Part shown: one piece after another, positions 1 through 64,000 of the stretch
Layout of the letters: every line of letters starts with the position of its first letter
Numbering within the stretch: position 1 is the first letter of the stretch
IMG/VR virus record: IMGVR_UViG_3300045988_162215
Length of the DNA stretch: 64,000 nucleotides
Origin: a virus
Strand: one strand, 5' to 3'
The notes under the pieces: model-generated
Told to the model about the DNA's origin: nothing
Seen by the model: the letters and a program-made list of their open reading frames with translations, nothing else
Databases searched by the model: none
Program-made: the position numbers and the translations under genes

Positions 1-5468: not shown

Positions 5469-5570
5469 CTAATTTGTCGTTCTATTGTTATCCCAGTCCG
5501 CAAGCAGTAATGCAAGTGTGCTTGTGTCTTTGTTCTCGATAGCTTCCTCAATTCTTTCAATCAAACTCAT
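5469..5570 (-). CDS. hypothetical mini-protein (33 aa)
   Basis: SD aggaaacaagagaag + ATG; downstream of the 31-bp repeat. Confidence 0.3.
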   Translation of the reverse strand: MSLIERIEEAIENKDTSTLALLLADWDNNRTTN

Positions 5571-5592
5571 CTTCTCTTGTTTCCTTTCCTTG

Positions 5593-5623
5593 TGTTCCTT
5601 ACAAGTATTATAATACTACTTTA
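5593..5623. repeat. 31-bp perfect repeat, copy 2
   Basis: Identical to 4629..4659. Confidence 0.8.
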
Positions 5624-5716
5624 TTCAATGGATTGATACAATTTGCTTGCGTTTTTTATTAAATCCTTTACCTGTTTTAGGAAAGATATTTTTTTTATTT
5701 TTTTACACTTTTCCTC

Positions 5717-5746
5717 TTGACAAATTGGCTAGTAATGTGCTATAAT
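5717..5746 (+). promoter_or_regulatory. plus-strand sigma70 promoter D (extended -10 TGcTATAAT)
   Basis: cTTGACAaattggctagtaatgTGcTATAAT. Confidence 0.7.
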
Positions 5747-5752
5747 AGTTCG

Positions 5753-5815
5753 GACACCAGACCAAGTGTTCGATTCAGAACGAACAAAAAAAAGAAGGCT
5801 TTTCGCCTTCTTCCT
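5753..5815 (+). ncRNA. candidate small RNA D (~60 nt)
   Basis: Same 5' motif ccagaccaaguguucgau, hairpin guucg-auucaga-cgaac, then hairpin gaaggc-uuuuc-gccuuc. Confidence 0.45.
5789..5815 (-). terminator. intrinsic terminator (mainly minus strand) after ORF 5814..6005; possible 3' end of sRNA D
   Basis: Minus strand gaaggcgaaaagccttc followed by tttttttt. Confidence 0.5.
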
Positions 5816-6005
5816 ACATTGTAATCACATCATACCTTGTAACAATCTTCAGATGTCTGTCTGTGTTGATTGCCTGAAGTCTTGCAAGTTCCTTTTCAGC
5901 CTTTGCTCTCTCGATCGACTTTGTGTTATCATCAAAGTAATTTGTTCTTGTGAATACGAAATAGTTATCCTCGATTGTGAAATATGCAAGTGTTGTCTTA
6001 TTCAT
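5814..6005 (-). CDS. hypothetical early protein (63 aa)
   Basis: ORF track; variant of the conserved 5'UTR cassette; promoter 6060..6088. Confidence 0.55.
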   Translation of the reverse strand: MNKTTLAYFTIEDNYFVFTRTNYFDDNTKSIERAKAEKELARLQAINTDRHLKIVTRYDVITM

Positions 6006-6088
6006 AGTTATTTACCTTTAAGCCTTTTGTTTGGCTTTCCTTTCCTTATCTTTATACTTATTATAAGCCTTTTGTTGTTGTTTGTCAA
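6006..6088 (-). repeat. duplicated promoter + 5'UTR cassette (copy 3, diverged)
   Basis: As above. Confidence 0.5.
6060..6088 (-). promoter_or_regulatory. sigma70 consensus promoter
   Basis: Reverse complement TTGACAaacaacaacaaaaggctTATAAT. Confidence 0.7.
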
Positions 6089-6130
6089 GCTTTTTTTATA
6101 AATAAATTGTACTCTTTTAGTACTTTAACA

Positions 6131-6146
6131 CTTTAACGCACTAAAG
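6131..6146. repeat. palindromic motif CTTTAACGCACTAAAG (copy 2)
   Basis: As above. Confidence 0.7.
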
Positions 6147-6159
6147 CGTCAAGCACTAT

Positions 6160-6195
6160 TAAAGGCAAGGACTTGCGCCCTTGCCTTATTTTTAC
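6160..6195 (+). terminator. intrinsic terminator
   Basis: aaggcaagggacttgcgcccttgccttattttt (9-bp GC stem). Confidence 0.6.
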
Positions 6196-6197
6196 TT

Positions 6198-6434
6198 CTA
6201 CAAGTTGTTATTGATTGTCATTCTACCCAATCCACAAACGAAGTAGAAAAGTGAAGTTGTATCACCAGTAACTTCTGTCCAGCCATCCTCGCGAACTTCG
6301 ATTGACACATTGTGCTTTTCTGCAAAATACTCAAGTCCTGTAACCTGTGCCTCATCCTCTGTGTGGAAGAGAACCATGTCACTCATAACCTCAAACTCAA
6401 CGCCCTCAATATTCTGATACATTCTAAACTCCAT
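6198..6434 (-). CDS. hypothetical acidic early protein (78 aa)
   Basis: ORF track; conserved 5'UTR cassette; promoter 6485..6513. Confidence 0.55.
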   Translation of the reverse strand: MEFRMYQNIEGVEFEVMSDMVLFHTEDEAQVTGLEYFAEKHNVSIEVREDGWTEVTGDTTSLFYFVCGLGRMTINNNL

Positions 6435-6513
6435 AACTTTTTACCTTTAGCCTTTTGGCTTCCTTTCCTTTACCTTATGTACACATTATAAGCCTTTTTG
6501 GTTCATTTGTCAA
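6435..6513 (-). repeat. duplicated promoter + 5'UTR cassette (copy 4)
   Basis: As above. Confidence 0.6.
6485..6513 (-). promoter_or_regulatory. sigma70 consensus promoter
   Basis: Reverse complement TTGACAaatgaaccaaaaaggctTATAAT. Confidence 0.7.
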
Positions 6514-6568
6514 GTGTTTTTGTAAAAAAATTTTTATCATTTTCTTTACTTCTTTGCGCGCTTCAATG

Positions 6569-6584
6569 CTTTAACGCACTAAAG
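6569..6584. repeat. palindromic motif CTTTAACGCACTAAAG (copy 3)
   Basis: As above. Confidence 0.7.
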
Positions 6585-6625
6585 TGTTTGCCCCGCCTAA
6601 CCAGTGATTATGTAAAAATTAGTGC

Positions 6626-6654
6626 TTGACAAACTACGCATAGTATGGTATAAT
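6626..6654 (+). promoter_or_regulatory. plus-strand sigma70 promoter E
   Basis: cTTGACAaactacgcatagtatgGTATAAT. Confidence 0.7.
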
Positions 6655-6660
6655 GAATCT

Positions 6661-6790
6661 GAGATATAATGGGCGGGTGTATCTCGGGATGAGCCAGAGT
6701 GAGTTAGTCTAGCCTAACTTTCCTCGACAATTCCCTCTCCAAAAGTTATTTTGATTTCAAAAGACGGAATTTGTAAAAATCGTTGAGGTT
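6661..6790 (+). ncRNA. candidate non-coding transcript E, convergent with the Thg1-like gene
   Basis: Strong promoter; no ORF longer than 7 codons; local hairpins gagaua...uaucuc and guuag...cuaac. Confidence 0.4.
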
Positions 6791-6794
6791 AATA

Positions 6795-7679
6795 TTATTC
6801 CTCCTCAATAAAAATTAAATCTTCAATATACTTTCTACCTTCTCCTTTAAATATAGGAATTTCTTTATCTATAACCCAAGCTCTTTCTAATTTAGATGTA
6901 TCTCTAAGTCGTACTGTAGGTACAACTGTCTTTTTTCCACTAGGAAAAACAATTTGTTCTTTTTTTACAGTAATAACATTTTTTACACAACAAGAGCCTC
7001 TCTGACATTCTAAAGGAAGGCTATCCCAATCAATGCCTTTTTCTTTAAGCATTTCTTTTATATTCGCGCAAGACTTGCCTTGTAGCTCCTTATGGCTAAA
7101 GTTTGCTTGCCCAACTGCCTGAACTGAATTCCGCATAGCATCCAGCTGCCGCCAATAAATCAAATTAGCTACTTCTTCTTTTGGTATATTAAAACATCTT
7201 GCGTCAAACATTGCGCCTTTATCCATAGAACTACAATAAATTTTATATAAGTCAAATGGCATAGTACATTTTTTAGGAATATCATACCTATGAGCATAAT
7301 TATATGATACATTTTTTTCAAAAAATTTATTAAATGCTATTGTAGCCATACTTGCAGCAATACTACATACTTTCTGCACGTCATAATCAAACCACGCGGT
7401 GCTGGTTAAATTTTTATAATCCACTAATATAAGAGTAATTTCATCTGACTGAGTATATCCAAAAACACAACCTTGAATATTCTCACAAAGATACTGCATA
7501 GTTTCTTGCATTGACTTCATCAATATCTCATCAAAAGGTTTTTGAAACCCTTTTGTAAATGTATGAAAAGCGCGGCCGTCTATTCTAATGGCAACAGGAC
7601 ATCTGTGCATAAGGTGGATTTTAGGCGCGCTTTCATAAAAAGTTTTCATTCTAGTTCCTAAATCATCATGTACTGGCAT
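6795..7679 (-). CDS. Thg1-like protein (tRNA-His guanylyltransferase family 3'-5' nucleotidyltransferase)
   Basis: Translation carries hallmark Thg1 motifs: AIRIDGRAFHTF (cf. VVRLDGRNFHRF), QKPFD (cf. AKPND), GYTQSDEITLIL (catalytic SDE), YWRQLD (cf. SWRQAD). SD agagaggtacacatatATG. Confidence 0.75.
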   Translation of the reverse strand: MPVHDDLGTRMKTFYESAPKIHLMHRCPVAIRIDGRAFHTFTKGFQKPFDEILMKSMQETMQYLCENIQGCVFGYTQSDEITLILVDYKNLTSTAWFDYDVQKVCSIAASMATIAFNKFFEKNVSYNYAHRYDIPKKCTMPFDLYKIYCSSMDKGAMFDARCFNIPKEEVANLIYWRQLDAMRNSVQAVGQANFSHKELQGKSCANIKEMLKEKGIDWDSLPLECQRGSCCVKNVITVKKEQIVFPSGKKTVVPTVRLRDTSKLERAWVIDKEIPIFKGEGRKYIEDLIFIEEE

Positions 7680-7715
7680 ATATGTGTACCTCTCTTTCCT
7701 TACTTTTATATTCTT

Positions 7716-8087
7716 TTAACCAATTGTTAAAATTGCTGGATTTACAACACCATCGCCATCATAATTGTATTCCTTATTGTGCCACTTTCTAAGATATTCT
7801 CCATACTTCCAACACTGTGAAAGAATACTAACTGCACATCCATACATATATCCTGTAATGCCCTCAGTATCAGCTTCATGGCTTAACTTATCAGCATTAT
7901 CAACAATAACTTTCATAATATCTTCTGTAGAAGATTCAATCTTGTTCTCTAACATTTCTGCCCATCTTTCAGCATATGTAAAACAAGCTCTACCATAACC
8001 GTCACTATTCTTATTATACCAATCCTTGTATTCTTTTTCGTGTCCTTCTAAAATTTTCATGCGGCAATCGCGCTTGATGGCTGCCAC
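7716..8087 (-). CDS. hypothetical protein (123 aa); start uncertain (GTG 8087 or ATG 8060)
   Basis: ORF track; same operon, immediately upstream of the Thg1-like gene. Confidence 0.5.
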   Translation of the reverse strand: MAAIKRDCRMKILEGHEKEYKDWYNKNSDGYGRACFTYAERWAEMLENKIESSTEDIMKVIVDNADKLSHEADTEGITGYMYGCAVSILSQCWKYGEYLRKWHNKEYNYDGDGVVNPAILTIG

Positions 8088-8096
8088 TAAGACAGC

Positions 8097-8219
8097 CTAG
8101 CGCACTCCTTTCTTATCTTTTTTATAACCGAAATATTTTTCTCCACATCTATCTAAATCATGCCCTCCCCATATGGCTTGATGAATACCTTTCTTAATTA
8201 TTGTACTTGGTTTAGGCAT
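8097..8219 (-). CDS. hypothetical mini-protein (40 aa)
   Basis: ATG overlapping the end of ORF 8240..8524; weak SD. Confidence 0.25.
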   Translation of the reverse strand: MPKPSTIIKKGIHQAIWGGHDLDRCGEKYFGYKKDKKGVR

Positions 8220-8239
8220 GAAATTCTTTCTTAATCTCA

Positions 8240-8524
8240 TTAGAAGTCCTCCATTCTTGTCCATGTTATTAAAAGGTATTCTACATAAAAAGCTCTTTCA
8301 CATTTTTCAACCTCAAAACCTCGTTCTTCATACATCTTTACAATTTTATCTACAAAATTTGAATTAACAAAAGGTTCTGATAAAGATACTTCTATATAAC
8401 TTTTACCATGCGCGGCATTGTACTTTATTTCTTTGTCTATAATTTTAATATACTTCTTTTGCTGTCTAAGAAATTTCTTTTTAGTACGTTTTTGTATAAG
8501 TGCTATTTTGTTAATATCAACCAT
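8240..8524 (-). CDS. hypothetical basic protein (94 aa)
   Basis: ORF track; first gene of the minus operon leading to the Thg1-like gene. Confidence 0.5.
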   Translation of the reverse strand: MVDINKIALIQKRTKKKFLRQQKKYIKIIDKEIKYNAAHGKSYIEVSLSEPFVNSNFVDKIVKMYEERGFEVEKCERAFYVEYLLITWTRMEDF

Positions 8525-8554
8525 TTTTCTACCTCTATTCTATTTACTATAATT

Positions 8555-8584
8555 ATTATATCATAAAATTTTTAATAATTCCAA
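8555..8584 (-). promoter_or_regulatory. candidate promoter of the minus operon ending in the Thg1-like gene (TTGGAA-18-TATAAT), divergent from the late promoter
   Basis: Reverse complement TTGGAAttattaaaaattttatgaTATAAT. Confidence 0.35.
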
Positions 8585-8591
8585 TTAAATA

Positions 8592-8620
8592 TTGACAAGG
8601 CTAAAAAATTTTGGTATAAT
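8592..8620 (+). promoter_or_regulatory. sigma70 consensus promoter at the head of the structural (plus-strand) module
   Basis: TTGACAaggctaaaaaattttggTATAAT. Confidence 0.7.
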
Positions 8621-8648
8621 GTGATTAAGAACAGAAAGGAGAAGTGAC

Positions 8649-9734
8649 ATGGAGCAAAATTACATAAAAATGGACTTTTCGCTTGAATCATCACAAGAGC
8701 GAACAGAGCATGTCAAAAAAATAATAGCCAATACTCCTCCTGAAAGATTGAACTCAACATACTTAGAAAAATTAGCAGATTATATAATATTAGCAGCAAA
8801 TAAAGAAGATAGAAAACAAAATAAACAAGGTGAAAAAAGTTCATTATTAACAGATAATAGAATGAAAACAGTTAATGATAGAGAGACATCTTTTGAAGGA
8901 CTTATTGGAAAACTTGAAAATGGTGAAGATGGCATTTACAATATGATTGCCAACGATAAAAATATTATCTATAGACCTAAGTATGAAATTACTGAACAAG
9001 ATATCGCGGAAGTGCCCGGTTTGAGAGAGCTTCGCGAGAGTATAGAGCGGATAGAAAAGCAGGCTAGTACAGCCACCGGCAAGCGCGCGTATCTCTTAAA
9101 AAAGCAACTCATTGAAATGAGAAAAGACCAATATGTTTTAAAAGAAGTTTACCGCAGACCAATGTATAGCACAAATTTAGTTAAATCAATATCCCGGGTA
9201 GATTTGCATGAAAAAATTCAGATTGATCCAGATACAGGTGAGATTTATAGTGATGGTCTAATTACTTTAATCAATCCTTTTCATGTTTCTCTCTTGTTAT
9301 GTAATTATTCAAAAATAAAAGAAGAAACATATGAAAATTTTGGAAGTGATTTAAGATGGATGATGGTTGATTTAGATGATTTGGTAGAAAGAACTTTTAA
9401 AGAAAAATTTCCTTTATATTATAAATTAGTAATATATAAAATAGATGGTAAACAAAATGCGGAAATTCAAGATTTATTATATGAAGAATTTGAAATTAAA
9501 CATTCTGTTGAATATATCTCTTCTCTTTGGCGAAATAAAATCCCTAAAATGTTATCTGAACAAGCTAAAATGGATTGGCTTATTTGGCACTATACTGAAG
9601 AAGAAAAAGGATATTGGAAAAGATGTTCAAGATGCGGTCAAATTAAATTAGGTCACAGCTACTTTTTTGCAAAGAATAAGACAAGTAGAGATGGATGGTA
9701 TTCTATTTGTAAATCTTGTAGAAACAAAAAGTAA
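8649..9734 (+). CDS. hypothetical protein with C-terminal zinc ribbon (CxxC-x17-CxxC)
   Basis: SD aaaggagaagtgac + ATG; consensus promoter 8592..8620 upstream. Confidence 0.6.
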   Translation: MEQNYIKMDFSLESSQERTEHVKKIIANTPPERLNSTYLEKLADYIILAANKEDRKQNKQGEKSSLLTDNRMKTVNDRETSFEGLIGKLENGEDGIYNMIANDKNIIYRPKYEITEQDIAEVPGLRELRESIERIEKQASTATGKRAYLLKKQLIEMRKDQYVLKEVYRRPMYSTNLVKSISRVDLHEKIQIDPDTGEIYSDGLITLINPFHVSLLLCNYSKIKEETYENFGSDLRWMMVDLDDLVERTFKEKFPLYYKLVIYKIDGKQNAEIQDLLYEEFEIKHSVEYISSLWRNKIPKMLSEQAKMDWLIWHYTEEEKGYWKRCSRCGQIKLGHSYFFAKNKTSRDGWYSICKSCRNKK

Positions 9735-9752
9735 AAAAGAAGGTGAATATAA

Positions 9753-10958
9753 ATGGCTGTATCGGAAAAATGTACATGTATAAAATGCAAAAGAACACTT
9801 GCTGATACAAAATTTTATACTTATAAAGATGGTGCGAAATGTGAACTTTGTAAAGATTGCTTAACAATGCACATTGATAACTGGGATCCAGAAACATTCT
9901 TATGGATTCTTGAAAAATTTGATCTTCCTTATATTGAATCTGAATGGAATATTTTGAGAGATAGAGCTTATGCTAAAGATCCTCATAAGATGACTGGTTT
10001 AAGTGTAATTGGTAAATATATTTCTAAAATGAAATTAAAACAGTTTAAGAATTACACTTGGGCGGATTCAGATAGATTGAATCAAGAAGCTAACGTGCGG
10101 CTCCAGATGATGGGCGGTTCGGCTGGAACTGAAGAAGAACAAGAGCATATCAAAGAAGCTTATGAAAACGGAGAAATTTCAGAAGCTCAATATAAAACAT
10201 ATATTCAAACTACTGCGCCAGAACCTAGATTTGAGCAAATCAGTGGCCAGATTAAAGAAGTCGGAGGCGGCTTCCCGCAAGATGTAGAGTTAATAGATGT
10301 AGGTGCTGATTTAACAACAGAAGATAAGGTTTATCTTGCTATGAAATGGGGTAAGATGTATTCTGCTGCTGATTGGGTTGCACTTGAAAAGATGTATAAT
10401 GATTTTCAAAATTCATTTGATATTCAAGACGCGGCAACCGATAAGACTTTAATGTTTATTTGTAAGACTTCACTTAAAATGGATCAGGCTCTTGATATTG
10501 GAGATTTTGATACTTATCAAAAATTAAGTAAAGTCTATGATGCGCAAATGAAATCTAGTAAATTTACTGCGGCTCAGAATAAAGATGAAAAGACTAAACA
10601 GTTTGATGCTATTGGTGAATTAGTAGCTTATTGTGAAAAAACAAAAGGCGCAATTCCAGAGTATGTTATTGATACGCCTCTAGATATTGTAGATAAGGTA
10701 ATTGATGATTTGCAGACCTATACAAGAAATCTTATCACTTCAGATTCTGGTCTTGCTCAACAGATTGAAGAGTATATTAAGAAAAGAGAGCGTGCCGACG
10801 AACAGCGTGCTGCTAAAGAGGCTGCTAAAGCCAAAGGGCTTGATCATATTGAGCTTGATGATGACGCTACTGTTGAATATAAAGAAAGCGTTGCACAACA
10901 AATTGAAGAAGATAGAGCTCTTCTAGATTCTGAGTTAGGAGAGGAGGATGACTATTGA
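9753..10958 (+). CDS. hypothetical protein with N-terminal Cys4 zinc finger; possible terminase small subunit by position only
   Basis: SD aaggtga + ATG; lies directly upstream of the large terminase. Confidence 0.5.
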   Translation: MAVSEKCTCIKCKRTLADTKFYTYKDGAKCELCKDCLTMHIDNWDPETFLWILEKFDLPYIESEWNILRDRAYAKDPHKMTGLSVIGKYISKMKLKQFKNYTWADSDRLNQEANVRLQMMGGSAGTEEEQEHIKEAYENGEISEAQYKTYIQTTAPEPRFEQISGQIKEVGGGFPQDVELIDVGADLTTEDKVYLAMKWGKMYSAADWVALEKMYNDFQNSFDIQDAATDKTLMFICKTSLKMDQALDIGDFDTYQKLSKVYDAQMKSSKFTAAQNKDEKTKQFDAIGELVAYCEKTKGAIPEYVIDTPLDIVDKVIDDLQTYTRNLITSDSGLAQQIEEYIKKRERADEQRAAKEAAKAKGLDHIELDDDATVEYKESVAQQIEEDRALLDSELGEEDDY

Positions 10959-12694
10959 GTTTACAAAGTTTATTAGACCTCTCTGGCTCAAAAAATAAAA
11001 AAATAGGAATGTCAGAAGAACGAATCAATGAACATATTGATGAAATCAGATATACCATATCTTTTTATAGAAAGTACCCTGACCTCTTTGTAGATTTTAT
11101 AAAGGGGCCAGATAGCACTTTCCATTTCTATTTTTATCAGAGAGTTTTTATTAGAGTTGTAATGCGGCACCGCAAGGTGTATGCTACATTCCCTCGAGCT
11201 TATTCGAAGTCATTTCTTTCGATGATGGTTCTTATGCTTAGATGTATATTATATCCCGGTTCAGAATTGTTCGTTACTACGGGCGGAAAAGAGCAGGCTG
11301 CTAGTATCACAGTAGCTAAAATAGAGGAAATATGCAGACTGATTCCCGCGCTTAATAATGAAATTAACTGGGATAGAGGTGTTTCTACTAAGACCAAAGA
11401 TAACGTAAAATATATTTTTAAAAATGGATCCAAGATAGATATCCTTGCGGCAAGGGAAAGTTCTAGAGGTCAGCGTCGTACAGGCGGACTTATGGAGGAG
11501 TGTGTTCTTATTGATCAGACTGCACTTAATGAAATTATTATTCCTACTACAAATGTAGACAGGCGGCTTCCAGATGGTTCTCGTGTACCTGGAGAAGTTG
11601 TTAACAAGAGCCAGATTTATATTACAACTGCTGGATATAAAAATTCATTTGCTTATGATAAATTATGTGAGCTTTTAGTAGAATCAATTATTGAACCTGA
11701 TAAGACAATGATTATGGGCGGAACCTATGAGACTCCTGTTACAGAAGGACTTTTAAATGAAGATTTTGTAGAAGAATTAAAAATGTCAGGTACATTTAAC
11801 GAAGCATCATTTGAAAGAGAATATTGTTCTGTTTGGAGCGGTGATGCAGAAAATGCTTACTTTAGTGCGCAAATATTTGATAAACACAGAGAACTTAATC
11901 AACCAGAATACGAATGGAGTGGACGTAGTTCTAAATCAGCTTACTATGTATTAGGTATAGATGTTGGTCGTATAGGGTGTACAACTGAGGTTATGGTATT
12001 TAAGGTTACGCCGCAAATTCAAGGTTCAGCAATTAAGAGTTTAGTAAATATTTATACGTATGAAGCAGAACATTTTGAAACACAAGCTATTTATATTAAA
12101 AGATTATTTTATAGATATAAAGCTAGATGTTGCGCTATTGATGCAAATGGTCTTGGTGTTGGTCTTGTTGATTATATGGTTAAGAGTCAAATAGATCCAG
12201 AAACTGGTGAAACATTACCTCCTTTTGGTGTTGAAGGTGGAACATATGAAGAAGCTGGACAAGAGTATAAAAAATTTAGAACTGATGATATGGAACGTGA
12301 TGCTATGTATCTTATTAAGGCTAATGCTCCTGTTAATACAGAAGCTCATACTTATGCTCAAACACAATTAAGTAGTGGTAAAATAAAACTTTTAATTGAT
12401 GAACGTGAAGCTAAAATGAAGTTAATGGAGACTAAGATGGGTCAAAATATGTCAATAGATCAAAGAAATGAAAAGTTAAAACCTTTTGTTTTAACTTCTG
12501 TTTTAAGAGATCAAATGATGAATTTAGTTGAAGAAAATGAAGGCGTTAATACAATTCTTAAACAAAGTACAAAAACAATTAAAAAGGATAAATTCTCTGC
12601 TTTTGAATATGGTTTGTTATATATTAAAAAAGAAGAAGCAAAAAGAAAAAAACGTGGTTCTAGAAATTTTGCTAATATGATGTTTTATAGTTAG
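10955..12694 (+). CDS. terL: terminase large subunit
   Basis: Walker-A-like PRAYSKS and nuclease motifs GIDVG / IDANGLG in the translation; TTG start with SD gaggagg overlapping the upstream stop. Confidence 0.65.
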   Translation: MSLQSLLDLSGSKNKKIGMSEERINEHIDEIRYTISFYRKYPDLFVDFIKGPDSTFHFYFYQRVFIRVVMRHRKVYATFPRAYSKSFLSMMVLMLRCILYPGSELFVTTGGKEQAASITVAKIEEICRLIPALNNEINWDRGVSTKTKDNVKYIFKNGSKIDILAARESSRGQRRTGGLMEECVLIDQTALNEIIIPTTNVDRRLPDGSRVPGEVVNKSQIYITTAGYKNSFAYDKLCELLVESIIEPDKTMIMGGTYETPVTEGLLNEDFVEELKMSGTFNEASFEREYCSVWSGDAENAYFSAQIFDKHRELNQPEYEWSGRSSKSAYYVLGIDVGRIGCTTEVMVFKVTPQIQGSAIKSLVNIYTYEAEHFETQAIYIKRLFYRYKARCCAIDANGLGVGLVDYMVKSQIDPETGETLPPFGVEGGTYEEAGQEYKKFRTDDMERDAMYLIKANAPVNTEAHTYAQTQLSSGKIKLLIDEREAKMKLMETKMGQNMSIDQRNEKLKPFVLTSVLRDQMMNLVEENEGVNTILKQSTKTIKKDKFSAFEYGLLYIKKEEAKRKKRGSRNFANMMFYS

Positions 12695-12756
12695 GTCAAG
12701 AATTATTAAAATGAAAAGATTGAATTTAAAATATATAAGTAAAGGATGTGAAATTT

Positions 12757-13116
12757 ATGAAGAGTTCAAGAGGAGAAATTAAAATTTGTGAAATTTTAGA
12801 TGCTGCGGGTTTAGACTATCAGGAGGAATATACTTTCCCTGACTTGGTGAGTTCAAGCGGAAGACCGCTTCGTTTTGATTTTGCAGTTTTTGATGATAAT
12901 GGAGACCTTGACTTTTTAATTGAATTTCAAGGAATCCAACATTATGAACCAAAAAGTAAATTCGGTGGAGTGTCAGGTTTAAATAAACAAAAATATAATG
13001 ATGCACAAAAAAGAAAATATTGTAAATTACATAATATTACTTTAATTGCAATACCATATTGGGATGAGCATATTATGAATTATGATTATATAATGAAAGC
13101 AGCCAATGGATGGTAA
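12757..13116 (+). CDS. Vsr/DUF559-like (PD-(D/E)xK) endonuclease, free-standing between terL and portal
   Basis: Motifs RFDFAVF and LIEFQGIQHY...D..KR..C....ITLIAIPYWD resemble Vsr-like IE(V/F)DG..H...D..R. ATG at 12757 with SD aaagga (the track's GTG at 12748 is too close to the SD). Confidence 0.5.
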   Translation: MKSSRGEIKICEILDAAGLDYQEEYTFPDLVSSSGRPLRFDFAVFDDNGDLDFLIEFQGIQHYEPKSKFGGVSGLNKQKYNDAQKRKYCKLHNITLIAIPYWDEHIMNYDYIMKAANGW

Positions 13117-13133
13117 ATTTATTTTAGATAAAT

Positions 13134-13162
13134 TTGACAAAAGCCGAAATTTTTAGTATAAT
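13134..13162 (+). promoter_or_regulatory. sigma70 consensus promoter upstream of the portal gene
   Basis: TTGACAaaagccgaaatttttagTATAAT. Confidence 0.65.
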
Positions 13163-13186
13163 TATTTTAGATAAAGGAGGTATCTT

Positions 13187-14788
13187 ATGGTTTTTGCGAT
13201 ACCAAATGATTCAAATAAAAGATTTGATATGGATACCGACCAAAAAATTAGTTATTCTAATAGACCAGTTATTAAAGAAGCTCCAGCAGTAGATTTTAAT
13301 TCTATTAGAGTTGGAGTTAAGACATTGGATGATGCAGTTTTTAAATTAGGAGATTTAAGAAAAACTAATCCAAGATTAGCAGATAAGTGCTCGGTGCTTA
13401 GAGCTATTGATAATTATGACCTAAAAACCATGAGAGAAATTTCTAATTTCTTTTATCGTACAAGCGGTATTTATGCAAGAATTGTCAGATATATGGCATT
13501 CTTGTATAGATATGATTGGTATGTAACTCCATATGTTAAAGATAAAAAATATAAGAATGAAAAGCTAATTACTAATTTTGATAATGTTTTATCTACATTA
13601 GATAATTTTGGAGTTAAAAAAACTTTAGGTGAAATTGCATTAAAAACTTTATTAAATGGTTGCTATTATGGGTATAAAGTTCCAACAGCTAAAAAAATAG
13701 TTTTACAAGAGTTACCTCAAGATTATTGTCGTTCAAGATTCAACTATGGAGATCAGCCCGCAGTTGAGTTTAATATGAGATATTTTGATGATAAATTTGG
13801 AACTGTTGCACAAAGAATGGCTATTTTAAAATTATTTCCAAAAGAGTTCCAAAAAGGATATGTTCTTTATAAAAAAGGAAAGCTTCCTCCGCAATTCTCT
13901 GGAGATACTAGTGGTTGGTATTTATTAGACCCAAAAATGACAGTTAAATTTACTGTAAATGGAGAAGATTATCCACCTTTTATTGCAGTAATTCCATTGC
14001 TTATAGATTTAGATGAAGCGCAAGCTATTGATAAGCAAAGAACTTTACAAAAGTTATTAAAAATTGTTATTCAAAAAATGCCATTTGATAAAAATGGAGA
14101 TTTAATATTTGATATGGATGAAGCACAACAGCTTCATAATAATGCAGTAAAAATGTTAGCTGATGCGATTGGTATCAAAGTATTAACTACATTCGCGGAC
14201 GTCGAAGTGGCGGACATGGCTGAGGATAGTGCAACTAAGACTGATGACTTAGAGCGTATTGAAAGACAGGTATATAATGAAGCCGGTATGTCATTAAACT
14301 TGTTTAATACAACAGGTAATACAGCTTTGGAAAAATCTATTATGAATGATGAAGCTACAATGTATAATTTATTGCTTCAATTTGAAGATTTCTTAAATAG
14401 CTTACTTGATCCTTTTAATACAACGCCTAAAAAAGTTGTTTATAAAGTACAGTTATTAACTACAACAATTTATAATTATAAAGAATTGTCTAAACTTTAT
14501 AAAGAACAAACTCAGCTTGGTTATTCTAAGATGCTTCCGCAGATTGCATTAGGCCAGAGTCAGAGTAGCATACTCGCGACCGCGCATTTTGAGACAGAAG
14601 TATTAGATTTGGTTAACTTATTTATCCCACCTATGATGTCTTCTACAATGAATGCAGATGCATTAAACCAAGTTAATAATTCTAAAGGTACAGCACCTAA
14701 AATAGAAGAAAAGCAAGTAGGTAGAAAAGAATTGGATGATGATAAAAAATCTGATAAGACTTTACAGAATAGAGAAAGTATGTCTTAA
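13187..14788 (+). CDS. portal protein (putative)
   Basis: Position after terL, size 533 aa, strong SD taaaggagg, own consensus promoter 13134..13162. Confidence 0.55.
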   Translation: MVFAIPNDSNKRFDMDTDQKISYSNRPVIKEAPAVDFNSIRVGVKTLDDAVFKLGDLRKTNPRLADKCSVLRAIDNYDLKTMREISNFFYRTSGIYARIVRYMAFLYRYDWYVTPYVKDKKYKNEKLITNFDNVLSTLDNFGVKKTLGEIALKTLLNGCYYGYKVPTAKKIVLQELPQDYCRSRFNYGDQPAVEFNMRYFDDKFGTVAQRMAILKLFPKEFQKGYVLYKKGKLPPQFSGDTSGWYLLDPKMTVKFTVNGEDYPPFIAVIPLLIDLDEAQAIDKQRTLQKLLKIVIQKMPFDKNGDLIFDMDEAQQLHNNAVKMLADAIGIKVLTTFADVEVADMAEDSATKTDDLERIERQVYNEAGMSLNLFNTTGNTALEKSIMNDEATMYNLLLQFEDFLNSLLDPFNTTPKKVVYKVQLLTTTIYNYKELSKLYKEQTQLGYSKMLPQIALGQSQSSILATAHFETEVLDLVNLFIPPMMSSTMNADALNQVNNSKGTAPKIEEKQVGRKELDDDKKSDKTLQNRESMS

Positions 14789-14877
14789 TACTTTCTCTAA
14801 CTCTTGGTCAGATTTTTCAAAATGCATAACTGTTCTTTTAATATAATATAGAAGATTTATAGAAAGGAGAAATAGTA

Positions 14878-16242
14878 ATGTACCAATCTGTTGCTACTAT
14901 TGATGCTCCAGAATTTATAAATTTGAAACCATTGGATATTAACCCTTTAATATCTAAATGTGAAATAAAAGTTCTTTACGTAGGAGAAAATCGAAATAAA
15001 ACTTATTTTTCAAAAGAAATCTTACAGGAAATGTCTACCACACTTCGTGGAACTCCTATTGTTGGAACTTATAATGCAGAAAAGCAAGATTTTGGAGATC
15101 ATGGCAAAAGAGTTATTATTGACCATGATGGTATTAAAAAAGAATGCACTACTAGACCTTATGGTTTTATTCCTACGGATGCAAGGGTCTGGTTTCAAAA
15201 GTTTGAAGATTATGATGAAATAAATGGTTCAATAATTAGAGAATATCTAATGACAGAAGGTTATCTTTGGACATACCAATATCCTGAATGTCAAAGTGTT
15301 ATTGATGAAGGTAAAGCCCATTCAATGGAAATTGATGATAAAACAATGACAGGAAATTGGGTAAAAGATTATAATTCTGGGAATGATTTTTTCTTAGTTG
15401 ATGGAGCTATTTTTTATAAGCTTTGCATACTTGGTGACGATGTACCACCTTGTTTTGAGGGGTCTAGCGTAACTGCACCAAAAGTTAGTGCTTCTTTTAG
15501 TAAAGAAGATAGTGAAGAATTTATGACTACCTTATACAGTATGATGGAAGAAGTCCAAAGTGCTTTAAAAATATCTGAAGGAGGTAAAAAAACAGTGGTC
15601 AAAACAGATGAAACTTTAATCACTGATAGTGAAGATGTAGTGAAGGATTTTTCTAAACAGCCAGAAGATAAAAAGGAAAAGGACGAGCCGGCTAAGGATG
15701 AGCCAAAAGAGGGCGAAAAGAAAGAGGAAGAGCCAGCTGAAGATCCTGAAAAGAAACCTGCTACTGATAGTGCTTTAGAAAAAGACAAGAAAGAGGAAGA
15801 AGAGCCAGCTAAGGCAGAAGAATCTAAGAAAGAGGAAGAGCCTAAGCAGGATGATGACGATTCCAAGAAGAAAAAAGATTATGCTCTTCTTGAACAGCAA
15901 TATACAGAACTTCAATCACAGTATAATTTATTAAAAGAAACTTGTGATGCTCTTACTGATTTCAAGAATAAAGTTGAAGATAAAGAGAAAGATGACCTTA
16001 TCGCTAGTTTCTATATGCTTGATGATGAAGATAAGAAAGATGTTATTGCTAATAAATCTCAGTATTCGTTAGATGATATTGAGGCTAAGCTTTCTGTTAT
16101 TTGTGTAAGAAAGAAAGTTAATTTTAATTTAGAAGAAGATTCCCAGCAACCTGCTCCAACCACATATAATTTGAATAGTGATCTTGAATCAGATGTTCCT
16201 GAGTGGTTGCGTGCAGTAGATGCAGTTAAGAGTCGTAAATAA
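14878..16242 (+). CDS. scaffold / head-maturation-like protein with acidic KEEEP-rich low-complexity region
   Basis: Position between portal and capsid; central E/K/P/D-rich segment (aa ~250-330). Confidence 0.4.
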   Translation: MYQSVATIDAPEFINLKPLDINPLISKCEIKVLYVGENRNKTYFSKEILQEMSTTLRGTPIVGTYNAEKQDFGDHGKRVIIDHDGIKKECTTRPYGFIPTDARVWFQKFEDYDEINGSIIREYLMTEGYLWTYQYPECQSVIDEGKAHSMEIDDKTMTGNWVKDYNSGNDFFLVDGAIFYKLCILGDDVPPCFEGSSVTAPKVSASFSKEDSEEFMTTLYSMMEEVQSALKISEGGKKTVVKTDETLITDSEDVVKDFSKQPEDKKEKDEPAKDEPKEGEKKEEEPAEDPEKKPATDSALEKDKKEEEEPAKAEESKKEEEPKQDDDDSKKKKDYALLEQQYTELQSQYNLLKETCDALTDFKNKVEDKEKDDLIASFYMLDDEDKKDVIANKSQYSLDDIEAKLSVICVRKKVNFNLEEDSQQPAPTTYNLNSDLESDVPEWLRAVDAVKSRK

Positions 16243-16264
16243 ATATTACAGGAGGAATACAATA

Positions 16265-16900
16265 ATGGCAAATTTTACTAGAGTTGGTTATGGTCAAGTA
16301 GAACCTAATCAGTTATCAGCTCAAAAAACAGGTCAGATTTATGCAAGTTTACCTCTTGATCCTAAAGTAGAAGTACTTCAGAATGGCGAATTCATGTTCT
16401 ATGATTATGCCACAGGAAGAGTAACTGCTGAGGGTAAGGGAGAGCCAATGCTCGTATTTAACGAAATTAAGTTATATGAGGATTTCTGGAGAACTTCATA
16501 TAAAGATTTCGCTATGATTAGAGTAGGCGATAATTATGTAACATCAAAGCCGGCAACAGCAGGATATGGCGACGGCGCACTTACAAAAGGTGCATCAATT
16601 AATCCAGGTCATACAGAGTATCCATATCGTATGGATGGAATCGCTCCAAGAATGTTTAAGACAAATATTGGAGATATTTATACAACAAACATGGTTGAAA
16701 CAGGTAAAGAATATGCGGTTGGCGATGAACTTCAACTTAAGAAAGTTGAAAACACTGGCGCAGATGGCATATCAAAATATAATACTTTAGTATTAACTAA
16801 AGATGCTGATCCGGCAGTTGGTACTATTAAGTTTGTAGTAGCTAAGGTATATACAATGCCTGATGGACAGCCTGGACTTAAACTTCAGAGAATTGCGTAA
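16265..16900 (+). CDS. hypothetical head protein (212 aa)
   Basis: ATG at 16265 with SD aggagg (the track's 16220 start lacks an RBS); lies between scaffold and capsid. Confidence 0.45.
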   Translation: MANFTRVGYGQVEPNQLSAQKTGQIYASLPLDPKVEVLQNGEFMFYDYATGRVTAEGKGEPMLVFNEIKLYEDFWRTSYKDFAMIRVGDNYVTSKPATAGYGDGALTKGASINPGHTEYPYRMDGIAPRMFKTNIGDIYTTNMVETGKEYAVGDELQLKKVENTGADGISKYNTLVLTKDADPAVGTIKFVVAKVYTMPDGQPGLKLQRIA

Positions 16901-16914
16901 GGAGGATTTAGAAG

Positions 16915-17940
16915 ATGGAATTTAAACAGCTTTTACAGCTTGCTAAGACAGTCGCTAAGGCTAAGCCTTCTGCTCCTGTTGCTTATAGCTTTGGCGAAAA
17001 GCAATACAGTTACGCAGATTTGAATGACACTCTTAGAGAAGAGTTAAATGGTCTTGCAGGTACATACAGAGATTATCAAATCAATAAAAATACAATTTTT
17101 GCTTTAATGGAACAGACAATTAACGATGTTGTTCCAGAGAGAGTAATGCAGCAATATTCACAGTTTGCTGAAATTAAGACATTTGCACAGGGTGAGAAGC
17201 CTATCTTTACACAAAAAACAACTCTTGCTTCTAGAAGAAGAGCTAAGACATTTATTGGTAAAGTTGGTCTGGCTGGTCTGTACGAAGTATTCAAGCTTGA
17301 TGGTAGAAGTTACGAAGTAACAACAAATGCTTTTGGTGGTGCTGCTCAGATCGGATTTGAGGAGTTCCTTGATGGTAGAGTTGATTTTGCTGAAGTGCTT
17401 GATATTCTTATGGAGGGCATTGATGAGTGCATCTATCTTGAGATTGAGAAACAGCTGATTGGTGCTGTAGCTTCAATTCAGCCAGCTAATAAGACACAGC
17501 AAAATAGCTTCGTAGAGAAGAAGATGGATGAACTGCTTTCTATTGCAGATTCTTATGGTAGTCGTTCAACGATTTACTGTACATTTGAGTTTGCTGCAAC
17601 AATGATTCCTTCAGATGCTAGAATGTCTGATGCAATGAAGAATACTCTGTGGTCTAATGGTTATATTGGTAATTATAAGGGTCACCAAGTAGTAGTTCTT
17701 CCACAGTCATTCGAGGATGAAACAAATGCTGTTAAGGTTATCGATCCTTCATATGCTTGGATTATTCCAACAGGTGCAGAAAAGCCTGTAAAGATTGCAT
17801 TTGAGGGTGGCGCAATCGCAGAAGAATACACAAACTATGACCATTCAAAAGAAATTCAGGTTTACAAGAAAGTCGGAGTAAGAGCAATCTTCTCTAATGC
17901 TATCTGTGTATATCAGAATACATCTTTAACAAGAGCGTAA
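16915..17940 (+). CDS. major capsid protein (putative)
   Basis: SD taaggagg, size 341 aa, position, followed by a strong terminator 17958..17988. Confidence 0.55.
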   Translation: MEFKQLLQLAKTVAKAKPSAPVAYSFGEKQYSYADLNDTLREELNGLAGTYRDYQINKNTIFALMEQTINDVVPERVMQQYSQFAEIKTFAQGEKPIFTQKTTLASRRRAKTFIGKVGLAGLYEVFKLDGRSYEVTTNAFGGAAQIGFEEFLDGRVDFAEVLDILMEGIDECIYLEIEKQLIGAVASIQPANKTQQNSFVEKKMDELLSIADSYGSRSTIYCTFEFAATMIPSDARMSDAMKNTLWSNGYIGNYKGHQVVVLPQSFEDETNAVKVIDPSYAWIIPTGAEKPVKIAFEGGAIAEEYTNYDHSKEIQVYKKVGVRAIFSNAICVYQNTSLTRA

Positions 17941-17957
17941 TTTATAATACAAGAGAA

Positions 17958-17988
17958 TAGGGGAGATTGAATTATCTCCCCAATTTTC
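17958..17988 (+). terminator. intrinsic terminator after the major capsid gene
   Basis: aggggagattgaattatctccccaatttt. Confidence 0.7.
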
Positions 17989-18018
17989 TGCTATTAAGAG
18001 ATAAAGGAGAATTTAATA

Positions 18019-18585
18019 ATGGATAGAATTTCTGTAACAAACAATAGCACAAATAGTGTCGGATATCAAATTCCAGAAGATGGAATTGATAGACAATTTA
18101 ATATTGGAGAAACAAAACAAATTTCTTTAGATGAATTACAAAAAGTTCAATATGTTCCAGGCGGAGATTATATTTTAAAGAATTGTTTAACAATAAATGA
18201 TAAAGATGCACTTGCATTTTTAAATATGGAAGTAGAACCAGAATATTTTTATAGTACAGAAGATATTAAGAATATTCTGTTAAATGGCACAATGGATGAA
18301 TTTGAAGATTTTATCAATTTTGCAACAGAAGGCGGGCTTGATACTGCTAAGAAACTTGCGGTTGATCTTCAAATTCCAGACATGAGAAAAAGAAAAATGC
18401 TGGGCGAAAAGCTTAATTTTAATGTAAATACAGCGATTGAGATTAATGAAATGATGGCTAACGAAGATGCCCCAGTAGAGGAAACTAAGCCAACTAGAAA
18501 GGTAGCACCAAAGGCGGAAACCGCAACCACGGCTGCACCTACTAGAAAAACTACTCCTAAATATAATGTAACAAAAATGGGATAA
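18019..18585 (+). CDS. hypothetical structural protein (head-tail connector region)
   Basis: SD aaaggag + ATG. Confidence 0.4.
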   Translation: MDRISVTNNSTNSVGYQIPEDGIDRQFNIGETKQISLDELQKVQYVPGGDYILKNCLTINDKDALAFLNMEVEPEYFYSTEDIKNILLNGTMDEFEDFINFATEGGLDTAKKLAVDLQIPDMRKRKMLGEKLNFNVNTAIEINEMMANEDAPVEETKPTRKVAPKAETATTAAPTRKTTPKYNVTKMG

Positions 18586-18608
18586 TAAAGAGAAAAGGAG
18601 GATACTCT

Positions 18609-19169
18609 ATGGATAATAAAGTAACCTCATTCTCAGCTATATATGATAGATTTCTTGAAAAGGTAACTGATGATATGTATATGGAAATTTCAGAAGTAGA
18701 AACGTTACCTTTGCTTCAAGAAATGCTTATTGCTGCAATTTCTTTTGTTGAGTTTCCAAGATTTGATATTTATGACTATGTAGAAGGTTATTATGATGAC
18801 TTGGGCGACTATTGTGGAGTTGAAAGTGATAATGTAAAAGTGCCGGCTATCGGATGGATAGGCGGCTACTTTAATGCAGAATTAACTCCAGAAGAAAAAG
18901 AGATTATTGCTATGTATATGGTTGTAGAATGGTTAGGTCAACAATTAGCTCATGTAGATAATACACGAATGAAATATAGTGGATCTGATTTTAAATTTAC
19001 TTCTCAAGCTAATCACATGGCTAAATTAAAAGTTTTAAAAGAAAGCTATACACAACAAGGTTTTCATTTGCAAAGACTTTATAAGAGAAGAAAAAGAGGA
19101 AAGAATGGTCTTATGTTATCTACTATGGGGCAGATAATGGAGGAACCATCCTATGGTTATAAAATATAA
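18609..19169 (+). CDS. hypothetical head-tail joining protein
   Basis: SD aaaaggagg + ATG. Confidence 0.4.
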   Translation: MDNKVTSFSAIYDRFLEKVTDDMYMEISEVETLPLLQEMLIAAISFVEFPRFDIYDYVEGYYDDLGDYCGVESDNVKVPAIGWIGGYFNAELTPEEKEIIAMYMVVEWLGQQLAHVDNTRMKYSGSDFKFTSQANHMAKLKVLKESYTQQGFHLQRLYKRRKRGKNGLMLSTMGQIMEEPSYGYKI

Positions 19170-19494
19170 TTGCAATGTAACAAAAGAAGCAGTTAAAAAT
19201 ACAATAACAAGATTAACAAATCAGATTTATAAAGTTCTTCCATTGAAAGAAGAAAATAAAGATTGGAAAACTTCTTTAAATAATACAATCTTTGAATTAG
19301 TAGGTTTAGATAGTTTATTATCTGATTATTTTAGTTTTTTTAAAATTTTATGTAAATTAGAAAGTCTATTGTTCTTAGATAATGAGGATGATGAACAAGA
19401 ATTTTTTTATTTTAGAAAAACTATTTTTGAATGCTTGAGTTTAATGAATGAGGTGAAGCGATGTCTGGATTCGATAGAATGTCCACAAGAATAA
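19153..19494 (+). CDS. hypothetical head-tail joining protein
   Basis: SD ggagg; overlapping stop/start with neighbours. Confidence 0.4.
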   Translation: MVIKYNCNVTKEAVKNTITRLTNQIYKVLPLKEENKDWKTSLNNTIFELVGLDSLLSDYFSFFKILCKLESLLFLDNEDDEQEFFYFRKTIFECLSLMNEVKRCLDSIECPQE

Positions 19495-20363
19495 ACTATT
19501 TAGGTGGCAAATCCGCAGATTGTCGCTTAAATAAAAGTAAATTAAAATCTATGCTTTCTTCTCAGCAAAATTCATATCAAGCTGAATGGATAACATTAAA
19601 TAATAATAAAAAATGGCGTTGTTTAATAAATCCAGATAAGCTGAAAGAAGATTATGATCAAAAAGAAATTTCTATTGAATTTGAAGCTGGATTGCAAGAG
19701 GGCGATACTTTTTATTGGGATAGAACTAAAACATATTGGATTACATATTTACAAGATTATGCAGAAGAAGCCTATTTTAGAGCAGCAATTAGAAGATGTA
19801 ATTATTCAATAGATATAAATAAAAACAAGTATTGGGTTTATTTGCGGGGCCCGGTTGAGACTTCCTTAATCTGGAGACAGAAACACTCAATCGAAAGTAA
19901 CGACTTAAATTATACTTTAATTGTTTATATTACTAAAAACGAAGAAACAGAAGCGTTTTTTAAAAGATTTCAAATTGTAAAATTTGATAATCATAATTGG
20001 AAAGTCGCCGCAGTTGATAGATATAGTCAAAGAGGCATCATTGAAGTCTATTTAGATGAATACTTTGATAATGTTGATGAAGACAATATGATCATTCCTG
20101 AGATTCAAGAATTTGGACGAAGAGATCCTCATATCGACGGCCCGCAAATTGTAGAAGTTTTTGGAGAAGAAATTGAATATTCTATAAAAAATGCTAGTAA
20201 TGGTAAATTTGTAGTTAATTCTAATAAGGTTAAAATTGTAAAATCAGACGAAAATACGTTAGTATTAAATATATTAACAGGAAAAGCTGATTCTTTTATA
20301 ATTTCTTATATTAGAGAGGGAGAAGAAGATATTACATTAAAAGTAAATATTGATTCTTTCTAG
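19461..20363 (+). CDS. hypothetical structural protein (300 aa)
   Basis: SD gaggtga + ATG. Confidence 0.4.
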   Translation: MSGFDRMSTRINYLGGKSADCRLNKSKLKSMLSSQQNSYQAEWITLNNNKKWRCLINPDKLKEDYDQKEISIEFEAGLQEGDTFYWDRTKTYWITYLQDYAEEAYFRAAIRRCNYSIDINKNKYWVYLRGPVETSLIWRQKHSIESNDLNYTLIVYITKNEETEAFFKRFQIVKFDNHNWKVAAVDRYSQRGIIEVYLDEYFDNVDEDNMIIPEIQEFGRRDPHIDGPQIVEVFGEEIEYSIKNASNGKFVVNSNKVKIVKSDENTLVLNILTGKADSFIISYIREGEEDITLKVNIDSF

Positions 20364-20381
20364 AGTTAAAGGAGATTCTTA

Positions 20382-20990
20382 ATGAGAGCTGGAAAAATGA
20401 ATGGATACAATGGAGAAATAAAATCCACTTTTCTCTCTTGTGAAAAAGATACAGAAGCAATATTAAAAAAGTTATTTGTAGATAGCAAACCATATAGTGA
20501 TATGCTTAAAAGATTACTTATTATAAATACTAAAGATTGTCTTTTTGATATGACAAATCCTGAGTATAATAAGAGAATAAAAGAAAAAAGTATAGCTAAA
20601 ATGTATGATGAAGGATATATTAGATTAAATCCTAATCTTGAGATGGGCGAAAATGAGCAAGTAAAAAGCTATATCTTAATAACTTTTGATAATTTTGCTC
20701 CTTGTGAAAAAAATCCTCATTTTAGGGATTGTACTGTTATGATAGATATAATCTGTCATACTAAATACTGGGATGTGGGAAACTATAGGCAGCGACCGCT
20801 TAAGATTGCTGGCTATATTGATGGTATTTTAAATGAATGTAAGCTTTCGGGTTTGGGAACACTAAACTTTATGGGATGTAATGAAATTGTCATTTCAGAA
20901 GAATTATCTGGCTATTGTTTAACCTATGCCGCGGTTCATGGTTCTGATGATTTTATTCCAGAGGCGGGTGACCCTGATAATGGTAAATAA
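20382..20990 (+). CDS. hypothetical structural protein (202 aa)
   Basis: SD aaaggag + ATG. Confidence 0.4.
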   Translation: MRAGKMNGYNGEIKSTFLSCEKDTEAILKKLFVDSKPYSDMLKRLLIINTKDCLFDMTNPEYNKRIKEKSIAKMYDEGYIRLNPNLEMGENEQVKSYILITFDNFAPCEKNPHFRDCTVMIDIICHTKYWDVGNYRQRPLKIAGYIDGILNECKLSGLGTLNFMGCNEIVISEELSGYCLTYAAVHGSDDFIPEAGDPDNGK

Positions 20991-21729
20991 TTTATTACTT
21001 TTATCGGGGTTAGATATCCCCTTTTTAGATGCTCAGGTCAACATTCATCAACCCACTATTAAAGAAATTTCACTTATTAGTGAAGAAAGTTTTCATTCAG
21101 GTTGTTCATTTTTAAATTTTTCAAAAGATTTGTTACCTGAAGAGGACAAAATAGGTTTAGAGAATAAGAGTGATTTTGAAATATTTATGTCAATGATGAA
21201 TACAAAAGAAAAAGCACAGTTTAAAACAGATACTCTATTGTTGTTAACTTTACTTTTTCCAAATCATTCAATAAAATTTGAACCTAATAGGATTATTTTA
21301 ACAAATTTAAATTTAGAAAATAATCCAAAATCTTTTATTCATTTAGGTAATTATGATACTTTTAAAAGTATTATAATAGATATGTTCTGTTTAACACCAC
21401 CCGGCAAAGGAGAGGGAGAATATAATCCAGCTGATGGCTTTGCCGCGAAGATTGCTGCAAAATTAAAAGCAAGACACGATAAGCTTAAAAAACAGCATAA
21501 AGAAAAAGATGCTCCAAAAGAGATATTTAATCTTTATATTTCAATTCTTGCTGTTGGTGAGCAAAAAGATATTAACAGTTTAATGAATTATACTGTATAT
21601 CAGCTTACTGATGAATTCACTCGTTATCAAAAGAAACTTGCTTATGATATGCATATGCAAGCTATAATGGCTGGTGCAACAGATTTAGATGAAGTAGAAT
21701 ATTGGATGGACGATATCCATTCCAAATAA
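20983..21729 (+). CDS. hypothetical structural protein (start trimmed to the ATG overlapping the upstream stop)
   Basis: MVNNLLLLSG start overlaps the stop of ORF 20382..20990; the track's longer N-terminus is rejected. Confidence 0.35.
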   Translation, partial: VNNLLLLSGLDIPFLDAQVNIHQPTIKEISLISEESFHSGCSFLNFSKDLLPEEDKIGLENKSDFEIFMSMMNTKEKAQFKTDTLLLLTLLFPNHSIKFEPNRIILTNLNLENNPKSFIHLGNYDTFKSIIIDMFCLTPPGKGEGEYNPADGFAAKIAAKLKARHDKLKKQHKEKDAPKEIFNLYISILAVGEQKDINSLMNYTVYQLTDEFTRYQKKLAYDMHMQAIMAGATDLDEVEYWMDDIHSK

Positions 21730-21752
21730 TTAAAATTAAGGAGGAAATAAAC

Positions 21753-22787
21753 ATGAAGTTCGGTGTCCGCGAGATTTGCGATGTAGTATTTAAGGCTACA
21801 GCGAACAATCAAAAGATTGGTCAGAAGACATTCAAAAAGGGTCAGCCTTGTTTCATGATTGATACAGCTAAGACTTCTAGTCTTGAGCAAGCTACAACAA
21901 CAGTTTATGCTCAAGGTGGTAAAGGTAATAACCGTCTGATTGCTTGGGAAGGTGAAAAGACAATGACCTTCACAGTTGAAGATGCACTTATATCTCCTAT
22001 GGGATTAGCAGTACTTTCAGGTGCAGGACTTATTAACCCAGATAAAAAGAACGTAAGCCACGTTCACATTACAGTAAATAAGATGACAAACAGTACTGGT
22101 GTAGCAGAAGTTGATCTTGATGATTTAAGAGAAGAGACTGGATTAAATACAGCAACATCTTTTATTGTTTGTGGCATTATTCCAGCTTATGCTACTATTC
22201 TTGATGGATCAGGTGCAGGTATCGATTGGATTAGCGATGTAGCTATTTCTGGCACAAAGGCAACTGAAGATACAAGTGAAGGGCATCAAGACTACAAGGT
22301 AGACAAAGATACTGTAGCTAAGTTTACGCTTAAAGACTCTGATGGTCAAACTGTTAATGGTAAGACTGTTCAGTTAGACTTCTACTTAATTATGACTACA
22401 GGTGTAACAGAAGTAGAGATTAAGCCAGAAGACTTTGGTGGTTACTTCTATGTTGAAGCTCAGACTCTGTTTAGACGTGAAGATGATGGTCAGGATATGG
22501 CAGCTGAAATTATTTTACCTCGTGTAAAGGTTCAGTCTGGATTCACATTCTCAATGGCTTCATCTGGTGACCCTTCAACATTTACATTTACTATGGATGC
22601 TTTCCCTGGTTATACACAGTTCGATTCTACAAAGAAAGTAATGTGTGTAATGCAGGTTATCGGTACAGATAATCTTGGAAATGATTCTGATTCTGTTCAT
22701 GCTAAACAGCATGGTACATTAGCAAAGGATACTCCTGATTATCCTGCAGCAGAAGCATCAGAAAAAGAAAGTCAAATAGTACCATAA
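21753..22787 (+). CDS. major tail protein (putative)
   Basis: SD aaggagg + ATG (MKFGVREICD); C-terminal Ig-like segment; strong terminator 22795..22830 downstream. Confidence 0.5.
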   Translation: MKFGVREICDVVFKATANNQKIGQKTFKKGQPCFMIDTAKTSSLEQATTTVYAQGGKGNNRLIAWEGEKTMTFTVEDALISPMGLAVLSGAGLINPDKKNVSHVHITVNKMTNSTGVAEVDLDDLREETGLNTATSFIVCGIIPAYATILDGSGAGIDWISDVAISGTKATEDTSEGHQDYKVDKDTVAKFTLKDSDGQTVNGKTVQLDFYLIMTTGVTEVEIKPEDFGGYFYVEAQTLFRREDDGQDMAAEIILPRVKVQSGFTFSMASSGDPSTFTFTMDAFPGYTQFDSTKKVMCVMQVIGTDNLGNDSDSVHAKQHGTLAKDTPDYPAAEASEKESQIVP

Positions 22788-22794
22788 TATAAAA

Positions 22795-22830
22795 AGATGC
22801 GGGAGCGCGGTGCGCTCCCAATTTTTTTAT
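22795..22830 (+). terminator. intrinsic terminator after the major tail gene
   Basis: gcgggagcgcggtgcgctcccaattttttt. Confidence 0.75.
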
Positions 22831-22853
22831 ATCTAAAAGGAAGTGAATAAAAT

Positions 22854-24311
22854 ATGGTTTATGATAAATACTTAGAACAATTATTTCAAAAAAGTCGTGG
22901 GAAAAATTATTTTTACATACATAGAGATAAACAAAAAGCTTTAATTGCTGCTCAGCCTTTTATAAATACATATAATCAAAATAGAAATGATATTTATAAT
23001 CGAATGAGAGATAGATATCAAAAAAATTTTTTGAATAGTATAAACAGTGCTACCAATGCATATGGAATAGACCTATTGTCTGATGCTAGTGAATTAACTG
23101 AATCTGAAATTGTAAAATTTATTTCTGATAGTTTAAAAGATTTTTTAAATCAATCTGCAAATAATGCAACTAATAAAGAATATATAGAAAATGTTCAACA
23201 AGCTTATAAAACATTAGATCAAATTTTAGAAAATAAAAAGGATATTCAAAATATTGATGATTTATTAGAATTGATTAAAAGATCAACTGATCTTTTAGAA
23301 GTAGGTGGAAAAGAGTTAGCTATTTTAAATAAGCTTACAGATTATAAAAAAATTGGAAATTTAAGAAATTATTTAAACAAGATAGTTAAGTCATGGGAGA
23401 ATAAAACAGTAACTATTGATAATGCTAATTTAGCTTCTATTATAAAAAGTTTAAATAATTTAGTAAATGGGTTATCTTCTAAAACCTTAAAAAAAGATTC
23501 ATTTAAAGGCTACATTAAAAATATCTTTTCTGCTCAATTAGGTGAGTACGCAACGTCAAGAGGTGTTTTGAATTTAATGAATGAAACTTTGACTAATATT
23601 AAGTCTACAATGGTAGGAAGTCAAAGTGTAAAAATGGAATCTGATGATTTAAAACGATTCAAATCTCAATATGGAGCTGGAAAAACAACTTATAAAACAG
23701 ATAATAAATTTAATCATTTTACTATTACTTTATCAGAAAAAGATAAAGGGCCGGATTATGAACTTGATATAAATTTAGGTATTTCAACTAAATGGTATAA
23801 AAGTGCTATTGATAGTAATGATATTCAAGTAACAATAGCTAATGAAAAAAGCTTCGTTCGTAGATTGCAACAAGCTTTTCATTATGGTCAGTTAGCTTCT
23901 GTCTATAATATATTAGCTCATGCAAACGAGTTAAAAAATGAATATATTAAAATAAAAGATTATCTTGTAGCAAGAAATTTAGATGTTCTAATTAGTGGTT
24001 TTGGACAAGGCACAGCAGATTTTTCACAATTTATTGTAGTAAATGGAGAGTTTTATTCTATTTGGGATATTATTTCTATATTGCAAAACACCAATATTGT
24101 AGGTGGTAGTTCAGAATATTCTGAAAGTGGAATTATCTCAGTATCTCCATCAGGACTAAGCGGTGTTTTAGATGAAACTAAAAATTCATATGGACATAGT
24201 CCAAATTTAATAAAAGCCTTTGTTAGAGCTAAAAATCAAAACGATAAAATAAAAAATCTTGAGTTTCATGTTAGTTTACATCTAAATAAATTAAAAAATG
24301 CTTTAACTTGA
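22854..24311 (+). CDS. hypothetical tail-associated protein (485 aa, N/K-rich)
   Basis: SD aaaaggaag + ATG. Confidence 0.4.
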   Translation: MVYDKYLEQLFQKSRGKNYFYIHRDKQKALIAAQPFINTYNQNRNDIYNRMRDRYQKNFLNSINSATNAYGIDLLSDASELTESEIVKFISDSLKDFLNQSANNATNKEYIENVQQAYKTLDQILENKKDIQNIDDLLELIKRSTDLLEVGGKELAILNKLTDYKKIGNLRNYLNKIVKSWENKTVTIDNANLASIIKSLNNLVNGLSSKTLKKDSFKGYIKNIFSAQLGEYATSRGVLNLMNETLTNIKSTMVGSQSVKMESDDLKRFKSQYGAGKTTYKTDNKFNHFTITLSEKDKGPDYELDINLGISTKWYKSAIDSNDIQVTIANEKSFVRRLQQAFHYGQLASVYNILAHANELKNEYIKIKDYLVARNLDVLISGFGQGTADFSQFIVVNGEFYSIWDIISILQNTNIVGGSSEYSESGIISVSPSGLSGVLDETKNSYGHSPNLIKAFVRAKNQNDKIKNLEFHVSLHLNKLKNALT

Positions 24312-24336
24312 CAAGACAAAATTTTTTTGCTATAAT
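24308..24336 (+). promoter_or_regulatory. sigma70 consensus promoter upstream of the chaperone and TMP genes
   Basis: TTGACAagacaaaatttttttgcTATAAT. Confidence 0.65.
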
Positions 24337-24370
24337 TATTATAGAAAGAAAAACAAAAGGAGAAAAAGGA

Positions 24371-24907
24371 ATGGCAAAAGTTAGTTTCTCTTCTTTAAAA
24401 TTAAAGGTTAAAGAAGATATAGAAGAAATTTATATTGGAGATAAAAAAGTAGAAGTAAAAACATATATTTCTACAGAAGAATTAAATGATATGATTCAGG
24501 CGGTTGTGGAGCAGGCTACTACATCAACTATTTATAATGATTTCCTTGGAAATTGTATATTAGCAGATTATATTGTTATCACACACACAAATCTTTCTTT
24601 TACAGATGCCCAGAAATCAGATTTGCTTAAATTATATGATATTCTTAAAACAAATAATGTTATTGATATAGTATTTGATGCTATTGGTTCAGAAGAAATG
24701 GATCGAATTCTTAAAGCTTATGAATTTGTTGTAACAGAATATAAGAAATATACATATTCTGTTAAAGGACTCACAGACCAGATTTTGCAGTTCGCACCGA
24801 AGTCCGCAAATGATATTGCAGAACAATTAAAAGATTTTGACGTTGATAAATATTCACAGATAATGGAGATGGCTAAAGGAACTGGTATTCAGTTTGAACG
24901 GTCATAA
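24371..24907 (+). CDS. tail assembly chaperone-like protein (by position)
   Basis: ATG at 24371 with SD aaaggagaaaaagga; consensus promoter 24308..24336; lies immediately upstream of the TMP. Confidence 0.4.
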   Translation: MAKVSFSSLKLKVKEDIEEIYIGDKKVEVKTYISTEELNDMIQAVVEQATTSTIYNDFLGNCILADYIVITHTNLSFTDAQKSDLLKLYDILKTNNVIDIVFDAIGSEEMDRILKAYEFVVTEYKKYTYSVKGLTDQILQFAPKSANDIAEQLKDFDVDKYSQIMEMAKGTGIQFERS

Positions 24908-24919
24908 TAAGTTAATTTT

Positions 24920-24964
24920 AAAGACCTTACTATTATAATTTAATAGTAAGGTCTTATTTTTTTG
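24920..24964 (+). terminator. intrinsic terminator between the chaperone and TMP genes
   Basis: aagaccttactattataatttaatagtaaggtcttattttttt (15-bp stem). Confidence 0.65.
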
Positions 24965-24992
24965 CAATTAAATAAGAAAAGGAGGAAACGGA

Positions 24993-27900
24993 ATGGCTAA
25001 CACAATAGATTTTAAACTGCGGACAATAGCAGATTTAAAAGGTGTTAATGAATTAAAACGACAATTACAAGATATAAATAGAGAACTTCAAGGAACTTTT
25101 CCTATTGAGGTCGACTATGATGTAGAAAGTGCATTACAGTCTACAAGAGCATTACAACAAGCTTTAGAACAGGCATATGACCCAAAGTTTAATACTTTAA
25201 GTTTTGAAAAATTTAATAAATCATTAAATTCAAACCATACAAATTTACAAAAAGTTATTTTAGATTTAGGAAGTATGGGATCTCAAGGCCAAGCTGCAAT
25301 TGGACGTCTAGCAGCTTCTTTTGGTCAAATGGGAATTACAATTAAAAAAACAAATAAAGTTTTAAATGAGATGGCTCAAACAATGAAGAATACTGTAACA
25401 TGGGGTATTTCTTCAGGTATTTGGAATCAAATGCTTAATAGCACTCAGCAGGCTTATGGCTATATTAAAAATCTTGATACTGCTTTAAATGATATTAGAA
25501 TTGTAACTGGGCAATCAGCTGATCAAATGAGAGATTTCTCAAAAGATGCGAATGAAGCTGCAAAAGCACTTGCTGTTTCAACAAAAGATTACACTGAAGG
25601 AGCTTTAATTTACTATCAACAGGGTCTTGATGATGATACGGTTAAAGCTTTAACCGATATTACTGCAAAGACAGCTAATGTAACAGGTCAATCTATGGCG
25701 GAAGTGTCTGAGCAACTCACAGCGGTATGGAATGGTTATAATGTAGCAAACGAAGCCGCAGAAAAGGGCTTTGGTATATACGAAGAATATGTAGATAAGT
25801 TAGCAGCAGTAGGTGCGGCAACTGCATCAGATCTGGAAGAGCTGGCTACAGCTATGTCTAAAGTAGCGTCATCCGCATCCATGATGGGTGTTAATATTGA
25901 TCAGTTATCTGCTCAAGTTGCTACTATTGTTTCTGTAACAAAACAAGCACCAGAATCTGTTGGTACTGCTCTTAAAACAATTTATGCTCGTATGGGCGAC
26001 TTACAGGTTGATGGTGTTGATGAATTTGGCACTACTCTTGGTGAAGTATCTGGTACTCTTGAGTCTGTTGGTATTAGAGTTCTGGATGAAGCAGGTAACT
26101 TAAGAGAAATGGGTACTGTAATGGAAGAGGTTGCTGAGAAATGGCAAGGATGGACGGAAGCTCAGCGTCAAGCTATTGCAGTAGCTATGGCAGGTAAGAG
26201 ACAGTATAATAATTTAACTGCATTATTTAATAACTGGAGTATGTATGAAAACACTTTAGCTGTATCTAAGAATGCTGCTGGTACATTACAAGAACAGCAA
26301 GATACTGCTATGGAATCTTTAAATAAAAAGCTTGAAGTATTAAGAGCATCATCTGAAGAAATTTATCAAGATTTATTTGATGCTGATTCTATTGGTAATC
26401 TAGTAGAAATTTTTACTAAACTAGTACAAGCAATAGATAAAGTAGTTAAATCTTTTAATGGGTTAAAAGGCATTTTACCTTTAATTGGTTCGCTTGGTTT
26501 TAAAGTTTTTAATACTCAAATTGCTCAAGGATTAACTAATATGAGAAATCGTATTGTTGAATCAAAACAGTCTATTTCTGATATGGAAAATCAATTAAAA
26601 GCATTAGAGCAGATTAGCAATAATGCTAAGAGCATAAAAGATAATGGTGGAGATGCAGCTTCTTCAGCTATTGTTGAAAATGCAACCGAAGAAATAAAAA
26701 ATAATTATGCCGAAATTTATCAATATCAAAAGATGATGTCTTCTGAAGAAATAGAGCTTTTTAATTCTATTCAAAAAGAACGAGGCGCTTTGGTTGATGT
26801 AGAATTGCAGAGACAAGAAAGCTTAAATACAGTAGATAAGATAAAAAATAAATATGATGGTATATTTAATACAATATTAGATAGCACAGGTAAAAATGCA
26901 GAAGGATCTCTTGGATTAATTAGAGCAGAAGATCTTTCTAATATAGCTAATTATCAAAAAGAATTAGAACTTTTAAAAGAAGGATTAGAAATTGATATTA
27001 AAGACAAATTTGTTATTGATGATTCTTTTATTGATAGGCAATCTAGAAATTTAGCTCAAAAATTTAAAAATTCTTTTTCAAATAGTATTGATGATGGAGA
27101 GATAAATAATATAATTCAAAGAGCTATAAATACAGGAGATTTTGAAGAATTAAGTTATGTGATGGTAGGGCCTATTGATAACTTAAAGAAAAAAATTGAA
27201 GAATTAAGAAATAGTAATGGTAGTAGTTTTGATGATATATTTGGTAATATTGCTAAGAATGGACAAGAAGGATCTATAGCATTAGAATTAATAAAGAAAA
27301 AGCTTGCAGATACTGCAAATACAGGTAAAACAGTTGATCAAATTTTTGAAGAAGTTATTCAAGATTTAAGAGAAATGAAAACTAATGGTGACCAAGTAAA
27401 TGGAGCAACAAATCAAATTAATGGTTCTGTTAGTAGGCTTAGTCAAGCAATGAAGAAGTTAAAAAATGATAATGCTTTTAAGCAACTAGCTTCTGATGCA
27501 GCAAAATTAGCTCAAGGATTGTCAAGTGGAGCTTCTGGTATTATGATGCTTGCTAGTATTCCAAAGACTCTTGATAATGATAATTTATCTACAATGGAAA
27601 AAACTCTTCAAATAGTTATTTCTTTATCATCTGCTTTACCAATGCTTGTAACAGGACTTAAAAATGTTATTACTGGATTTAGTGCTTTGCCAGCATTATT
27701 ATCTAAAATAGGAAGTGCACTTGGTGCATTATTAGCTAGTCCTACTGGGGCAATAATAGCGGCAATTACTGTTGCAGTGGTTGCTCTTGGTGCAGCTATT
27801 TATACAACCATAAAGAAAACTCAATCTGCAGAAGAAGAATTAAAAGCATTAAAAGATGCTGCTAACGATGCAACTGAAAAAGCTGATAAATTAAAAAATG

Positions 27901-30900
27901 CTTTTATTGAATTAAATGATTCATTAACAGAATGGCAAGATAAAGTTGATTCATTAAAAGATTTAAGCAAATCAACAGAAGAATATACTAGAACAGTCCA
28001 AGAAGCAAATGAACAATTATTAAATTTAGTAGATACAAATGAAGAATTAGCTCAATATGTAACAAGAAATTCTGAAGGCTTGCTTGTATTAAAAGAAGGC
28101 TATGAAGATGTTCTTAATAAAATGAGTGAGTCTGCAAGTATGACAAATGCAACAGCTCAAAACTTAAAAATGCAAGCTAATCAAGCTACGCTTGATAAAC
28201 AAAAAGAAGATCTTATAGGTAATATAGAATTAAGTTATTTTAATAATGCTTATAATACAGAAGATCAAGTTAGTACACCAGATTATGAAGCAGCAGTAAA
28301 TACTCTTATTAGTAGTTATGAAAAAAATGGAAATTTAATTGGTAAAGATATTGATGAATTATCACGAGGAAATAAATCTTTAAAAGAAGCTTTAACAGAG
28401 AATAAACAAGAAATTATTGATTTAGCTAAAAGTATTGATGAAAATACAAAAGTTAATAAACTTTTATTAGATGAAGATGTTCGTTCTTTACTTGAACAAG
28501 ATAAAACATATGCTGATGCAAATGAGCAAGAAAAAACTATGATGGCTCAATCTGCAAAAAACATAGATATCTTTTCTAGTGATTATAGTGGATTTAAAGA
28601 AGAAGCAACTTTTGGTTATTATAAAGGTGGCGTTGGTGGTTATAGAGATAACAAAACGCATGATGCTTATAAAGAAGCTTTAGCAGCTCAGTGGGGTATT
28701 GATGCAAGTCAAATAGATGTAAAAGATAAAGTAGGTAAAGCGATTTATACAAATACCTTAACAGGAGAAACTGAAACAAAAACAGATAAGGAAGCAGCCG
28801 CTTTAGCAGTTGCATTTAATCAAGAGCTCCAGAAACAAGAAGCGTTAGAATCTGATAAGGACTTTGCAGTAAGTAAACAAGCAATTCTTGATTTTAGTGC
28901 AGAAGCTCAGAAACAGCTTGGTGGAGAAGAATCTTCGGCTTATAGTGCTTTTATGGAAATTGCATCAAAATCAATGGAAACACAAGGAAGAGGCTTTGAT
29001 GCATCCGATATTGATTTGTCAATGATTGACTATAGCGGATTCCAAAAAATAAATGAATTATTAGATAATGGCGAATTAGTTAGCTATTTAGATAAAATGG
29101 GCTTGTCCATTGAAGATTTTAATAATGCTCTAGCTGGTCTTACTATGGAGGCTCTTGAGCAACAAACAAAGTTAAGCTTTAAAGCAACATCTGATAAAAC
29201 TACTTCATTAAAAGATAATATTATATCTGGTGATGTTACATCTGAAAACATTAAAGAAAATGAAGATTATCAAGCTATAGCTGCTCAAATGGATAATATT
29301 ATAGCTCTTTATCCTGAAATGACAAGACAAGCAGAAATCTTTAATAATGAGAATCTTGTTGGAACCCAAGAGTATTTAGATGCATTAACTCAACTTCAGG
29401 ATAAAATGAATGAAGGTGTTCTTGAAGCATTACGTCAAGAAGCTAAAAAAGCAGGCGATGATTTTGAAAAGCTAGTTGCAGATAAAGATTTTGAAGTTAA
29501 AATGGGAGCAAACCCAGAAGAATTTGAATCTGCAATGGATAAAATTTTAGATGCTGATTATTCTGTTAATGTGGAAATTCATGCTCAAGCAGAAGAAGCT
29601 TTTGAAGATTTAGAGCAAGGTATTGAAGATATTCAAAATGCAACTGGCATGATTGGAGAAGGTTTTGTCGTAGCAGCTGATGATATAAGAGAGTTAAATA
29701 ATGCTTTTCCAGGTATTCTTCAAAATTGTGAATATTTACAAGATGGAACAATTAAGTTAAGCCAAGAATCTGTAAATGCTGCACAAGAAGCTGTTGCAAC
29801 CGAAGTTGCTACAGATACAGAAGGTACTATTGCAAAATTAAAAAATCAAGCAACTGAATTAAGGGGTAAACAAGCAACTTACCAAGGTATGGCAGATGCC
29901 GCAAGAAAGTTAGCTACAATGGAGATGGCTTCTGATGAGCAAAAAGCTCAATATAAAAAAGTTATCGAAAATGGAATAGCTGAAATTAGCGCACAATCAG
30001 ATACTAGCCAAACAGATGGGGCTAAAGCTGTTGCAGATAATTCTATTGACAACTCTAGAGCTGTAGCTATGAACTGGGGAAGTGCCTATTCAGATGCAGC
30101 TAATGCAGCAGTTCAATTTGCTCAAACTGCAATAGATGCTCAAGTTGCAGCAACAACTCCTGGTAGCAAAGGAGTAACAAACAAAGTTAAAGTAAATTAC
30201 TCTGGAGGCCAAAGTGGTGTTTCTACCTCTATCCAAGCAAACAAATTAAATGCAGATTTTGCAAGTGCTTCTACTGCGCAACAATATAATGCTTTAGCAG
30301 AGCAATATCAAGAAGCTGCTGATTCTTTAGGTGCGCAAGCTAATGATATTGAAGGTATGATAGTTGCTGCAGGAGCTTTGGGTGCAACAGGTATTAATAG
30401 TGCAAAAGATGCTGGGAAAAGTAAATCTAGCGGCAGTGGCGGTGGAGGTAGCTCTAAAGACCAAAAAGAGTTTACTGATGATACTGTAGATAGATATTGG
30501 TCTGTAAACAAAGCACTTGATGCTATCAATGATGAACTTGATAAACTTGAAGATAAGCAAAGCACAATGTCCGGAAAACAACTTATTGAAAGTTTACAAG
30601 AAGAAAATAAATTATTAGACCAGCAGATTGAAAAACAAAAGGAAAAACAGAAGCTTCAAATTCAAGAAGCAGAACAGATACAAGGTAGACTTAAATCTTT
30701 TGGGGTTACGTTTAAAGATACTGGTGAAATTACTAACTATGAAGCAGCATATCAAGCTCAAATAAATGCTTATAATGCAGCTGTTAGTGCATATAATTCA
30801 GGTGCTTTAGATGAAGCTGGTATGAGTATAGCAGAACAAAAGTACGAAGATTTTAAAGCTCAAATTGAAAGATATGATACTTTATTATATGATGAAATGA

Positions 30901-33608
30901 AAGATGTCGCTGACGCGATTTCAGAAGAAGAAAAAAAACAAAGAGAAAATACTTTAGCTATATTTGAAGAAGATTATAAAATTAAACTTGATTTTTCTGA
31001 AGCTGAAAGAGATATGCAAGATTTTTTAGCGGAAATGGAAGAAGATTTCACTAAGGTATATGAAGATCTTGGTAAAAAGAGCAAAAACATAGTAGCTTCA
31101 TTTAGCACATATCAAGGTGATAATGGTACAATTGCCGCGGATCTGGCTGCTATAGGAGTAGTTGAGAGAGAAATTATGAATCTACATACTATAGGTTATT
31201 CTGGTATGTTTGAAACAATTTCTCAGGCTCAAGACAGACTTAAAGAACTTCAAAGCGATTTGATGGATCATGCTAAAGACATGAAAGATTTGTTCCAAGA
31301 TGCTTGGGATGCTTATATGGATGGCATTGATCAAGCCGCAGATAAGTTTGAAAACTTAATGGATGAATTTGATAGAATAAATAATAATCTTGAATATCAA
31401 GCTGAACTTATAGAGTTAATCTATGGAGAAGAAGCATATGATATGATGGATAAATTATATTCTGCTCAAATTAGTAATAGTGGCGTACAGATTGAGTCTT
31501 TAAGGCAACAGAAGGCGTTCTGGGCAGAACAAGCGGAAGCCGCGAAACAATCTTATGGAGAAGAAAGTGAAGCTTATCAAGAAGCATATGAAAAGATGCG
31601 TGATTGCGAACAAGACTTAAATGACGCAGTACTTGATAGAATAAATCTTATTAAAGACCAATATCAAAATGCTGTTTCTTCTACTATTGATGCTCTTGAG
31701 AAACAAATGACCGGTGGATCCGCACTTGACTATATGCAAGATCAATGGGACAGATTAAAAGAATCCGCAGACTTGTATATGGATGCAACAGAAAAAGCTT
31801 ATAATACAGAAACTTTCAAAGCTAATGTAGATCAAGCTATTACAGATACTAAGAGTGTAAAAACTAAACAGAAATTATTAGAGTTCCAAGAAAAGGAGCT
31901 TAAAGCTTTAAGAGAAAAGAAACAATTAACTCAATACGATATTGATGCAGCAAATGCTAGATTTGATATTCTTCAAAAAGAAATTGCTTTAGAAGATGCT
32001 CAAAATAGTAAGAATACAATGAAAGTTACTAGAAATCAAGAAGGTAACTGGACTTATCAATATGTTGCAGATGAAGACGACGTTGCTAGTAAACGTCAAG
32101 CTTTATTAGATTCTTATAAAGAACTTTATGAGTTATCTAAGACAGCATACCAATCTAATATTGAAAACTTATTAAAATTAGATCAAGAATATTTATCTAA
32201 GAAGAAAGAGTATCTTGAAAAATATGGCGCGGACAGCCAAGAGATGGCGGATCTAGATAAGTGGTATCAAGAGGTATCGATAGGATATGCCAATGAGGCG
32301 GCGACCGCGAAGTCTGGATTGCAAGAAGCTCAATTAGGTTTGACTCTTGAGATTTACAAACAAGATGAAGAAGCTTATGCGTCTATGACATCAGAGCAAC
32401 AGAGATTAGTTAAAGAAGCTACAGATAATAATATTAGTGATTTTAATAGTGTATATGATGCTGTTAGAGATAATATGAATGGTATTGTAGATAGTATTGA
32501 ATCTTCTCTTGTTGAAGGAAGAGGTATCTGGGATATAGCTGCAGATCAAATGATTGATAAATGGGCTGGCGATAATGGTTCTAGTGTGAAAGCTATGGTT
32601 ACAGATGCAAATGATAAGTTAATTGAAGCAACTCAAAAATATGAAGAGCAAGTTTCAGATACAGCTGATAAAGCTGGACAAGATTTTGGACCAGATGGTA
32701 TATCAGGTGCTATTAGAGGGGCAGAAGATGAGACAGATAATTTGAAGAATAAGACTGCTGAACTTGCTTCAGATAGTAGTTCTCAATTAGAGAATTTAAG
32801 AAATAGTGTTGATCAAGTTAAAACTGCTTGGGAAGGCGTTGTTCAATCTATTCAAGATGCTATTAACAATATTCAACAATATTTATCTCTAATGCAGGCT
32901 GCAGCAACCGCGAGTCAAACTACTTTTAATGGTTCAACAAATTATGGGAATTATAACGCTACTAATAGCGATTCTGGTAGAAATAATGGTGGTGGTTCAC
33001 CTAGTGGAACTGGACCTATCGGAAAACGTTATAAATTAATATCTGTATCAGTGGCTCCAAATGGTACTCCTAGAATGGGAATTCCTCAACTTGGCGTATC
33101 AATGGAAATTCCTTCTAATTTAAGAAAAAAGAATATAGCTGGTAAAGATAGAGATCTTTTTATTGAAGCTTTCATTAAAAAATATCCTAAATACCAGGGT
33201 CAAGTTTATAAGACTGGTGGTTACACAGGAAACTGGCCTATATCTCAAGGAGATGGTCTGGATAGTGATAATGGTAGACTTGGTATTTTACATCAAAAAG
33301 AACTTGTATTAAATGCTTCTGATACAGAAAATATTTTAGATGCAGTAAAAATTGTTAGAAATATGCCAAATATTATTTCTTCAATTCAAAATGCTATTTC
33401 TGATGTAGTTGGAGAAAGACTTTCTAATATGACTAATGAAATTAGTCAAGGAAAAGCTATTTCAACAACAACAGGTAGCAACAAAGAAGAAAATAATGTT
33501 TATAACATTGTTGCAGAGTTCCCTAATGCTAACAATGCAGCAGAAATTGAACAGGCTTTACTCAATCTTAAAAATATTGCAGCACAAAAGAACGGAATTA
33601 GAAAATAA
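24993..33608 (+). CDS. tail tape measure protein (TMP; 2871 aa)
   Basis: Giant coiled-coil-rich ORF; N-terminal TMP-family region (...QAIAVAMAGKRQYNNLTALFNNW...); C-terminal Gly-rich and hydrophobic segments; SD aaaaggagg. Confidence 0.85.
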   Translation: MANTIDFKLRTIADLKGVNELKRQLQDINRELQGTFPIEVDYDVESALQSTRALQQALEQAYDPKFNTLSFEKFNKSLNSNHTNLQKVILDLGSMGSQGQAAIGRLAASFGQMGITIKKTNKVLNEMAQTMKNTVTWGISSGIWNQMLNSTQQAYGYIKNLDTALNDIRIVTGQSADQMRDFSKDANEAAKALAVSTKDYTEGALIYYQQGLDDDTVKALTDITAKTANVTGQSMAEVSEQLTAVWNGYNVANEAAEKGFGIYEEYVDKLAAVGAATASDLEELATAMSKVASSASMMGVNIDQLSAQVATIVSVTKQAPESVGTALKTIYARMGDLQVDGVDEFGTTLGEVSGTLESVGIRVLDEAGNLREMGTVMEEVAEKWQGWTEAQRQAIAVAMAGKRQYNNLTALFNNWSMYENTLAVSKNAAGTLQEQQDTAMESLNKKLEVLRASSEEIYQDLFDADSIGNLVEIFTKLVQAIDKVVKSFNGLKGILPLIGSLGFKVFNTQIAQGLTNMRNRIVESKQSISDMENQLKALEQISNNAKSIKDNGGDAASSAIVENATEEIKNNYAEIYQYQKMMSSEEIELFNSIQKERGALVDVELQRQESLNTVDKIKNKYDGIFNTILDSTGKNAEGSLGLIRAEDLSNIANYQKELELLKEGLEIDIKDKFVIDDSFIDRQSRNLAQKFKNSFSNSIDDGEINNIIQRAINTGDFEELSYVMVGPIDNLKKKIEELRNSNGSSFDDIFGNIAKNGQEGSIALELIKKKLADTANTGKTVDQIFEEVIQDLREMKTNGDQVNGATNQINGSVSRLSQAMKKLKNDNAFKQLASDAAKLAQGLSSGASGIMMLASIPKTLDNDNLSTMEKTLQIVISLSSALPMLVTGLKNVITGFSALPALLSKIGSALGALLASPTGAIIAAITVAVVALGAAIYTTIKKTQSAEEELKALKDAANDATEKADKLKNAFIELNDSLTEWQDKVDSLKDLSKSTEEYTRTVQEANEQLLNLVDTNEELAQYVTRNSEGLLVLKEGYEDVLNKMSESASMTNATAQNLKMQANQATLDKQKEDLIGNIELSYFNNAYNTEDQVSTPDYEAAVNTLISSYEKNGNLIGKDIDELSRGNKSLKEALTENKQEIIDLAKSIDENTKVNKLLLDEDVRSLLEQDKTYADANEQEKTMMAQSAKNIDIFSSDYSGFKEEATFGYYKGGVGGYRDNKTHDAYKEALAAQWGIDASQIDVKDKVGKAIYTNTLTGETETKTDKEAAALAVAFNQELQKQEALESDKDFAVSKQAILDFSAEAQKQLGGEESSAYSAFMEIASKSMETQGRGFDASDIDLSMIDYSGFQKINELLDNGELVSYLDKMGLSIEDFNNALAGLTMEALEQQTKLSFKATSDKTTSLKDNIISGDVTSENIKENEDYQAIAAQMDNIIALYPEMTRQAEIFNNENLVGTQEYLDALTQLQDKMNEGVLEALRQEAKKAGDDFEKLVADKDFEVKMGANPEEFESAMDKILDADYSVNVEIHAQAEEAFEDLEQGIEDIQNATGMIGEGFVVAADDIRELNNAFPGILQNCEYLQDGTIKLSQESVNAAQEAVATEVATDTEGTIAKLKNQATELRGKQATYQGMADAARKLATMEMASDEQKAQYKKVIENGIAEISAQSDTSQTDGAKAVADNSIDNSRAVAMNWGSAYSDAANAAVQFAQTAIDAQVAATTPGSKGVTNKVKVNYSGGQSGVSTSIQANKLNADFASASTAQQYNALAEQYQEAADSLGAQANDIEGMIVAAGALGATGINSAKDAGKSKSSGSGGGGSSKDQKEFTDDTVDRYWSVNKALDAINDELDKLEDKQSTMSGKQLIESLQEENKLLDQQIEKQKEKQKLQIQEAEQIQGRLKSFGVTFKDTGEITNYEAAYQAQINAYNAAVSAYNSGALDEAGMSIAEQKYEDFKAQIERYDTLLYDEMKDVADAISEEEKKQRENTLAIFEEDYKIKLDFSEAERDMQDFLAEMEEDFTKVYEDLGKKSKNIVASFSTYQGDNGTIAADLAAIGVVEREIMNLHTIGYSGMFETISQAQDRLKELQSDLMDHAKDMKDLFQDAWDAYMDGIDQAADKFENLMDEFDRINNNLEYQAELIELIYGEEAYDMMDKLYSAQISNSGVQIESLRQQKAFWAEQAEAAKQSYGEESEAYQEAYEKMRDCEQDLNDAVLDRINLIKDQYQNAVSSTIDALEKQMTGGSALDYMQDQWDRLKESADLYMDATEKAYNTETFKANVDQAITDTKSVKTKQKLLEFQEKELKALREKKQLTQYDIDAANARFDILQKEIALEDAQNSKNTMKVTRNQEGNWTYQYVADEDDVASKRQALLDSYKELYELSKTAYQSNIENLLKLDQEYLSKKKEYLEKYGADSQEMADLDKWYQEVSIGYANEAATAKSGLQEAQLGLTLEIYKQDEEAYASMTSEQQRLVKEATDNNISDFNSVYDAVRDNMNGIVDSIESSLVEGRGIWDIAADQMIDKWAGDNGSSVKAMVTDANDKLIEATQKYEEQVSDTADKAGQDFGPDGISGAIRGAEDETDNLKNKTAELASDSSSQLENLRNSVDQVKTAWEGVVQSIQDAINNIQQYLSLMQAAATASQTTFNGSTNYGNYNATNSDSGRNNGGGSPSGTGPIGKRYKLISVSVAPNGTPRMGIPQLGVSMEIPSNLRKKNIAGKDRDLFIEAFIKKYPKYQGQVYKTGGYTGNWPISQGDGLDSDNGRLGILHQKELVLNASDTENILDAVKIVRNMPNIISSIQNAISDVVGERLSNMTNEISQGKAISTTTGSNKEENNVYNIVAEFPNANNAAEIEQALLNLKNIAAQKNGIRK

Positions 33609-33616
33609 CAGAAATT

Positions 33617-36600
33617 ATGCGGAGAGGACTTGACCTCTCCGCTATTTTTGGTTATAATAGAATAAGAATGAGATTTGATTTTTCATATTCTAATAAAGAA
33701 GAGAAAAAGGAGGAAAGAGTATTGGCAACAGACTACACTAAGTTTCAAGTTGATTCTACAGTAAAAGAGAATTTTACTAAAGCAGCTTCCAATACTTCAT
33801 TGAATAGGGGAGCAGACTATATCTCTAATTCAATTTATGATGCTGTAGCTTCAGTGTCAGAAAACGCGGTGTCCGCGGTTCAAAGTGATGTTTCCTATGA
33901 AATGGAAGTCATGGAGATAGTAGACCAAGGAACCGCAACTTATAGAGTAAAATATTTAGAGAATGATAAATTGCAAGCACATGCAAGTACGCCTAGTTAT
34001 TCAGTTGGTGATCATGTGTTAGTATTAGTGCCAAGGGGAGATTTTGATAATCCTCTTGTTATTTTAAATTCTGTAACACCTTCTGTTACAGTAGTTGGAG
34101 AAGACAAAACAACAGCAGAAACATTAAAAAGAATTGAAGTAAGTCAAAATCTTTTTAATAACTATAATTTAATTAAATTTGCATCTTATCAAGATGAAAC
34201 TATAGATATAAATGATATTGTTCCATATAATTTATCTGATTTGTTAAAAGGATATTTTGATAGTGGATATAATATCTTAAAATTAAATATGAATGTTAAA
34301 ACTTCTATCGCAAAAGAACAAAGAATTTCTGGTTCTTATGGAATTAAAGTTGAAATCCCAATCCGCAGAAAAAATGCAGATGGAATTTTAAAAGATGACA
34401 TTCAAGAATTTTATTTAGATTCTAAGGTTTTTAATGGTAATCCATATGAATTAACAAATTGGTCTAATCAAACTAATTATTTGGTTCTTAATTTTGGAGA
34501 CGAAATTATTTTTGATAAAAAGAGAAGCATTAAAGTTACTGCTTTTGTTGATGGATTCCCGCAAGATCCAGCTAAAACAGATAAGAGTGTTTGGGCTGAT
34601 ATTATATTAAAAGATATTCAATTAACTGTTTGCGAAGATATTGAAACAGTTGAAGGCGGATATAAAGTTGTACTGACAGCAGAAAATGGACCTTTCTTTG
34701 CTAACCAAGATGTTTCCTCTATTGAAGAAAAGAAAATCAATTTAAAGGTATTTTTAAATGGACTTGAAACTTCTTATGCTAAAATGCCTATTTATTGGTT
34801 TATTGAAGATCCAACAGTAAATGAAACAAGTAAATATTATCATCGTTCTGCGGGTGTGAATTGGAGATGTTTAAATTCTAGAACAGAGGTTTTAGGCGAA
34901 GCACAGAATGATAGTTCTTTTGTTTTTAATACATCTGCGGGTTCGGTGACGATCTCAAATCAAGATATCAAACACAAATCTAAAATTAGATGCTATGTTG
35001 GTACCAATGAAGGTCAATTATGGGTTTATGGAGAGCTAACTATAAGTAATTTATATTCTTTAATTAAAGAGGTTAATTTATATGCGGATAAAGAAAACAA
35101 TACTTATATTGAAAATATAGGTAGTGTAACTTTAACTTGTGAAGTAAATTATCCTAATTTATATAGTAATGTAGTTCGTGATGAAGAGTTAAATTACGTA
35201 TGGGAGCAAATTGACCAGCAAGGTCGAATCATCAGCCAAGACGATTTTTATAATATTGTAGCTTTAAATGATAAGAATATTACTGATGGCATCTATACTA
35301 CTAAGATTAGTTTTCCGGTAAGTTCATTAACATCAGACATGAATATTTTTAAAGTTTATGTTTATGCTAATAAAAAACAAGCATCGGGTTCAATTATTGC
35401 TTATCCTATTGAAACAAAACAAATTAGTATAAGAACAAAAGAAGGACAAGATTTTTTAGTTGTTTTAGACAATGCTAATGTAAATTATAATTATGATGCA
35501 GATGGCGATGCACCAGATAGTGATAATTATGATGGTTTGAGTTTACAGAAATTAGAGATTAAACCTGTTGAGTTTAGTATTATAAGCGCGGCTACCGGTG
35601 AAGAGATCTCTAAGGCTGAATACGATAGAGTTAGTTGGGTTTGGAAAGTTCCAATCAATAGTTTATTAAAACCTAATTTAGTTTATTTTGAAAGTATAAA
35701 TCAAGATAATACTTCTGCTATAACAAAAGATGATAATTATTATTATATACGCGGGAATGGAACTAATAGGAATCTACAATACAAGCTTGCTAGTCGCTAT
35801 AATGCGAAGTCCGCGCAGAGTCTTTCAAGTTTAACAATTACTTTTGGTAGTACAGTATTATATGAAGATGTCCCTATTAGATTCTCAAAAGATGGTGAGA
35901 ATGGAACTAATGGTACTAAATATACTGCTTTTGTTACCTATAAAATTGGAGATACAGAATATCGTTATGGAGATATTTATGTTGATGATAATGGTAATGA
36001 GCATCCTGTAAAAATGCGTTTTGTGGCAGTAGAAGATAATGATGGTACTATTGATTGGTATATTTATGATTTAGTTAGTAATACTTTAAAGAAGTGTTAT
36101 ACTTTATCAGGAAATAGTTATTCACATATTAAAGGTGATTTATATAGATTAAATATTAAAGTTTATAAAGATGGAGAAGAGATAAATACGAGTGCTTCCT
36201 CTCAAACAGGTCAAGCTAACGTGTCTTGGAATATTTTTGATAGTGGAGAAAGACAAGGTTTAGGATGGAAAGAAAATAAATATTTTTGTCCTTTTGCTAT
36301 ATCAGATAGTGATTCTAGCTCTTGTTATATTATTCCTACAAATAGTGATAAAAATAAATTAAGCCAATGGAATAATGAAAATAATATCCCTTATGTAATT
36401 GTACAAGCAAATATTTCATTATCTAATTTAAAGGCAACTGCGGATCAAAGCACAGATGATTTAAATAATATCTATAATAATGATTTACATATTTATTATG
36501 ATTATCCTATTGAAATTACTAGAATTAAAAAGCCACAAACAGATTTTGCTTCTGATGGAAGTTTTAAATCTTTTGTTCCATCACTCGAAGGTGGTTTCTA

Positions 36601-39600
36601 TAATGTATTATATACATCAGCAGGAAATAATCCTCAATACGATGATACAGAAAACTTTAGATGTGAGAGTAATTTAATTGGAGTAGATAGTAAAGAATGT
36701 AATTACTCTTGGAATGCAAACAGTAATATATTTTTAGATAAGAACATGACTGTGCATGAAATATCTGTCTCTGAAAATAATGAATGTCCTGTTGCAAAGC
36801 CGAATCCACTTTTCCAATCTGGAGACTTTTATAATTATATTAAAGTAAAAGTAGATATTGAGAATAAAATATTAAAAAATAAATTGAGTAAATCTACTTC
36901 TGAAAAAGAAGAATTACAAAAAGCTTTAGATAAGAATAATTTAATTTATGATAATTTAAAATTATTTTTAAAAGCATGTAATCTTTATCAGATAGAATAT
37001 TCACTTAAACAAAGTAAAGAAGAGCTTCAAAAAAGAAGTGAGTGTATAGATGCATTACAAAATATTATCAATGCAATAAATAGTTTAGATAGAGATGTTT
37101 CAGCTCAATCTAATATGAGTGAGTTAATTCTTTCTAATGGAGTTAAAATAGGTAGCTCTAAGAATGCAGATACTTTTATTTATAATGAATTAAATATTAT
37201 AAATAATATTATTATATCTGTTTTAAATACTAAGACAAGTGTTTATGGTATTGGATATAATGGTGGAAACGATATTGAATCTATATCTTCTTTATTTGAA
37301 GATGTTTTATCTAGAATTTCAACTTTATACGGTAATGGCATTAGAACTATTATTAGAAAAGATGTTAACGTTTTACAAAGCTCTATTGATGCTTTTAATA
37401 CTTTTAATCAAAGTATTAAAAATAAAACAGTTACAACTAATTATAGTGATTTTACTGCTAAATTAAAAAATATAGTTGAGAATGAAAATTTGGTTGAATT
37501 AGCAAAACAAGAAGAAGAATATCAAAAGCTATTAGACACATTAAATGGATATTATGTGAATATTACAGAGTATGTAAGTGGAAATGATGTGGAAAAAAAT
37601 TATGTTGATATTTGGAATAGTTTTGTTAATTTTAAACAGAAACTTTATTCATACGGTAGAGAAATTGAGTCTGATGAAATATTAGAGCAAAGAAATCAAT
37701 TAAGTCAACAATACGCTTTAGATTTAAGTGAGATTGAAGCTAATAAAGAAAATACTATTATTTCTAGTGAACCTATTATATCATATCAAAATAGAACATT
37801 GTCTGGAAAAAAATATTCAGAAGCTAAAGATATTGTTCAAAAAAGATATGAAGAGTTGGTAGCAGAAGATAATGATAGTTGCAGTAGAGAAATAGCTAAA
37901 ATTAAAACTAATAAAGATCTTACAGATGAACAAAAGAATGAACAAATTATTGTTATAAAACAACAATATGGTTTATTAAAGAAAGAAAAAACTTCTGAAA
38001 AAGATGCTGTATTAAAAACCTTAGCTGATGACGTTGAGAATACAAAAATAAAAAATATAAATACCATAACTGAGACATATAATACTAATTTATTAAAAAC
38101 ATATGAAAATAGCTATTTAGTTCCATTAGAATACTTACAAGAAAAATATAGTACAAAAACGTCAGAATTAAATACAGAAATTGAAAATAAAAATAAAGAA
38201 ATAGCTGATTTAAATACAGGTATTGAATCTAGTCAAGAATCAGTTGTTATTATTAGACCAATAAATATGAAATGTAATTCATATGAAATTCCGGGATTAA
38301 ATAACTGGGATGGTAAAAAATATTATTTATCTAATAATGGTGAATATATGTTTTGTCCTCAAATTGGTGCTGGTGTAAAAACAAATAATAACACTTTTAC
38401 AGGAATGTTCATGGGTGCTAGAACTTCGGTTAATAGAAGTATGGTTTCTGAAACTGAAAACGACCTTAATTTAAGAAATAAAGATATTGGTTTATTTGGA
38501 TACTCACAAGGTGTTCAATCTATCTTTTTAGATGCTAAAACAGGTTCCGCATTTATGGGAATGCCAGGACAAGGCCAGATTGTAATAAACCCAGACCAAG
38601 CTTTTGCTTCAATATATTCTGGAAATTACTATAAATATGATTCAAATAGAAAAGGCTATTATAGTAAAAAAGATGGTAGCTTTATTAGTGAAATTGATTT
38701 TAATAATTTAAAGACTCAAGAAGAAAGAGATAACTACTCAAGCGGGCAAGGTATGCTTATTAACTTAACTGATGGTGCTATAAAGAGTAGTTATTGGAAT
38801 GTTAATTCTGAAGGTAAGAGTACATTTACATCTGGAATTATCGGCGGATGGGAAATTGGCGCAAATACACTATCTAGTGTAATAAAAAATAACGCGCAGC
38901 TCGTGCTTGATAGTGGTAATTTAGTTGGCTTAACGGATGTTAATGGATCTGAAGGCCGCAGTCCTAAAATTTATTCTAGCGATAATACTAGAAAACCACA
39001 TGATACTTTAGACAGTATGGAACCTGGATTTTATCTTAGTTCAGATGGTTTAAGTATTGGTAATACATTTAAAGTAAGCAATCAACCCGCGACAGGATTA
39101 AGAACTCAAGGAACAGGTATTCTTGAAGTAGGAAATTTAAGTGGTGCGCATTGGACAATCGGACAAAATCTTGAAGGTACAAGTTTTATTGGTTATGGTG
39201 CTTCTTATTTAATTAGTAAGTCTTTTGTTAATGCGAATAATGACAATTCAGCTAATGATAGTGAAAGCGTATATTTAGGTACTGATGGTTTATCTTTTGG
39301 TAGAAACTTAGAATTGAAATCAAATGGATCATTAAAAGTAGGTCATTTTACAAAAAATGGTCTTTTAAGTAATTTTTTGGTATTAGAAGTTGATGAAGGA
39401 GATAGTTCAAATGCTTCTTTAAGATTTAATACTAATAGCATACATGATTTTAAGAATAATAGTCTTTACGTAGGAACCCAAGGAATTAGACTTGGAAAGC
39501 AGAGTTTAAAAGGTAATAATCGTGGAGTATTTGAAGTTGAGAATGATGGTACTCTATGGGCAACCGCAGGACACGTCGCTAATTGGACTCTTGATGAATA

Positions 39601-40885
39601 TCAATTACTATCAACAAACACGGTTGTTGTAGATGGTGTTACAAGACCAGGATTAGTGTTAGATAGTAGAAAAGGCTATGTTGCTTTTATTAAAGAAGGT
39701 TTTGATAAAACAACAAAAGGCTTTTATATAGGTAATGAAGGTTTATCTTTGGGCGATTCATTCTGGGTTGATAGAACTGGACAGCTTTCTGCGACAAAAG
39801 GAAATATTGCTAATTGGACTATTGATAAAAATTCTTTATATGTAAAAACTTCTGCAACAGATGGTTCATTAGTTAAACTGTTTGATATTCATCCTACAAC
39901 GTCTGGTGGATATATTGCTTATAATACAACAGGTTGGAATACAGGTAGATTGTTAAATAATATTGAAGGATGCTTCTATTTAGGTACAAACGGAATTTCA
40001 CTTGGAGAAGGTCCTGCCGCACCTTTTAGAGTTAATAATAAAGGTTATTTGTGGTCTACCTCTGGAGTTATTGGTGGATGGACTATTAGCAACACAAGCC
40101 TTAAAGGTGGTAATGTTACACTCAACAGTGATGGTTCTCTTATAGGTTCTAAATGGCGTTTTAGTAAAGAAGGTGTTCTTACTTGTACTGATGCCGTTAT
40201 TGGTGGTGTTCATTTTAAGACTGGTTCGGGAGAAGCAAATTGGTCAGGTGGACAAATGACATCTGGAAAAATTGGTTCATGGAATATTGGTATTAATGCA
40301 ATAACATCTGATAATGGAAATGTTAATTTTGAAACAGATGGAGATTTTAAGATTGTAACAGATGGAAATCATGGAATTGAAGGCACTGGAACAAAAATTG
40401 ACATAAAAGGAATTATAGTATCAATTAATGATGGTGCTATTGGTGTAGATAAAAGTAAAGCTCATTTTGGATTAGAAGCTGGTTCTGGTTTAACTATCAG
40501 TCAAGGAAATATGAGTACAACTGGATTAAGTAATGGTATAAATCTAAATGCTGGTGGTGGAGATTGTTCTTTTGGAGGAGGAAGTAGCCTATCTTTAACT
40601 TCTACTGGAACAACAGAAGTAAAAGGAAATAAAGTAAAATTAACAGGAGAATTAGAATTACCTTCTACTATTAAAGTTGGAAATCAGACATTTGAAGAGT
40701 ATATTCAAAAAGCTATTGAAAAAGCATTAAATAATCCTTCAGCAGGAATTAAAGGCTCTTTAAACGCTATAATCAATAAATTATTATCTGGAAAACAGCT
40801 TTCTATTAGTACTACTTCTAGTAAGACTGGAAGCTCAGAAGGACATAGCCATTCATATACAAAAGTAACTGGTGTTCATTTTTAA
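33617..40885 (+). CDS. giant tail protein (2422 aa; distal tail / fibre-like with tandem beta-repeats)
   Basis: About 8 tandem repeats with motif G.I(G/A).W(T/N)I..N.L in the C-terminal third (IGGWEIGANTL, AHWTIGQNL, ANWTLDEYQL, ANWTIDKNSL, IGGWTISNTSL, IGSWNIGINAI) plus a central coiled coil; start codon uncertain. Confidence 0.6.
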   Translation: MRRGLDLSAIFGYNRIRMRFDFSYSNKEEKKEERVLATDYTKFQVDSTVKENFTKAASNTSLNRGADYISNSIYDAVASVSENAVSAVQSDVSYEMEVMEIVDQGTATYRVKYLENDKLQAHASTPSYSVGDHVLVLVPRGDFDNPLVILNSVTPSVTVVGEDKTTAETLKRIEVSQNLFNNYNLIKFASYQDETIDINDIVPYNLSDLLKGYFDSGYNILKLNMNVKTSIAKEQRISGSYGIKVEIPIRRKNADGILKDDIQEFYLDSKVFNGNPYELTNWSNQTNYLVLNFGDEIIFDKKRSIKVTAFVDGFPQDPAKTDKSVWADIILKDIQLTVCEDIETVEGGYKVVLTAENGPFFANQDVSSIEEKKINLKVFLNGLETSYAKMPIYWFIEDPTVNETSKYYHRSAGVNWRCLNSRTEVLGEAQNDSSFVFNTSAGSVTISNQDIKHKSKIRCYVGTNEGQLWVYGELTISNLYSLIKEVNLYADKENNTYIENIGSVTLTCEVNYPNLYSNVVRDEELNYVWEQIDQQGRIISQDDFYNIVALNDKNITDGIYTTKISFPVSSLTSDMNIFKVYVYANKKQASGSIIAYPIETKQISIRTKEGQDFLVVLDNANVNYNYDADGDAPDSDNYDGLSLQKLEIKPVEFSIISAATGEEISKAEYDRVSWVWKVPINSLLKPNLVYFESINQDNTSAITKDDNYYYIRGNGTNRNLQYKLASRYNAKSAQSLSSLTITFGSTVLYEDVPIRFSKDGENGTNGTKYTAFVTYKIGDTEYRYGDIYVDDNGNEHPVKMRFVAVEDNDGTIDWYIYDLVSNTLKKCYTLSGNSYSHIKGDLYRLNIKVYKDGEEINTSASSQTGQANVSWNIFDSGERQGLGWKENKYFCPFAISDSDSSSCYIIPTNSDKNKLSQWNNENNIPYVIVQANISLSNLKATADQSTDDLNNIYNNDLHIYYDYPIEITRIKKPQTDFASDGSFKSFVPSLEGGFYNVLYTSAGNNPQYDDTENFRCESNLIGVDSKECNYSWNANSNIFLDKNMTVHEISVSENNECPVAKPNPLFQSGDFYNYIKVKVDIENKILKNKLSKSTSEKEELQKALDKNNLIYDNLKLFLKACNLYQIEYSLKQSKEELQKRSECIDALQNIINAINSLDRDVSAQSNMSELILSNGVKIGSSKNADTFIYNELNIINNIIISVLNTKTSVYGIGYNGGNDIESISSLFEDVLSRISTLYGNGIRTIIRKDVNVLQSSIDAFNTFNQSIKNKTVTTNYSDFTAKLKNIVENENLVELAKQEEEYQKLLDTLNGYYVNITEYVSGNDVEKNYVDIWNSFVNFKQKLYSYGREIESDEILEQRNQLSQQYALDLSEIEANKENTIISSEPIISYQNRTLSGKKYSEAKDIVQKRYEELVAEDNDSCSREIAKIKTNKDLTDEQKNEQIIVIKQQYGLLKKEKTSEKDAVLKTLADDVENTKIKNINTITETYNTNLLKTYENSYLVPLEYLQEKYSTKTSELNTEIENKNKEIADLNTGIESSQESVVIIRPINMKCNSYEIPGLNNWDGKKYYLSNNGEYMFCPQIGAGVKTNNNTFTGMFMGARTSVNRSMVSETENDLNLRNKDIGLFGYSQGVQSIFLDAKTGSAFMGMPGQGQIVINPDQAFASIYSGNYYKYDSNRKGYYSKKDGSFISEIDFNNLKTQEERDNYSSGQGMLINLTDGAIKSSYWNVNSEGKSTFTSGIIGGWEIGANTLSSVIKNNAQLVLDSGNLVGLTDVNGSEGRSPKIYSSDNTRKPHDTLDSMEPGFYLSSDGLSIGNTFKVSNQPATGLRTQGTGILEVGNLSGAHWTIGQNLEGTSFIGYGASYLISKSFVNANNDNSANDSESVYLGTDGLSFGRNLELKSNGSLKVGHFTKNGLLSNFLVLEVDEGDSSNASLRFNTNSIHDFKNNSLYVGTQGIRLGKQSLKGNNRGVFEVENDGTLWATAGHVANWTLDEYQLLSTNTVVVDGVTRPGLVLDSRKGYVAFIKEGFDKTTKGFYIGNEGLSLGDSFWVDRTGQLSATKGNIANWTIDKNSLYVKTSATDGSLVKLFDIHPTTSGGYIAYNTTGWNTGRLLNNIEGCFYLGTNGISLGEGPAAPFRVNNKGYLWSTSGVIGGWTISNTSLKGGNVTLNSDGSLIGSKWRFSKEGVLTCTDAVIGGVHFKTGSGEANWSGGQMTSGKIGSWNIGINAITSDNGNVNFETDGDFKIVTDGNHGIEGTGTKIDIKGIIVSINDGAIGVDKSKAHFGLEAGSGLTISQGNMSTTGLSNGINLNAGGGDCSFGGGSSLSLTSTGTTEVKGNKVKLTGELELPSTIKVGNQTFEEYIQKAIEKALNNPSAGIKGSLNAIINKLLSGKQLSISTTSSKTGSSEGHSHSYTKVTGVHF

Positions 40886-40887
40886 AA

Positions 40888-40916
40888 TTGACAAAATAAA
40901 AAATTTTTGTTATACT
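40888..40916 (+). promoter_or_regulatory. sigma70-like promoter (TTGACA-17-TATACT) for the small gene pair inside the tail module
   Basis: TTGACAaaataaaaaatttttgtTATACT. Confidence 0.6.
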
Positions 40917-40944
40917 TAAATAAAGAGATAAAGGAGACTAACTA

Positions 40945-41121
40945 ATGGATGAACTTAGACAAACTATAATAACTGCGGTTAACAATAGTAATCTTCCAAT
41001 AGATGCAGTATATTATGTAATGAAAGACATTTGGAGAGATGTCTATGAGATGCATGAGAATGCATTGAAAAATGCTTCTACCAAAACAGAGTCTACAGCT
41101 GAGGCTACTGAGGAAGAATAA
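40945..41121 (+). CDS. hypothetical small protein (58 aa), not in ORF track
   Basis: SD aaaggagactaacta + ATG; own consensus promoter 40888..40916. Confidence 0.45.
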   Translation: MDELRQTIITAVNNSNLPIDAVYYVMKDIWRDVYEMHENALKNASTKTESTAEATEEE

Positions 41122-41243
41122 TGATTGATGCGGTCATAGGTTAATAGTAGCCTGTGACCGCATTTGGTCGTTATAAGATTATACTCTTTGGGCAGCTTTG
41201 ATATATTTTGAGAAATGAATAAACCCAAGGAGGAATAGATAAA

Positions 41244-41732
41244 ATGCTTAACCTATTATCTAGTTATTCAGCTACAACTATTGCCATTATTATTTTTATG
41301 GTGTTAGTTGCTCTCAAAGAGTTAATTGAATTACTTAAATATTTTTATAATATATTAAAGAAACATTTTGGAAAAGAAGAGGAAGAAAAAAAGAATGATG
41401 ATAAAATATTAGAACAATTAAATGAATTAAAAAAAGACTTTGATGAGCATAAAAAAGAACACCAAGAAATAAAAAGTGACATACAAGAGATAAAAGAGGA
41501 ATTAGTAGATAACAAAAACAGTATAAAAAGATTAGTGACATCAGACCGGAATGATATAAAAAGTTGGCTTGTAGAAAAACATCATTTTTTCATAAATCAA
41601 GGCTGGATAGATGACTTTTCAATGGATACTGTCAATAGAAGATTTAGTGATTATGTTGAGGAAGGCGGCAACTCATATGCAGAGAGTCTAGTGAGTGCGA
41701 TTAGAGATCTCCCTAACCAACCGCCGCAATAG
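41244..41732 (+). CDS. membrane-anchored coiled-coil protein (162 aa)
   Basis: SD aaggagg + ATG; N-terminal TM helix TIAIIIFMVLVAL then a K/E-rich helix. Confidence 0.5.
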   Translation: MLNLLSSYSATTIAIIIFMVLVALKELIELLKYFYNILKKHFGKEEEEKKNDDKILEQLNELKKDFDEHKKEHQEIKSDIQEIKEELVDNKNSIKRLVTSDRNDIKSWLVEKHHFFINQGWIDDFSMDTVNRRFSDYVEEGGNSYAESLVSAIRDLPNQPPQ

Positions 41733-41755
41733 AAGAGAAAAAGGAGGGTTATAAA

Positions 41756-43648
41756 TTGGCAAGCTATGATTTATACCCGCCCATTGTCAATAGTTATGCT
41801 CCTTCTTTTGTTACTTGGCAGACTATTGATACTGCAACAAATCAGCCTCTTGAAGGTAACAAACCAGCATGTAATATTTATTTTTCGCTATCAAAATTTA
41901 ATGTAATACAATTTGATTCATCAATAAAATTACATGCTGTTGTTACTTATCAGTCAGATGCGACAAGTGCAGTTAATAAAGAAGATTCTAATATTCATTA
42001 TAGAAAAACAGGAATTATTCTTAATATGGGTTGGGAAAAAACATCACAAGATGGTGTTTATGTAACAAAAATTTTAAATGAAGATATAAAAGGAACTGAT
42101 ACTGCTTATCCAGGTTTTAGCGGGTTTATTCCAGGACGAATTTATTCAATTCAATTAAGATTTAGTAAGGTTAAGTATGATCCTACTACTTATACCAAAG
42201 GACAGCAAGCTTGGATTTCAGAAAATGCAAGTAATTTTTCTGAATGGTCTACAATAGTAGTTACTAAAGCAATAGGTCAAGCAACAATTAGAATACCTAG
42301 TATTGGATATTATACAGGAGATTCTACTGATACTTATACAGTAAATTCTGAAACAATAGAAGTATTAGGCAAATATTATAATATAGATGAAAGTGAAACT
42401 CTTAGAAGCTACAGAGTTTCTTTATATAAAGGAAATGTCATTGATCAAAGTATGAAAATTGAAGATAGTGACATTATTTATGCAAGTAAATTTTATGATG
42501 TAAATCAGATAAAGTATAAATTTAAGACAGCTTTAGTCAATGGAGCAACCTATACTGTTGGATTGCAATACACAACTATAAACTACTATGAGTCTGGAGA
42601 AATTGCTTTTAAAGTTAAAGCAGTTTTTGGCGTTGAAGAAAATCCTTTAACAATAGAAACGATTGACTACAGCACAGATGCTAAATTTAAAACTTTAACT
42701 GATCGCGGGCTTGAGGAAGATGAGGGGCGAGTATGTTTGCATATTGGCAACCTTGATGCTGCAGCTGCGGGAACCTATGTCGTCCGCCGCGCAGATAGTA
42801 GAATAAAATCTGGTATTCACTATGAAGATACAGATGAAAGTAATGAATTTACTATGTGGGATACTATTCAAACAATTACCTTACCTTTTGTTGAAGAAGA
42901 GTATAAAACAGATTTTTATTTCTTTGATAATACTGCGGAAAGTGGTGTTTGGTATAAATATGGTATTCAGCAAATTGAAGAGGATGGTTCTACAAAGAGT
43001 AGTTTAAACAAAACAGAAAATCCTATTTTAAGAAATTATGAATACGCTTATTTATATGATGCAGATGGTAGACAATTAAAAATTCCTTATGATTATACTG
43101 TTTCTAATTATAGTGTTAATGTGCAGGAGTCTATTACCGATACTATTGGTGGTAAATATCCTTTTATTACTAGAACAGGCGGAACTAGAAATAAGACTTT
43201 CTCTATTGGTGGCATTATTAGTTTTAATATGGATGATAATAATACTTTTACATCAAGAGAGAAAATGTATGGTTCTACTGTAATTGCTGGGTTGTATGAT
43301 GACTATAATACTGAAAATAGAATAGACCATTATGATCATATTAGAGAAAGAGAATTTAGAAATTTGGTTATAGAATTCTTAATGGATGGAAAGAGGAAAG
43401 TATATAAATCTACTCAAGAAGGTAATATGATTGTTAGATTGACTAATGTATCATTATCACCTAATGCCCAGCTTGGTAGATTAACTTATAATTTTAGTGC
43501 AACAGTAACAGAAATCGCAGATTATACTGTTGAGAATTTGACTAAATATGGATTTTGTGATACTTTAGTATATTGTAATACTAAAACCGCGGCGATCGCG
43601 CATCCACAATCTCACATATTGAGTGCAGATACTCCAGAGGAGGTATAG
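41756..43648 (+). CDS. hypothetical tail / baseplate protein (630 aa)
   Basis: TTG start 8 nt after SD aaggagg. Confidence 0.5.
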   Translation: MASYDLYPPIVNSYAPSFVTWQTIDTATNQPLEGNKPACNIYFSLSKFNVIQFDSSIKLHAVVTYQSDATSAVNKEDSNIHYRKTGIILNMGWEKTSQDGVYVTKILNEDIKGTDTAYPGFSGFIPGRIYSIQLRFSKVKYDPTTYTKGQQAWISENASNFSEWSTIVVTKAIGQATIRIPSIGYYTGDSTDTYTVNSETIEVLGKYYNIDESETLRSYRVSLYKGNVIDQSMKIEDSDIIYASKFYDVNQIKYKFKTALVNGATYTVGLQYTTINYYESGEIAFKVKAVFGVEENPLTIETIDYSTDAKFKTLTDRGLEEDEGRVCLHIGNLDAAAAGTYVVRRADSRIKSGIHYEDTDESNEFTMWDTIQTITLPFVEEEYKTDFYFFDNTAESGVWYKYGIQQIEEDGSTKSSLNKTENPILRNYEYAYLYDADGRQLKIPYDYTVSNYSVNVQESITDTIGGKYPFITRTGGTRNKTFSIGGIISFNMDDNNTFTSREKMYGSTVIAGLYDDYNTENRIDHYDHIREREFRNLVIEFLMDGKRKVYKSTQEGNMIVRLTNVSLSPNAQLGRLTYNFSATVTEIADYTVENLTKYGFCDTLVYCNTKTAAIAHPQSHILSADTPEEV

Positions 43649-43650
43649 TC

Positions 43651-45891
43651 ATGAATTATATGTTAGATAAAGATTTTTTAAAGCAATTAGATGAAGATAA
43701 TTTAAAACAATGCTATATTAAAATAGAGGTTTTAGATTCAGAAGAAAAACCTATTAGCGATATTGTCGGTAGAGTATCTACTGGCAATATCAATATAAAT
43801 GGTTCTTCTTCATTAAGAAGAACTGCTAGTTTAACTTTTGTAGCTGATGAGGTGGACAATGATTTAACAGATGTCGATAATCTATTATCTATAAGTAAAA
43901 GAATTGCTTTATATGTCGGATTTGAAAATAATATAGATTTAAAGTATGATGATATTATTTGGTTTAAACAAGGAATCTTTTTAATTCAACAACCAAGTAT
44001 TTCTCATAATTTAGGTAGTGTGACTATTTCATTAAGCTTACAAGATAAAATGTGCTTACTTAATGGTACAATGGGCGGCGGGCTGCCTACTAGTATCACG
44101 TTCCATGAGTATGATCAGCTGGATAGTGAGGGGAACGTAACCGCACTGCCGCAGTTAATATTTGATATCATTCAGACTCTTGTTGTAAATTATGGTGGAG
44201 AGAGTATATCTAATGTTTATATTACAGATATTCCGAGAGAGCTAAAACAAATTGTGCATTGGCAAGGCTCTAAAACACTATATTTTAATACAGAAGATAG
44301 TCATTTTACAACAGATTCAAACGAAGTTACTTCAAGCAAAACTCCTGCGGTTTGGAAGACCTATGAAGCTGGGGATGAAATAGGTTATACTTATACTTTA
44401 TTTACATATCCTGGCGAATTAGTTTCAAATATTGGAGATAATGTTTGTACTATTCTCGATACTATTGTTAGTACGTTAGGTAATTATGAATATTTTTATG
44501 ATGTAGATGGACATTTTATTTTTCAAGAAAAGAAAAATTATTTGAATACATCATATGATGAATTAACTATTGATGAAAGTGGATTACTTTCTTATAATCC
44601 ATATCAGTTAGCTAATTATGGACGAAAAAATGAAGATGGAAGTTTTACTTCAAGTGCAGATAACAATATTTATTTAATAAATAATAAAAATTATCAAGTA
44701 GATTTTAGTAGCAACAGTAAAGTTGAATATGAATTTAACACAAATAATGGCTTAATTACTTCCATTAGCAATACTCCAAGTTATGAAAATATAAAGAATG
44801 ATTATCATATTTGGGGAAAGACTGATAATGATATTGCAATTCATTATCATGTTGCAATTAAAGAAAAACCAAGTGAATTAAATTATTATGCAGTTAGATT
44901 TTTACGAGATGACCAAGATTCTACTAAATATTCTGGTAAAATACAAGTTCTTGATGGAGCAAAAAATTTAGAAGATGTTAAGATAGATAACGAAATTTTG
45001 AGTTTTATTGCAAAAGATGATACTCCTCAAGAAAATAGAAGAGAAGCTATTAAAAATGAAGAAAATGAATTTTATACAGTAGATACAAAATCTTTAGATA
45101 AAGTTGAAAATAAATCAATTTGGTCTATAACTAAAAGTGATATTTATATTTATCAACCACAAGACTGGCGTGTTGAATTATGTTTTAGAGGAATGTATAA
45201 AAATATGCGTCAAATCAGACCAGATATTTATGAACAAGAGCTTATGGATTTGTTGAATTTAATATATGATTTTACTGCTTATAATGAAGAAACACAATCA
45301 TATGGTAAGTATAAATTTGATATATTAAATAAACCAAATCATTTACCATATTTTATTGATTTTATTGAGCCTTCAACCGCAATGGGAACTTATTCAGTTG
45401 ACTCTATTGGACCTAGAATACTATCTCATCAAGAAGATAAAATCAATAAAATATATAATCTTGATATACCAGATATTGTTATTATCAATAAAGATGATGA
45501 TGAAATTGGTTATGATGAATATGGTAAAGAACTTAAAAATGAAGAGGGTGTATCTATAACATTTGCTGATTATTTAAGAGATAAGTGTGGAAAAGAAGGT
45601 CAAGCTATTTCTCAGGTAGATAAAAATATTTATAGCAATATTGAAATGAACTCTTCTGGTTATACTGCTCTTGAGACTTTTAGAGATTTGTTATATCAAA
45701 ATACAAGTTTTGCTGAAACAATATCTATTTCTTCTATTCCTATTTATTATTTAGATGTCAATAGAAGAATAACTGTTAATGATAAAGTAAGTGGCATTAG
45801 TGGTGATTATATTGTTAATAGCATTTCTTTACCTTTAAATGGACAACAAACTATGAGTATTAGCGCAAGTAGAGCATATGAGCGTATTTAG
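43651..45891 (+). CDS. hypothetical baseplate protein (746 aa)
   Basis: ATG 3 nt after the upstream stop. Confidence 0.5.
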   Translation: MNYMLDKDFLKQLDEDNLKQCYIKIEVLDSEEKPISDIVGRVSTGNININGSSSLRRTASLTFVADEVDNDLTDVDNLLSISKRIALYVGFENNIDLKYDDIIWFKQGIFLIQQPSISHNLGSVTISLSLQDKMCLLNGTMGGGLPTSITFHEYDQLDSEGNVTALPQLIFDIIQTLVVNYGGESISNVYITDIPRELKQIVHWQGSKTLYFNTEDSHFTTDSNEVTSSKTPAVWKTYEAGDEIGYTYTLFTYPGELVSNIGDNVCTILDTIVSTLGNYEYFYDVDGHFIFQEKKNYLNTSYDELTIDESGLLSYNPYQLANYGRKNEDGSFTSSADNNIYLINNKNYQVDFSSNSKVEYEFNTNNGLITSISNTPSYENIKNDYHIWGKTDNDIAIHYHVAIKEKPSELNYYAVRFLRDDQDSTKYSGKIQVLDGAKNLEDVKIDNEILSFIAKDDTPQENRREAIKNEENEFYTVDTKSLDKVENKSIWSITKSDIYIYQPQDWRVELCFRGMYKNMRQIRPDIYEQELMDLLNLIYDFTAYNEETQSYGKYKFDILNKPNHLPYFIDFIEPSTAMGTYSVDSIGPRILSHQEDKINKIYNLDIPDIVIINKDDDEIGYDEYGKELKNEEGVSITFADYLRDKCGKEGQAISQVDKNIYSNIEMNSSGYTALETFRDLLYQNTSFAETISISSIPIYYLDVNRRITVNDKVSGISGDYIVNSISLPLNGQQTMSISASRAYERI

Positions 45892-45959
45892 GTCATATTA
45901 CTTTAATTTGCTAATATGTTTTATTATTTATTATAAATAAGAGAAAAAGGAGTTTAATA

Positions 45960-47606
45960 ATGGAGGAAGTTTCACAGGTAAAACTAGAAGGCTCTCTTTA
46001 TAATGTTAGAGACGAGCAAGCTAGAAAAACAATGATAAGTCGAACAAACCCTGTTATTGAAGGCTCGCTTAGTGTCAATAGAAAAGAAGAAACTGCGGTT
46101 GGCAATAATAGTGTTACTTTGAATACTAATAATAGCGCGACCGGGGAAGGCGCTACAGCGACTGGATTTGAGACTAACGCGTCTGGAGATTATTCTTTTA
46201 CTCAGAATTTTCAAACTATAGCTTCAGGCAGTGGATCTCATGCAGAGGGATATAAATGTGAAGCTAGTGGAGATTATTCTCATGCAGAAGGATGGATTAC
46301 AAAGTCTAAAGAAGTAGCTTCACATAGTGAAGGATATTTAACCAATACAACTGGGCTTTATGCACACGCGGAAGGGTCATCAACAATAGCAAGTGGACAA
46401 AGTTCGCATACAGAAGGTAGCGGCGCGGTCGCCGCTGGTCACTACTCACATGCTGAGGGTATAGATACTAAAGTAGGCGAAACCGCAGCAAATGGTACAG
46501 TAAGTGGAGAAACAACAGGTAGCCAAGAGATAATCAAAAAAGATGAATTAAATCTTGCAATTCTTGGCGGACACGCGGAAGGTGTACAAACTAAAGTTCT
46601 TAGCTCAGGCTGCCATGCAGAGGGCGTTGAAACTCAGGCTGGTGGAGTCGTTGAAGTGGGCGATGCCGCGAAGCAACAATTAGGATGTCATGCAGAAGGT
46701 TATAGAACTATAGCTGGATATGATTATCAGACTGTTTGTGGTTTTTATAATGATAATAAAAATACAACAATTTTTGAAGTTGGTAATGGCGTTATGGAAC
46801 AAAGAAATAATGCCTTTGAAGTTTATAAGAATGGTGATGCTAAGATTCATGGTAATCTTTATATAGATGTCGGCAAAGGTGAATCTGGTCAAATGAATTT
46901 AAGAGATTTATTAAAAGATATTAAACAAAATAACTTTTATATCTCTTATCATAATAATGAAACATTTGATGCATTACATGAACCAATTATGGATACTTTA
47001 ACCGCGGATAGTGATTTATCAAACTTAACCGCAGGTGGATTTGATTTAGACAATTTAGTAGGAATAACTAGAGCAGATATTTATAAATTATTTGATGGAA
47101 AAGAAGATACTTCAATTTCTTTACCTGATTCTAATTTTAGTTTAATATTTAACTTTAATGAGGAAGTTCAAATAGATATGGTAAAATTTGTGGTGTCTAG
47201 TACGGGTAATGGTATTCCAGTTTTACAAACTTGGAATCCAGACCTTGGGATCTGGGTGGATGCCGCAGATGCTTTTATAAATACCTCTAAAGTTACGACT
47301 ATTGTTAAATATGTAAACCACATTCCTACATCTAAGTTTAGATTAACTTCACATTCTGATTCTGCTTTTAATTTATATGATTTACAAATTTATGGTACTT
47401 CAATTAAGGGTAGAGTTTATAAGAAGGTAGAAGATAGATTAAGTTCTTATGATTTAGATGTTCAATTTTATGATACAGAAGTTTCTGAATCTGATTATAA
47501 AGCTAATTTATCTTACTATAATACAGACAATGATGATAGTGCATATAATGCATTGGTTAGTTTATATAATACAACAATAAAGACCGAGGAAGGAGAAAGT
47601 AACTAA
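45960..47606 (+). CDS. tail fibre protein with SHAEG repeats
   Basis: Repeats SHAEGY / SHAEGW / AHAEGS / SHTEGS / GHAEGV / CHAEGV / CHAEGY and a C-terminal ...FEVGNG...NAFEVYKNGDAKIHGNLYIDVG segment typical of fibre repeat proteins. Confidence 0.55.
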   Translation: MEEVSQVKLEGSLYNVRDEQARKTMISRTNPVIEGSLSVNRKEETAVGNNSVTLNTNNSATGEGATATGFETNASGDYSFTQNFQTIASGSGSHAEGYKCEASGDYSHAEGWITKSKEVASHSEGYLTNTTGLYAHAEGSSTIASGQSSHTEGSGAVAAGHYSHAEGIDTKVGETAANGTVSGETTGSQEIIKKDELNLAILGGHAEGVQTKVLSSGCHAEGVETQAGGVVEVGDAAKQQLGCHAEGYRTIAGYDYQTVCGFYNDNKNTTIFEVGNGVMEQRNNAFEVYKNGDAKIHGNLYIDVGKGESGQMNLRDLLKDIKQNNFYISYHNNETFDALHEPIMDTLTADSDLSNLTAGGFDLDNLVGITRADIYKLFDGKEDTSISLPDSNFSLIFNFNEEVQIDMVKFVVSSTGNGIPVLQTWNPDLGIWVDAADAFINTSKVTTIVKYVNHIPTSKFRLTSHSDSAFNLYDLQIYGTSIKGRVYKKVEDRLSSYDLDVQFYDTEVSESDYKANLSYYNTDNDDSAYNALVSLYNTTIKTEEGESN

Positions 47607-48283
47607 TGTCTATTTTTAACAAAACTATAAGCTGTACAATAAATAATTTACCGAAAGAGTTTGAGACTCTTGTTACACAATGGGCAACAAATAAAAATGG
47701 TAATATGGCTTGTACAGTTAGTGAAACTACTTGTTCTTTGACTATTGATGAAGATGTATGTACTTTTTCTTTTCCAACTACTGGAAACTATAGTGGCTCA
47801 TATCAATGGAGCATTACAATTTGTGATGCTCCAGACTATGAGTGTTGTACTATTTTAAATAGAGAAAGTTTTAGTGGCATTGATGGTAACAATACAAGCA
47901 GTGCAGACCAAAGATATAATTTAATTATTTGTAAATACAATGGTGCTTTAAAATGCTTAAATTCTGTGTCTGTAGATGGTTTTAGTTTAAGTGATTTATT
48001 TAATATACCAAAAGGTAGATATAATATTTCTTCTATAAATGATGTTTATATTACAAGAGCATTAGTTAATTCTAATTTAGCATCAGCTAATATAATTAAT
48101 ATTTCAGATAATTTATATTTATCTACAAATTTAATAAATGTTGGTGTAAAAACAATAGTTAAAAGTAAAGAAGATACAAGTAAGCAATTTATAAATATTG
48201 GTGGAGTTTTTTATTTGCCATATTCTTCAAGTATTTTAACCATTAGTGCTAAAGAACCAAGTGCGGAATCTACAACTGAATAG
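47606..48283 (+). CDS. RBP-family paralog (short form, 225 aa)
   Basis: Shares the DNLYLSTNL...KQFINIGGVFYLPYS module with the three downstream genes. Confidence 0.5.
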   Translation: MSIFNKTISCTINNLPKEFETLVTQWATNKNGNMACTVSETTCSLTIDEDVCTFSFPTTGNYSGSYQWSITICDAPDYECCTILNRESFSGIDGNNTSSADQRYNLIICKYNGALKCLNSVSVDGFSLSDLFNIPKGRYNISSINDVYITRALVNSNLASANIINISDNLYLSTNLINVGVKTIVKSKEDTSKQFINIGGVFYLPYSSSILTISAKEPSAESTTE

Positions 48284-48313
48284 GGGCTTTTAAAATAAGC
48301 CCCATTTATTTTG
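48283..48313 (+). terminator. intrinsic terminator between the short and long RBP paralogs
   Basis: ggggcttttaaaataagccccatttatttt. Confidence 0.65.
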
Positions 48314-48332
48314 AGAAAAAGGAGGAGAAGAA

Positions 48333-49820
48333 TTGGCTTTATTTTATTTCACTATAGGAGTGTCAGATAATACATTTTCATTAAAAGAAAAACTAGAAAA
48401 AATTAGATATGAAGGAGCAAATATTTCATATACTATTATATCTTCATCACATGTAATTTTAAAAATAAATGAAATTGAATTAAATGTTCAATATGAACTA
48501 TCTAAATCTTCAATAGCACAATATTTTTGGTATTTATGTGATGCTTATAATCAAGAGAGTCTAATTATTTTATGTGATTCTCCAAATGTAAATGAGAATG
48601 GTAAAACAGGCACTTTTGGTCTTTCTACATATAATAGAGCATATTTTAGATATAAAGAAAAAATGATTGAAGTACCTTTAAAAGAAGATACTTTTTCAGA
48701 TAGATTTAATTTAATAAAAGGTAATTTTAATACTTTTGATGATGAAACTATAGGCAACAATCTTATTACAAGCAAATGTACTTTTAATAGTGGTAGTAAT
48801 ATTGATAATGGAGAAATTATTTCTATAGATAATTTATATGTTTCAGCTGGTTTACAAGATATAGATTTTAGAACTATTATAAAAGATTCTAAAGGAAATG
48901 CTTTTATAAATATTGGTGGAATTTTTTATGCTAATAATGTTGATTATATAGTTGCAGATAGTACATGTCCAAATTTGATTCTTGTACCAGATGGTAGAAT
49001 CAAATATGAATGGAATGCTAATACCGAAATTACAAATGATATTTGGTTAAATACTGAAAAAACAGCAAGTATTAAGCTTGGTACGAATTATAGATATGAG
49101 GTTAAAAATAACAGCTTTTTTATGAAACAAGCTGGCCATTCTACCTCTATAAAATTATCTTTGCCTGATGACGTAAATGGTTTTACTTTTTATTCTATTC
49201 TTAGATGTTATAATGTACATGGTGTAAATGATTATTCATATGAATTACCAGGTTTGGAAATAGGAAATAATGAGCAAGAGCGTTGTGTAATTGCTCCTCG
49301 GCATGGAGAAAGATATTCTTCAAGGAATATTCTTAATAACAATGATGACAAATTAGGTTTGTTTACTGCTGAAAAAACGAATATTAAAAACACTAGTTCT
49401 AACTATCCTCGTTTTATTTTTCCTTCTTATGATGAAATAAATCACTTTGTTAATGACCAATATTTTTATACTTTTGGTTTAGATATTTCAAATATTCCTT
49501 TATTACTTTATGTTTTTAGATGTTCAAAAAGTAAAAATTTATCTTACAATAATCCTCCAAGGTTTTCTGTTTTTGTTAAAGATAAAAAATTTTATGATAA
49601 TTTATTAACTCCTTATTCAATAAATGAACCAGAGAAATCTTCAATAATTGATTTAAAAAATATAAATATTGTCACAAGTAGTCAAACAATAGGAATACCA
49701 AAAACCTATGGAGAAATTAAATATATAGGTCTTCAACCAAGTGGAGATATAAGTGATGAAGAAATACTTGAAAATATGCAATATTTAACAAAAAAGTTTA
49801 AATTAGATAAGGAGGTATAA
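48333..49820 (+). CDS. RBP-like paralog 1 (495 aa)
   Basis: TTG start after SD aaggagg; conserved N-terminus, (Y/F)W(Y/F)LCD..(Y/N)(Q/E).(L/I)I.L(C/Y)(D/N)S, KCTFN.G.NI..GE...DNLYVS....FINIGGIFY, conserved C-terminal tail SDEEILENMQYLTKKF. Confidence 0.55.
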   Translation: MALFYFTIGVSDNTFSLKEKLEKIRYEGANISYTIISSSHVILKINEIELNVQYELSKSSIAQYFWYLCDAYNQESLIILCDSPNVNENGKTGTFGLSTYNRAYFRYKEKMIEVPLKEDTFSDRFNLIKGNFNTFDDETIGNNLITSKCTFNSGSNIDNGEIISIDNLYVSAGLQDIDFRTIIKDSKGNAFINIGGIFYANNVDYIVADSTCPNLILVPDGRIKYEWNANTEITNDIWLNTEKTASIKLGTNYRYEVKNNSFFMKQAGHSTSIKLSLPDDVNGFTFYSILRCYNVHGVNDYSYELPGLEIGNNEQERCVIAPRHGERYSSRNILNNNDDKLGLFTAEKTNIKNTSSNYPRFIFPSYDEINHFVNDQYFYTFGLDISNIPLLLYVFRCSKSKNLSYNNPPRFSVFVKDKKFYDNLLTPYSINEPEKSSIIDLKNINIVTSSQTIGIPKTYGEIKYIGLQPSGDISDEEILENMQYLTKKFKLDKEV

Positions 49821-49823
49821 TAG

Positions 49824-51170
49824 ATGGGCTTATATAAATTTAGTATCGCGGCAGCCGCGTCTCCTAGTGATATTGAAGCTAAGATTACTAGTGTCAGAGG
49901 ACAAGGTGCGAATATTTACTTACACAGCATTGTAGATATAGGTAACTTAAATTTATCAATAAATAATAAAAATGTTACAATAAATTATGATTTGATTGGA
50001 ACAAAACAAAATAGTTTATTTAATTGGTATATTTGTGATACAGTTGGATATGAAACTATTATTATTCTATATAACTCAGGAACTGAATCAGATAGCACAT
50101 TTGGTTTAGCTAACTATAACCGAATTTATTTCAATGTGAAGAACCAACTGGTGTCAAACCCAAAGATCTCAGCGACGCTAGCCGCGCAATTCAATGTTCT
50201 TAGAGGACGATTTGATTCATATGAATCAGATAGTGGCGATGATGATGTAATTATGTTAACTAAGTGTGTCTATAATAATGGATCTAATATCGAAACAGGA
50301 GAAGCTATTGTTACAGATAATCTTTATGTTTCAACTAATTTAAGGTCAACTTCATTTAAGACTATTGTTAAAGATGAAGATGGCAAGCAATTTATAAATG
50401 TTGGTGGAATTTTTTATTTACCTTATAGTGAAGAAATTATTTATCCTAGCTGGAGTCCAAATCAATTAGTCTTGCCAGCTGGAGCCGTAGACTATGAATG
50501 GAATCCCGCAACAGCAATTATAACAGAAAATGTTAGATGGTATGATAAAACCAATATCAATTACCTTACATACTATGTGAGTTCTGGTCCAGCTTTTTTC
50601 CCATATTATCAAAAAAATAAAGAAGATTTTTCTTTAGACATAAGAGGTGGTACGACCAGTTCTACTTATGGAATGACTCTTAAAGATAATGGCGATAAAA
50701 ATAGAGTTTATTATATTGTTGGAAAACCATTAAATAGCCCTAACACAAATACAGGATTTTTATATTGTTATGATACAAGTAGCGCCATTCATTGGCCTAA
50801 TACCTCCAATCCTGATGGTATTATGATGAGAAGAGAAGATCAAACAATAAAAATAAAATATAGAGATCGCAATGTTAGCCTTTTATACCAATATGTAGAT
50901 TATCCAGAAGAAAAATTGATTGTTTTTGCTATAAAAGCATCTCCACCATCTTTTTATGATAGCACCTATCTTTCTGAATTAAGTTGTTATTTTAATGGAA
51001 ATAAAAAAATAGAATGTTCTTTTCAAGATAATATTGTACTTAAACCAGAAAGAGGTATTTCTCTTGCATGGATGTCTTTAAAATTTTTTGCAATAGTAGA
51101 TCACGATCAGACATCTGAAGAAATAATTAAAACTTCTCAATTACTTATGGATAAATTTGATATACATTAA
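49824..51170 (+). CDS. RBP-like paralog 2 (448 aa)
   Basis: SD aaggagg + ATG; same conserved N-terminus and FINVGGIFYLPYS module; C-terminal tail TSEEIIKTSQLLMDKF. Confidence 0.55.
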   Translation: MGLYKFSIAAAASPSDIEAKITSVRGQGANIYLHSIVDIGNLNLSINNKNVTINYDLIGTKQNSLFNWYICDTVGYETIIILYNSGTESDSTFGLANYNRIYFNVKNQLVSNPKISATLAAQFNVLRGRFDSYESDSGDDDVIMLTKCVYNNGSNIETGEAIVTDNLYVSTNLRSTSFKTIVKDEDGKQFINVGGIFYLPYSEEIIYPSWSPNQLVLPAGAVDYEWNPATAIITENVRWYDKTNINYLTYYVSSGPAFFPYYQKNKEDFSLDIRGGTTSSTYGMTLKDNGDKNRVYYIVGKPLNSPNTNTGFLYCYDTSSAIHWPNTSNPDGIMMRREDQTIKIKYRDRNVSLLYQYVDYPEEKLIVFAIKASPPSFYDSTYLSELSCYFNGNKKIECSFQDNIVLKPERGISLAWMSLKFFAIVDHDQTSEEIIKTSQLLMDKFDIH

Positions 51171-51183
51171 AGGAGGTTAAAAT

Positions 51184-52776
51184 ATGGCTTTATTTCAATT
51201 TAGTACATCAATTAGTACAACAGTTTCAGAATTAGCTGATAAATTAACCTCTTGGCAAGATAGCGGGGCTAGTATATCAGAAATTGCAATTTCTAATATC
51301 AATGATATAAGCTTTTTAATAAATGATAAATATTGTAATGTTAAATATAACATGTCTTCTTCTCAAAATGCAAACTATTATTGGTTTTTATGTGATAGTG
51401 TTGGATATGAAACTTTAATTGTTTTATGTGATTCTCCTATTGTTAATGAAAATGGATATAAAGGAAGTCTTGGGAATGCATTGTATAATGCAATTTATTT
51501 TTTACATAATGGTAGATTAGTAAGAAATCCTCAAATTGATGAACCTATATGTAGTCAATTTAATATTCCTAATGGACCTGTTGTTGAAAGTTCTGATAGA
51601 GTTATATTTACCAAATGTACTTTTAATAATGGTGTTAATATAGAAGTAGGCTCAAATGAGATAACTGATAAGTTATATGTATCAACAAATTTAGTTTCTG
51701 CTGGTTTTTTAACTGAAATTACAGGATCGGGGCAAAAATTTATAAATATTGGTGGAATATTTTATTTACCTTATAATAATGTTGTTTTAAGTTTGAGTAA
51801 ATATAAAAAAAGAAGTATTTTAAAAAATGCTGAAATAGAATTATGGGCAGGATGTTATGAGGATAATGAAAAAATATATGATAGAAAAGAAGAAAATACT
51901 TTTTATAAAAATATTCGTAATAATATAAAAATAGTTCCAGATGGTAATATGGAAATGGGATATATTCAGTTACCAAGTGGAGATTCTTTATATTTAAAAA
52001 GTGATACACCTTTCTTTTTTAATAAAACTATTTATATGGTAGTTTATAATAAAAATTCTTTTATCCATAGTAATGTTGGTAGTAATAGAAGTGCTTATTC
52101 AAATAATATAATTGCTTGTGGAGAAGAAATCTATCATTCTACTTCTACTAGTAAGTATCCTCCTTATTTTCCTCGATGTTTTAGTTTAAATACAGTTGAT
52201 AAGCCTATCTTTGGAACGTCTCAATATTCAGGTCATGAAAAAAATGGATATTTATTATTGTCTTGGAAAAGTAAATCTTATGGTGCTTTAGGAACTCAAG
52301 TTGTTAGTAAATTAAATCAACATATATTAGATTATTATAATAATGAAAATAGAGAATATTATTATGATTATGGTAATAATATAATGTCAATGACTTGGCA
52401 AGTTATGAAGATGACTCCTAAAAAATATATATATGTTATAAAAACGCCTTTAAAAGAAGAGTACCCATATACTGCTTACATAAATAAAAATAAAATTAAT
52501 TCTTCTGAAAGTTTTTTCTTAAATAAAGATGAGGTAAATTCTTTTATTGGTAGTGGTTATTTATTAAAATCTTATTATTTAATGATAGGGGGTAATCAGT
52601 ATCATACTTTAAATACAAACAATCCTGGTTCTAATGACGACAGCGATAAACAAATAGATACTCCAGAATTAAAAATAGATTATTTTGGAATAGTAGAAGA
52701 ATCCCAGTCTGATGAAGAAATACAAAAAAATATTCAATATTTAGCTAAAAAATTTAATGTAGATCTAAATGATTAA
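51184..52776 (+). CDS. RBP-like paralog 3 (530 aa)
   Basis: SD aaggagg + ATG; same conserved modules; C-terminal tail SDEEIQKNIQYLAKKF; terminator 52776..52802 downstream. Confidence 0.55.
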   Translation: MALFQFSTSISTTVSELADKLTSWQDSGASISEIAISNINDISFLINDKYCNVKYNMSSSQNANYYWFLCDSVGYETLIVLCDSPIVNENGYKGSLGNALYNAIYFLHNGRLVRNPQIDEPICSQFNIPNGPVVESSDRVIFTKCTFNNGVNIEVGSNEITDKLYVSTNLVSAGFLTEITGSGQKFINIGGIFYLPYNNVVLSLSKYKKRSILKNAEIELWAGCYEDNEKIYDRKEENTFYKNIRNNIKIVPDGNMEMGYIQLPSGDSLYLKSDTPFFFNKTIYMVVYNKNSFIHSNVGSNRSAYSNNIIACGEEIYHSTSTSKYPPYFPRCFSLNTVDKPIFGTSQYSGHEKNGYLLLSWKSKSYGALGTQVVSKLNQHILDYYNNENREYYYDYGNNIMSMTWQVMKMTPKKYIYVIKTPLKEEYPYTAYINKNKINSSESFFLNKDEVNSFIGSGYLLKSYYLMIGGNQYHTLNTNNPGSNDDSDKQIDTPELKIDYFGIVEESQSDEEIQKNIQYLAKKFNVDLND

Positions 52777-52802
52777 AGCCCTCTCAGGAGGGCTCTTTTT
52801 TA
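52776..52802 (+). terminator. intrinsic terminator after RBP paralog 3
   Basis: aagccctctcaggagggctcttttttatt. Confidence 0.7.
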
Positions 52803-52973
52803 TTGTAACTAATTATTTTTTAATCTTACGTACTTTTTTTTCTTTATCTTCATAAAATAGCATCTCCTGCTAAATTTTAAATATTTCTCTTTGTCTCTGC
52901 TATCTCTCTAACAAAACTAGCTAATAGACATGCAGCTTTTTGGATATATTTATGACAGAAAGGAGGAAACTAA

Positions 52974-53360
52974 ATGTTTCAACCAAATGCATATTATTAT
53001 CCAAATCAGCCGCAACAGTCATACGCACCTAGACAGGTTCCATATGAGATGCCGCAACAGAATCTCTTGAAAGGAAGATTTGTTTCATCAATAGATGAAG
53101 TTAGAGCAGCTCAAGTTGATTTTGATGGAAGTATTTTTATTTTTCCAGATATGGCAAATAAAAAAATTTACACCAAACAAATCGACTTAAATGGTAATGT
53201 TAAATTAGAAGAATATGATTGGGTGCCTATTGAGAAAACCGCGGCAGTCGGTGATTTTGTCACTAAACAGGAATTTGAGGAAACTATGGCTAAAGTTAAA
53301 GAAGCTATTTCTCAAGCTGCACAGCCACAACCGCAAAGTAAAGAAGGGTTTAATTTTTAA
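52974..53360 (+). CDS. hypothetical Q/P-rich protein (128 aa)
   Basis: SD aaaggagg + ATG; N-terminal PNQPQQSYAPRQ low-complexity region. Confidence 0.45.
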   Translation: MFQPNAYYYPNQPQQSYAPRQVPYEMPQQNLLKGRFVSSIDEVRAAQVDFDGSIFIFPDMANKKIYTKQIDLNGNVKLEEYDWVPIEKTAAVGDFVTKQEFEETMAKVKEAISQAAQPQPQSKEGFNF

Positions 53361-53381
53361 ATAAGAAAGGAAGAAGAGAGA

Positions 53382-53633
53382 ATGCAAGGACAAGGTTTTA
53401 ATCCAATGCAAATTATTCAAGCAATTCAGAGTGGAGCAAATCCACAACAAATTACTATGAATATCCTCCAAGAAAAAATGGGACAGACCCCTATGGGACA
53501 AAATTTAATGCAATTAGCACAAATGGGAAATTCATCCCAGTTAATGCAGATTGCTAAGAATTTATCTAATCAAAAGGGTATCAATTTTGATAAAGAATTT
53601 ACCGCCTTTAAAAACAAAATAGGCGTTAAATAA
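53382..53633 (+). CDS. hypothetical Q/M-rich small protein (83 aa)
   Basis: SD aggaagaagagagaATG. Confidence 0.4.
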   Translation: MQGQGFNPMQIIQAIQSGANPQQITMNILQEKMGQTPMGQNLMQLAQMGNSSQLMQIAKNLSNQKGINFDKEFTAFKNKIGVK

Positions 53634-53659
53634 TATATATATTAAAGGAGGACATTCAT

Positions 53660-54448
53660 ATGTTCAATGGAAACACTAGTGGCTATTCATTAGCCGATAT
53701 CGCAGCCGCAACAGGCGGAAACGATAGAAACAATGGATGGGGAGAAGATTGTTGGTGGATCGTTCTTTTCATCTTAATTCTTGCCGGTGGAAATAACTGG
53801 GGTAATGGATTATTTGGTGGCAGAGATGCAACATCTTCTGGTATTACTGATGGTTATATCCTTACAACAGATTTTGCTAACATCGAAAGAAAGATTGATG
53901 GCGTAAACAATGGTATTTGTGATGGCTTTTATGCTATGAATACAGGTATGCTTAATGGTTTTAACTCATTAGGCAATGCTATTCAGGGTGCTCAGGCTGA
54001 TGTAACTGCTGCAATAAATGCAGATACAATAGCAAATATGCAGAATACAAATGCTATCACTAACCAACTTACTGGTATTGGTACACAGATCGCTCAATGC
54101 TGCTGCGACCAGAGATACGAGAGCGCAACTCAGTTTGCTAACTTAAACTATAATATTGCAGATCAGAGCTGTCAGACAAGACGTACTATTGCTGATTCTT
54201 CAAGAGATATTATAGCTAATCAAGACGCTAATACAAGAAGTATCTTAGACTTCTTAACACAAGACAAGATTGCTACTCTTACAGCTGAGAATCAGTCACT
54301 TAAATTTGCTGCTTCACAAGCTGCACAGAACACATATCTTGTAAATGCACTTAGCCCAGCTCCAGTTCCATCATATCAAGTTCCAAATCCTTATACAGGA
54401 ATGTATGGATATAGAGCATGCTGCAATACTTGCGGATGTACTGTATAG
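53660..54448 (+). CDS. Gly/Asn-rich membrane protein with C-terminal Cys clusters (262 aa)
   Basis: SD aaaggagg; TM helix WWIVLFILILAGG flanked by GGN/GNG repeats; Cys clusters QCCCDQRY, CQTRR, ACCNTCGCTV. Confidence 0.5.
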   Translation: MFNGNTSGYSLADIAAATGGNDRNNGWGEDCWWIVLFILILAGGNNWGNGLFGGRDATSSGITDGYILTTDFANIERKIDGVNNGICDGFYAMNTGMLNGFNSLGNAIQGAQADVTAAINADTIANMQNTNAITNQLTGIGTQIAQCCCDQRYESATQFANLNYNIADQSCQTRRTIADSSRDIIANQDANTRSILDFLTQDKIATLTAENQSLKFAASQAAQNTYLVNALSPAPVPSYQVPNPYTGMYGYRACCNTCGCTV

Positions 54449-54461
54449 GAGGTAAGTAACT

Positions 54462-54884
54462 ATGGAAATTACAGCTAATGCTGCTCAATCTGTTGCAGCA
54501 AGTCAAAATGTGGTATTCACGGATACTGCTGTTCCTGGTAACTGCTCCATTATTCACAGAGAAGGTTCCGGTTTAACTAAATTGCGCGGTCTCACAACTA
54601 CGCAGTGTAGAGCTAGATTCAAGGCTACATTCGGTGGTAATATAGCAGTCCCAACAGGTGGCACTGCAGGAGCAATTTCTGTTGCTTTAACTGTAGATGG
54701 CGAGCCTGTGGGTACAACAACTATGACAGTAACTCCAGCCGCAGTAAGTGAGTATTTTAATGTAGGAGCAAGTATTTATCTTGATGTGCCTGCTGGATGT
54801 TGCTCTACTATTGGAGTAACAAACATTTCTTCTCAGGCTATTTCTGTAATAAATGCTAATCTTATAGTAGAAAGAGTTGCTTAA
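54462..54884 (+). CDS. hypothetical secreted / beta-sandwich-like protein (140 aa, T/A/G/V-rich)
   Basis: SD ggagg + ATG. Confidence 0.45.
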   Translation: MEITANAAQSVAASQNVVFTDTAVPGNCSIIHREGSGLTKLRGLTTTQCRARFKATFGGNIAVPTGGTAGAISVALTVDGEPVGTTTMTVTPAAVSEYFNVGASIYLDVPAGCCSTIGVTNISSQAISVINANLIVERVA

Positions 54885-54892
54885 GGAGGGTT

Positions 54893-55447
54893 ATGAAAAT
54901 GGATAAATACAAGAGTATGAAAGATACCTTAGTTGCTCAAGTTCAAACTCAATTAGGCAACTTAGAGAATGTTGATGCAAAAGAGCTTGGAGAGGTTGTA
55001 GATATGATCAAAGACCTTGAAGAAGCAATGTACTATTGCTCTATAACAAAAGCAATGGATGAAAGTGAGCGTCAAAAGTCTAGACAGCATTACTATTCAG
55101 AACCATATTATGGCTATGAGGGAAGAATCTCTCCAGATTATAGAGATATGGATAGAGATAAGTGGAATAGAATGTATTATGGCGGACAGCCGGTGGATGG
55201 AAACCATATGTCTAGAGGAATGGAGTCTATGGGGCGTGACCGCCGCGAAGGCAGAAGTCCTATGAGCAGACGTTCATATATGGAATCTAAAGAAATGCAT
55301 CAAGATAAAAATTATCAATTAAAAGAATTAGAAAACTATATGAAAGAGTTATCTTCTGATATTACAGAAATGATTGCAGATGCTTCTCCTGAAGAAAAAC
55401 AATTACTTAAACAAAAAATGACTACTCTTATGAGTAAGATTGTTTAA
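54893..55447 (+). CDS. hypothetical R/D/Y/M-rich protein (184 aa)
   Basis: SD aaggaggg + ATG; central YYGYEGRISPDYRDMDRD...GRDRREGRSPMSRRSY low-complexity region. Confidence 0.45.
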   Translation: MKMDKYKSMKDTLVAQVQTQLGNLENVDAKELGEVVDMIKDLEEAMYYCSITKAMDESERQKSRQHYYSEPYYGYEGRISPDYRDMDRDKWNRMYYGGQPVDGNHMSRGMESMGRDRREGRSPMSRRSYMESKEMHQDKNYQLKELENYMKELSSDITEMIADASPEEKQLLKQKMTTLMSKIV

Positions 55448-55771
55448 TTGTTTACAATAAATGGAGAAACATGGTATATAGTATTTGTTCCTTCTAATTC
55501 TTTTGTTCTTTATAGAAGTGATGGTTCTCTTAGTATCGCCATGTGTGATGACGATACTAAGACAATATATATTAGTAATCAAATAAAAGGTAATTTTCTA
55601 AGAAAAGTCCTTTGCCATGAGATAACTCATGCGGCAATGTTCTCTTATAATGTTAACCTAACTGTAGACCAAGAAGAGCTATTAGCTGACCTTGTAGCTA
55701 CTTATGGCTACGAAATTATTTACATTACAAATGAGATATTTAGAAAATTAAAATGGGAGTCTTATTATTAA
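55448..55771 (+). CDS. mini HExxH zinc-metallopeptidase-like protein (107 aa)
   Basis: Motif CHEITHAAM in the translation; TTG start abutting the upstream stop (alternative ATG at MCDDD); bidirectional terminator 55754..55787 overlaps the 3' end. Confidence 0.45.
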   Translation: MFTINGETWYIVFVPSNSFVLYRSDGSLSIAMCDDDTKTIYISNQIKGNFLRKVLCHEITHAAMFSYNVNLTVDQEELLADLVATYGYEIIYITNEIFRKLKWESYY

Positions 55772-55787
55772 GACTCCCATATTTTTA
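55754..55787. terminator. bidirectional terminator at the convergence of the structural (+) and replication (-) modules
   Basis: gggagtcttattattaagactcccatattttt; T-runs on both strands. Confidence 0.7.
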
Positions 55788-55792
55788 TTATA

Positions 55793-56284
55793 TTAAAAAG
55801 CAGATTTTTTCTTATTCCCTAAACAATAGGCATGACCAATTCCTATTGCATCAGCTTCATCATCATTAACTGTTTTATTGTAATTCTCTTTTACAAAATC
55901 AATATCTAGTTGTTTTAAGACATTTCGCGTAATACCTCTACCTGTATGGATCCCGCACTTAGCCCGCCATTCTGAGCTTGTAAAAAATTCCATTGTTAAT
56001 TTATTATGTCTATATAGCATAATGGCGATACTACCTTGTGCGTATGTTAGTGCTTTATAAACAACCGTATTATGTCCGCAAGAAGCTGGTATTGGATCTT
56101 CTACAATAACTTTATTTATTGAATCTATATCTACTTTTTCTTCTAATTCTTTTGTTATTTTTTCTATTCTCTCTAAGACAGACGCGGACGTCGCTGTGAT
56201 ACAACCAGACTGGATTAGTTCTCCCTCATCGAAAACCGCGTATCCTGTAGACCTAGTAGAGATATCTAATGCTAAAACTTTCAT
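55793..56284 (-). CDS. ruvC: RuvC-like Holliday junction resolvase
   Basis: N-terminal MKVLALDISTRSTGYAVF (RuvC motif); SD aataggaggtatgtaaATG; own consensus promoter 56310..56338. Confidence 0.7.
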   Translation of the reverse strand: MKVLALDISTRSTGYAVFDEGELIQSGCITATSASVLERIEKITKELEEKVDIDSINKVIVEDPIPASCGHNTVVYKALTYAQGSIAIMLYRHNKLTMEFFTSSEWRAKCGIHTGRGITRNVLKQLDIDFVKENYNKTVNDDEADAIGIGHAYCLGNKKKSAF

Positions 56285-56309
56285 TTACATACCTCCTATT
56301 GTTACTCTT

Positions 56310-56338
56310 ATTATATCACAAAATTTTTATCCTGTCAA
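56310..56338 (-). promoter_or_regulatory. sigma70 consensus promoter for ruvC
   Basis: Reverse complement TTGACAggataaaaattttgtgaTATAAT. Confidence 0.65.
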
Positions 56339-56433
56339 ATTAAAAATAGGAAACCTACAAAGTAGATTTCCTATTAAAAAAATTCAAAACCAATTTTCAA
56401 TTCTTAATACGAGTGTAAGCGTTCCAAGCTCAA

Positions 56434-56868
56434 TTAAGCACCCGTTGATCCAAAACCGCCTGCACCTCTAACTGTCTCAGATAATTCATTAACCTCTTCA
56501 AACTCCATTGGAATAAAAGGCATCAGCACAAGTTGAGCAATCCTCTCTCCCGGTTCAATGCATTTCGGCTCAAATGAATCATTATGGACAGCTACAATAT
56601 ATTCTCCCCGGTAGTCGGCATCGCAAACGCCAATGCAGTTAGCCGGACGGAGACCTTTCTTTGTAGCAAGACCGCTTCTAGCAAAAATTGCTCCAAAAGT
56701 ATTCTCTGGTAACTCAAAGGCTAAACCTGTGCCTACCTTAACTGTACTGTGTGGTTGAATCCAAATAGTTGACTCTGTAGCAGCATATAAGTCATAGCCA
56801 GCTGCATATTCAGAACCTCTTGTTGGAGTTTTTGCTAAATCATTTAATTTCTTAAATTTAATCTGCAT
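56434..56868 (-). CDS. dut: dUTP diphosphatase
   Basis: dUTPase motifs AAGYDLYA, RSGLATKKGL, GVCDADYRGE, GERIAQLV, RGAGGFGSTG; ATG (MQIKFKKL) with SD ggaggt (the track start is 18 nt longer). Confidence 0.85.
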   Translation of the reverse strand: MQIKFKKLNDLAKTPTRGSEYAAGYDLYAATESTIWIQPHSTVKVGTGLAFELPENTFGAIFARSGLATKKGLRPANCIGVCDADYRGEYIVAVHNDSFEPKCIEPGERIAQLVLMPFIPMEFEEVNELSETVRGAGGFGSTGA

Positions 56869-57121
56869 CTGGGAAAGAACCTCCAATCTTAAAGTCGATA
56901 TCTACAAAACTATCTGGTTCTTTTTCAGAATTAAAACAAAGAGTAGCTTTAACTAACTCATATTCTTCAATAACTTCGCCCTTCTGCTTAATTTCTTTAT
57001 GCTGATATTCAAACTTTTTAAGTTCAAATCTATTATCATTTTTAAGCTCAGTGTGCAAAGCTTCAACATCGTTTACATTTGGAACTCGAATTGTTTCTAC
57101 AATCTGTGTTAAATAATTCAT
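56858..57121 (-). CDS. hypothetical protein (87 aa)
   Basis: SD ggagatataaaATG. Confidence 0.45.
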   Translation of the reverse strand: MNYLTQIVETIRVPNVNDVEALHTELKNDNRFELKKFEYQHKEIKQKGEVIEEYELVKATLCFNSEKEPDSFVDIDFKIGGSFPDAD

Positions 57122-57132
57122 TTTATATCTCC

Positions 57133-57405
57133 TTATAAAATAGTAATTTTCAAATCATTTTTTTCAAATTCTGTTGTTACAGCTAATTCGTCCTTATATT
57201 TTTGAGCGATCGCCTGTCCGCCCATTAGCAATACTTCATCAATTTCTGGATAGTTTGAAACATAAGATTTAATTGAAGGTACTACGTCATTAATCGGTAC
57301 ATTCATTTCAGATAAAACCTTTTTACCATCTAATACTGCAACAGTATGGTTTTTTGTATATGTGCAAACATCAGCTAATATTTTCAATATGTTATAACAC
57401 CCCAA
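57133..57405 (-). CDS. hypothetical protein (90 aa; TTG start, uncertain)
   Basis: ORF track only; no convincing SD. Confidence 0.3.
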   Translation of the reverse strand: MGCYNILKILADVCTYTKNHTVAVLDGKKVLSEMNVPINDVVPSIKSYVSNYPEIDEVLLMGGQAIAQKYKDELAVTTEFEKNDLKITIL

Positions 57406-57749
57406 TCATAATCAAATAAATAATAAAGAAAATCTTCTCCATCTTTTCTTAACCAAATCTCATATTTTCCATCTTCTTGAAGAGTAATATCAGTTACTTC
57501 TCCTCGATTATGAAAACATTCAATTAAATCATTCTTAATTGAGTCTATTGTTGCTTCTCCGCTTAAATCAAAAACAGTATAGTTTCTTTTTTCATTGCTA
57601 AGAAGCATATAATAATTAGCTCGTTTTTCTTCAAGCATCCATTTTGCCATTTTATAACAAAGACGATTAAGTGCTATCCCATCATAAGGTTCGATTTGAG
57701 ACATACTTGCTTTATTGATAGAATACAAGCTCATTTCGTTATTTATCAT
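57384..57749 (-). CDS. hypothetical protein (121 aa)
   Basis: Internal ATG (MINNEMSLYS) with strong SD aaaggagaaaataaa; the track's longer start lacks an RBS. Confidence 0.45.
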   Translation of the reverse strand: MINNEMSLYSINKASMSQIEPYDGIALNRLCYKMAKWMLEEKRANYYMLLSNEKRNYTVFDLSGEATIDSIKNDLIECFHNRGEVTDITLQEDGKYEIWLRKDGEDFLYYLFDYDWGVITY

Positions 57750-57783
57750 TTTATTTTCTCCTTTTATAAAGTATAACAAAAAT

Positions 57784-57975
57784 TTATTCAAAAGTCAATT
57801 TTGTTAATGCTTCTGCTAATACCTCTGGCGGAATTTCTTTAATATTATCCTGTTTTTCATATAATAATTTTAAAAATTCATAAAAGAGATATAGCTGATC
57901 TTCTTCATCTTCAAGCATATCACAATATAAACAATAATTGTGATATGCTTTTTCCATCATTTCTTCTAAATTCAT
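57784..57975 (-). CDS. hypothetical acidic protein (63 aa)
   Basis: SD ataggagataatATG. Confidence 0.45.
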   Translation of the reverse strand: MNLEEMMEKAYHNYCLYCDMLEDEEDQLYLFYEFLKLLYEKQDNIKEIPPEVLAEALTKLTFE

Positions 57976-57983
57976 ATTATCTC

Positions 57984-60140
57984 CTATAAATGAAGAACTC
58001 TATCATGGATCTCTTGGGTTCGACCTTTGTTCCAATAGTTGACCCCAATGTATCCACAGGTCCGCCTAGCAACGTTCATTTTGTTCGTGTCAGTATTTCC
58101 ACATTGCGGACATTTCCAATACAAATTATTTGTTTCTCCTTCAAGAGTAATTTCTCCACTAAAACCACATACTTGACAATAATCTGATTTTGTATTTATT
58201 TCTGCATACATAATATTTTCATAAATAAATTGAATTACAGAAATAATTGCTTCTATATTATGTTGCATATTTGGAACTTCAATATAGCTAATTGCGCCAC
58301 CCGGAGACAGCTTCTGAAATTCTGCTTCTTTTGCAAGTTTACTAAAAGCATCAATTTTTTCTCTTACATTGATATGATAACTATTTGTAATATAGTCATA
58401 GCCTTCACTTAAATCTTCCCATTCTTTGCCAAATCTTTCTTTTAGACATTTAGCAAATTTATAAGTTGTACTTTCCAATGGTGTTCCATAAACAGAATAA
58501 TCAATATCTTCTGCTTCTTTCCATTTAGAACAAGAGTCATTTAATTTCTGCATAACAGATAAAGCGAATTTTTTTCCTTCTTCTGTTGTATGCGAAAGTC
58601 CAGTCATATATTTCGTACACTCATACAATCCTGCATAACCAAGAGAAATTGTTGAATATCCATGATATAATAGCTCGTCTATTACATCATCTTTACCAAG
58701 TCTTGCAATAGCACCATTTTGCCAAAGAATAGGCGCTGTACTAGTTGGAGTTCCTAACAATCTATCATGGCGGCAACGCAATGCCTTATGACAAAGTTCA
58801 AGTCTTTCATTTAATATATTCCAAAAATCTTCAACATTTTTCTTTGAAGAAAGTGCAACATCAGCTAAATTAAGAGTAACTACACCTTGGTTAAACCGTC
58901 CATAGTATTTGGAACCCGCGATGTAATTCTTTGCGTTTGCATAGTTTCTATCTGTTCTGTCTACTGTGAGGAATGATCTGCAACCCATGCAAGGATATAC
59001 CGCTCCGTCTTTCATATCTCTTTGAACCTTATTTGAAATATAGTCTGGAACCATTCTTTTTGCAGTACATTTAGCAGCTAATTCAGTTAAATAATAATAT
59101 TTACTTCCTGGATAAACATTCATGTCATCAAGAGCATAAATCAATTTTGGAAAAGCCGGCGTAATATAAACGCCTTTTTCATTCTTTATTCCTAAAATTC
59201 TTTGATTTAATACTTCTTCAATTACCATTGCTAAATCTTCTCTGTCTTTACCTTCTTCAACTTCGGCAAGGTTCATATAGACAGTAATAAAAGGTGTTTG
59301 CCCATTTGTTGTCATTAAAGTTAAAATTTGATATTGAATTGTTTGCACACCAGCTTCAATATCTTTTCGAACCATTTTTTCAATAACTTCTTCTGATAAT
59401 TCTGGATAAATCCTTTTAAAAGTTTTTCTTGTTTCTTCAACAAAAGGAGATAAATGAGCTAATGAAATGCTCTGTCCGCCATATTGAGAACTAGCAACCT
59501 GAGCAACGATCTGAGTTGCTACATTCGCGGCAGTTGAGAATTTATGTGGCTTATCTATCGCGGTCTTGCTTATGATAGTACCATTCTGGAGCATGTCCTC
59601 TAAGTTTATAAGACAGCAGTTATAAATAGGCTGAATAAAATAGTCTTCATCATGGAAGTGAATTATCCCTTGTCTATGTGCTTCTACGATAGCCTTTGGG
59701 AGTAGTCTTCTCTCGGATATGTCCTTGGAAACGGCGCCCGCGATATAATCTCTTACTGTTGTTGATAATTGAGAATCTTTATTAGAATTCTCTGTTGTAT
59801 AATAAGAATTAGTGTTTTTAACAATTTCATCAATTATATCATCAACAGTATTTTTTCTTGCAGCAGTTCTATTCTCCCTATAAAGCAAATAAGATTTTGC
59901 GACATCTTTTCTTTTAGTTGACATTAAGCCTTTTTCAACTAAATCTTGGATCTCTTCTATTGTTAATGGATGATCTGCTTTTTCCGCGTAATCTGCAATA
60001 TAATCTGCTATATTACCACTTTTTATTAAAGCATAGTCAGTTACTTCTTTATCGACATCTTTAAAAGCATTTAATACAGCATCTACAATTTTCATATGGT
60101 CAAAATCTACTAATCGACCATCTCGTTTAATAATTTTCAA
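57984..60140 (-). CDS. nrdD: anaerobic ribonucleoside-triphosphate reductase (class III RNR)
   Basis: C-terminal glycine-radical motif RRTCGYIGV; zinc ribbon CQVCG...CPQCG; TTG start 7 nt after SD aggagg. Confidence 0.85.
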   Translation of the reverse strand: MKIIKRDGRLVDFDHMKIVDAVLNAFKDVDKEVTDYALIKSGNIADYIADYAEKADHPLTIEEIQDLVEKGLMSTKRKDVAKSYLLYRENRTAARKNTVDDIIDEIVKNTNSYYTTENSNKDSQLSTTVRDYIAGAVSKDISERRLLPKAIVEAHRQGIIHFHDEDYFIQPIYNCCLINLEDMLQNGTIISKTAIDKPHKFSTAANVATQIVAQVASSQYGGQSISLAHLSPFVEETRKTFKRIYPELSEEVIEKMVRKDIEAGVQTIQYQILTLMTTNGQTPFITVYMNLAEVEEGKDREDLAMVIEEVLNQRILGIKNEKGVYITPAFPKLIYALDDMNVYPGSKYYYLTELAAKCTAKRMVPDYISNKVQRDMKDGAVYPCMGCRSFLTVDRTDRNYANAKNYIAGSKYYGRFNQGVVTLNLADVALSSKKNVEDFWNILNERLELCHKALRCRHDRLLGTPTSTAPILWQNGAIARLGKDDVIDELLYHGYSTISLGYAGLYECTKYMTGLSHTTEEGKKFALSVMQKLNDSCSKWKEAEDIDYSVYGTPLESTTYKFAKCLKERFGKEWEDLSEGYDYITNSYHINVREKIDAFSKLAKEAEFQKLSPGGAISYIEVPNMQHNIEAIISVIQFIYENIMYAEINTKSDYCQVCGFSGEITLEGETNNLYWKCPQCGNTDTNKMNVARRTCGYIGVNYWNKGRTQEIHDRVLHL

Positions 60141-60190
60141 TTTTCTTCCTCCTAATCAGTTAATTATGCTAAGGAAAAATATCCTATATT

Positions 60191-60757
60191 TTATTTCCAA
60201 TTATTATAAGCGAGTTTAATTTCTTTTGTCACCTGTTTCCCAATCTGCCACAATGCTCTGGTACTATCTACTGAAAAATATGGAAAAGGAATATTCTTAA
60301 AATCTTCATTATCAGCCTTATATCTTCTAATGATTTCATCACAATTTGGTTCAAATTCTCTATTTAGCTGTCTTAAAAGTCTAATTTTATTTGGCGCTTT
60401 TAATTCAATCGGATAAACAAAAATACGCTCATCTTCTATTAGACTTTTAATACCAGTAATATTTAATACACCAATATTTATGGCGTCTTCTTTCAAACAA
60501 GAGATTGGTGTTCCGTAATACCAGTTATTAAATTCACAATATTCAAGCATTTCTTTATTAAGAATTTTCTTTTGAAATTCCTCTGTTGTTATAAAATTAT
60601 ATGATAAACCATTTATTTCCTGCTCACGCGGTGGCCGCGTTGTATCTGAAATAAGTCTGTTAAACTCTGGATTCTGTGACATCACAGATGCAAGTGTAGA
60701 ATCCTTGCCCGAACCCGCAGGTCCGAACAAGGCTGCTACAAAATATTTCTCTTTCAA
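60191..60757 (-). CDS. gmk: guanylate kinase-like nucleoside-monophosphate kinase
   Basis: P-loop GPAGSGKDST; SDTTRPPRE...GLSYNFI...YGTP gmk signature; TTG start immediately after the dnaE stop, with SD gaggagg. Confidence 0.75.
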   Translation of the reverse strand: MKEKYFVAALFGPAGSGKDSTLASVMSQNPEFNRLISDTTRPPREQEINGLSYNFITTEEFQKKILNKEMLEYCEFNNWYYGTPISCLKEDAINIGVLNITGIKSLIEDERIFVYPIELKAPNKIRLLRQLNREFEPNCDEIIRRYKADNEDFKNIPFPYFSVDSTRALWQIGKQVTKEIKLAYNNWK

Positions 60758-63700
60758 TTATTCATCCTCCTCTTCAGAAGTGTTGCTACTCCAACGCTCG
60801 TGTGTTATAGCTATTTCATTACCTTTTACTTCTGTTATTTTATAAAGTTGATGACCTATTGTATTTTTATATGTTTTTCCAACGAACTGATCATCTCTTC
60901 TAAAACCTGTTATCATAAGCATAGTTCCACGCTTAAACCAAGATTTTTCTTTTACATGTTTTTTGCCATCTGGGCCAATATCAGAAATCTGCTTTTTAAA
61001 CATTGCATAATATTCTCTTGTAAACTTTACATCAACTACTCCAGAGGTAGTAAGTAATGTAATCATACTTTTTGAATCATTTTTATCAATAACAGTACCG
61101 GCAATTCTACTTAATTTATAAATAGGAATTTGTCGTTGACCTCTCTTAAAGAAATAGTCAACAGGTTCTGACTCTAATTCATTAAAATCTCTAATTCCAT
61201 ACTTATTAAAATCAATATTTGCTAACTCATGTTCTCTATGATAAAAACACAATGCATCCATTTCCCAATGAGAAACTGTTCCAAAAGCATATTTATCCCA
61301 AGCATCTTTAAAAATCTTTTGATTATAAGCTTTTAATATACTTTCTGAATTATCTTTAATCCAATTTCTAGCATTATCCATTTGCTTTTTATATATTTTA
61401 TCCCAATCAGTTTGTAAAATACAAACTACTCCATTGATAATTTGCAATTTATCACTACAATCAGAATAAAATTTGTCAAAGAATGAAATTGCTTCATTAT
61501 TGAAAGTATAATATCTACCAACCTTAAAATTTTTAAGAAACTTATTAAAATTAAAAACTCTAATTTCAAGTTCAAGCTCTTTAGGCACCAAACCCGCCTC
61601 AATTAAACCATTAAAATTCTGCAAGGTAATTCTCTTTTTAAGACCACATTCATTATAAAGATAATAACCCATAATCATCTTTCGATTACCTAAACCATTC
61701 TTCTCAATTTCATCAAAAGCACCAGCTTTAATTAAGTTAATCATCGCGGTTTTAGTTAATTTACATCTTAACATGAAATCTTTTAAACTACTATATGGTC
61801 TACCAGATTTAATTTTATCAATAACATCGTCTCCAATATTACTAATACCTTTTAATCCAAAAAGAATTTGATTATTTTCAATATCTGGCATAAATGTAAA
61901 ATCTGATTTGTTTATATCTACTAATGAAACTTTAATTCCTTTTGTTGTAATATCTCCAATAGCAGTAGCTATTTTACCATAATTAGTAGATTTTTTAATC
62001 TTCTTTTTTTCTTGATGTCCAGGCAAATCTATATAATCATATGTTTCAAAATCTTCTGGTTCGTATATATCAACAATCTCTTCTTCATGTTCTTCTTCAA
62101 GAGATCCGCTGTTTACTCTAAGACATGCAGTATCCCAAAAAATTGGATTCCAATGTGTTCCAATATATAAAGTTTGATATCCAATAAAACTGTATGCAAT
62201 GGCATGTATAACCGAGAAAGAATAACCCATCTGAGGTCCGATTCCACAATCCCATACATAAATACCAAGAGCTTTAGATTTTGCCTGTTGGAGAACTTTT
62301 TCTCTCAAAGCTGGGATCTTAGACATCTGTTTTTTACCTACAATTTTTCTCGCGGCATTCGCTTCCGCGAGGCTAAATCCACAAATATCTTTATCCATTA
62401 ACATTGTCATTAACTGCTCTTGTGAAGGTGGAACTCCATATGATTTTAAGAAATGAGGCTCAAGAGCTTTCATCTCATCTTCTGTTAAACCATATCTTCT
62501 CATTTCTTCATACCAAAGATTGATATTATTCTTAAAACGAATATATTTATCCATTGGCGTTTCCGCACCTTGTTCTGATGTCATCAATCTCATCAACCCA
62601 TTAGCATCTGCCATCTCAAGTATAGATGTTGGATGAATCTTCTTTGCTGCTTGAGATCCTACAACTGAATCAAACTGAAAAGTATCAAGAACAGTTCCTG
62701 TTTGAAGAGCATCCCAGCATTTTTTATCATCGAGTGGAAGATTCTCTGGTTGGAACATTTCGTTATATATTTCTCTTAAAGTTTTGTTCTTATCAATTTC
62801 GCCATACTGCTGAAGTAATTTAATTGCTTCAACAAGTTTATCTTGAACTGAAGTAACTAAGAAATCATATTTTGTCATACCCGCAGATTCCGCATCATGT
62901 AAATCATATTGAGTAATGACATCTCCACTTGGAGTTCTCATAAAGCAACCAAATTCAAATGGATCTTCATCAAAAAGAATTACCCCTGATGCATGAGAAC
63001 CTCTTTGCTTAATAAGACCTTCAATGGCAAACATAATATCCATTAAGCCTGGATATGTTTCTACTTCATTGACAAAAGTTGAAACTGGCTTCCTGCCTTT
63101 TTCTGTGTTTCCATATACTACATCTTTTAATGACCATAAAAATCCTCTTTCTTGTGGAACAAGAGAAGATAAATATTGAGAAGTATCAATATCAATTCCA
63201 TCTGGACACTCTTCACTTCTATATCCTCTACAAGCTGTCTGAATAGCAGACTTTGTAGTTTCCGTTCCAAAAGTCGCAATAAGAGTACATCCACAATTTG
63301 CTTTAACAATAGAAGGAATATCAGATAAGAATTTTTTACCTCTCTCTTTTTTTATTTCATTTAAGATGCGCGGACGCTTTGAAGGACACAAATCTAGATC
63401 TATATCTCCTAATTCTGTACGCTCTTTGTTGAGATATCTCCAGAATGGAAGTTTCCATTTTAATGGATCAAGCTGTGTGATACCAAGTAAATAGTGATTT
63501 AATCCTGAACAAGAAGAACCTCTTCCCGCGCCAACCATACTTCCGCATTCCCAAAATAAATCAACATAATGTTGAAGTGTTACTGGATATGCAAACATAT
63601 TAGTTTCAAGCTTTTCTCCTATTGTTTTCTTAATATCCGCTTCATATTCAAGTCTATCAAGATAATCCATTCCTTCATTAGCTAAATCATAAGTAGTCCA

Positions 63701-64000
63701 TTCTTTTTTATTACATAAGTTTATTAAACACTCATTTGCCCAATATCTTTCAATCTTATTATCTGAATTAAACATAGATGTAAGAATTGGATGATTTTCT
63801 GCAATAACTCTTTCATCTTGCCCACTATGAAGTAAATCAAGTTTAGGATAATCTTTTACTTCAACTTTTGGGATTGTCTGTTTATGAAACAAGCTATAAT
63901 TTTCAATTTTATCCCAAATTTCCATTGAATTATGACAAGCATTATCATAAATTTCCTTATAATTATCAAAAGATTTACTTAAATGCTCCAAAATTTCTTC
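60758..64000 (-). CDS. dnaE: DNA polymerase III alpha subunit (DnaE-type), 5'-truncated by the window edge
   Basis: GAGRGSSCSGLNHYLLGITQLDPL...FWRYLNKERTELGDIDLDLC (cf. DnaE GPGRGSAAGSLVAYxLxITDxDPL...[20 protein letters not shown]) and HASGVILFDE...TQYDLHDAESAGMTKYDFLV; the frame is open to position 64000, so the true N-terminus (PHP domain) lies beyond the window. Confidence 0.8.
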   Translation of the reverse strand, partial: EEILEHLSKSFDNYKEIYDNACHNSMEIWDKIENYSLFHKQTIPKVEVKDYPKLDLLHSGQDERVIAENHPILTSMFNSDNKIERYWANECLINLCNKKEWTTYDLANEGMDYLDRLEYEADIKKTIGEKLETNMFAYPVTLQHYVDLFWECGSMVGAGRGSSCSGLNHYLLGITQLDPLKWKLPFWRYLNKERTELGDIDLDLCPSKRPRILNEIKKERGKKFLSDIPSIVKANCGCTLIATFGTETTKSAIQTACRGYRSEECPDGIDIDTSQYLSSLVPQERGFLWSLKDVVYGNTEKGRKPVSTFVNEVETYPGLMDIMFAIEGLIKQRGSHASGVILFDEDPFEFGCFMRTPSGDVITQYDLHDAESAGMTKYDFLVTSVQDKLVEAIKLLQQYGEIDKNKTLREIYNEMFQPENLPLDDKKCWDALQTGTVLDTFQFDSVVGSQAAKKIHPTSILEMADANGLMRLMTSEQGAETPMDKYIRFKNNINLWYEEMRRYGLTEDEMKALEPHFLKSYGVPPSQEQLMTMLMDKDICGFSLAEANAARKIVGKKQMSKIPALREKVLQQAKSKALGIYVWDCGIGPQMGYSFSVIHAIAYSFIGYQTLYIGTHWNPIFWDTACLRVNSGSLEEEHEEEIVDIYEPEDFETYDYIDLPGHQEKKKIKKSTNYGKIATAIGDITTKGIKVSLVDINKSDFTFMPDIENNQILFGLKGISNIGDDVIDKIKSGRPYSSLKDFMLRCKLTKTAMINLIKAGAFDEIEKNGLGNRKMIMGYYLYNECGLKKRITLQNFNGLIEAGLVPKELELEIRVFNFNKFLKNFKVGRYYTFNNEAISFFDKFYSDCSDKLQIINGVVCILQTDWDKIYKKQMDNARNWIKDNSESILKAYNQKIFKDAWDKYAFGTVSHWEMDALCFYHREHELANIDFNKYGIRDFNELESEPVDYFFKRGQRQIPIYKLSRIAGTVIDKNDSKSMITLLTTSGVVDVKFTREYYAMFKKQISDIGPDGKKHVKEKSWFKRGTMLMITGFRRDDQFVGKTYKNTIGHQLYKITEVKGNEIAITHERWSSNTSEEEDE

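Follow-up and report, generated by a model that had tools for sequence, protein, structure and literature searches.

The open reading frame at 6795..7679(-) of the viral DNA analyzed here (one stretch of 64,000 nucleotides, hereafter the window) encodes a member of the Thg1/Thg1-like protein (TLP) superfamily with an intact catalytic site. Its signatures suggest a bacterial-type TLP, probably catalytically competent, and the main explanation for its presence in a phage, which on balance we consider probable, is the templated repair of the 5′ ends of tRNA or tRNA-like RNA during infection. The gene is an ordinary member of a phage family already recognised, it belongs to a clade that is very abundant in gut metagenomes, and it is under purifying selection.

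The assignment to the Thg1/TLP family, which was the core of the original prediction, was confirmed by profile, sequence and structure comparisons. Pfam family PF04446 (Thg1) matched the protein over profile positions 3–130 of 130 with 103.4 bits (cutoff 29.2; E=1.2e-29), phrog_4717, named 'tRNA-His guanylyltransferase', matched it with E=2.7e-82, and PDB entry 4kgk, the TLP of Bacillus thuringiensis (BtTLP), was aligned over almost the whole length with E=3.8e-53. The check proposed with PF14413 (Thg1 C-terminal domain) was negative, with no match at E≤0.1 in the Pfam search. No NCBIfam match was obtained for the five proteins searched, all four operon proteins among them, and a megablast of positions 6000..9000 gave no match to a near-identical cultured phage. 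The structural comparison was run with an AlphaFold model built from 81 sequences, of moderate quality (pLDDT 61, pTM 0.62) and supporting fold assignment only; an earlier model from 26 close homologs (pLDDT 48) was set aside. The 32 PDB matches found by Foldseek at E≤0.001 were all Thg1/TLP chains, with 4kgm_B as the best one (E=1.8e-14, TM 0.50/0.63). The fold match was with BtTLP and the Methanosarcina acetivorans enzyme (MaTLP) only, and cyclase structures matched at E>0.1 only.

The motifs quoted in the earlier reading of this DNA were all present in the 294-aa product (R32-IDGRAFHTF-41, K47-PFD-50, S78-D79-E80 and W176-RQLD-180), as were the catalytic acidic residues. In the alignments to 4kgk and 3otb, the metal carboxylates are D34/D79, plus E80, the three being equivalent to D29/D76/E77 of hTHG1 and D30/D75/E76 of BtTLP. 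The 5′-activation residues K47, S78 and N184 correspond to K44, S75 and N161 of ScThg1, and the nucleotidyl-transfer residues R32, K103 and R161 to its R27, K96 and R133. R177/D180/N184 correspond to R147/D150/N154 of DdiThg1, with the spacing of 3 and 4 residues kept; in DdiThg1 a conserved helix presents these residues to the incoming NTP, and in the phage protein they are in a predicted helix (167–189). Among 46 distinct relatives, S78, D79, E80, K103, D159, R161, R177, Q178, D180 and N184 were invariant, D34 (45/46) and R32 (44/46) were less strict, and K47 was conserved in 37 relatives and replaced by R in 6 and by V in 3. Within the clade, dN/dS was 0.17–0.50, i.e. <1 in every pair, with values up to 0.5 on the window's own branch.

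Concerning the type of enzyme, eukaryotic-type Thg1, which adds G-1 to tRNA-His, carries a KPND loop, with N invariably in the X position of KPXD, and the motif HINNLYN after WRQxDC, whereas in the repair-type TLPs of bacteria and archaea the X of KPXD is variable, often aromatic, and HINNLYN is absent. The phage protein has K47-P48-F49-D50 in the place of KPND and W176-RQLD-A-MRNSVQ in the place of HINNLYN; that is, its X is aromatic, HINNLYN is missing, and BtTLP is its best match by sequence and fold. The KPFD loop and the lack of HINNLYN thus point to a template-dependent repair TLP rather than to a G-1-adding Thg1. The eukaryotic enzymes (human 3OTB, yeast, Candida) have in common with it the superfamily, the two-metal active site and the activation and transfer residues, but their KPND and HINNLYN are the determinants of non-templated G-1 addition opposite A73. 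As both are missing, one would not expect the phage protein to act as a true tRNA-His guanylyltransferase, in spite of the common annotation, and, judging from the motifs, this label is probably wrong for phage proteins with the TLP signature.

BtTLP (4KGK/4KGM) is the closest known enzyme by sequence and by structure (Foldseek E about 1e-14), and its R28/R131/E12 are equivalent to R32/R161/E16 of the phage TLP. By analogy with BtTLP, including the KPFD-type loop, templated 5′-end repair of truncated tRNAs would be expected. The differences are that BtTLP is chromosomal and the present TLP is phage-borne, that in the latter the segment linking the palm helix to the FDAR strand is 26 aa longer (insert 1, for which the model shows an extended helix and one additional helix) and that of insert 2 is 22 aa longer (Table 1), and that M158 of BtTLP, which stacks on the base, is replaced by A188. 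MaTLP (PDB 5AXK-5AXN, tRNA complex) has the fold and the metal ligands in common with the phage TLP, with only ~25–28% identity. MaTLP reads the acceptor stem and the elbow independently of the anticodon and measures acceptor-stem length, and its flexible β-hairpin (S213/R215) touches the tRNA elbow. The equivalent region of the phage TLP (aa 233–275), which is that of insert 2, shows short predicted strands with pLDDT <50, exceeds its BtTLP counterpart by 22 aa, and varies in length between 1 and 28 aa in the relatives compared. Since this region is much longer here, of low confidence and variable in length, elbow recognition by the phage TLP may differ.

Table 1. Features of the TLP locus and of the encoded protein (nucleotide positions refer to the window; aa positions refer to the TLP).
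Feature	Position	Strand	Description
Acceptor/T-arm 'minihelix', candidate tRNA-like RNA	3282..3330	-	GGGATA…AAGAG-TTCGATT-CTCTT-c-TATCCC-A
Predicted promoter ('transcript E')	6626..6654	+	Perfect consensus, 12/12 with TG; faces TLP 3′ end
Weak terminator-like element	6775..6808	-	UUGAGG, 14-nt loop, CCUCAA, then CGAUUUUU
TLP gene	6795..7679	-	294 codons; start ATG, stop TAA
TLP catalytic set	E16, R32, D34, K47, S78, D79, E80, K103, R161, R177, D180, N184	(-)	From alignment to solved homologs
TLP insert 1	aa 122-155	(-)	Clade-specific
TLP insert 2	aa 235-262	(-)	Variable
Spacer	7680..7715	-	36 nt; putative TLP ribosome-binding site AGAGAGGT, 8 nt before ATG
Tad4 homolog	7716..8060	-	PF25186 (Type I Thoeris inhibitor family), 114 aa
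Conserved leader/junction	8061..8096	-	After gene 2, …GTGGCAGCCATCAAGCGCGATTGCCGC
Gene 2	8097..8240	-	47 aa; start overlaps gene 1 stop (TAATG)
Gene 1	8240..8524	-	94 aa; weak phrog_8208 match, E=1.3e-4
Putative promoter of four-gene unit	8555..8584	-	Sigma-70-like: TTGGAA, 18 nt, TG-extended TATAAT; consensus match

The TLP gene had been described as the last one of an early operon, and its terminal position held: it closes a unit of four genes on a single strand, with tight gaps (the TAATG overlap and the 36-nt spacer), headed by a sigma-70-like putative promoter and with no internal terminator detected in the terminator scan. The promoter lies between divergent genes, in an intergenic region of 124 bp that also holds the + strand promoter of a sigma-factor-like gene. 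At the other end, the weak terminator-like element overlaps the TLP stop codon and is below the criteria of the terminator scanner. As to the three upstream genes, the coordinates first given for gene 1 were correct, whereas those of genes 2 and 3 were replaced by those of Table 1. The span of gene 2 follows from its start at the TAATG overlap and from the gene calls on an identical contig; for gene 3, ATG 8060 is the most likely start, and GTG 8087 is the start given by the mechanical ORF and by the public gene call. The products had been taken as three unknown small proteins, which is still adequate for genes 1 and 2, without assigned function, and no longer so for the product of 7716..8087, which is a Tad4 homolog and should be named so in the annotation of this neighbour of TLP. 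Genes 1 and 2 are clade-specific; gene 1 is kept upstream of TLP in all close relatives, and gene 2 has full-length matches in relatives that are 94–100% identical.

The Tad4 homolog matched PF25186 over profile positions 1–111 of 113 with 126.3 bits (cutoff 25; E=9e-37) and shares ~61% identity with proteins encoded by phages of the Bacillus cereus group; no solved homolog was obtained by sequence search. In the literature on Tad4, a loop is described that enters the active site of the ThsB TIR, with inhibition of Thoeris. The conserved leader runs straight into the TLP start codon in the relative L009 and into the Tad4 start in the window. The junction appears to mark the point of cassette insertion, with the Tad4 gene as an apparently exchangeable cassette immediately ahead of TLP. 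Tad4 was next to TLP in this genome only (1/60 loci screened), and on this count it was rejected as a fixed TLP partner. No Pfam family was found for the alternative cassette present in L001/L015/L016 or for other small early proteins.

Two nearby RNA elements that had been proposed together with the operon were also located. The predicted + strand promoter of 'transcript E' is present, facing TLP, and its sequence is invariant in 4 relatives. The RNA predicted from it had neither a significant fold (z=-0.9) nor an Rfam match, and a structured ncRNA 3′ of the TLP gene was rejected, as the folds were not significant. The tRNA-like minihelix, originally placed at 3279..3330, is present with the limits given in Table 1; it belongs to the same early block as TLP and begins 7–8 nt past the transcription start predicted for a consensus promoter, and its fold was not significant (z=-0.65). 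No tRNAs or Rfam families were found in the 64,000-nt window at gathering thresholds, and the sub-threshold Rfam matches (mir-7445, snoR25 and others) were considered spurious. On the phage's own contig, a tRNA-Trp and a tRNA-like gene are located ~9 kb downstream of TLP on the same strand; the tRNA-like RNA is 137 nt long, with a 78-nt insert that replaces the anticodon arm.

The distribution of the family does not agree with the original view that a phage copy is unusual: homologs occurred in 162/50,697 GenBank phage records, with >29 host genera and most of them already annotated, a PHROG family exists, and phage Thg1 had already been pointed out in 2010, with a review of 2021 predicting tRNA 5′-end repair for it. 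In gut metagenomes, the clade accounts for at least 8000 homologs at E≤1e-20. Known phage homologs (phrog_4717) are those of Pseudomonas phage 201phi2-1, Bacillus phages Bcp1 and FADO, Fusobacterium phage FNU3 and jumbo phages, with which the present TLP has in common the family and the predicted role in an RNA-repair toolkit. It differs from them in being ≤54% identical to any GenBank phage record, in belonging to a clade of abundant, uncultured gut phages with insert 1, and in its location in a short early operon beside the Tad4 cassette and not in a repair cluster.

The linkage to RNA repair was conspicuous in relatives. In about seven related phage lineages, TLP is ≤10 kb from RNA-repair genes (nucleotidyltransferase, phosphoesterase, cREC, RNA ligase, PNK); TLP, NTase (phrog_388), Metallophos, cREC_REC and RNA ligase occur within ~6 kb, with three rearranged forms in relatives, and Pnkp/RNA ligase is ~9–10 kb upstream of TLP in the ~67% relatives. 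RNA-repair homologs were present in 16/46 TLP-centred viral loci versus 0/46 DNA-polymerase-centred controls, and tRNA genes within 10 kb in 12/46 versus 0/46. This neighbourhood control is biased: TLP loci were the source of the query proteins, there is phylogenetic non-independence among the loci, and a replication module is no neutral comparator. When a conserved protein partner of TLP was searched for across lineages, RNA-repair genes alone recurred. On the other hand, the window, L008 and the corresponding flanks of close relatives, which cover ~77 kb of the 143-kb genome (ENA ERZ28595307 scaffold_82, 143,383 bp), yielded no homolog of RNA ligase, PNK, NTase, phosphoesterase or cREC. The polymerase-centred loci of close relatives, which contributed 10 kb, were without repair genes or tRNAs; the polymerase ORF extends past the window edge. 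With no repair homolog in ~77 kb, the TLP of this clade looks uncoupled from the repair module. Its position and sequence are kept in six relatives (78–83% amino-acid identity) amid turnover of the cassettes on either side.

From the foregoing we infer an activity, a substrate, a timing and a benefit to the phage as follows. TLP would be made early in infection from the sigma-70-like promoter, as the last of the four genes. It would activate a 5′-monophosphate RNA end with ATP/GTP, or take a 5′-triphosphate end directly, and would then add nucleotides in the 3′–5′ direction by Watson–Crick copying of the acceptor-stem 3′ strand, as known TLPs do. In this way, a tRNA, or a tRNA-like RNA with acceptor stem and elbow, would regain its lost 5′ nucleotide(s). 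The repaired pool may take in host tRNAs, the phage tRNA-Trp and the tRNA-like RNA, and the tRNA pool would be kept usable for phage translation, which would amount to an RNA-repair or counter-damage function. The general logic would be that of the T4 Pnkp/Rnl1-type healing-and-sealing, i.e. the repair of damaged tRNA during infection, but T4-type systems mend anticodon-loop breaks by end-healing and ligation, whereas TLP would rebuild missing 5′ nucleotides by templated polymerisation; besides, related SPbeta-like elements have Pnkp/ligase homologs in linkage with TLP, and none was found in the ~77 kb inspected of the present phage.

A role in tRNA 5′-end repair, possibly as counter-defence, is plausible, with family-level support from the repair-gene linkage in relatives, and the gene is set in an accessory region with an anti-defence cassette (Tad4) that would have been inserted directly upstream. 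All the characterised bacterial and archaeal TLPs prefer the repair of 5′-truncated tRNAs, although the natural in vivo substrates of bacterial TLPs are still unresolved. The anti-phage tRNases found in the literature cut anticodon loops or stems, D-loops, T-loops, the acceptor-stem 3′ strand or CCA tails, and none of them removes tRNA 5′ nucleotides, so the damage to be repaired by TLP is hypothetical; nothing was found in the literature on phage TLP function or on a 5′-truncating defence nuclease. A more elaborate version of counter-defence, which we consider speculative and rather unlikely, is that the TLP of this clade left the RNA-repair cluster to become a stand-alone early enzyme. It would rebuild the 5′ ends of tRNA, or of the phage tRNA-Trp and tRNA-like RNAs, after a hypothetical host immune nuclease clips the acceptor-stem 5′ strand, with the inserts tuning substrate choice and the hot-swap slot (Tad4 here) marking the locus as an anti-defence island.

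Other roles can be conceived. One is that TLP completes or proofreads the 5′ ends of the phage's own tRNA-Trp, 137-nt tRNA-like RNA and minihelix. All three are in the leftward early block of TLP, MaTLP ignores the anticodon, so that anticodon-less tRNA-like RNAs could be substrates, and the excess of tRNA genes around TLP goes in the same direction. However, a mismatch in the 7-bp acceptor stem occurred in 0/39 distinct neighbouring tRNAs, which means no encoded need for 5′ editing and speaks also against mitochondrial-type 5′ editing as the route of the originally suggested maturation of tRNA-like RNAs. Moreover, the minihelix, in view of its distance from the predicted transcription start, would not be born 5′-truncated, its fold is not significant, and many TLP phages show no tRNA within 10 kb. 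So, this role seems improbable. The common annotation implies instead a maintenance of tRNA-His, in which TLP would restore or add G-1 opposite C73 of host or phage tRNA-His in a Watson–Crick templated manner and would secure histidylation in infection. According to the literature, bacterial TLPs are capable in vitro of templated G-1 addition opposite C73, and in L024 and L029 a phage tRNA-His is 4–7 kb upstream of TLP and abuts tRNA-Pro, so that its 5′ processing may be unusual. Nevertheless, this tRNA-His has A73 and an encoded U-1, from which a templated TLP would not yield G-1, there is no tRNA-His in the visible sequence of the present phage, and the Thg1-specific KPND and HINNLYN are missing. 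It is also reported that the G-1 of bacterial tRNA-His is normally co-transcriptional, which would make the role redundant, and that characterised TLPs favour truncated tRNAs over full-length tRNA-His. Such maintenance is therefore quite unlikely.

We give little credence to a non-tRNA role in the phage–host conflict, be it the 5′-end extension or capping of phage transcripts or an action on nucleotide-derived molecules. It would fit the position beside anti-defence genes, with the Tad4 cassette directly upstream, and the NAD+-salvage genes Prs and Nampt that flank TLP in FADO and L028, as well as Prs near TLP in L050-52; in the literature, certain TLPs work on non-tRNA RNAs, and the palm domain is akin to GGDEF, Cas10-type nucleotide cyclases and CRISPR polymerases. 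Yet the adjacency of Tad4 is rare and in close relatives the slot has variable contents or none, from which cassette traffic is more likely than a functional pair. The poor match of the cyclase structures to the TLP model and the conservation of all residues specific to the two-step RNA 5′-end reaction also argue against it. Finally, the possibility of a drifting accessory gene of little or no present function, separated from its RNA-repair partners, is very remote. It could be invoked from the failure to find these partners in the visible 77 kb, from the dN/dS of the window's branch, and from the TLP of L057, with a frame change at ~codon 122 and a divergent C-terminal half. Against drift, the ORF is intact with every catalytic residue present, dN/dS never reached 1, and the gene persists in the six relatives amid cassette turnover.

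Returning to tRNA 5′-end repair as the preferred explanation, phage copies have so far been absent from the debate on the natural substrates of bacterial-type TLPs. Given the abundance of the clade and the recurrent linkage of TLP with RNA-repair genes and tRNA clusters, the loss of TLP from a phage could have a phenotype that is tractable in vivo, and such a phenotype might lead to a defence by which tRNA 5′ ends are damaged.

The 294-residue product of the minus-strand ORF was found to carry all the motifs quoted in the original prediction (R32-IDGRAFHTF, K47-PFD, S78-DE and W176-RQLD), and its assignment to the Thg1/Thg1-like protein (TLP) family was borne out by matches to Pfam PF04446 (Thg1; E=1.2e-29, 103 bits versus a cutoff of 29), to the PHROG profile phrog_4717 'tRNA-His guanylyltransferase' (E=2.7e-82) and, over the whole length, to 4KGK, the solved TLP of Bacillus thuringiensis (BtTLP; E=3.8e-53). 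Below 4KGK, the PDB ranking placed the archaeal TLP 5AXK and the human, yeast and Candida Thg1. PF14413, which had also been suggested as a check, gave no match in the Pfam search, and the NCBIfam search gave none either. Family membership is considered virtually certain.

Residue roles were transferred through PDB alignments, the structure papers of BtTLP and of the Methanosarcina acetivorans TLP (MaTLP), and a 2025 preprint. The protein has all residues to which a role is assigned: the metal-binding carboxylates D34 and D79, plus E80; K47, S78 and N184 for 5′-activation; R32, K103 and R161 for nucleotidyl transfer; the salt-bridge residue E16; and the helix triad R177, D180 and N184 (R147/D150/N154 of DdiThg1). 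Among 46 distinct homologs from related loci, S78, D79, E80, K103, D159, R161, R177, Q178, D180 and N184 are invariant, and dN/dS values of 0.17–0.50 within the clade indicate purifying selection. A KPND loop and a HINNLYN motif, both required for non-templated G-1 addition, distinguish true Thg1 from repair-type TLPs. Neither was found in this sequence, which has KPFD and AMRNSVQ in their places; because of this, the protein is taken to be a TLP, expected to carry out only Watson-Crick-templated addition. Templated 3′-5′ addition is the probable activity of the predicted enzyme and, judging from the sequence, the usual label 'tRNA-His guanylyltransferase' would be a family name rather than the likely function.

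A first structure model (pLDDT 48) was unusable and was set aside. A model with 81 homologs (pLDDT 61, pTM 0.62) gave significant PDB matches only to 32 Thg1/TLP chains, with BtTLP on top. Compared to BtTLP, the phage protein has two insertions. Insert 1 (aa 122–155), modelled as a helix extension and an extra helix, is 22–44 aa long in all gut-phage relatives versus 6–8 aa in the TLPs of Bacillus/Staphylococcus phages. Insert 2 (aa 235–262) varies from 1 to 28 aa, with its maximum in the clade of the window, and maps to the region of the flexible β-hairpin with which MaTLP binds the tRNA elbow. In the TLP of an 80%-identical relative (viral locus L057), the reading frame shifts at about codon 122, inside insert 1, and identity in the C-terminal half is just 55%, a pattern that a frameshift, recombination or an assembly error could explain.

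A phage copy had been regarded as unusual, but homologs occur in 162 of 50,697 GenBank phage records, most of them annotated already, with hosts including Bacillus, Prevotella (Lak), Caulobacter, Mycobacterium, Erwinia, Vibrio and others; the protein database holds at least 8000 homologs at E≤1e-20. The Thg1 of phage 201phi2-1 was already part of a 2010 analysis, and a 2021 review places Thg1 among phage RNA-repair enzymes and likewise predicts 5′-restoration. In a 2019 review of the field, phages are absent and the natural substrates of bacterial TLPs are described as unresolved; experimental work on a phage TLP did not turn up in our literature search. No GenBank phage copy is more than 54% identical to the protein, a new and divergent member of a gene family already known from phages. 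Concerning the phage itself, its markers (terminase, portal, Yon/Yor-type proteins) point to an SPβ-like large siphovirus of a low-GC Firmicute. Two giant ORFs adjoin in its structural block. The nucleotide search found no close cultured relative of the window, which over 17,679 nt is 100% identical to scaffold_82 of ENA ERZ28595307, a metagenomic contig of 143,383 bp. In genome collections, MAGs of Bacilli, Lachnospiraceae and Acutalibacteraceae contain the closest copies.

Coordinates of the TLP gene and of associated features (L-numbers, related viral loci screened around TLP; L008, same contig as the window)
Feature	Location	Strand	Remarks
TLP	6795..7679	-	real ORF, 294 aa
Tad4 homolog	7716..8060	-	114 aa, from ATG 8060
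Gene 2	8097..8240		47 aa
Promoter heading the TLP operon	8584..8555		sigma-70-like, extended -10 element
Early-block promoters (examples)	5717..5746; 6626..6654; 8592..8620	+	
Early-block promoters (examples)	6060..6088; 6485..6513	-	
Acceptor/T-arm minihelix	3282..3330	-	consensus T-loop TTCGATT
Hairpin palindrome	2125..2171		16-bp stem
ORF matching a 'sigma factor' family	8649..9734	+	361 aa
Giant ORFs	24993..33608; 33617..40885	+	2871 and 2422 aa
tRNA-like gene	L008 19602..19738	TLP strand	Rfam-positive, 47 bits, 137 nt
tRNA-Trp(CCA), normal	L008 19748..19820	TLP strand	preceded by the tRNA-like gene
Phage tRNA-His(GTG)	L024 5572..5645; L029 2908..2981		
NAD+-salvage genes by TLP, unrelated phages	L013 (Bacillus phage FADO) 2409..4776; L028 7366..8133, 11176..12597; L050-L052		
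TLP with frame change	L057 10001..10869		

As predicted, TLP closes its operon, and the gene that follows is preceded by a separate consensus promoter. A weak hairpin with a U-run overlaps the TLP stop codon. Gene 1 (94 aa) is joined to gene 2 by a TAATG overlap, from which, together with the contig gene calls, the span first given for gene 2 (8097..8219) was corrected. The genes before TLP had been described as three unknown small proteins; the third matches Pfam Tad4 (PF25186, E=9e-37), a family of Type I Thoeris inhibitors that block the NAD+-processing TIR active site of ThsB, and is ~61% identical to proteins of Bacillus cereus-group phages. Overall, the original observation holds and its interpretation receives partial support, standing as to the family and falling as to unusualness and the 'three unknown' proteins. 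The conserved leader after gene 2 reaches the TLP start codon directly in the related locus L009 and ATG 8060 in the window, and this junction defines the extent of the Tad4 gene as a cassette placed exactly before TLP. The same slot holds an unrelated 84-aa cassette of no recognisable family in L001, L015 and L016. Tad4 was found in 1 of the 60 loci screened, the slot being otherwise different or empty in close relatives, and L001 has a second variable cassette 3′ of TLP. This variation on both sides makes TLP a stable gene between two hot-swap slots, and traffic of cassettes through an accessory region accounts better for the Tad4-TLP adjacency than a functional pairing would. Genes for NAD+ salvage (Prs, ribose-phosphate pyrophosphokinase, and Nampt, nicotinamide phosphoribosyltransferase) flank TLP in phage FADO and L028; such neighbours might tie TLP once more to counter-defence, here against NAD+ depletion, or plainly reflect a shared accessory region.

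The early block (window 1..8600) contains very small genes in series with 200–500-bp gaps and, on both strands, many perfect 12/12 consensus promoters, two perfect ones being oriented against gene direction; short promoter-bearing repeats of ~60–100 bp recur across it and in relatives. For 'transcript E', the plus-strand RNA proposed to face the TLP 3′ end, a perfect promoter (6626..6654) invariant in four relatives was found, but the RNA it would yield has no significant fold or Rfam match. Divergent from the TLP operon lies an ORF matching a PHROG 'sigma factor' family (E=2.4e-46), whose C-terminal ~45 aa also match zinc-ribbon/HNH-type families. The palindrome in the block (AAAGTTATCCACAATT…AATTGTGGATAACTTT; 14 Watson-Crick pairs, 2 G·U) surfaced solely through a match to mir-7445 that was spurious.

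Two tRNA-type genes lie ~9 kb downstream of TLP on the same strand, just beyond the window (~2.0–2.2 kb beyond position 1). In the tRNA-like gene, not detected by ARAGORN, a 78-nt structured insert (fold z=-3.0) replaces the anticodon arm; the tRNA-Trp is kept in five relatives. The minihelix, located 7–8 nt beyond the start site predicted for a perfect promoter, has the T-arm core AGAGTTCGATTCTCT in common with the tRNA-like gene; its fold is not significant (z=-0.65).

In the comparison of 46 TLP-centred viral loci, four RNA-repair genes alone recur as neighbours in different lineages: a nucleotidyltransferase (phrog_388), a calcineurin-type phosphoesterase, a cyclic-phosphate-processing REC protein (cREC_REC, PF20274) and an RNA ligase. 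The set occurs in three rearranged layouts, all within ~6 kb of TLP (L021, L023, L026, L027, L058, L041, L046 and L050-L052). Repair homologs were found in 16 of the 46 loci and tRNA genes in 12, versus none in 46 DNA-polymerase-centred controls for either, a rough control with query proteins from the TLP set and non-independent loci. In SPβ-like relatives (TLP ~67% identical), the gene block that contains TLP also has, ~9–10 kb upstream of it, a Pnkp-RNA ligase fusion or a separate kinase and ligase. No RNA-repair partner was found in the window, in L008 or in the polymerase flanks of relatives (~77 of 143 kb).

A tRNA-His-specific role might be considered from L024 and L029, where a TLP 58–59% identical to that of the window lies 4–7 kb downstream of a phage tRNA-His, itself 0–2 nt from a tRNA-Pro. 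These tRNAs have a perfect 7-bp acceptor stem, A73 and an encoded U at -1, which is not the bacterial G-1:C73 arrangement; the Thg1 determinants missing from the protein make such a role unlikely. There is no support for phage tRNAs with mismatches being edited in the mitochondrial manner: 0 of 39 tRNAs have any. As for countering host nucleases, the anti-phage tRNases found in our literature search cut anticodon loops/stems, D-loops, T-loops, the acceptor-stem 3′ strand or CCA tails; none of them removes 5′ nucleotides, which leaves a gap in the counter-defence version. Templated repair of 5′-truncated tRNA is the in vitro activity of all characterised bacterial and archaeal TLPs and, together with the linkage to repair genes, makes templated repair of 5′-truncated tRNA or tRNA-like RNA the best-supported reading of what the enzyme would do. 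It seems reasonable to give an even chance to tRNA 5′-end repair as the biological role of the phage TLP.

Follow-up and report, generated by a model that had tools for sequence, protein, structure and literature searches.

The window examined here, a 64-kb stretch of DNA, belongs to an uncultured phage of ~143 kb that is large, siphovirus-like (long-tailed) and of gut type. It contains a cassette of four tandem genes, A to D (Table 1), and all four open reading frames reported in the initial annotation of this DNA are present on the + strand where they had been placed. The late tail operon ends with these genes, which lie in the distal (tail-tip) gene module; the order is tape measure protein (2871 aa, PF10145), a 2422-aa protein, a 630-aa protein, a 746-aa tail protein (phrog_1887, DUF5048), a 548-aa protein with adhesin repeats, A to D and a terminator. 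Gene order around A to D is the same in relatives. The 548-aa protein has a weak match to the Pfam family YadA_head, matches the BpaC and CbpF adhesins among PDB sequences (E 0.006-0.05) and is 95-99% identical in relatives; it is likely to be a conserved tail fibre or adhesin. No tRNA genes were found in the 64-kb window, and stop-codon recoding in the ORF-poor region at positions 1-6800, an idea taken from the phAss-1 paper, was rejected as no reassignment lengthened the ORFs. The phAss-1 annotation at the equivalent locus is itself fragmented by TAG recoding.

The stop codon of the 548-aa gene overlaps the start of A (TAATG). The terminator-like hairpin that had been noted between A and B is well founded, with a folding energy of -14.9 kcal/mol (z = -3.2) and a stem that is invariant in five genomes, and it may act as an attenuator. 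Each of B, C and D is preceded by a strong Shine-Dalgarno sequence and they are separated by gaps of 3-13 nt on one strand. The hairpin before B together with the TTG start of B suggests that expression is uneven across the array.

Table 1. Features of the A-D locus (positions in the 64-kb window)
Feature	Coordinates	Strand	Length or remark
Upstream gene, 548-aa protein with YadA/trimeric-autotransporter-head-like repeats (SHAEG-type)	45960..47606	+	
Gene A, short paralog, N-terminal module alone, ATG start	47606..48283	+	225 aa; without variable domain and C-tail
Terminator-like hairpin (GGGGCTT-loop-AAGCCCC) and T-rich tail, A/B gap	48283..48313 (hairpin 48283-48303)	+	
Gene B, whole, TTG start conserved	48333-49820	+	495 aa
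Gene B, constant N-terminal module	48333..49076	+	aa 1-248
Gene B, hypervariable domain	49077..49712	+	~aa 249-460; conservation profile
Gene B, conserved C-terminal tail (…SDEEILENMQYLTKKFKLDKEV) and stop codon	49713..49820	+	
Gene C, whole	49824-51170	+	448 aa
Gene C, constant N-terminal module	49824..50534	+	aa 1-237
Gene C, hypervariable domain	50535..51083	+	~aa 238-420; conservation profile
Gene C, conserved C-terminal tail (…TSEEIIKTSQLLMDKFDIH) and stop codon	51084..51170	+	
Gene D, whole	51184-52776	+	530 aa
Gene D, constant N-terminal module	51184..51846	+	aa 1-221
Gene D, hypervariable domain, predicted ConA-like lectin/glucanase beta-sandwich	51847..52653	+	~aa 222-490
Gene D, conserved C-terminal tail (…SDEEIQKNIQYLAKKFNVDLND), then stop	52654..52776	+	strand 496-504, helix 510-524
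Canonical intrinsic terminator ending the A-D unit (AGCCCTC-loop-GAGGGCT + TCTTTTTTATT)	52777..52802	+	

Paralogy and modular architecture

An N-terminal module of ~205-240 aa is common to all four proteins (BLASTP E 1e-11 to 4e-48). The long paralogs align at E 4e-48 with 36% identity across 236 aa (B-C), E 1e-37 with 41% identity across 200 aa (B-D) and E 3e-41 with 35% identity across 250 aa (C-D), and the pairs of A with B, C or D reach 28-37% identity at E 2e-11 to 1e-16. Judged from these alignments the paralogy of A to D is far above chance. The constant module carries the signature W-x4-CD-x4-E … LYVS … FINIGGIFY. The common blocks described in the initial annotation are genuine (E down to 4e-48), with exceptions in their detail: the N-terminal MALF block is absent from C and A, which start MGLYKF and MSIFNK respectively, and the FYLPY block is absent from B, which reads FYANN. 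When the boundaries of constant and variable regions were mapped by conservation profile, the constant part was also found to reach ~aa 220-250, beyond the FINIGG motif at which it had been thought to end. Gene A is indeed a truncated version, ending 20 residues after the FINIGGVFY motif. By eye, no signal-peptide-like sequence is seen at the N-termini of A to D.

A C-terminal tail of ~35 aa is shared by B, C and D and is absent from A; the similarity, which had been reported previously, is weakly significant (BLASTP 1.8e-4 for B-D and 2.7e-4 for C-D; hhalign 93-94% probability across 30-33 columns). Between module and tail the paralogs had been said to diverge completely. This holds for D, whose variable domain is unrelated at the sequence level to those of B and C, but not for B and C, whose variable domains are remote homologs (hhalign 97.4% probability, 225 columns).

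Searches of PHROGs, Pfam, NCBIfam and PADLOC gave no match for A to D, the last revealing no defence system, and a Pfam search across 67 alleles yielded scattered noise and nothing else. A profile search of PDB sequences gave 0 matches at E<=10, and no sequence link to known receptor-binding protein, carbohydrate-binding module or baseplate families was found. Neither tblastn of D nor megablast of the 16-kb region found a match among 50,697 phage records. None of 185,579 bacterial and archaeal genomes contained a relative, and hence a prophage origin was not seen. The family occurs at two loci only in IMG/VR. When 1.84 billion representatives were searched exhaustively by HMM, 18 matches came back. 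Ten of them are strong and belong to the same lineage, only about 12 count as clear relatives (E<=1e-10 or by eye), and the genome L007 contributed one distant short+long pair.

Variation among relatives

The locus was compared with six contigs of ~122-147 kb, of which four had full flanks (L001, L002, L003 and L005) and two were partial. The flanking proteins and A are 92-100% identical to those of the window, whereas identity falls to 51-63% for B, C and D. At the DNA level the flanks are 91-99% identical and are interrupted by three discrete holes of 44-65% identity, one coinciding with each of the B, C and D variable domains. Hypervariability is limited to the three C-domains. Between orthologs the N-module is 70-93% identical, the variable domain 14-60% (mostly 20-50%) and the tail 52-80%. 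Among 53 alleles of gene B the N-module ranges from 62 to 100% identity, and the variable domain has a mean identity of 52% with a minimum of 22%.

Mosaic alleles were found in both directions. Some pairs have N-modules at least 95% identical and variable domains only 12-49% identical, including pairs of gene C alleles with variable domains at 22-27%, and others have variable domains 87-90% identical with N-modules at 63%. On the evidence of these mosaics, recombination affects the N-module and the variable domain independently of each other. Every variable-domain cluster among 102 full-length alleles is bound to one slot, with no movement between slots, and shuffling of variable domains among the paralogs was rejected. 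The array is kept in seven out of seven genomes, with all three long slots and their slot-specific N-modules, one slot being frameshifted in the genome L011, where slot D is broken into ORFs of 434 aa and 83 aa. Either the slot is dispensable or the break is an assembly error. The distant L007 carries a single short+long pair at the same genomic position. The initial annotation had proposed either a polyvalent virion or a reservoir for recombinational host-range switching. Retention of three long slots with slot-specific N-modules in all seven genomes favours the former; the latter, read as switching among the paralogs, is unsupported because the variable-domain clusters are tied to their slots and there are no invertible or template repeats in the window.

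Two known diversification mechanisms were also rejected on the evidence of the window. No second copy of any cassette segment, as required of a DGR template, was found in the 64-kb window, and the divergence includes indels and extends across whole domains at 12-50% identity, unlike the adenine-specific mutagenesis of an Mtd-like DGR. Against inversion of the Mu Gin or P1 Cin type, all the genes have the same orientation and each has a ribosome-binding site of its own, and the inverted matches found were all short and AT-rich (70-89% complementary), none of them convincing.

Predicted folds and a candidate role for the array

Folds were predicted for A and D. The N-module is modelled as globular and alpha/beta. 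The AF2 model of D is of moderate quality (mean pLDDT 62); in the monomer residues 1-118 have a pLDDT of 70-90, aa 119-204, the most conserved stretch, fall to ~30 and the strand and helix of the C-tail reach 71-91. The variable domain of D is predicted to be a jelly-roll beta-sandwich of the ConA-like lectin/glucanase superfamily, at 6-14% identity to all of the ConA-like structure matches. Folds of the ConA-like type are very widespread and not peculiar to phage adhesins. The initial annotation had suggested looking for carbohydrate-binding or depolymerase folds in the variable domains; that of D, the one modelled, gave a lectin-type fold. No Laminin_G, Glyco_hydro_16, Alginate_lyase2 or similar Pfam family was detected at E<=1 in the 67 alleles or the window proteins.

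It is reasonably likely that A to D are virion-borne, polyvalent, modular tail-tip adhesins of a long-tailed phage, in which the N-terminal half probably anchors the protein to the tail tip and the swappable back halves probably decide which bacteria can be attached to. As peripheral tail-tip (baseplate) proteins they would use the N-module as the constant docking and assembly part, and the existence of a distinct version of that module in every long paralog suggests a separate virion site for each. The hypervariable domain on display would differ between B, C and D, that of D having the predicted lectin/glucanase fold, and glycans on the host cell surface would be bound, or possibly cleaved, by these domains. 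Each long protein would end in a short strand-helix tail that is conserved. Gene A, the headless paralog, would encode a conserved partner or adaptor in the structure; its translation would be coupled to that of the 548-aa fibre gene upstream of it, and the conserved hairpin divides it from B-D. Each particle would then carry three different adhesin heads, making the virion polyvalent. Host range would evolve via allelic replacement of the variable domain inside one slot, the recombination using the conserved N-module at one end and, at the other, either the conserved tail or the gene that follows. The host-range cassette of the initial annotation, a constant anchor with swapped binding domains, is borne out in part: all the computable evidence agrees with it, namely the distal position of the genes in the tail module, the hypervariability limited to the three C-domains, the mosaic histories and the lectin-type fold of D, whereas virion incorporation and receptor binding are presumptive. 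Nothing contrary came from the search for defence systems, which gave no match, or from the N-termini, which by eye are not signal-peptide-like.

The same virion location could be combined with variable domains that are glycan depolymerases (of GH16, PL7, PL14 or PL18 type), cutting capsule or cell-wall polysaccharide as tailspikes do. This is unlikely, given that the top matches to the D fold are non-catalytic lectin/CBM-type domains (sialidase lectin domain, AbnA domain 4, PilC lectin module, BoNT Hc and CBM40), that no GH or PL Pfam family occurs in any of the 67 alleles and that a catalytic motif could not be assigned. It is more doubtful still that A to D are non-virion late accessory proteins under arms-race selection, whether surface or secreted lectin-like proteins or agents of superinfection exclusion or anti-defence, with the hypervariability reflecting host counter-measures. 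Such a role would suit the position of the genes at the extreme end of the operon and the lack of sequence homology between the family and known structural proteins, and anti-defence and exclusion loci are likewise marked by hypervariable islands. Very improbable is the use of B, C and D as alternatives, with one long paralog per particle or condition and mixed monovalent virions: the conserved hairpin, the TTG start of B and the one genome with a broken D slot would fit, but there is no invertase, inverted-repeat switch or template repeat, the close spacing of B-D on one strand with a strong Shine-Dalgarno sequence each is typical of co-expression, and slot-specific N-modules kept separate over long divergence point to three distinct docking sites.

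Because the adhesins of uncultured gut phages are 'hypothetical proteins', the host range of these phages can for the most part not be read from their sequences. If A to D are tail-tip adhesins, the locus defines an unannotated adhesin family with a recognisable constant module and three sharply bounded hypervariable cassettes. Since these cassettes lie in genomes that are otherwise 91-99% identical, they amount to a natural experiment in which metagenomes could be used to connect adhesin alleles with host strains, and the locus would provide a ready scaffold for exchanging binding heads.

Comparison with known systems

The branched tailspike complex TSP1-4 of CBA120 (Ackermannviridae), a myovirus of Gram-negative hosts (PMC8825819, PMC7506556, PMC11414711), resembles the array in its four tandem genes, its N-terminal assembly and anchoring parts and its C-terminal parts with different glycan specificities. 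Its virion is polyvalent, as is proposed here, and its host range shifts by C-terminal exchange. However, the TSPs are trimeric right-handed beta-helix depolymerases with XD-type N-domains, features that A to D lack; here the D model is a ConA-like sandwich, the N-module is predicted to be an unrelated globular alpha/beta module and a headless gene is included among the four. Neither the PDB sequence searches nor PHROGs revealed sequence similarity between A to D and the Ackermannviridae TSPs.

Multi-adhesin baseplates are also known from siphophages of Gram-positive hosts, among them the dual-RBP lactococcal 936 phages, with both RBPs of Phi4.2 demonstrated in the virion (PMC6315561), the BppU-BppA-BppL baseplate of Tuc2009/TP901-1 (PMC4742702) and the S. 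thermophilus phages with CBM-decorated Dit and Tal proteins (PMC7533335). The likeness lies in a tail-tip module with several carbohydrate-binding proteins downstream of Dit and Tal, and in a conserved N-terminal 'shoulder' with an exchangeable C-terminal 'head'. These RBPs are homotrimers of 170-400 aa with a shoulder-neck-head organisation and have no sequence match to A to D, whereas the present array has three long paralogs and a headless one, with a conserved C-tail after the head. ConA-like (LamG-type) domains occur in other phage structural proteins, as in BFVD entries and the tailspike gp15 of cyanopodophage Pan3 (PDB 9vyh); the resemblance is that of the D fold model alone, at 6-14% identity and with no Pfam Laminin_G or ConA-type match in the 67 alleles.

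The gp47 and gp48 proteins of JBD30 are 'tail-fibre-forming proteins' (PDB 8rk3; PMC11445458), and three heterodimers make up the arm. Sequence homology with the N-module was rejected (5-8% identity, hhalign probability 0.2% to both). They are encoded between the tape measure and Dit, whereas A to D follow the tail-tip genes, they have no appended variable lectin domain, and JBD30, a phage of a Gram-negative host, uses the type IV pilus as its receptor. A speculative suggestion, of low probability, is that the array forms a hetero-oligomeric, non-fibrous baseplate arm on the same principle, with A pairing with each long paralog (A-B, A-C and A-D) to give three heterodimers per arm with different lectin heads. 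The hairpin and TTG start would help to set an A-rich ratio of ~3:1:1:1, and the pair in L007 would be the ancestral homotypic version from which the window lineage became subfunctionalised and tri-specific. The circumstantial basis for such an arm is the short+long pairing and the slot-specific N-modules. If true, an arm type so far from one Pseudomonas phage would be extended to a distant lineage, and duplicating one arm subunit would yield a polyvalent device. The best reading of the locus is that of a new, unannotated adhesin family doing a familiar job, a variant of a known strategy.

Organisation of the array and its genomic setting

The window derives from a large phage genome of 25-37% G+C whose portal protein shares 40% identity with the phAss-1 portal and about 32% with the portals of Enterococcus phages of ~140 kb. 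The phAss-1 group comprises gut phages with tape measures of >3000 aa and is regarded by its authors as siphoviruses of Clostridia-type hosts (PMC10607447). The late module, spanning 8.6-55.8 kb on the + strand, encodes a sigma-like factor, the large terminase, the portal, and head and tail proteins. Directly after the tape measure gene, a giant unannotated protein of 2422 aa, with no match in Pfam, PHROGs or PDB sequences, occupies the place expected for Dit or Tal. It is followed by a 630-aa protein, a 746-aa tail protein matching phrog_1887 (DUF5048), a 548-aa protein with YadA/TAA-head-like repeats, and then the four tandem genes A-D. Proteins identical to A-D occur on a 143,455-bp NCBI/IMG contig, labelled 'hypothetical protein'.

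Coordinates of the array and of other features in the window
Feature	Coordinates	Strand	Details
Region of small ORFs	1-6800	-	mostly <110 aa; negative GC skew
Sigma-factor-like protein	8649-9734	+	phrog_5767
Large terminase	10955-12694	+	phrog_15503 (residues 13-230), phrog_24618 (residues 349-577)
Tape measure protein	24993-33608	+	2871 aa; PF10145 and TMP PHROGs
2422-aa ORF	33617-40885	+
Gene A	47606-48283	+	225 aa
Hairpin 3' of gene A	48283-48313		GGGGCTT…AAGCCCC and T-rich tail; -14.9 kcal/mol, z = -3.2
Gene B	48333-49820	+	495 aa, TTG start
Gene C	49824-51170	+	448 aa
Gene D	51184-52776	+	530 aa
Canonical terminator closing the array	52777-52802
262-aa protein	53660-54448	+	phrog_16490
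107-aa protein	55448-55771	+	HExxH motif (LCHEITHAAM)
Palindrome	55753-55780		perfect 12-bp stem

The initial annotation had described four paralogous genes here, and all four ORFs were recovered as proposed. Their paralogy is far beyond chance, with BLASTP E-values of 4e-48 (B-C), 1e-37 (B-D) and 3e-41 (C-D), and of 2e-11 to 1e-16 for A against the other three; the four-way alignment has 30 invariant columns, mostly within the first ~215 residues. Gene A is indeed a truncated paralog, ending 20 residues past the FINIGGVFY motif, and the predicted terminator lies between it and B; five genomes keep the hairpin stem as well as the TTG start of B and its Shine-Dalgarno sequence. The short C-terminal tail common to B, C and D was detected weakly and reproducibly (BLASTP ~2e-4; profile-profile probability 93-94% over 30-33 columns). 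The middle parts had been said to diverge completely, which holds at the sequence level for D against B and C; those of B and C are remote homologs (hhalign probability 97.4% over 225 columns). The 548-aa gene ends in a stop codon that shares bases with the ATG start of A (TAATG), B and C are 3 nt apart and C and D 13 nt, with a strong ribosome-binding site before both C and D.

Several neighbouring features were also recorded. The two halves of the terminase match different PHROG families, which suggests that elsewhere in the phage group this gene is split or carries an interruption. The sigma-factor-like protein heading the late module has a C-terminal segment matching HNH and endonuclease VII zinc-ribbon families. 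The leftmost ORFs were not lengthened under TAG, TGA or TAA reassignment and no tRNA genes were found in the window; the stretch seems to be an early region that encodes small proteins and lacks phAss-1-like recoding. The 262-aa protein 3' of the array is hydrophobic in an N-proximal segment and carries the Cys-rich motifs QCCCDQ and, C-terminally, CCNTCGCTV; both it and the 107-aa protein are 95-100% conserved among relatives. The palindrome, which scored as a terminator in either direction, lies where the late (+) and replication (-) modules converge.

Diversity within and between slots

Homologs of B and D came from metagenomic contigs alone, and several of these contigs are 135-147 kb in length. 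All six related loci (L001, L002, L003, L005 and, from IMG/VR, L010 and L011) keep one short gene and three long ones. Gene A and all neighbouring proteins are 92-100% identical to those of the window, whereas B, C and D are just 51-63% identical. Between orthologs in the same slot (the B, C or D position), identity starts at 70-93% (first ~220-250 residues), drops to 14-60%, mostly 20-50%, in the next ~180-270 and is 52-80% in the last ~35. At the DNA level there are three discrete holes of 44-65% identity, exactly matching the three variable domains, between flanks of 91-99%. The proposed pattern of a constant N-module (the ~205-240-aa N-terminal part) and tail around divergent domains was reproduced across related phages.

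In many allele pairs identity is at least 95% in the N-module and only 12-49% in the variable domain, and a few are reversed (e.g. N-module 63%, variable domain 87-90%), so that recombination has affected the two parts independently. When 102 full-length alleles were clustered all against all, each variable-domain cluster was confined to one slot, with 54 alleles at B, 14 at C and, at D, 19 and 15 in two classes unrelated to each other. The array therefore consists of three independently evolving cassettes and not a self-shuffling pool, and the suggestion of a reservoir for switching among paralogs is not supported. The window contains neither a template repeat nor a second copy, and no inverted repeat in it is convincing. 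Evolution would proceed by allelic replacement within one slot, the conserved N-module and tail doubling as structural constants and homology arms.

Three irregular sequences were seen. The D slot of L011 (11483-13050) is split into a 434-aa and an 83-aa ORF, the latter with the conserved tail, reflecting either a frameshift or real loss, with the slot dispensable, or an assembly error. P0060 (170 aa, on a 618-bp metagenomic contig) fuses a B-type N-terminus to an A-type C-terminus, and the metagenomic P0107 has the C-type first hexapeptide MGLYKF with the rest B-like; both may stem from rare recombination between slots or from chimeric assembly.

An exhaustive N-module profile search of 1.84 billion representative proteins gave 18 matches, the 10 strong ones from the window's lineage. 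The sole distant full-length relatives, of 276 and 681 aa, are encoded on the 6.8-kb contig L007 (3079-5951) by adjacent genes overlapping by 4 nt, one short and one long only, with a homolog of the 746-aa tail protein (42% identity) immediately upstream and homologs of the genes after D downstream. From this adjacent pair, short plus long looks like the ancestral unit, with the long gene triplicated in the window's lineage. Where the window encodes the 548-aa repeat protein, L007 has two small ORFs of 142 and 96 aa, the former with weak tail-collar-fibre PHROG matches. Searches of 185,579 genomes of bacteria and archaea and of 50,697 deposited phage records turned up no relative of the family.

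Predicted folds and proposed function

In the AF2 model of D (mean pLDDT 62), residues 1-118 form an N-terminal alpha/beta domain predicted with confidence; the model also has a beta-sandwich and a well-predicted terminal strand and helix. Residues 119-204 are not resolved in the model, although they are the most conserved in sequence, and may fold only in an oligomer. Foldseek against viral models gave D numerous matches among phage 'ConA-like lectin/glucanase' and LamG proteins (probability 1.00); for D, the variable domain modelled, a fold of the anticipated binding type is predicted. Two PDB chains resembling the N-module were verified to be gp47 and gp48 of the Pseudomonas siphophage JBD30, two paralogs of similar fold, three heterodimers of which make up each lateral 'tail fibre' arm of the baseplate, the arm contacting the receptor (PMC11445458). 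The resemblance of the N-module is limited to fold (hhalign probability 0.2%) and is suggestive.

A-D are probably peripheral tail-tip proteins, docked through the N-module, the headless A included, with the hypervariable domains of B, C and D displayed together as glycan-binding, possibly glycan-cleaving, heads that set host range. The architecture, the population pattern and the predicted folds of A and D are direct results, and virion location, binding, joint display and the role of A are inferred. There is a small chance that the variable domains are depolymerases rather than lectins. An equally small chance attaches, by analogy with JBD30, to a heteromeric arm of A-B, A-C and A-D pairs. 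That A-D are accessory proteins absent from the virion is unlikely. Use of B, C and D as alternatives is very unlikely, since the retention of all three slots in every genome, the slot-specific N-modules and the co-directional, closely spaced genes argue for co-display.

Comparison with known systems

In its presumed function the array follows a strategy in which adhesins encoded in tandem combine a constant N-terminal part with heads that can be exchanged, as in CBA120 TSP1-4, the dual-RBP 936 phages (PMC6315561), the Tuc2009/TP901-1 baseplates and CBM-decorated tail tips. By neither sequence nor fold is the array a member of any of these families. It differs from these systems in its headless conserved paralog, gene A, in a globular N-module of predicted gp47/gp48-like fold and in a conserved C-terminal tail beyond the head. 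The strategy is thus a familiar one, carried here by an unannotated protein family.

Follow-up and report, generated by a model that had tools for sequence, protein, structure and literature searches.

A mobile six-gene cassette of gut phages encoding a predicted C1q/TNF-like jelly roll, a long-helix protein and a minigluzincin-like protein

Six closely packed open reading frames on one strand (p1 to p6, positions 52974-55771), bounded by two terminator-like hairpins, were found in the stretch of IMGVR_UViG_3300045988_162215 analysed here, a window of 64,000 nt that represents about half of a ~122-140 kb genome. We tentatively favour the view that these genes form a self-contained, moron-like operon that moves between unrelated tailed viruses of gut anaerobes, that is neither a holin-endolysin system nor tied to sporulation, and that places a membrane-bound “stalk-plus-head” complex at the cell envelope.

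A sequence-only reading had drawn six genes in this region, and all six were confirmed in position and length, as were the compositions and motifs ascribed to their products. The terminator claimed upstream of p1 was also found, as a 7-bp stem with 5 GC pairs (52777-52794) followed by a T run, CTTTTTTATT; this plus-strand element (52777..52804) ends the tail-fibre operon 5' of the cassette. An AT-rich intergenic leader (52805..52973, plus strand) follows, with a strong ribosome-binding site, AGGAGG, ahead of p1. The cassette promoter may lie within this leader, and the leaders of relatives aligned over a common ACAAA…TATA block. No convincing promoter was found in the leader sequence, and a weight matrix derived from that block failed to recognise further operon starts in the window. 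AGGAGG-type sites precede each of p1-p5, and p6 starts with TTG directly after the p5 stop, an arrangement that suggests translational coupling. At the distal end, a hairpin with a 12-bp stem and a T run on each strand (55753..55780, both strands) resembles a bidirectional terminator and is common to the end of p6 and a convergent RuvC-like gene (55793-56284, minus strand). A scan of the region gave eight terminator-like sites, where shuffled versions predicted 2.1. Lying between the two hairpins, the six genes are co-transcribable.

Over 50 loci, on phage backbones unrelated to one another, carried p1 to p6 in colinear order; these backbones included phages of 90-200 kb, temperate phages of 25-60 kb, Butyrivibrio phage Ceridwen and a Vescimonas fastidiosa prophage. 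Syntenic copies were present in Dulem virus 39, 20 IMG/VR loci, Hadza and other gut contigs, and C. perfringens phage CPD1, as well as in Ceridwen and the Vescimonas prophage. Thousands of unnamed metagenomic homologues exist for each of p3, p4 and p5, and the cassette, judged by homology, extends to thousands of gut phages. The identified hosts of its carriers were Bacillota. Every inspected occurrence whose flanks allowed a judgement was surrounded by phage genes, and two short MAG contigs held little beyond the cassette. The open reading frames were intact in relatives that read TAG as Gln; this recoding is genome-wide and therefore uninformative on the timing of expression.

The position of the cassette varied. 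It follows the fibre genes in the window, lies between tail genes and holin in one relative (L020), comes after the endolysin in Ceridwen and Vescimonas, and in two others (L004 and L019) is embedded among head genes, in an island with a putative DNA methyltransferase gene recognised by its sequence motifs only; further copies were found at a prophage end and among replication genes. Identical p3 sequences adjoined differing fibre gene sets. Among 80 loci picked via the neighbouring RuvC gene, with the cassette sought within 7 kb, 45 carried it, 5 had a lone p1 or p3 match, and 30 were without it in that range, where it may sit elsewhere in the genome. In cr116_1 the p3 island forms a 3.8-kb insertion flanked by homologues of crAss001 gp30 and gp31; crAss001 is without it, and the full model of its virion contains no such proteins (PMC10172136). 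This insertion, the holin and endolysin genes adjacent to the cassette, and the roughly 40% of lineage relatives without it at this locus indicated an accessory module that is neither a substitute for lysis genes nor specific to sporulation. Moron genes had been offered as one alternative by the sequence-only reading, and comparative genomics supported it through variable positions, flanking terminators, location at a prophage end and presence/absence polymorphism. Homing endonucleases had inserted repeatedly within or beside the cassette, which suggests importance for lytic growth rather than a dispensable moron.

The most widespread component was p3 (262 aa, 53660..54448, plus strand), which matched phrog_16490 (E 1e-30). 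Its homologues formed more than 7800 clusters at 90% identity and 2566 at 50% identity; the cluster representatives were all stand-alone, and the 150 best listed measured 126-333 aa and included no fusion proteins. Further homologues came from crAss-like and other Bacteroides phages and from Methanomassiliicoccales viruses, and in the archaeal virus vir215 p3 lies between tail genes and integrase. The N-terminus carries a conserved motif, GYSLADIAAATG, ahead of a hydrophobic helix at residues 32-43 (the stretch WWIVLFILILAG begins at 32) flanked by Gly, Asn and Trp. Residues about 70-231 were modelled by AF2, at low confidence (pLDDT 58), as a single long amphipathic helix of ~160 residues; the periodicity in p3 was 3.65 residues, a signal reached by none of 500 shuffles. 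The C-terminal tail is rich in Pro, Tyr and Cys. Ten Cys residues are present, in QCCCDQRY at 146, CQTRR at 171 and ACCNTCGCTV at 253, and the CCC motif was invariant in the alignment. Lys and Arg are almost absent around the hydrophobic helix. Such flanks are unusual for a stable anchor in the membrane, and they would likewise suit a membrane-inserting segment that resembles a fusion peptide or is carried by the virion.

The sequence-only reading had described the genes as unusual and without canonical lysis domains, and this was upheld by Pfam, NCBIfam and PHROGs scans of p1-p6, in which no peptidoglycan hydrolase domain was found; p3, with one hydrophobic helix in 262 aa, had no match to holin families in the same collections. 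Its statement that no recognisable endolysin was found in the window also stood, as peptidoglycan hydrolase and holin families were absent among 36 window ORFs scanned with Pfam, a set that included every plus-strand ORF of at least 100 aa in 16220-55771 except four (16915-17940, 18609-19169, 19153-19494 and 20382-20990). The suggestion that the cassette replaces a holin-endolysin pair found no support in relatives, which carry canonical lysis genes beside it. L020 has Phage_holin_4_1 (5e-30) and Amidase_2 (1e-19) genes immediately downstream, Ceridwen has a Glucosaminidase/PG_binding_1 endolysin just upstream, the Vescimonas prophage has an annotated holin and amidase upstream, and in CPD1 an annotated amidase and holin lie some 3 kb upstream. 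Nor did this lineage bear out the view that lysis genes should occupy this position: in cassette-less L082 and L085 baseplate genes directly abut the convergent RuvC gene.

Non-canonical lysis or lysis control, in which p3 would be a large single-pass membrane disruptor of holin or spanin type and its soluble partners would exit through holin lesions or act as antiholin-type regulators, appeared improbable to us. The lambda i-spanin Rz and the T4 holin T each cross the membrane once and have a large domain that is helical or contains Cys. p3 may be likened to these lysis proteins in topology, as its N-terminus is short, a single hydrophobic helix is joined to a long helical domain in which Cys residues are conserved, and its end is Pro-rich, and also in its frequent proximity to lysis genes. 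In L020, Ceridwen, Vescimonas, CPD1 and cr116_1 no more than 3 kb (0-3 kb) separated the cassette from lysis genes, the vir215 p3 occupies the usual place of lysis genes, and the window lacked a holin or endolysin among the ORFs scanned. However, p3 has no sequence similarity to Rz or T and lacks the usual positive charges at the flanks of the transmembrane segment, both a lipoprotein partner and a peptidoglycan hydrolase domain are absent from the cassette, and canonical holins and endolysins coexist with it, so that no substitute is needed. Direct reading of p1, p2, p4, p5 and p6 revealed no lipobox or signal peptide, the identified hosts are Bacillota, and most hosts are either Gram-positive, with no outer membrane for a spanin to fuse, or archaeal. 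The surroundings of lysis genes are a classic site of moron insertion as well, and the cassette-less relatives carry no lysis genes at the equivalent locus.

The most conserved component was p4 (140 aa, 54462..54884, plus strand), an A/T/V/G-rich protein with four Cys, of which Cys28 and Cys113-Cys114 are conserved. Its predicted structure was a confident, compact ten-stranded jelly roll of the C1q/TNF type, and the structures closest to the model were the exosporium proteins BclA, F-BclA and ExsFA. No C1q or BclA match was obtained in Pfam or NCBIfam, and the p4 profile found no PDB sequence; on the model, p4 belongs to the C1q/TNF-like fold by structure and not by sequence family. Identity to the BclA C-terminal domain, F-BclA and ExsFA/BxpB of the Bacillus exosporium was 10-18%. 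Unlike BclA, p4 is a separate 140-aa chain with neither a collagen-like stalk nor an N-terminal exosporium-targeting region, and unlike that group as a whole it is phage-encoded, including in phages of non-sporulating hosts. Together with its 120 best homologues, p4 was stand-alone at ~140 aa, with no stalk in the same chain, and BFVD holds stand-alone viral homologues of 130-145 aa. The C1q-like knobs of the cyanophage A-1(L)/A4 tail fibres, TM4 gp23 and PRD1 P5 are host-variable C-terminal domains of long fibres, whereas p4 is stand-alone, conserved and unchanged while neighbouring fibre genes swap.

The p4 fold was the sole resemblance to coat or exosporium families, and it bears on the proposal of the sequence-only reading that the cassette serves sporulation or the spore surface. 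As far as we know, neither Butyrivibrio fibrisolvens nor Vescimonas forms spores. The cassette is present in a B. fibrisolvens phage and the Vescimonas prophage, p3 extends to Bacteroides phages and Methanomassiliicoccales viruses, and no coat, exosporium or sporulation family in Pfam or NCBIfam was matched by the six proteins or by 49 relatives and neighbours, so that a spore role was not borne out. A spore-coat or exosporium-type moron altering host sporulation or the spore surface was therefore judged very unlikely, even though the p4 model is closest to BclA, F-BclA and ExsFA, the Cys-rich and Q/P/Y-rich compositions recall coat and exosporium proteins, signal peptides are missing as in coat proteins made by the mother cell, and many hosts are Clostridia.

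A place in the virion was also considered, as public crAss-like annotations label p3 “outer capsid protein/viral fiber” or “spike”. The p3 profile aligned residues 70-107 with influenza HA2 67-104 at a non-significant E of about 0.1, and this match probably explains the “spike protein/glycoprotein” labels on crAss-like homologues. Like HA2, p3 has a hydrophobic segment rich in Gly, Trp and Phe, which in p3 includes GLFGG, and it is Cys-rich at one end, but its hydrophobic segment is N-terminal rather than a C-terminal anchor and a receptor-binding subunit is missing; the alignment was treated as coiled-coil resemblance. In a virion-associated module, p3 would be a fibre or ejection protein whose hydrophobic segment enters the cytoplasmic membrane of the recipient at infection, p4 would be a C1q-like capsid or tail knob, p1, p2 and p5 chaperones or internal proteins, and p6 a maturation protease. 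Besides the annotations, the cassette runs in the same direction as the structural genes and lies between head genes in L004-type phages. Virion cargo may carry a transmembrane helix, as the crAss001 cargo protein gp45 does (PMC10172136); the missing Lys/Arg flanks would fit a segment held soluble until use, the conserved Cys could form disulfides after release, and bacterial and archaeal hosts have only the cytoplasmic membrane in common as a target. We nevertheless regard this arrangement as unlikely, because close relatives that must build virions lack the cassette, it often lies outside structural modules (after lysis genes, at a prophage end, among replication genes), it stays constant while adjacent fibre genes change, and the “spike” and “fiber” labels probably go back to the non-significant HA2 similarity.

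The last gene product, p6 (107 aa, 55448..55771, plus strand), carries HEITH at residue 57, and H57, E58, H61, E76 and E77 were invariant across seven divergent homologues, in line with the gluzincin pattern of HExxH and a downstream Glu as putative third zinc ligand. It matched phrog_1233 (E 2e-14). Its best PDB match was the minigluzincin MJ1213 (4qhf), weak at E 0.02, followed by WLM (1.5) and IrrE (2.2); scores against DUF6782 (19.2 bits, cut-off 27) and SprT-like (17.4, cut-off 25.6) were sub-threshold, and a Peptidase_M78 match was also under the gathering score. From these features p6 is predicted to be a minigluzincin-like HExxH…EE peptidase. It resembles the minigluzincins projannalysin (MJ1213) and proabylysin in length (~107-110 aa) and in a conserved Glu 15-16 positions after HExxH, and more distantly the SprT/WLM and ImmA/IrrE peptidases, although the similarity is weak as scored above. 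No cell-wall-binding domain or known lysin family was matched in Pfam, NCBIfam or PHROGs.

The remaining three proteins are of low complexity. In p1 (128 aa, 52974..53360, plus strand) a Q/P/Y-rich N-terminus, with 7 Q, 6 P and 5 Y in residues 1-30, precedes a small, probably beta-rich domain and a C-terminal helix; it matched phrog_21718, of unknown function (E 7e-5), and nothing in Pfam, NCBIfam or PDB searches. The conserved p2 (83 aa, 53382..53633, plus strand) adjoins p1 in most loci, is rich in Q (18%), N (11%) and M (10%), and had no family match in Pfam, PHROGs or NCBIfam. In p5 (184 aa, 54893..55447, plus strand), E/M/K/S/D/Y/R-rich overall, helical N- and C-terminal segments enclose an R/D/Y/M/S-rich low-complexity centre with the conserved linear motifs YRDMD…MYY and RSYMESKEM; its family comprises more than 3200 clusters at 90% identity, none of them named, and Pfam, PHROGs, NCBIfam and PADLOC scans gave no family match.

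The cassette could also be a new type of phage-borne defence, abortive-infection or superinfection-exclusion system, with p3 as membrane sensor or blocker and p6 as protease effector or activator. The locations at a prophage end and beside lysis or integrase genes are typical of phage defence islands, and several versions have a small helix-turn-helix gene directly upstream; in cr116_1 this gene is annotated as excisionase/terminase small subunit, and in L004, L019, L020, L025 and Vescimonas the helix-turn-helix was read from the sequence without Pfam support. The L004 p3 weakly matched the ZorA tail coiled coil (E 0.006-0.013), and the phage of the window carries an anti-Thoeris Tad4 gene, which points to participation in defence conflicts. 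However, none of the six proteins matched a PADLOC model at E ≤ 1, the ZorA matches scored 14-16 bits against cut-offs of 250-750, low-complexity composition and a C1q fold are unlike known defence proteins, and the inspected occurrences with judgeable flanks were all among phage genes. We consider it improbable that the cassette is such a system.

Under the favoured reading of a mobile, envelope-directed operon, p3 would use its Trp-flanked helix to enter the cytoplasmic membrane of its host cell, whether infected or lysogenic, and would oligomerise into a stalk that, on the model, would be ~24 nm long. We infer that trimers of p4 would dock onto the Pro/Tyr/Cys-rich C-terminal tail of p3, a contact proposed purely by reasoning, so that the two proteins together would resemble a BclA-type fibre split into a “stalk” and a “head”. 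The low-complexity p1, p2 and p5 would be assembly partners or holdases, and p6 would process one cassette component; where the module occurs in its second version, that task may fall to another small protein encoded upstream. The membrane-anchored complex would act on the cell envelope without degrading the cell wall itself, and could keep rival phages out or alter when, or how fully, the cell lyses. A related possibility, held with considerable reserve, is that the p3-centred cassette is a host-independent membrane-acting system of gut viruses, with p3 as a fusion-protein-like, Cys-knotted stalk, a C1q-like partner and a mini-protease, whose job could be egress, entry or rival exclusion. Its sharing among phages of Bacillota and Bacteroidota and viruses of methanogenic archaea would follow from its targeting the cytoplasmic membrane, the one structure common to all of these hosts.

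Four of the six proteins had no relative in Pfam, NCBIfam, the PDB sequence set or PADLOC, and the operon as a whole was not found in the searchable literature. A module kept across phage backbones, a change of genetic code and, for p3, host domains is an abundant, anonymous and conserved multi-gene system, and as such marks a gap in gut phage biology. Butyrivibrio phage Ceridwen and the Vescimonas fastidiosa MM35 prophage are cultured systems that carry the cassette and make the question testable. Should exclusion, lysis or membrane passage be under its control, the cassette would influence the competition and persistence of gut phages, and it would add a new use of the C1q/TNF fold.

The cassette comprised six open reading frames (ORFs), all on the plus strand and separated by 0 to 26 nt: p1 (52974-53360, 128 aa), p2 (53382-53633, 83 aa), p3 (53660-54448, 262 aa), p4 (54462-54884, 140 aa), p5 (54893-55447, 184 aa) and p6 (55448-55771, 107 aa). 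AGGAGG-type ribosome-binding sites preceded p1 to p5, and p6 began with a TTG start directly 3' of the p5 stop codon. Residues 1-30 of p1 held 7 Gln, 6 Pro and 5 Tyr; p2 was 18% Gln, 11% Asn and 10% Met; p3 contained 10 Cys, among them those of QCCCDQRY, CQTRR and ACCNTCGCTV, and the hydrophobic stretch WWIVLFILILAG; and p6 carried HEITH at residue 57. The six ORFs agreed exactly with the sequence-only reading, its compositions and motifs were correct, and the terminator it had placed upstream corresponded to a hairpin at 52777-52804 that resembles a terminator and carries a T run. A second hairpin, bidirectional and at 55753-55780, was common to the cassette end and a convergent RuvC-like gene; together, the two hairpins indicated that the cassette is separate from the upstream tail-fibre genes. 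The regions upstream of the relatives' cassettes shared a block in alignment. A cassette-specific promoter was not supported, as a weight matrix from this block missed the other operon starts in the window; the window's own cassette site ranked only 13th with it. Matches in a sigma-70 scan were no more numerous than in shuffled sequence.

The p3 protein combined a conserved N-terminal motif, a Trp-flanked hydrophobic helix whose two sides were nearly devoid of Lys and Arg, a CCC motif that was almost invariant, and a Pro/Tyr/Cys-rich tail. In a low-confidence AF2 model (pLDDT 58), residues 70-231 formed one long helix, ca. 24 nm if fully extended, and no shuffle out of 500 surpassed its hydrophobic periodicity (3.65 residues). 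The p3 N-terminus was also considered as a double-glycine leader and dismissed, as the GG was not conserved. With p1, p3 and p4 profiles, the PDB sequences yielded nothing significant; the only p3 matches were to influenza HA2 (E ~0.1), a resemblance that probably lies behind the public "spike" labels of p3 homologues. The HExxH protein p6 had invariant H57, E58, H61, E76 and E77 in alignment and weak matches to the minigluzincin MJ1213 (E 0.02) and phrog_1233. Among 49 cassette and neighboring proteins compared with Pfam, p1, p2 and p5 were without a family, and the three had no match in NCBIfam, PADLOC or the PDB sequence set either.

We tentatively favor a membrane-anchored stalk-and-head complex at the envelope, and infer its whole mechanism. 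The p3 protein would form a membrane-anchored oligomeric stalk, and trimers of p4, a C1q/TNF-like jelly roll, would dock on its C-terminal tail. The likeness to BclA lies in the stalk and head, which are proposed here to be divided over p3 and p4. Low-complexity p1, p2 and p5 would serve as assembly partners and p6 would process one component, with the complex acting on the envelope to exclude other phages or to modulate lysis.

The module was widespread and its order conserved. The full six-gene set, its order unchanged, occurred in the temperate Dulem virus 39, in 20 IMG/VR loci retrieved via p4, and in human gut contigs, Hadza samples among them. Two cultured systems, Butyrivibrio phage Ceridwen and the prophage of isolate Vescimonas fastidiosa MM35, had a colinear module, and Clostridium perfringens phage CPD1 had p1 to p3. 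Each of p3, p4 and p5 fell into thousands of 90%-identity clusters, none with a name or a Pfam domain. A p3 profile retrieved 2566 clusters (50% identity), of which the best 150 were stand-alone proteins of 126-333 aa. Without the rest of the module, p3 was found in crAss-like phages, where it is annotated as "spike protein/glycoprotein," in Bacteroides phage C3_41T2LP and in viruses assigned to Methanomassiliicoccales. Its neighbors in p3-only genomes were similar in composition (a beta-rich Cys protein, a small R/D/E/Y-rich protein and HExxH peptidases). Homology of these neighbors with p4, p1 and p6 could not be demonstrated, the hhalign comparisons in crAss-like phages being non-significant; beyond Bacillota phages, p3 is therefore the sole demonstrably shared component.

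Cassette position differed between phage backbones. Among 80 loci picked through the neighboring RuvC gene, independently of the cassette, 45 carried it, 30 had nothing within 7 kb and 5 had a lone p1 or p3 match; in two loci (L082 and L085), RuvC directly adjoined baseplate genes. In the crAss-like phage cr116_1, the holin, L,D-carboxypeptidase, 379-aa protein and major capsid protein were counterparts of crAss001 gp28, gp30, gp31 and gp32, and a 3.8-kb p3 island lay between the gp30 and gp31 homologues; crAss001, for whose virion a complete model has been published (PMC10172136), was without the island. Further, relatives with identical p3 proteins differed in the adjacent fibre gene set, at the position of 47606-52776 in the window. 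These observations bear against the possibility that the cassette is a virion fibre or ejection module, which the "spike" annotations of p3 might suggest and which we consider unlikely. The moron (accessory module) alternative of the sequence-only reading was supported by the variable position, the RuvC loci lacking the cassette within 7 kb and the cr116_1 insertion. The anatomy of the module is shown, and so is its nature as an accessory, mobile element.

The L004-type phages, Ceridwen and Vescimonas had the module in a second version, without the HExxH gene. Upstream of p1, this version had a small putative helix-turn-helix (sigma-region-4-like) gene and a conserved gene for a 125-137-aa protein (L004 2290-3248, L038 13285-14187 and Ceridwen 22048-22861). 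The latter protein showed GDC…GHVV motifs, and its reading as a C39-type cysteine peptidase was abandoned because it had no Pfam match. Homing-endonuclease-like genes were present between p3 and p4 in L004 (4804-5850) and between p4 and p5 in Ceridwen (24928-25722), both HNH as read from sequence, and directly 5' of p3 in C3_41T2LP (4883-5503, annotated as an I-HmuI-type DNA endonuclease). These insertions in or beside the cassette are three independent events. Homing endonuclease insertions usually mark genes important in lytic co-infection, so, as to a dispensable accessory status, they point the other way.

The cassette had been suggested to stand in place of a holin-endolysin pair; ordinary lysis genes near it contradicted this. 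Phage_holin_4_1 and Amidase_2 directly followed the cassette in L020, before an integrase; a Glucosaminidase/PG_binding_1 endolysin lay ~640 bp upstream in Ceridwen; holin and amidase preceded it in the Vescimonas prophage, with host genes after; and in CPD1 an amidase and holin were 3 kb upstream. The cassette does not replace holin and endolysin, and a lysis or lysis-control system, with which such proximity is compatible, appears distinctly improbable. In the window itself, no holin or peptidoglycan hydrolase family was detected by Pfam in 36 ORFs; with the exception of four (16915-17940, 18609-19169, 19153-19494 and 20382-20990), these took in all plus-strand ORFs between 16220 and 55771 that encode 100 aa or more. 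The earlier statement that the window has no endolysin thus held for these ORFs, in about half of the genome. Nor is the cassette sporulation-specific, as had also been proposed: p3 extends to Bacteroides phages and archaeal viruses, and Butyrivibrio and Vescimonas are, to our knowledge, non-sporulating. A spore-surface moron, despite the likeness of the p4 fold to BclA, is hardly credible. Cassette proteins matched no known defence system in PADLOC, and a new defence or exclusion system is a reading to which we give little weight.

In-frame TAG codons of the relatives' p1 to p6 lined up with Gln of the window proteins, and under code 15 the six ORFs were intact. Relatives using TAG as sense were 90-200 kb (cassette regions and flanks of L009, L011-L017, L002 and L003); L002, binned as Methanobrevibacter, is probably a mis-binned phage contig. 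All six fully examined loci (L009, L011, L012 and L014-L016) had TAG on both strands, with 16-20 in long convergent ORFs taken as the PolIII alpha gene, indicating genome-wide recoding not confined to late genes. Recoding as a late-expression marker was discarded: density was equal in convergent replication genes, so TAG is uninformative on timing.

The phage containing the window has a genome of ~122-140 kb, judging by IMG/VR contigs with 100% identical p4, and about half lies outside the window. The window encoded a sigma factor, large terminase, portal, baseplate and fibre genes and, on the opposite strand, RuvC, dUTPase, NrdD and PolIII alpha subunit. Its nrdD (57984-60140) was intact; those of L026 (14026-17530) and L035 (14472-17428) were interrupted by LAGLIDADG or HNH_3 endonuclease genes. 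Two giant plus-strand ORFs lay back to back (24993-40885): a tape measure protein of 2871 aa (PhageMin_Tail), whose size would point to a very long tail, and a 2422-aa protein matching no Pfam family. A 162-aa protein (41244-41732, plus strand; L085 11542-11994) with an N-terminal hydrophobic helix, a coiled coil and a weak Hemerythrin match (E 4e-7), kept directly upstream of baseplate genes in relatives, could be holin-like or a tail-assembly protein. The four successive plus-strand fibre-like genes (47606-52776) shared a FINIGG(I/V)FY motif, the first (225 aa) included, and the last three (495, 448 and 530 aa) looked paralogous, with common N-terminal "MALF.F…" and C-terminal "DEEI…KKF". 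On the minus strand, a 123-aa ORF (7716-8087) that matched Tad4 (PF25186, E 9e-37), a family inhibiting type I Thoeris, is, by this match, a predicted anti-defence gene of the phage early region. A 294-aa ORF (6795-7679) had a Thg1 tRNA-His guanylyltransferase domain (E 1e-29), unusual phage cargo; the window yielded no tRNA genes.

Accessory islands are already familiar from phages, and the fold of p4 and the motif of p6 are likewise known. Literature searches, including those on its PHROGs, Ceridwen, the crAss "spike protein," archaeal gut viruses and C1q-like or BclA proteins in phages, found nothing on the cassette. The gene combination, the p3, p1, p2 and p5 families and the whole system are undescribed in the searched libraries and literature. 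Abundant, conserved and tractable in two cultured systems, the cassette is therefore worth follow-up.
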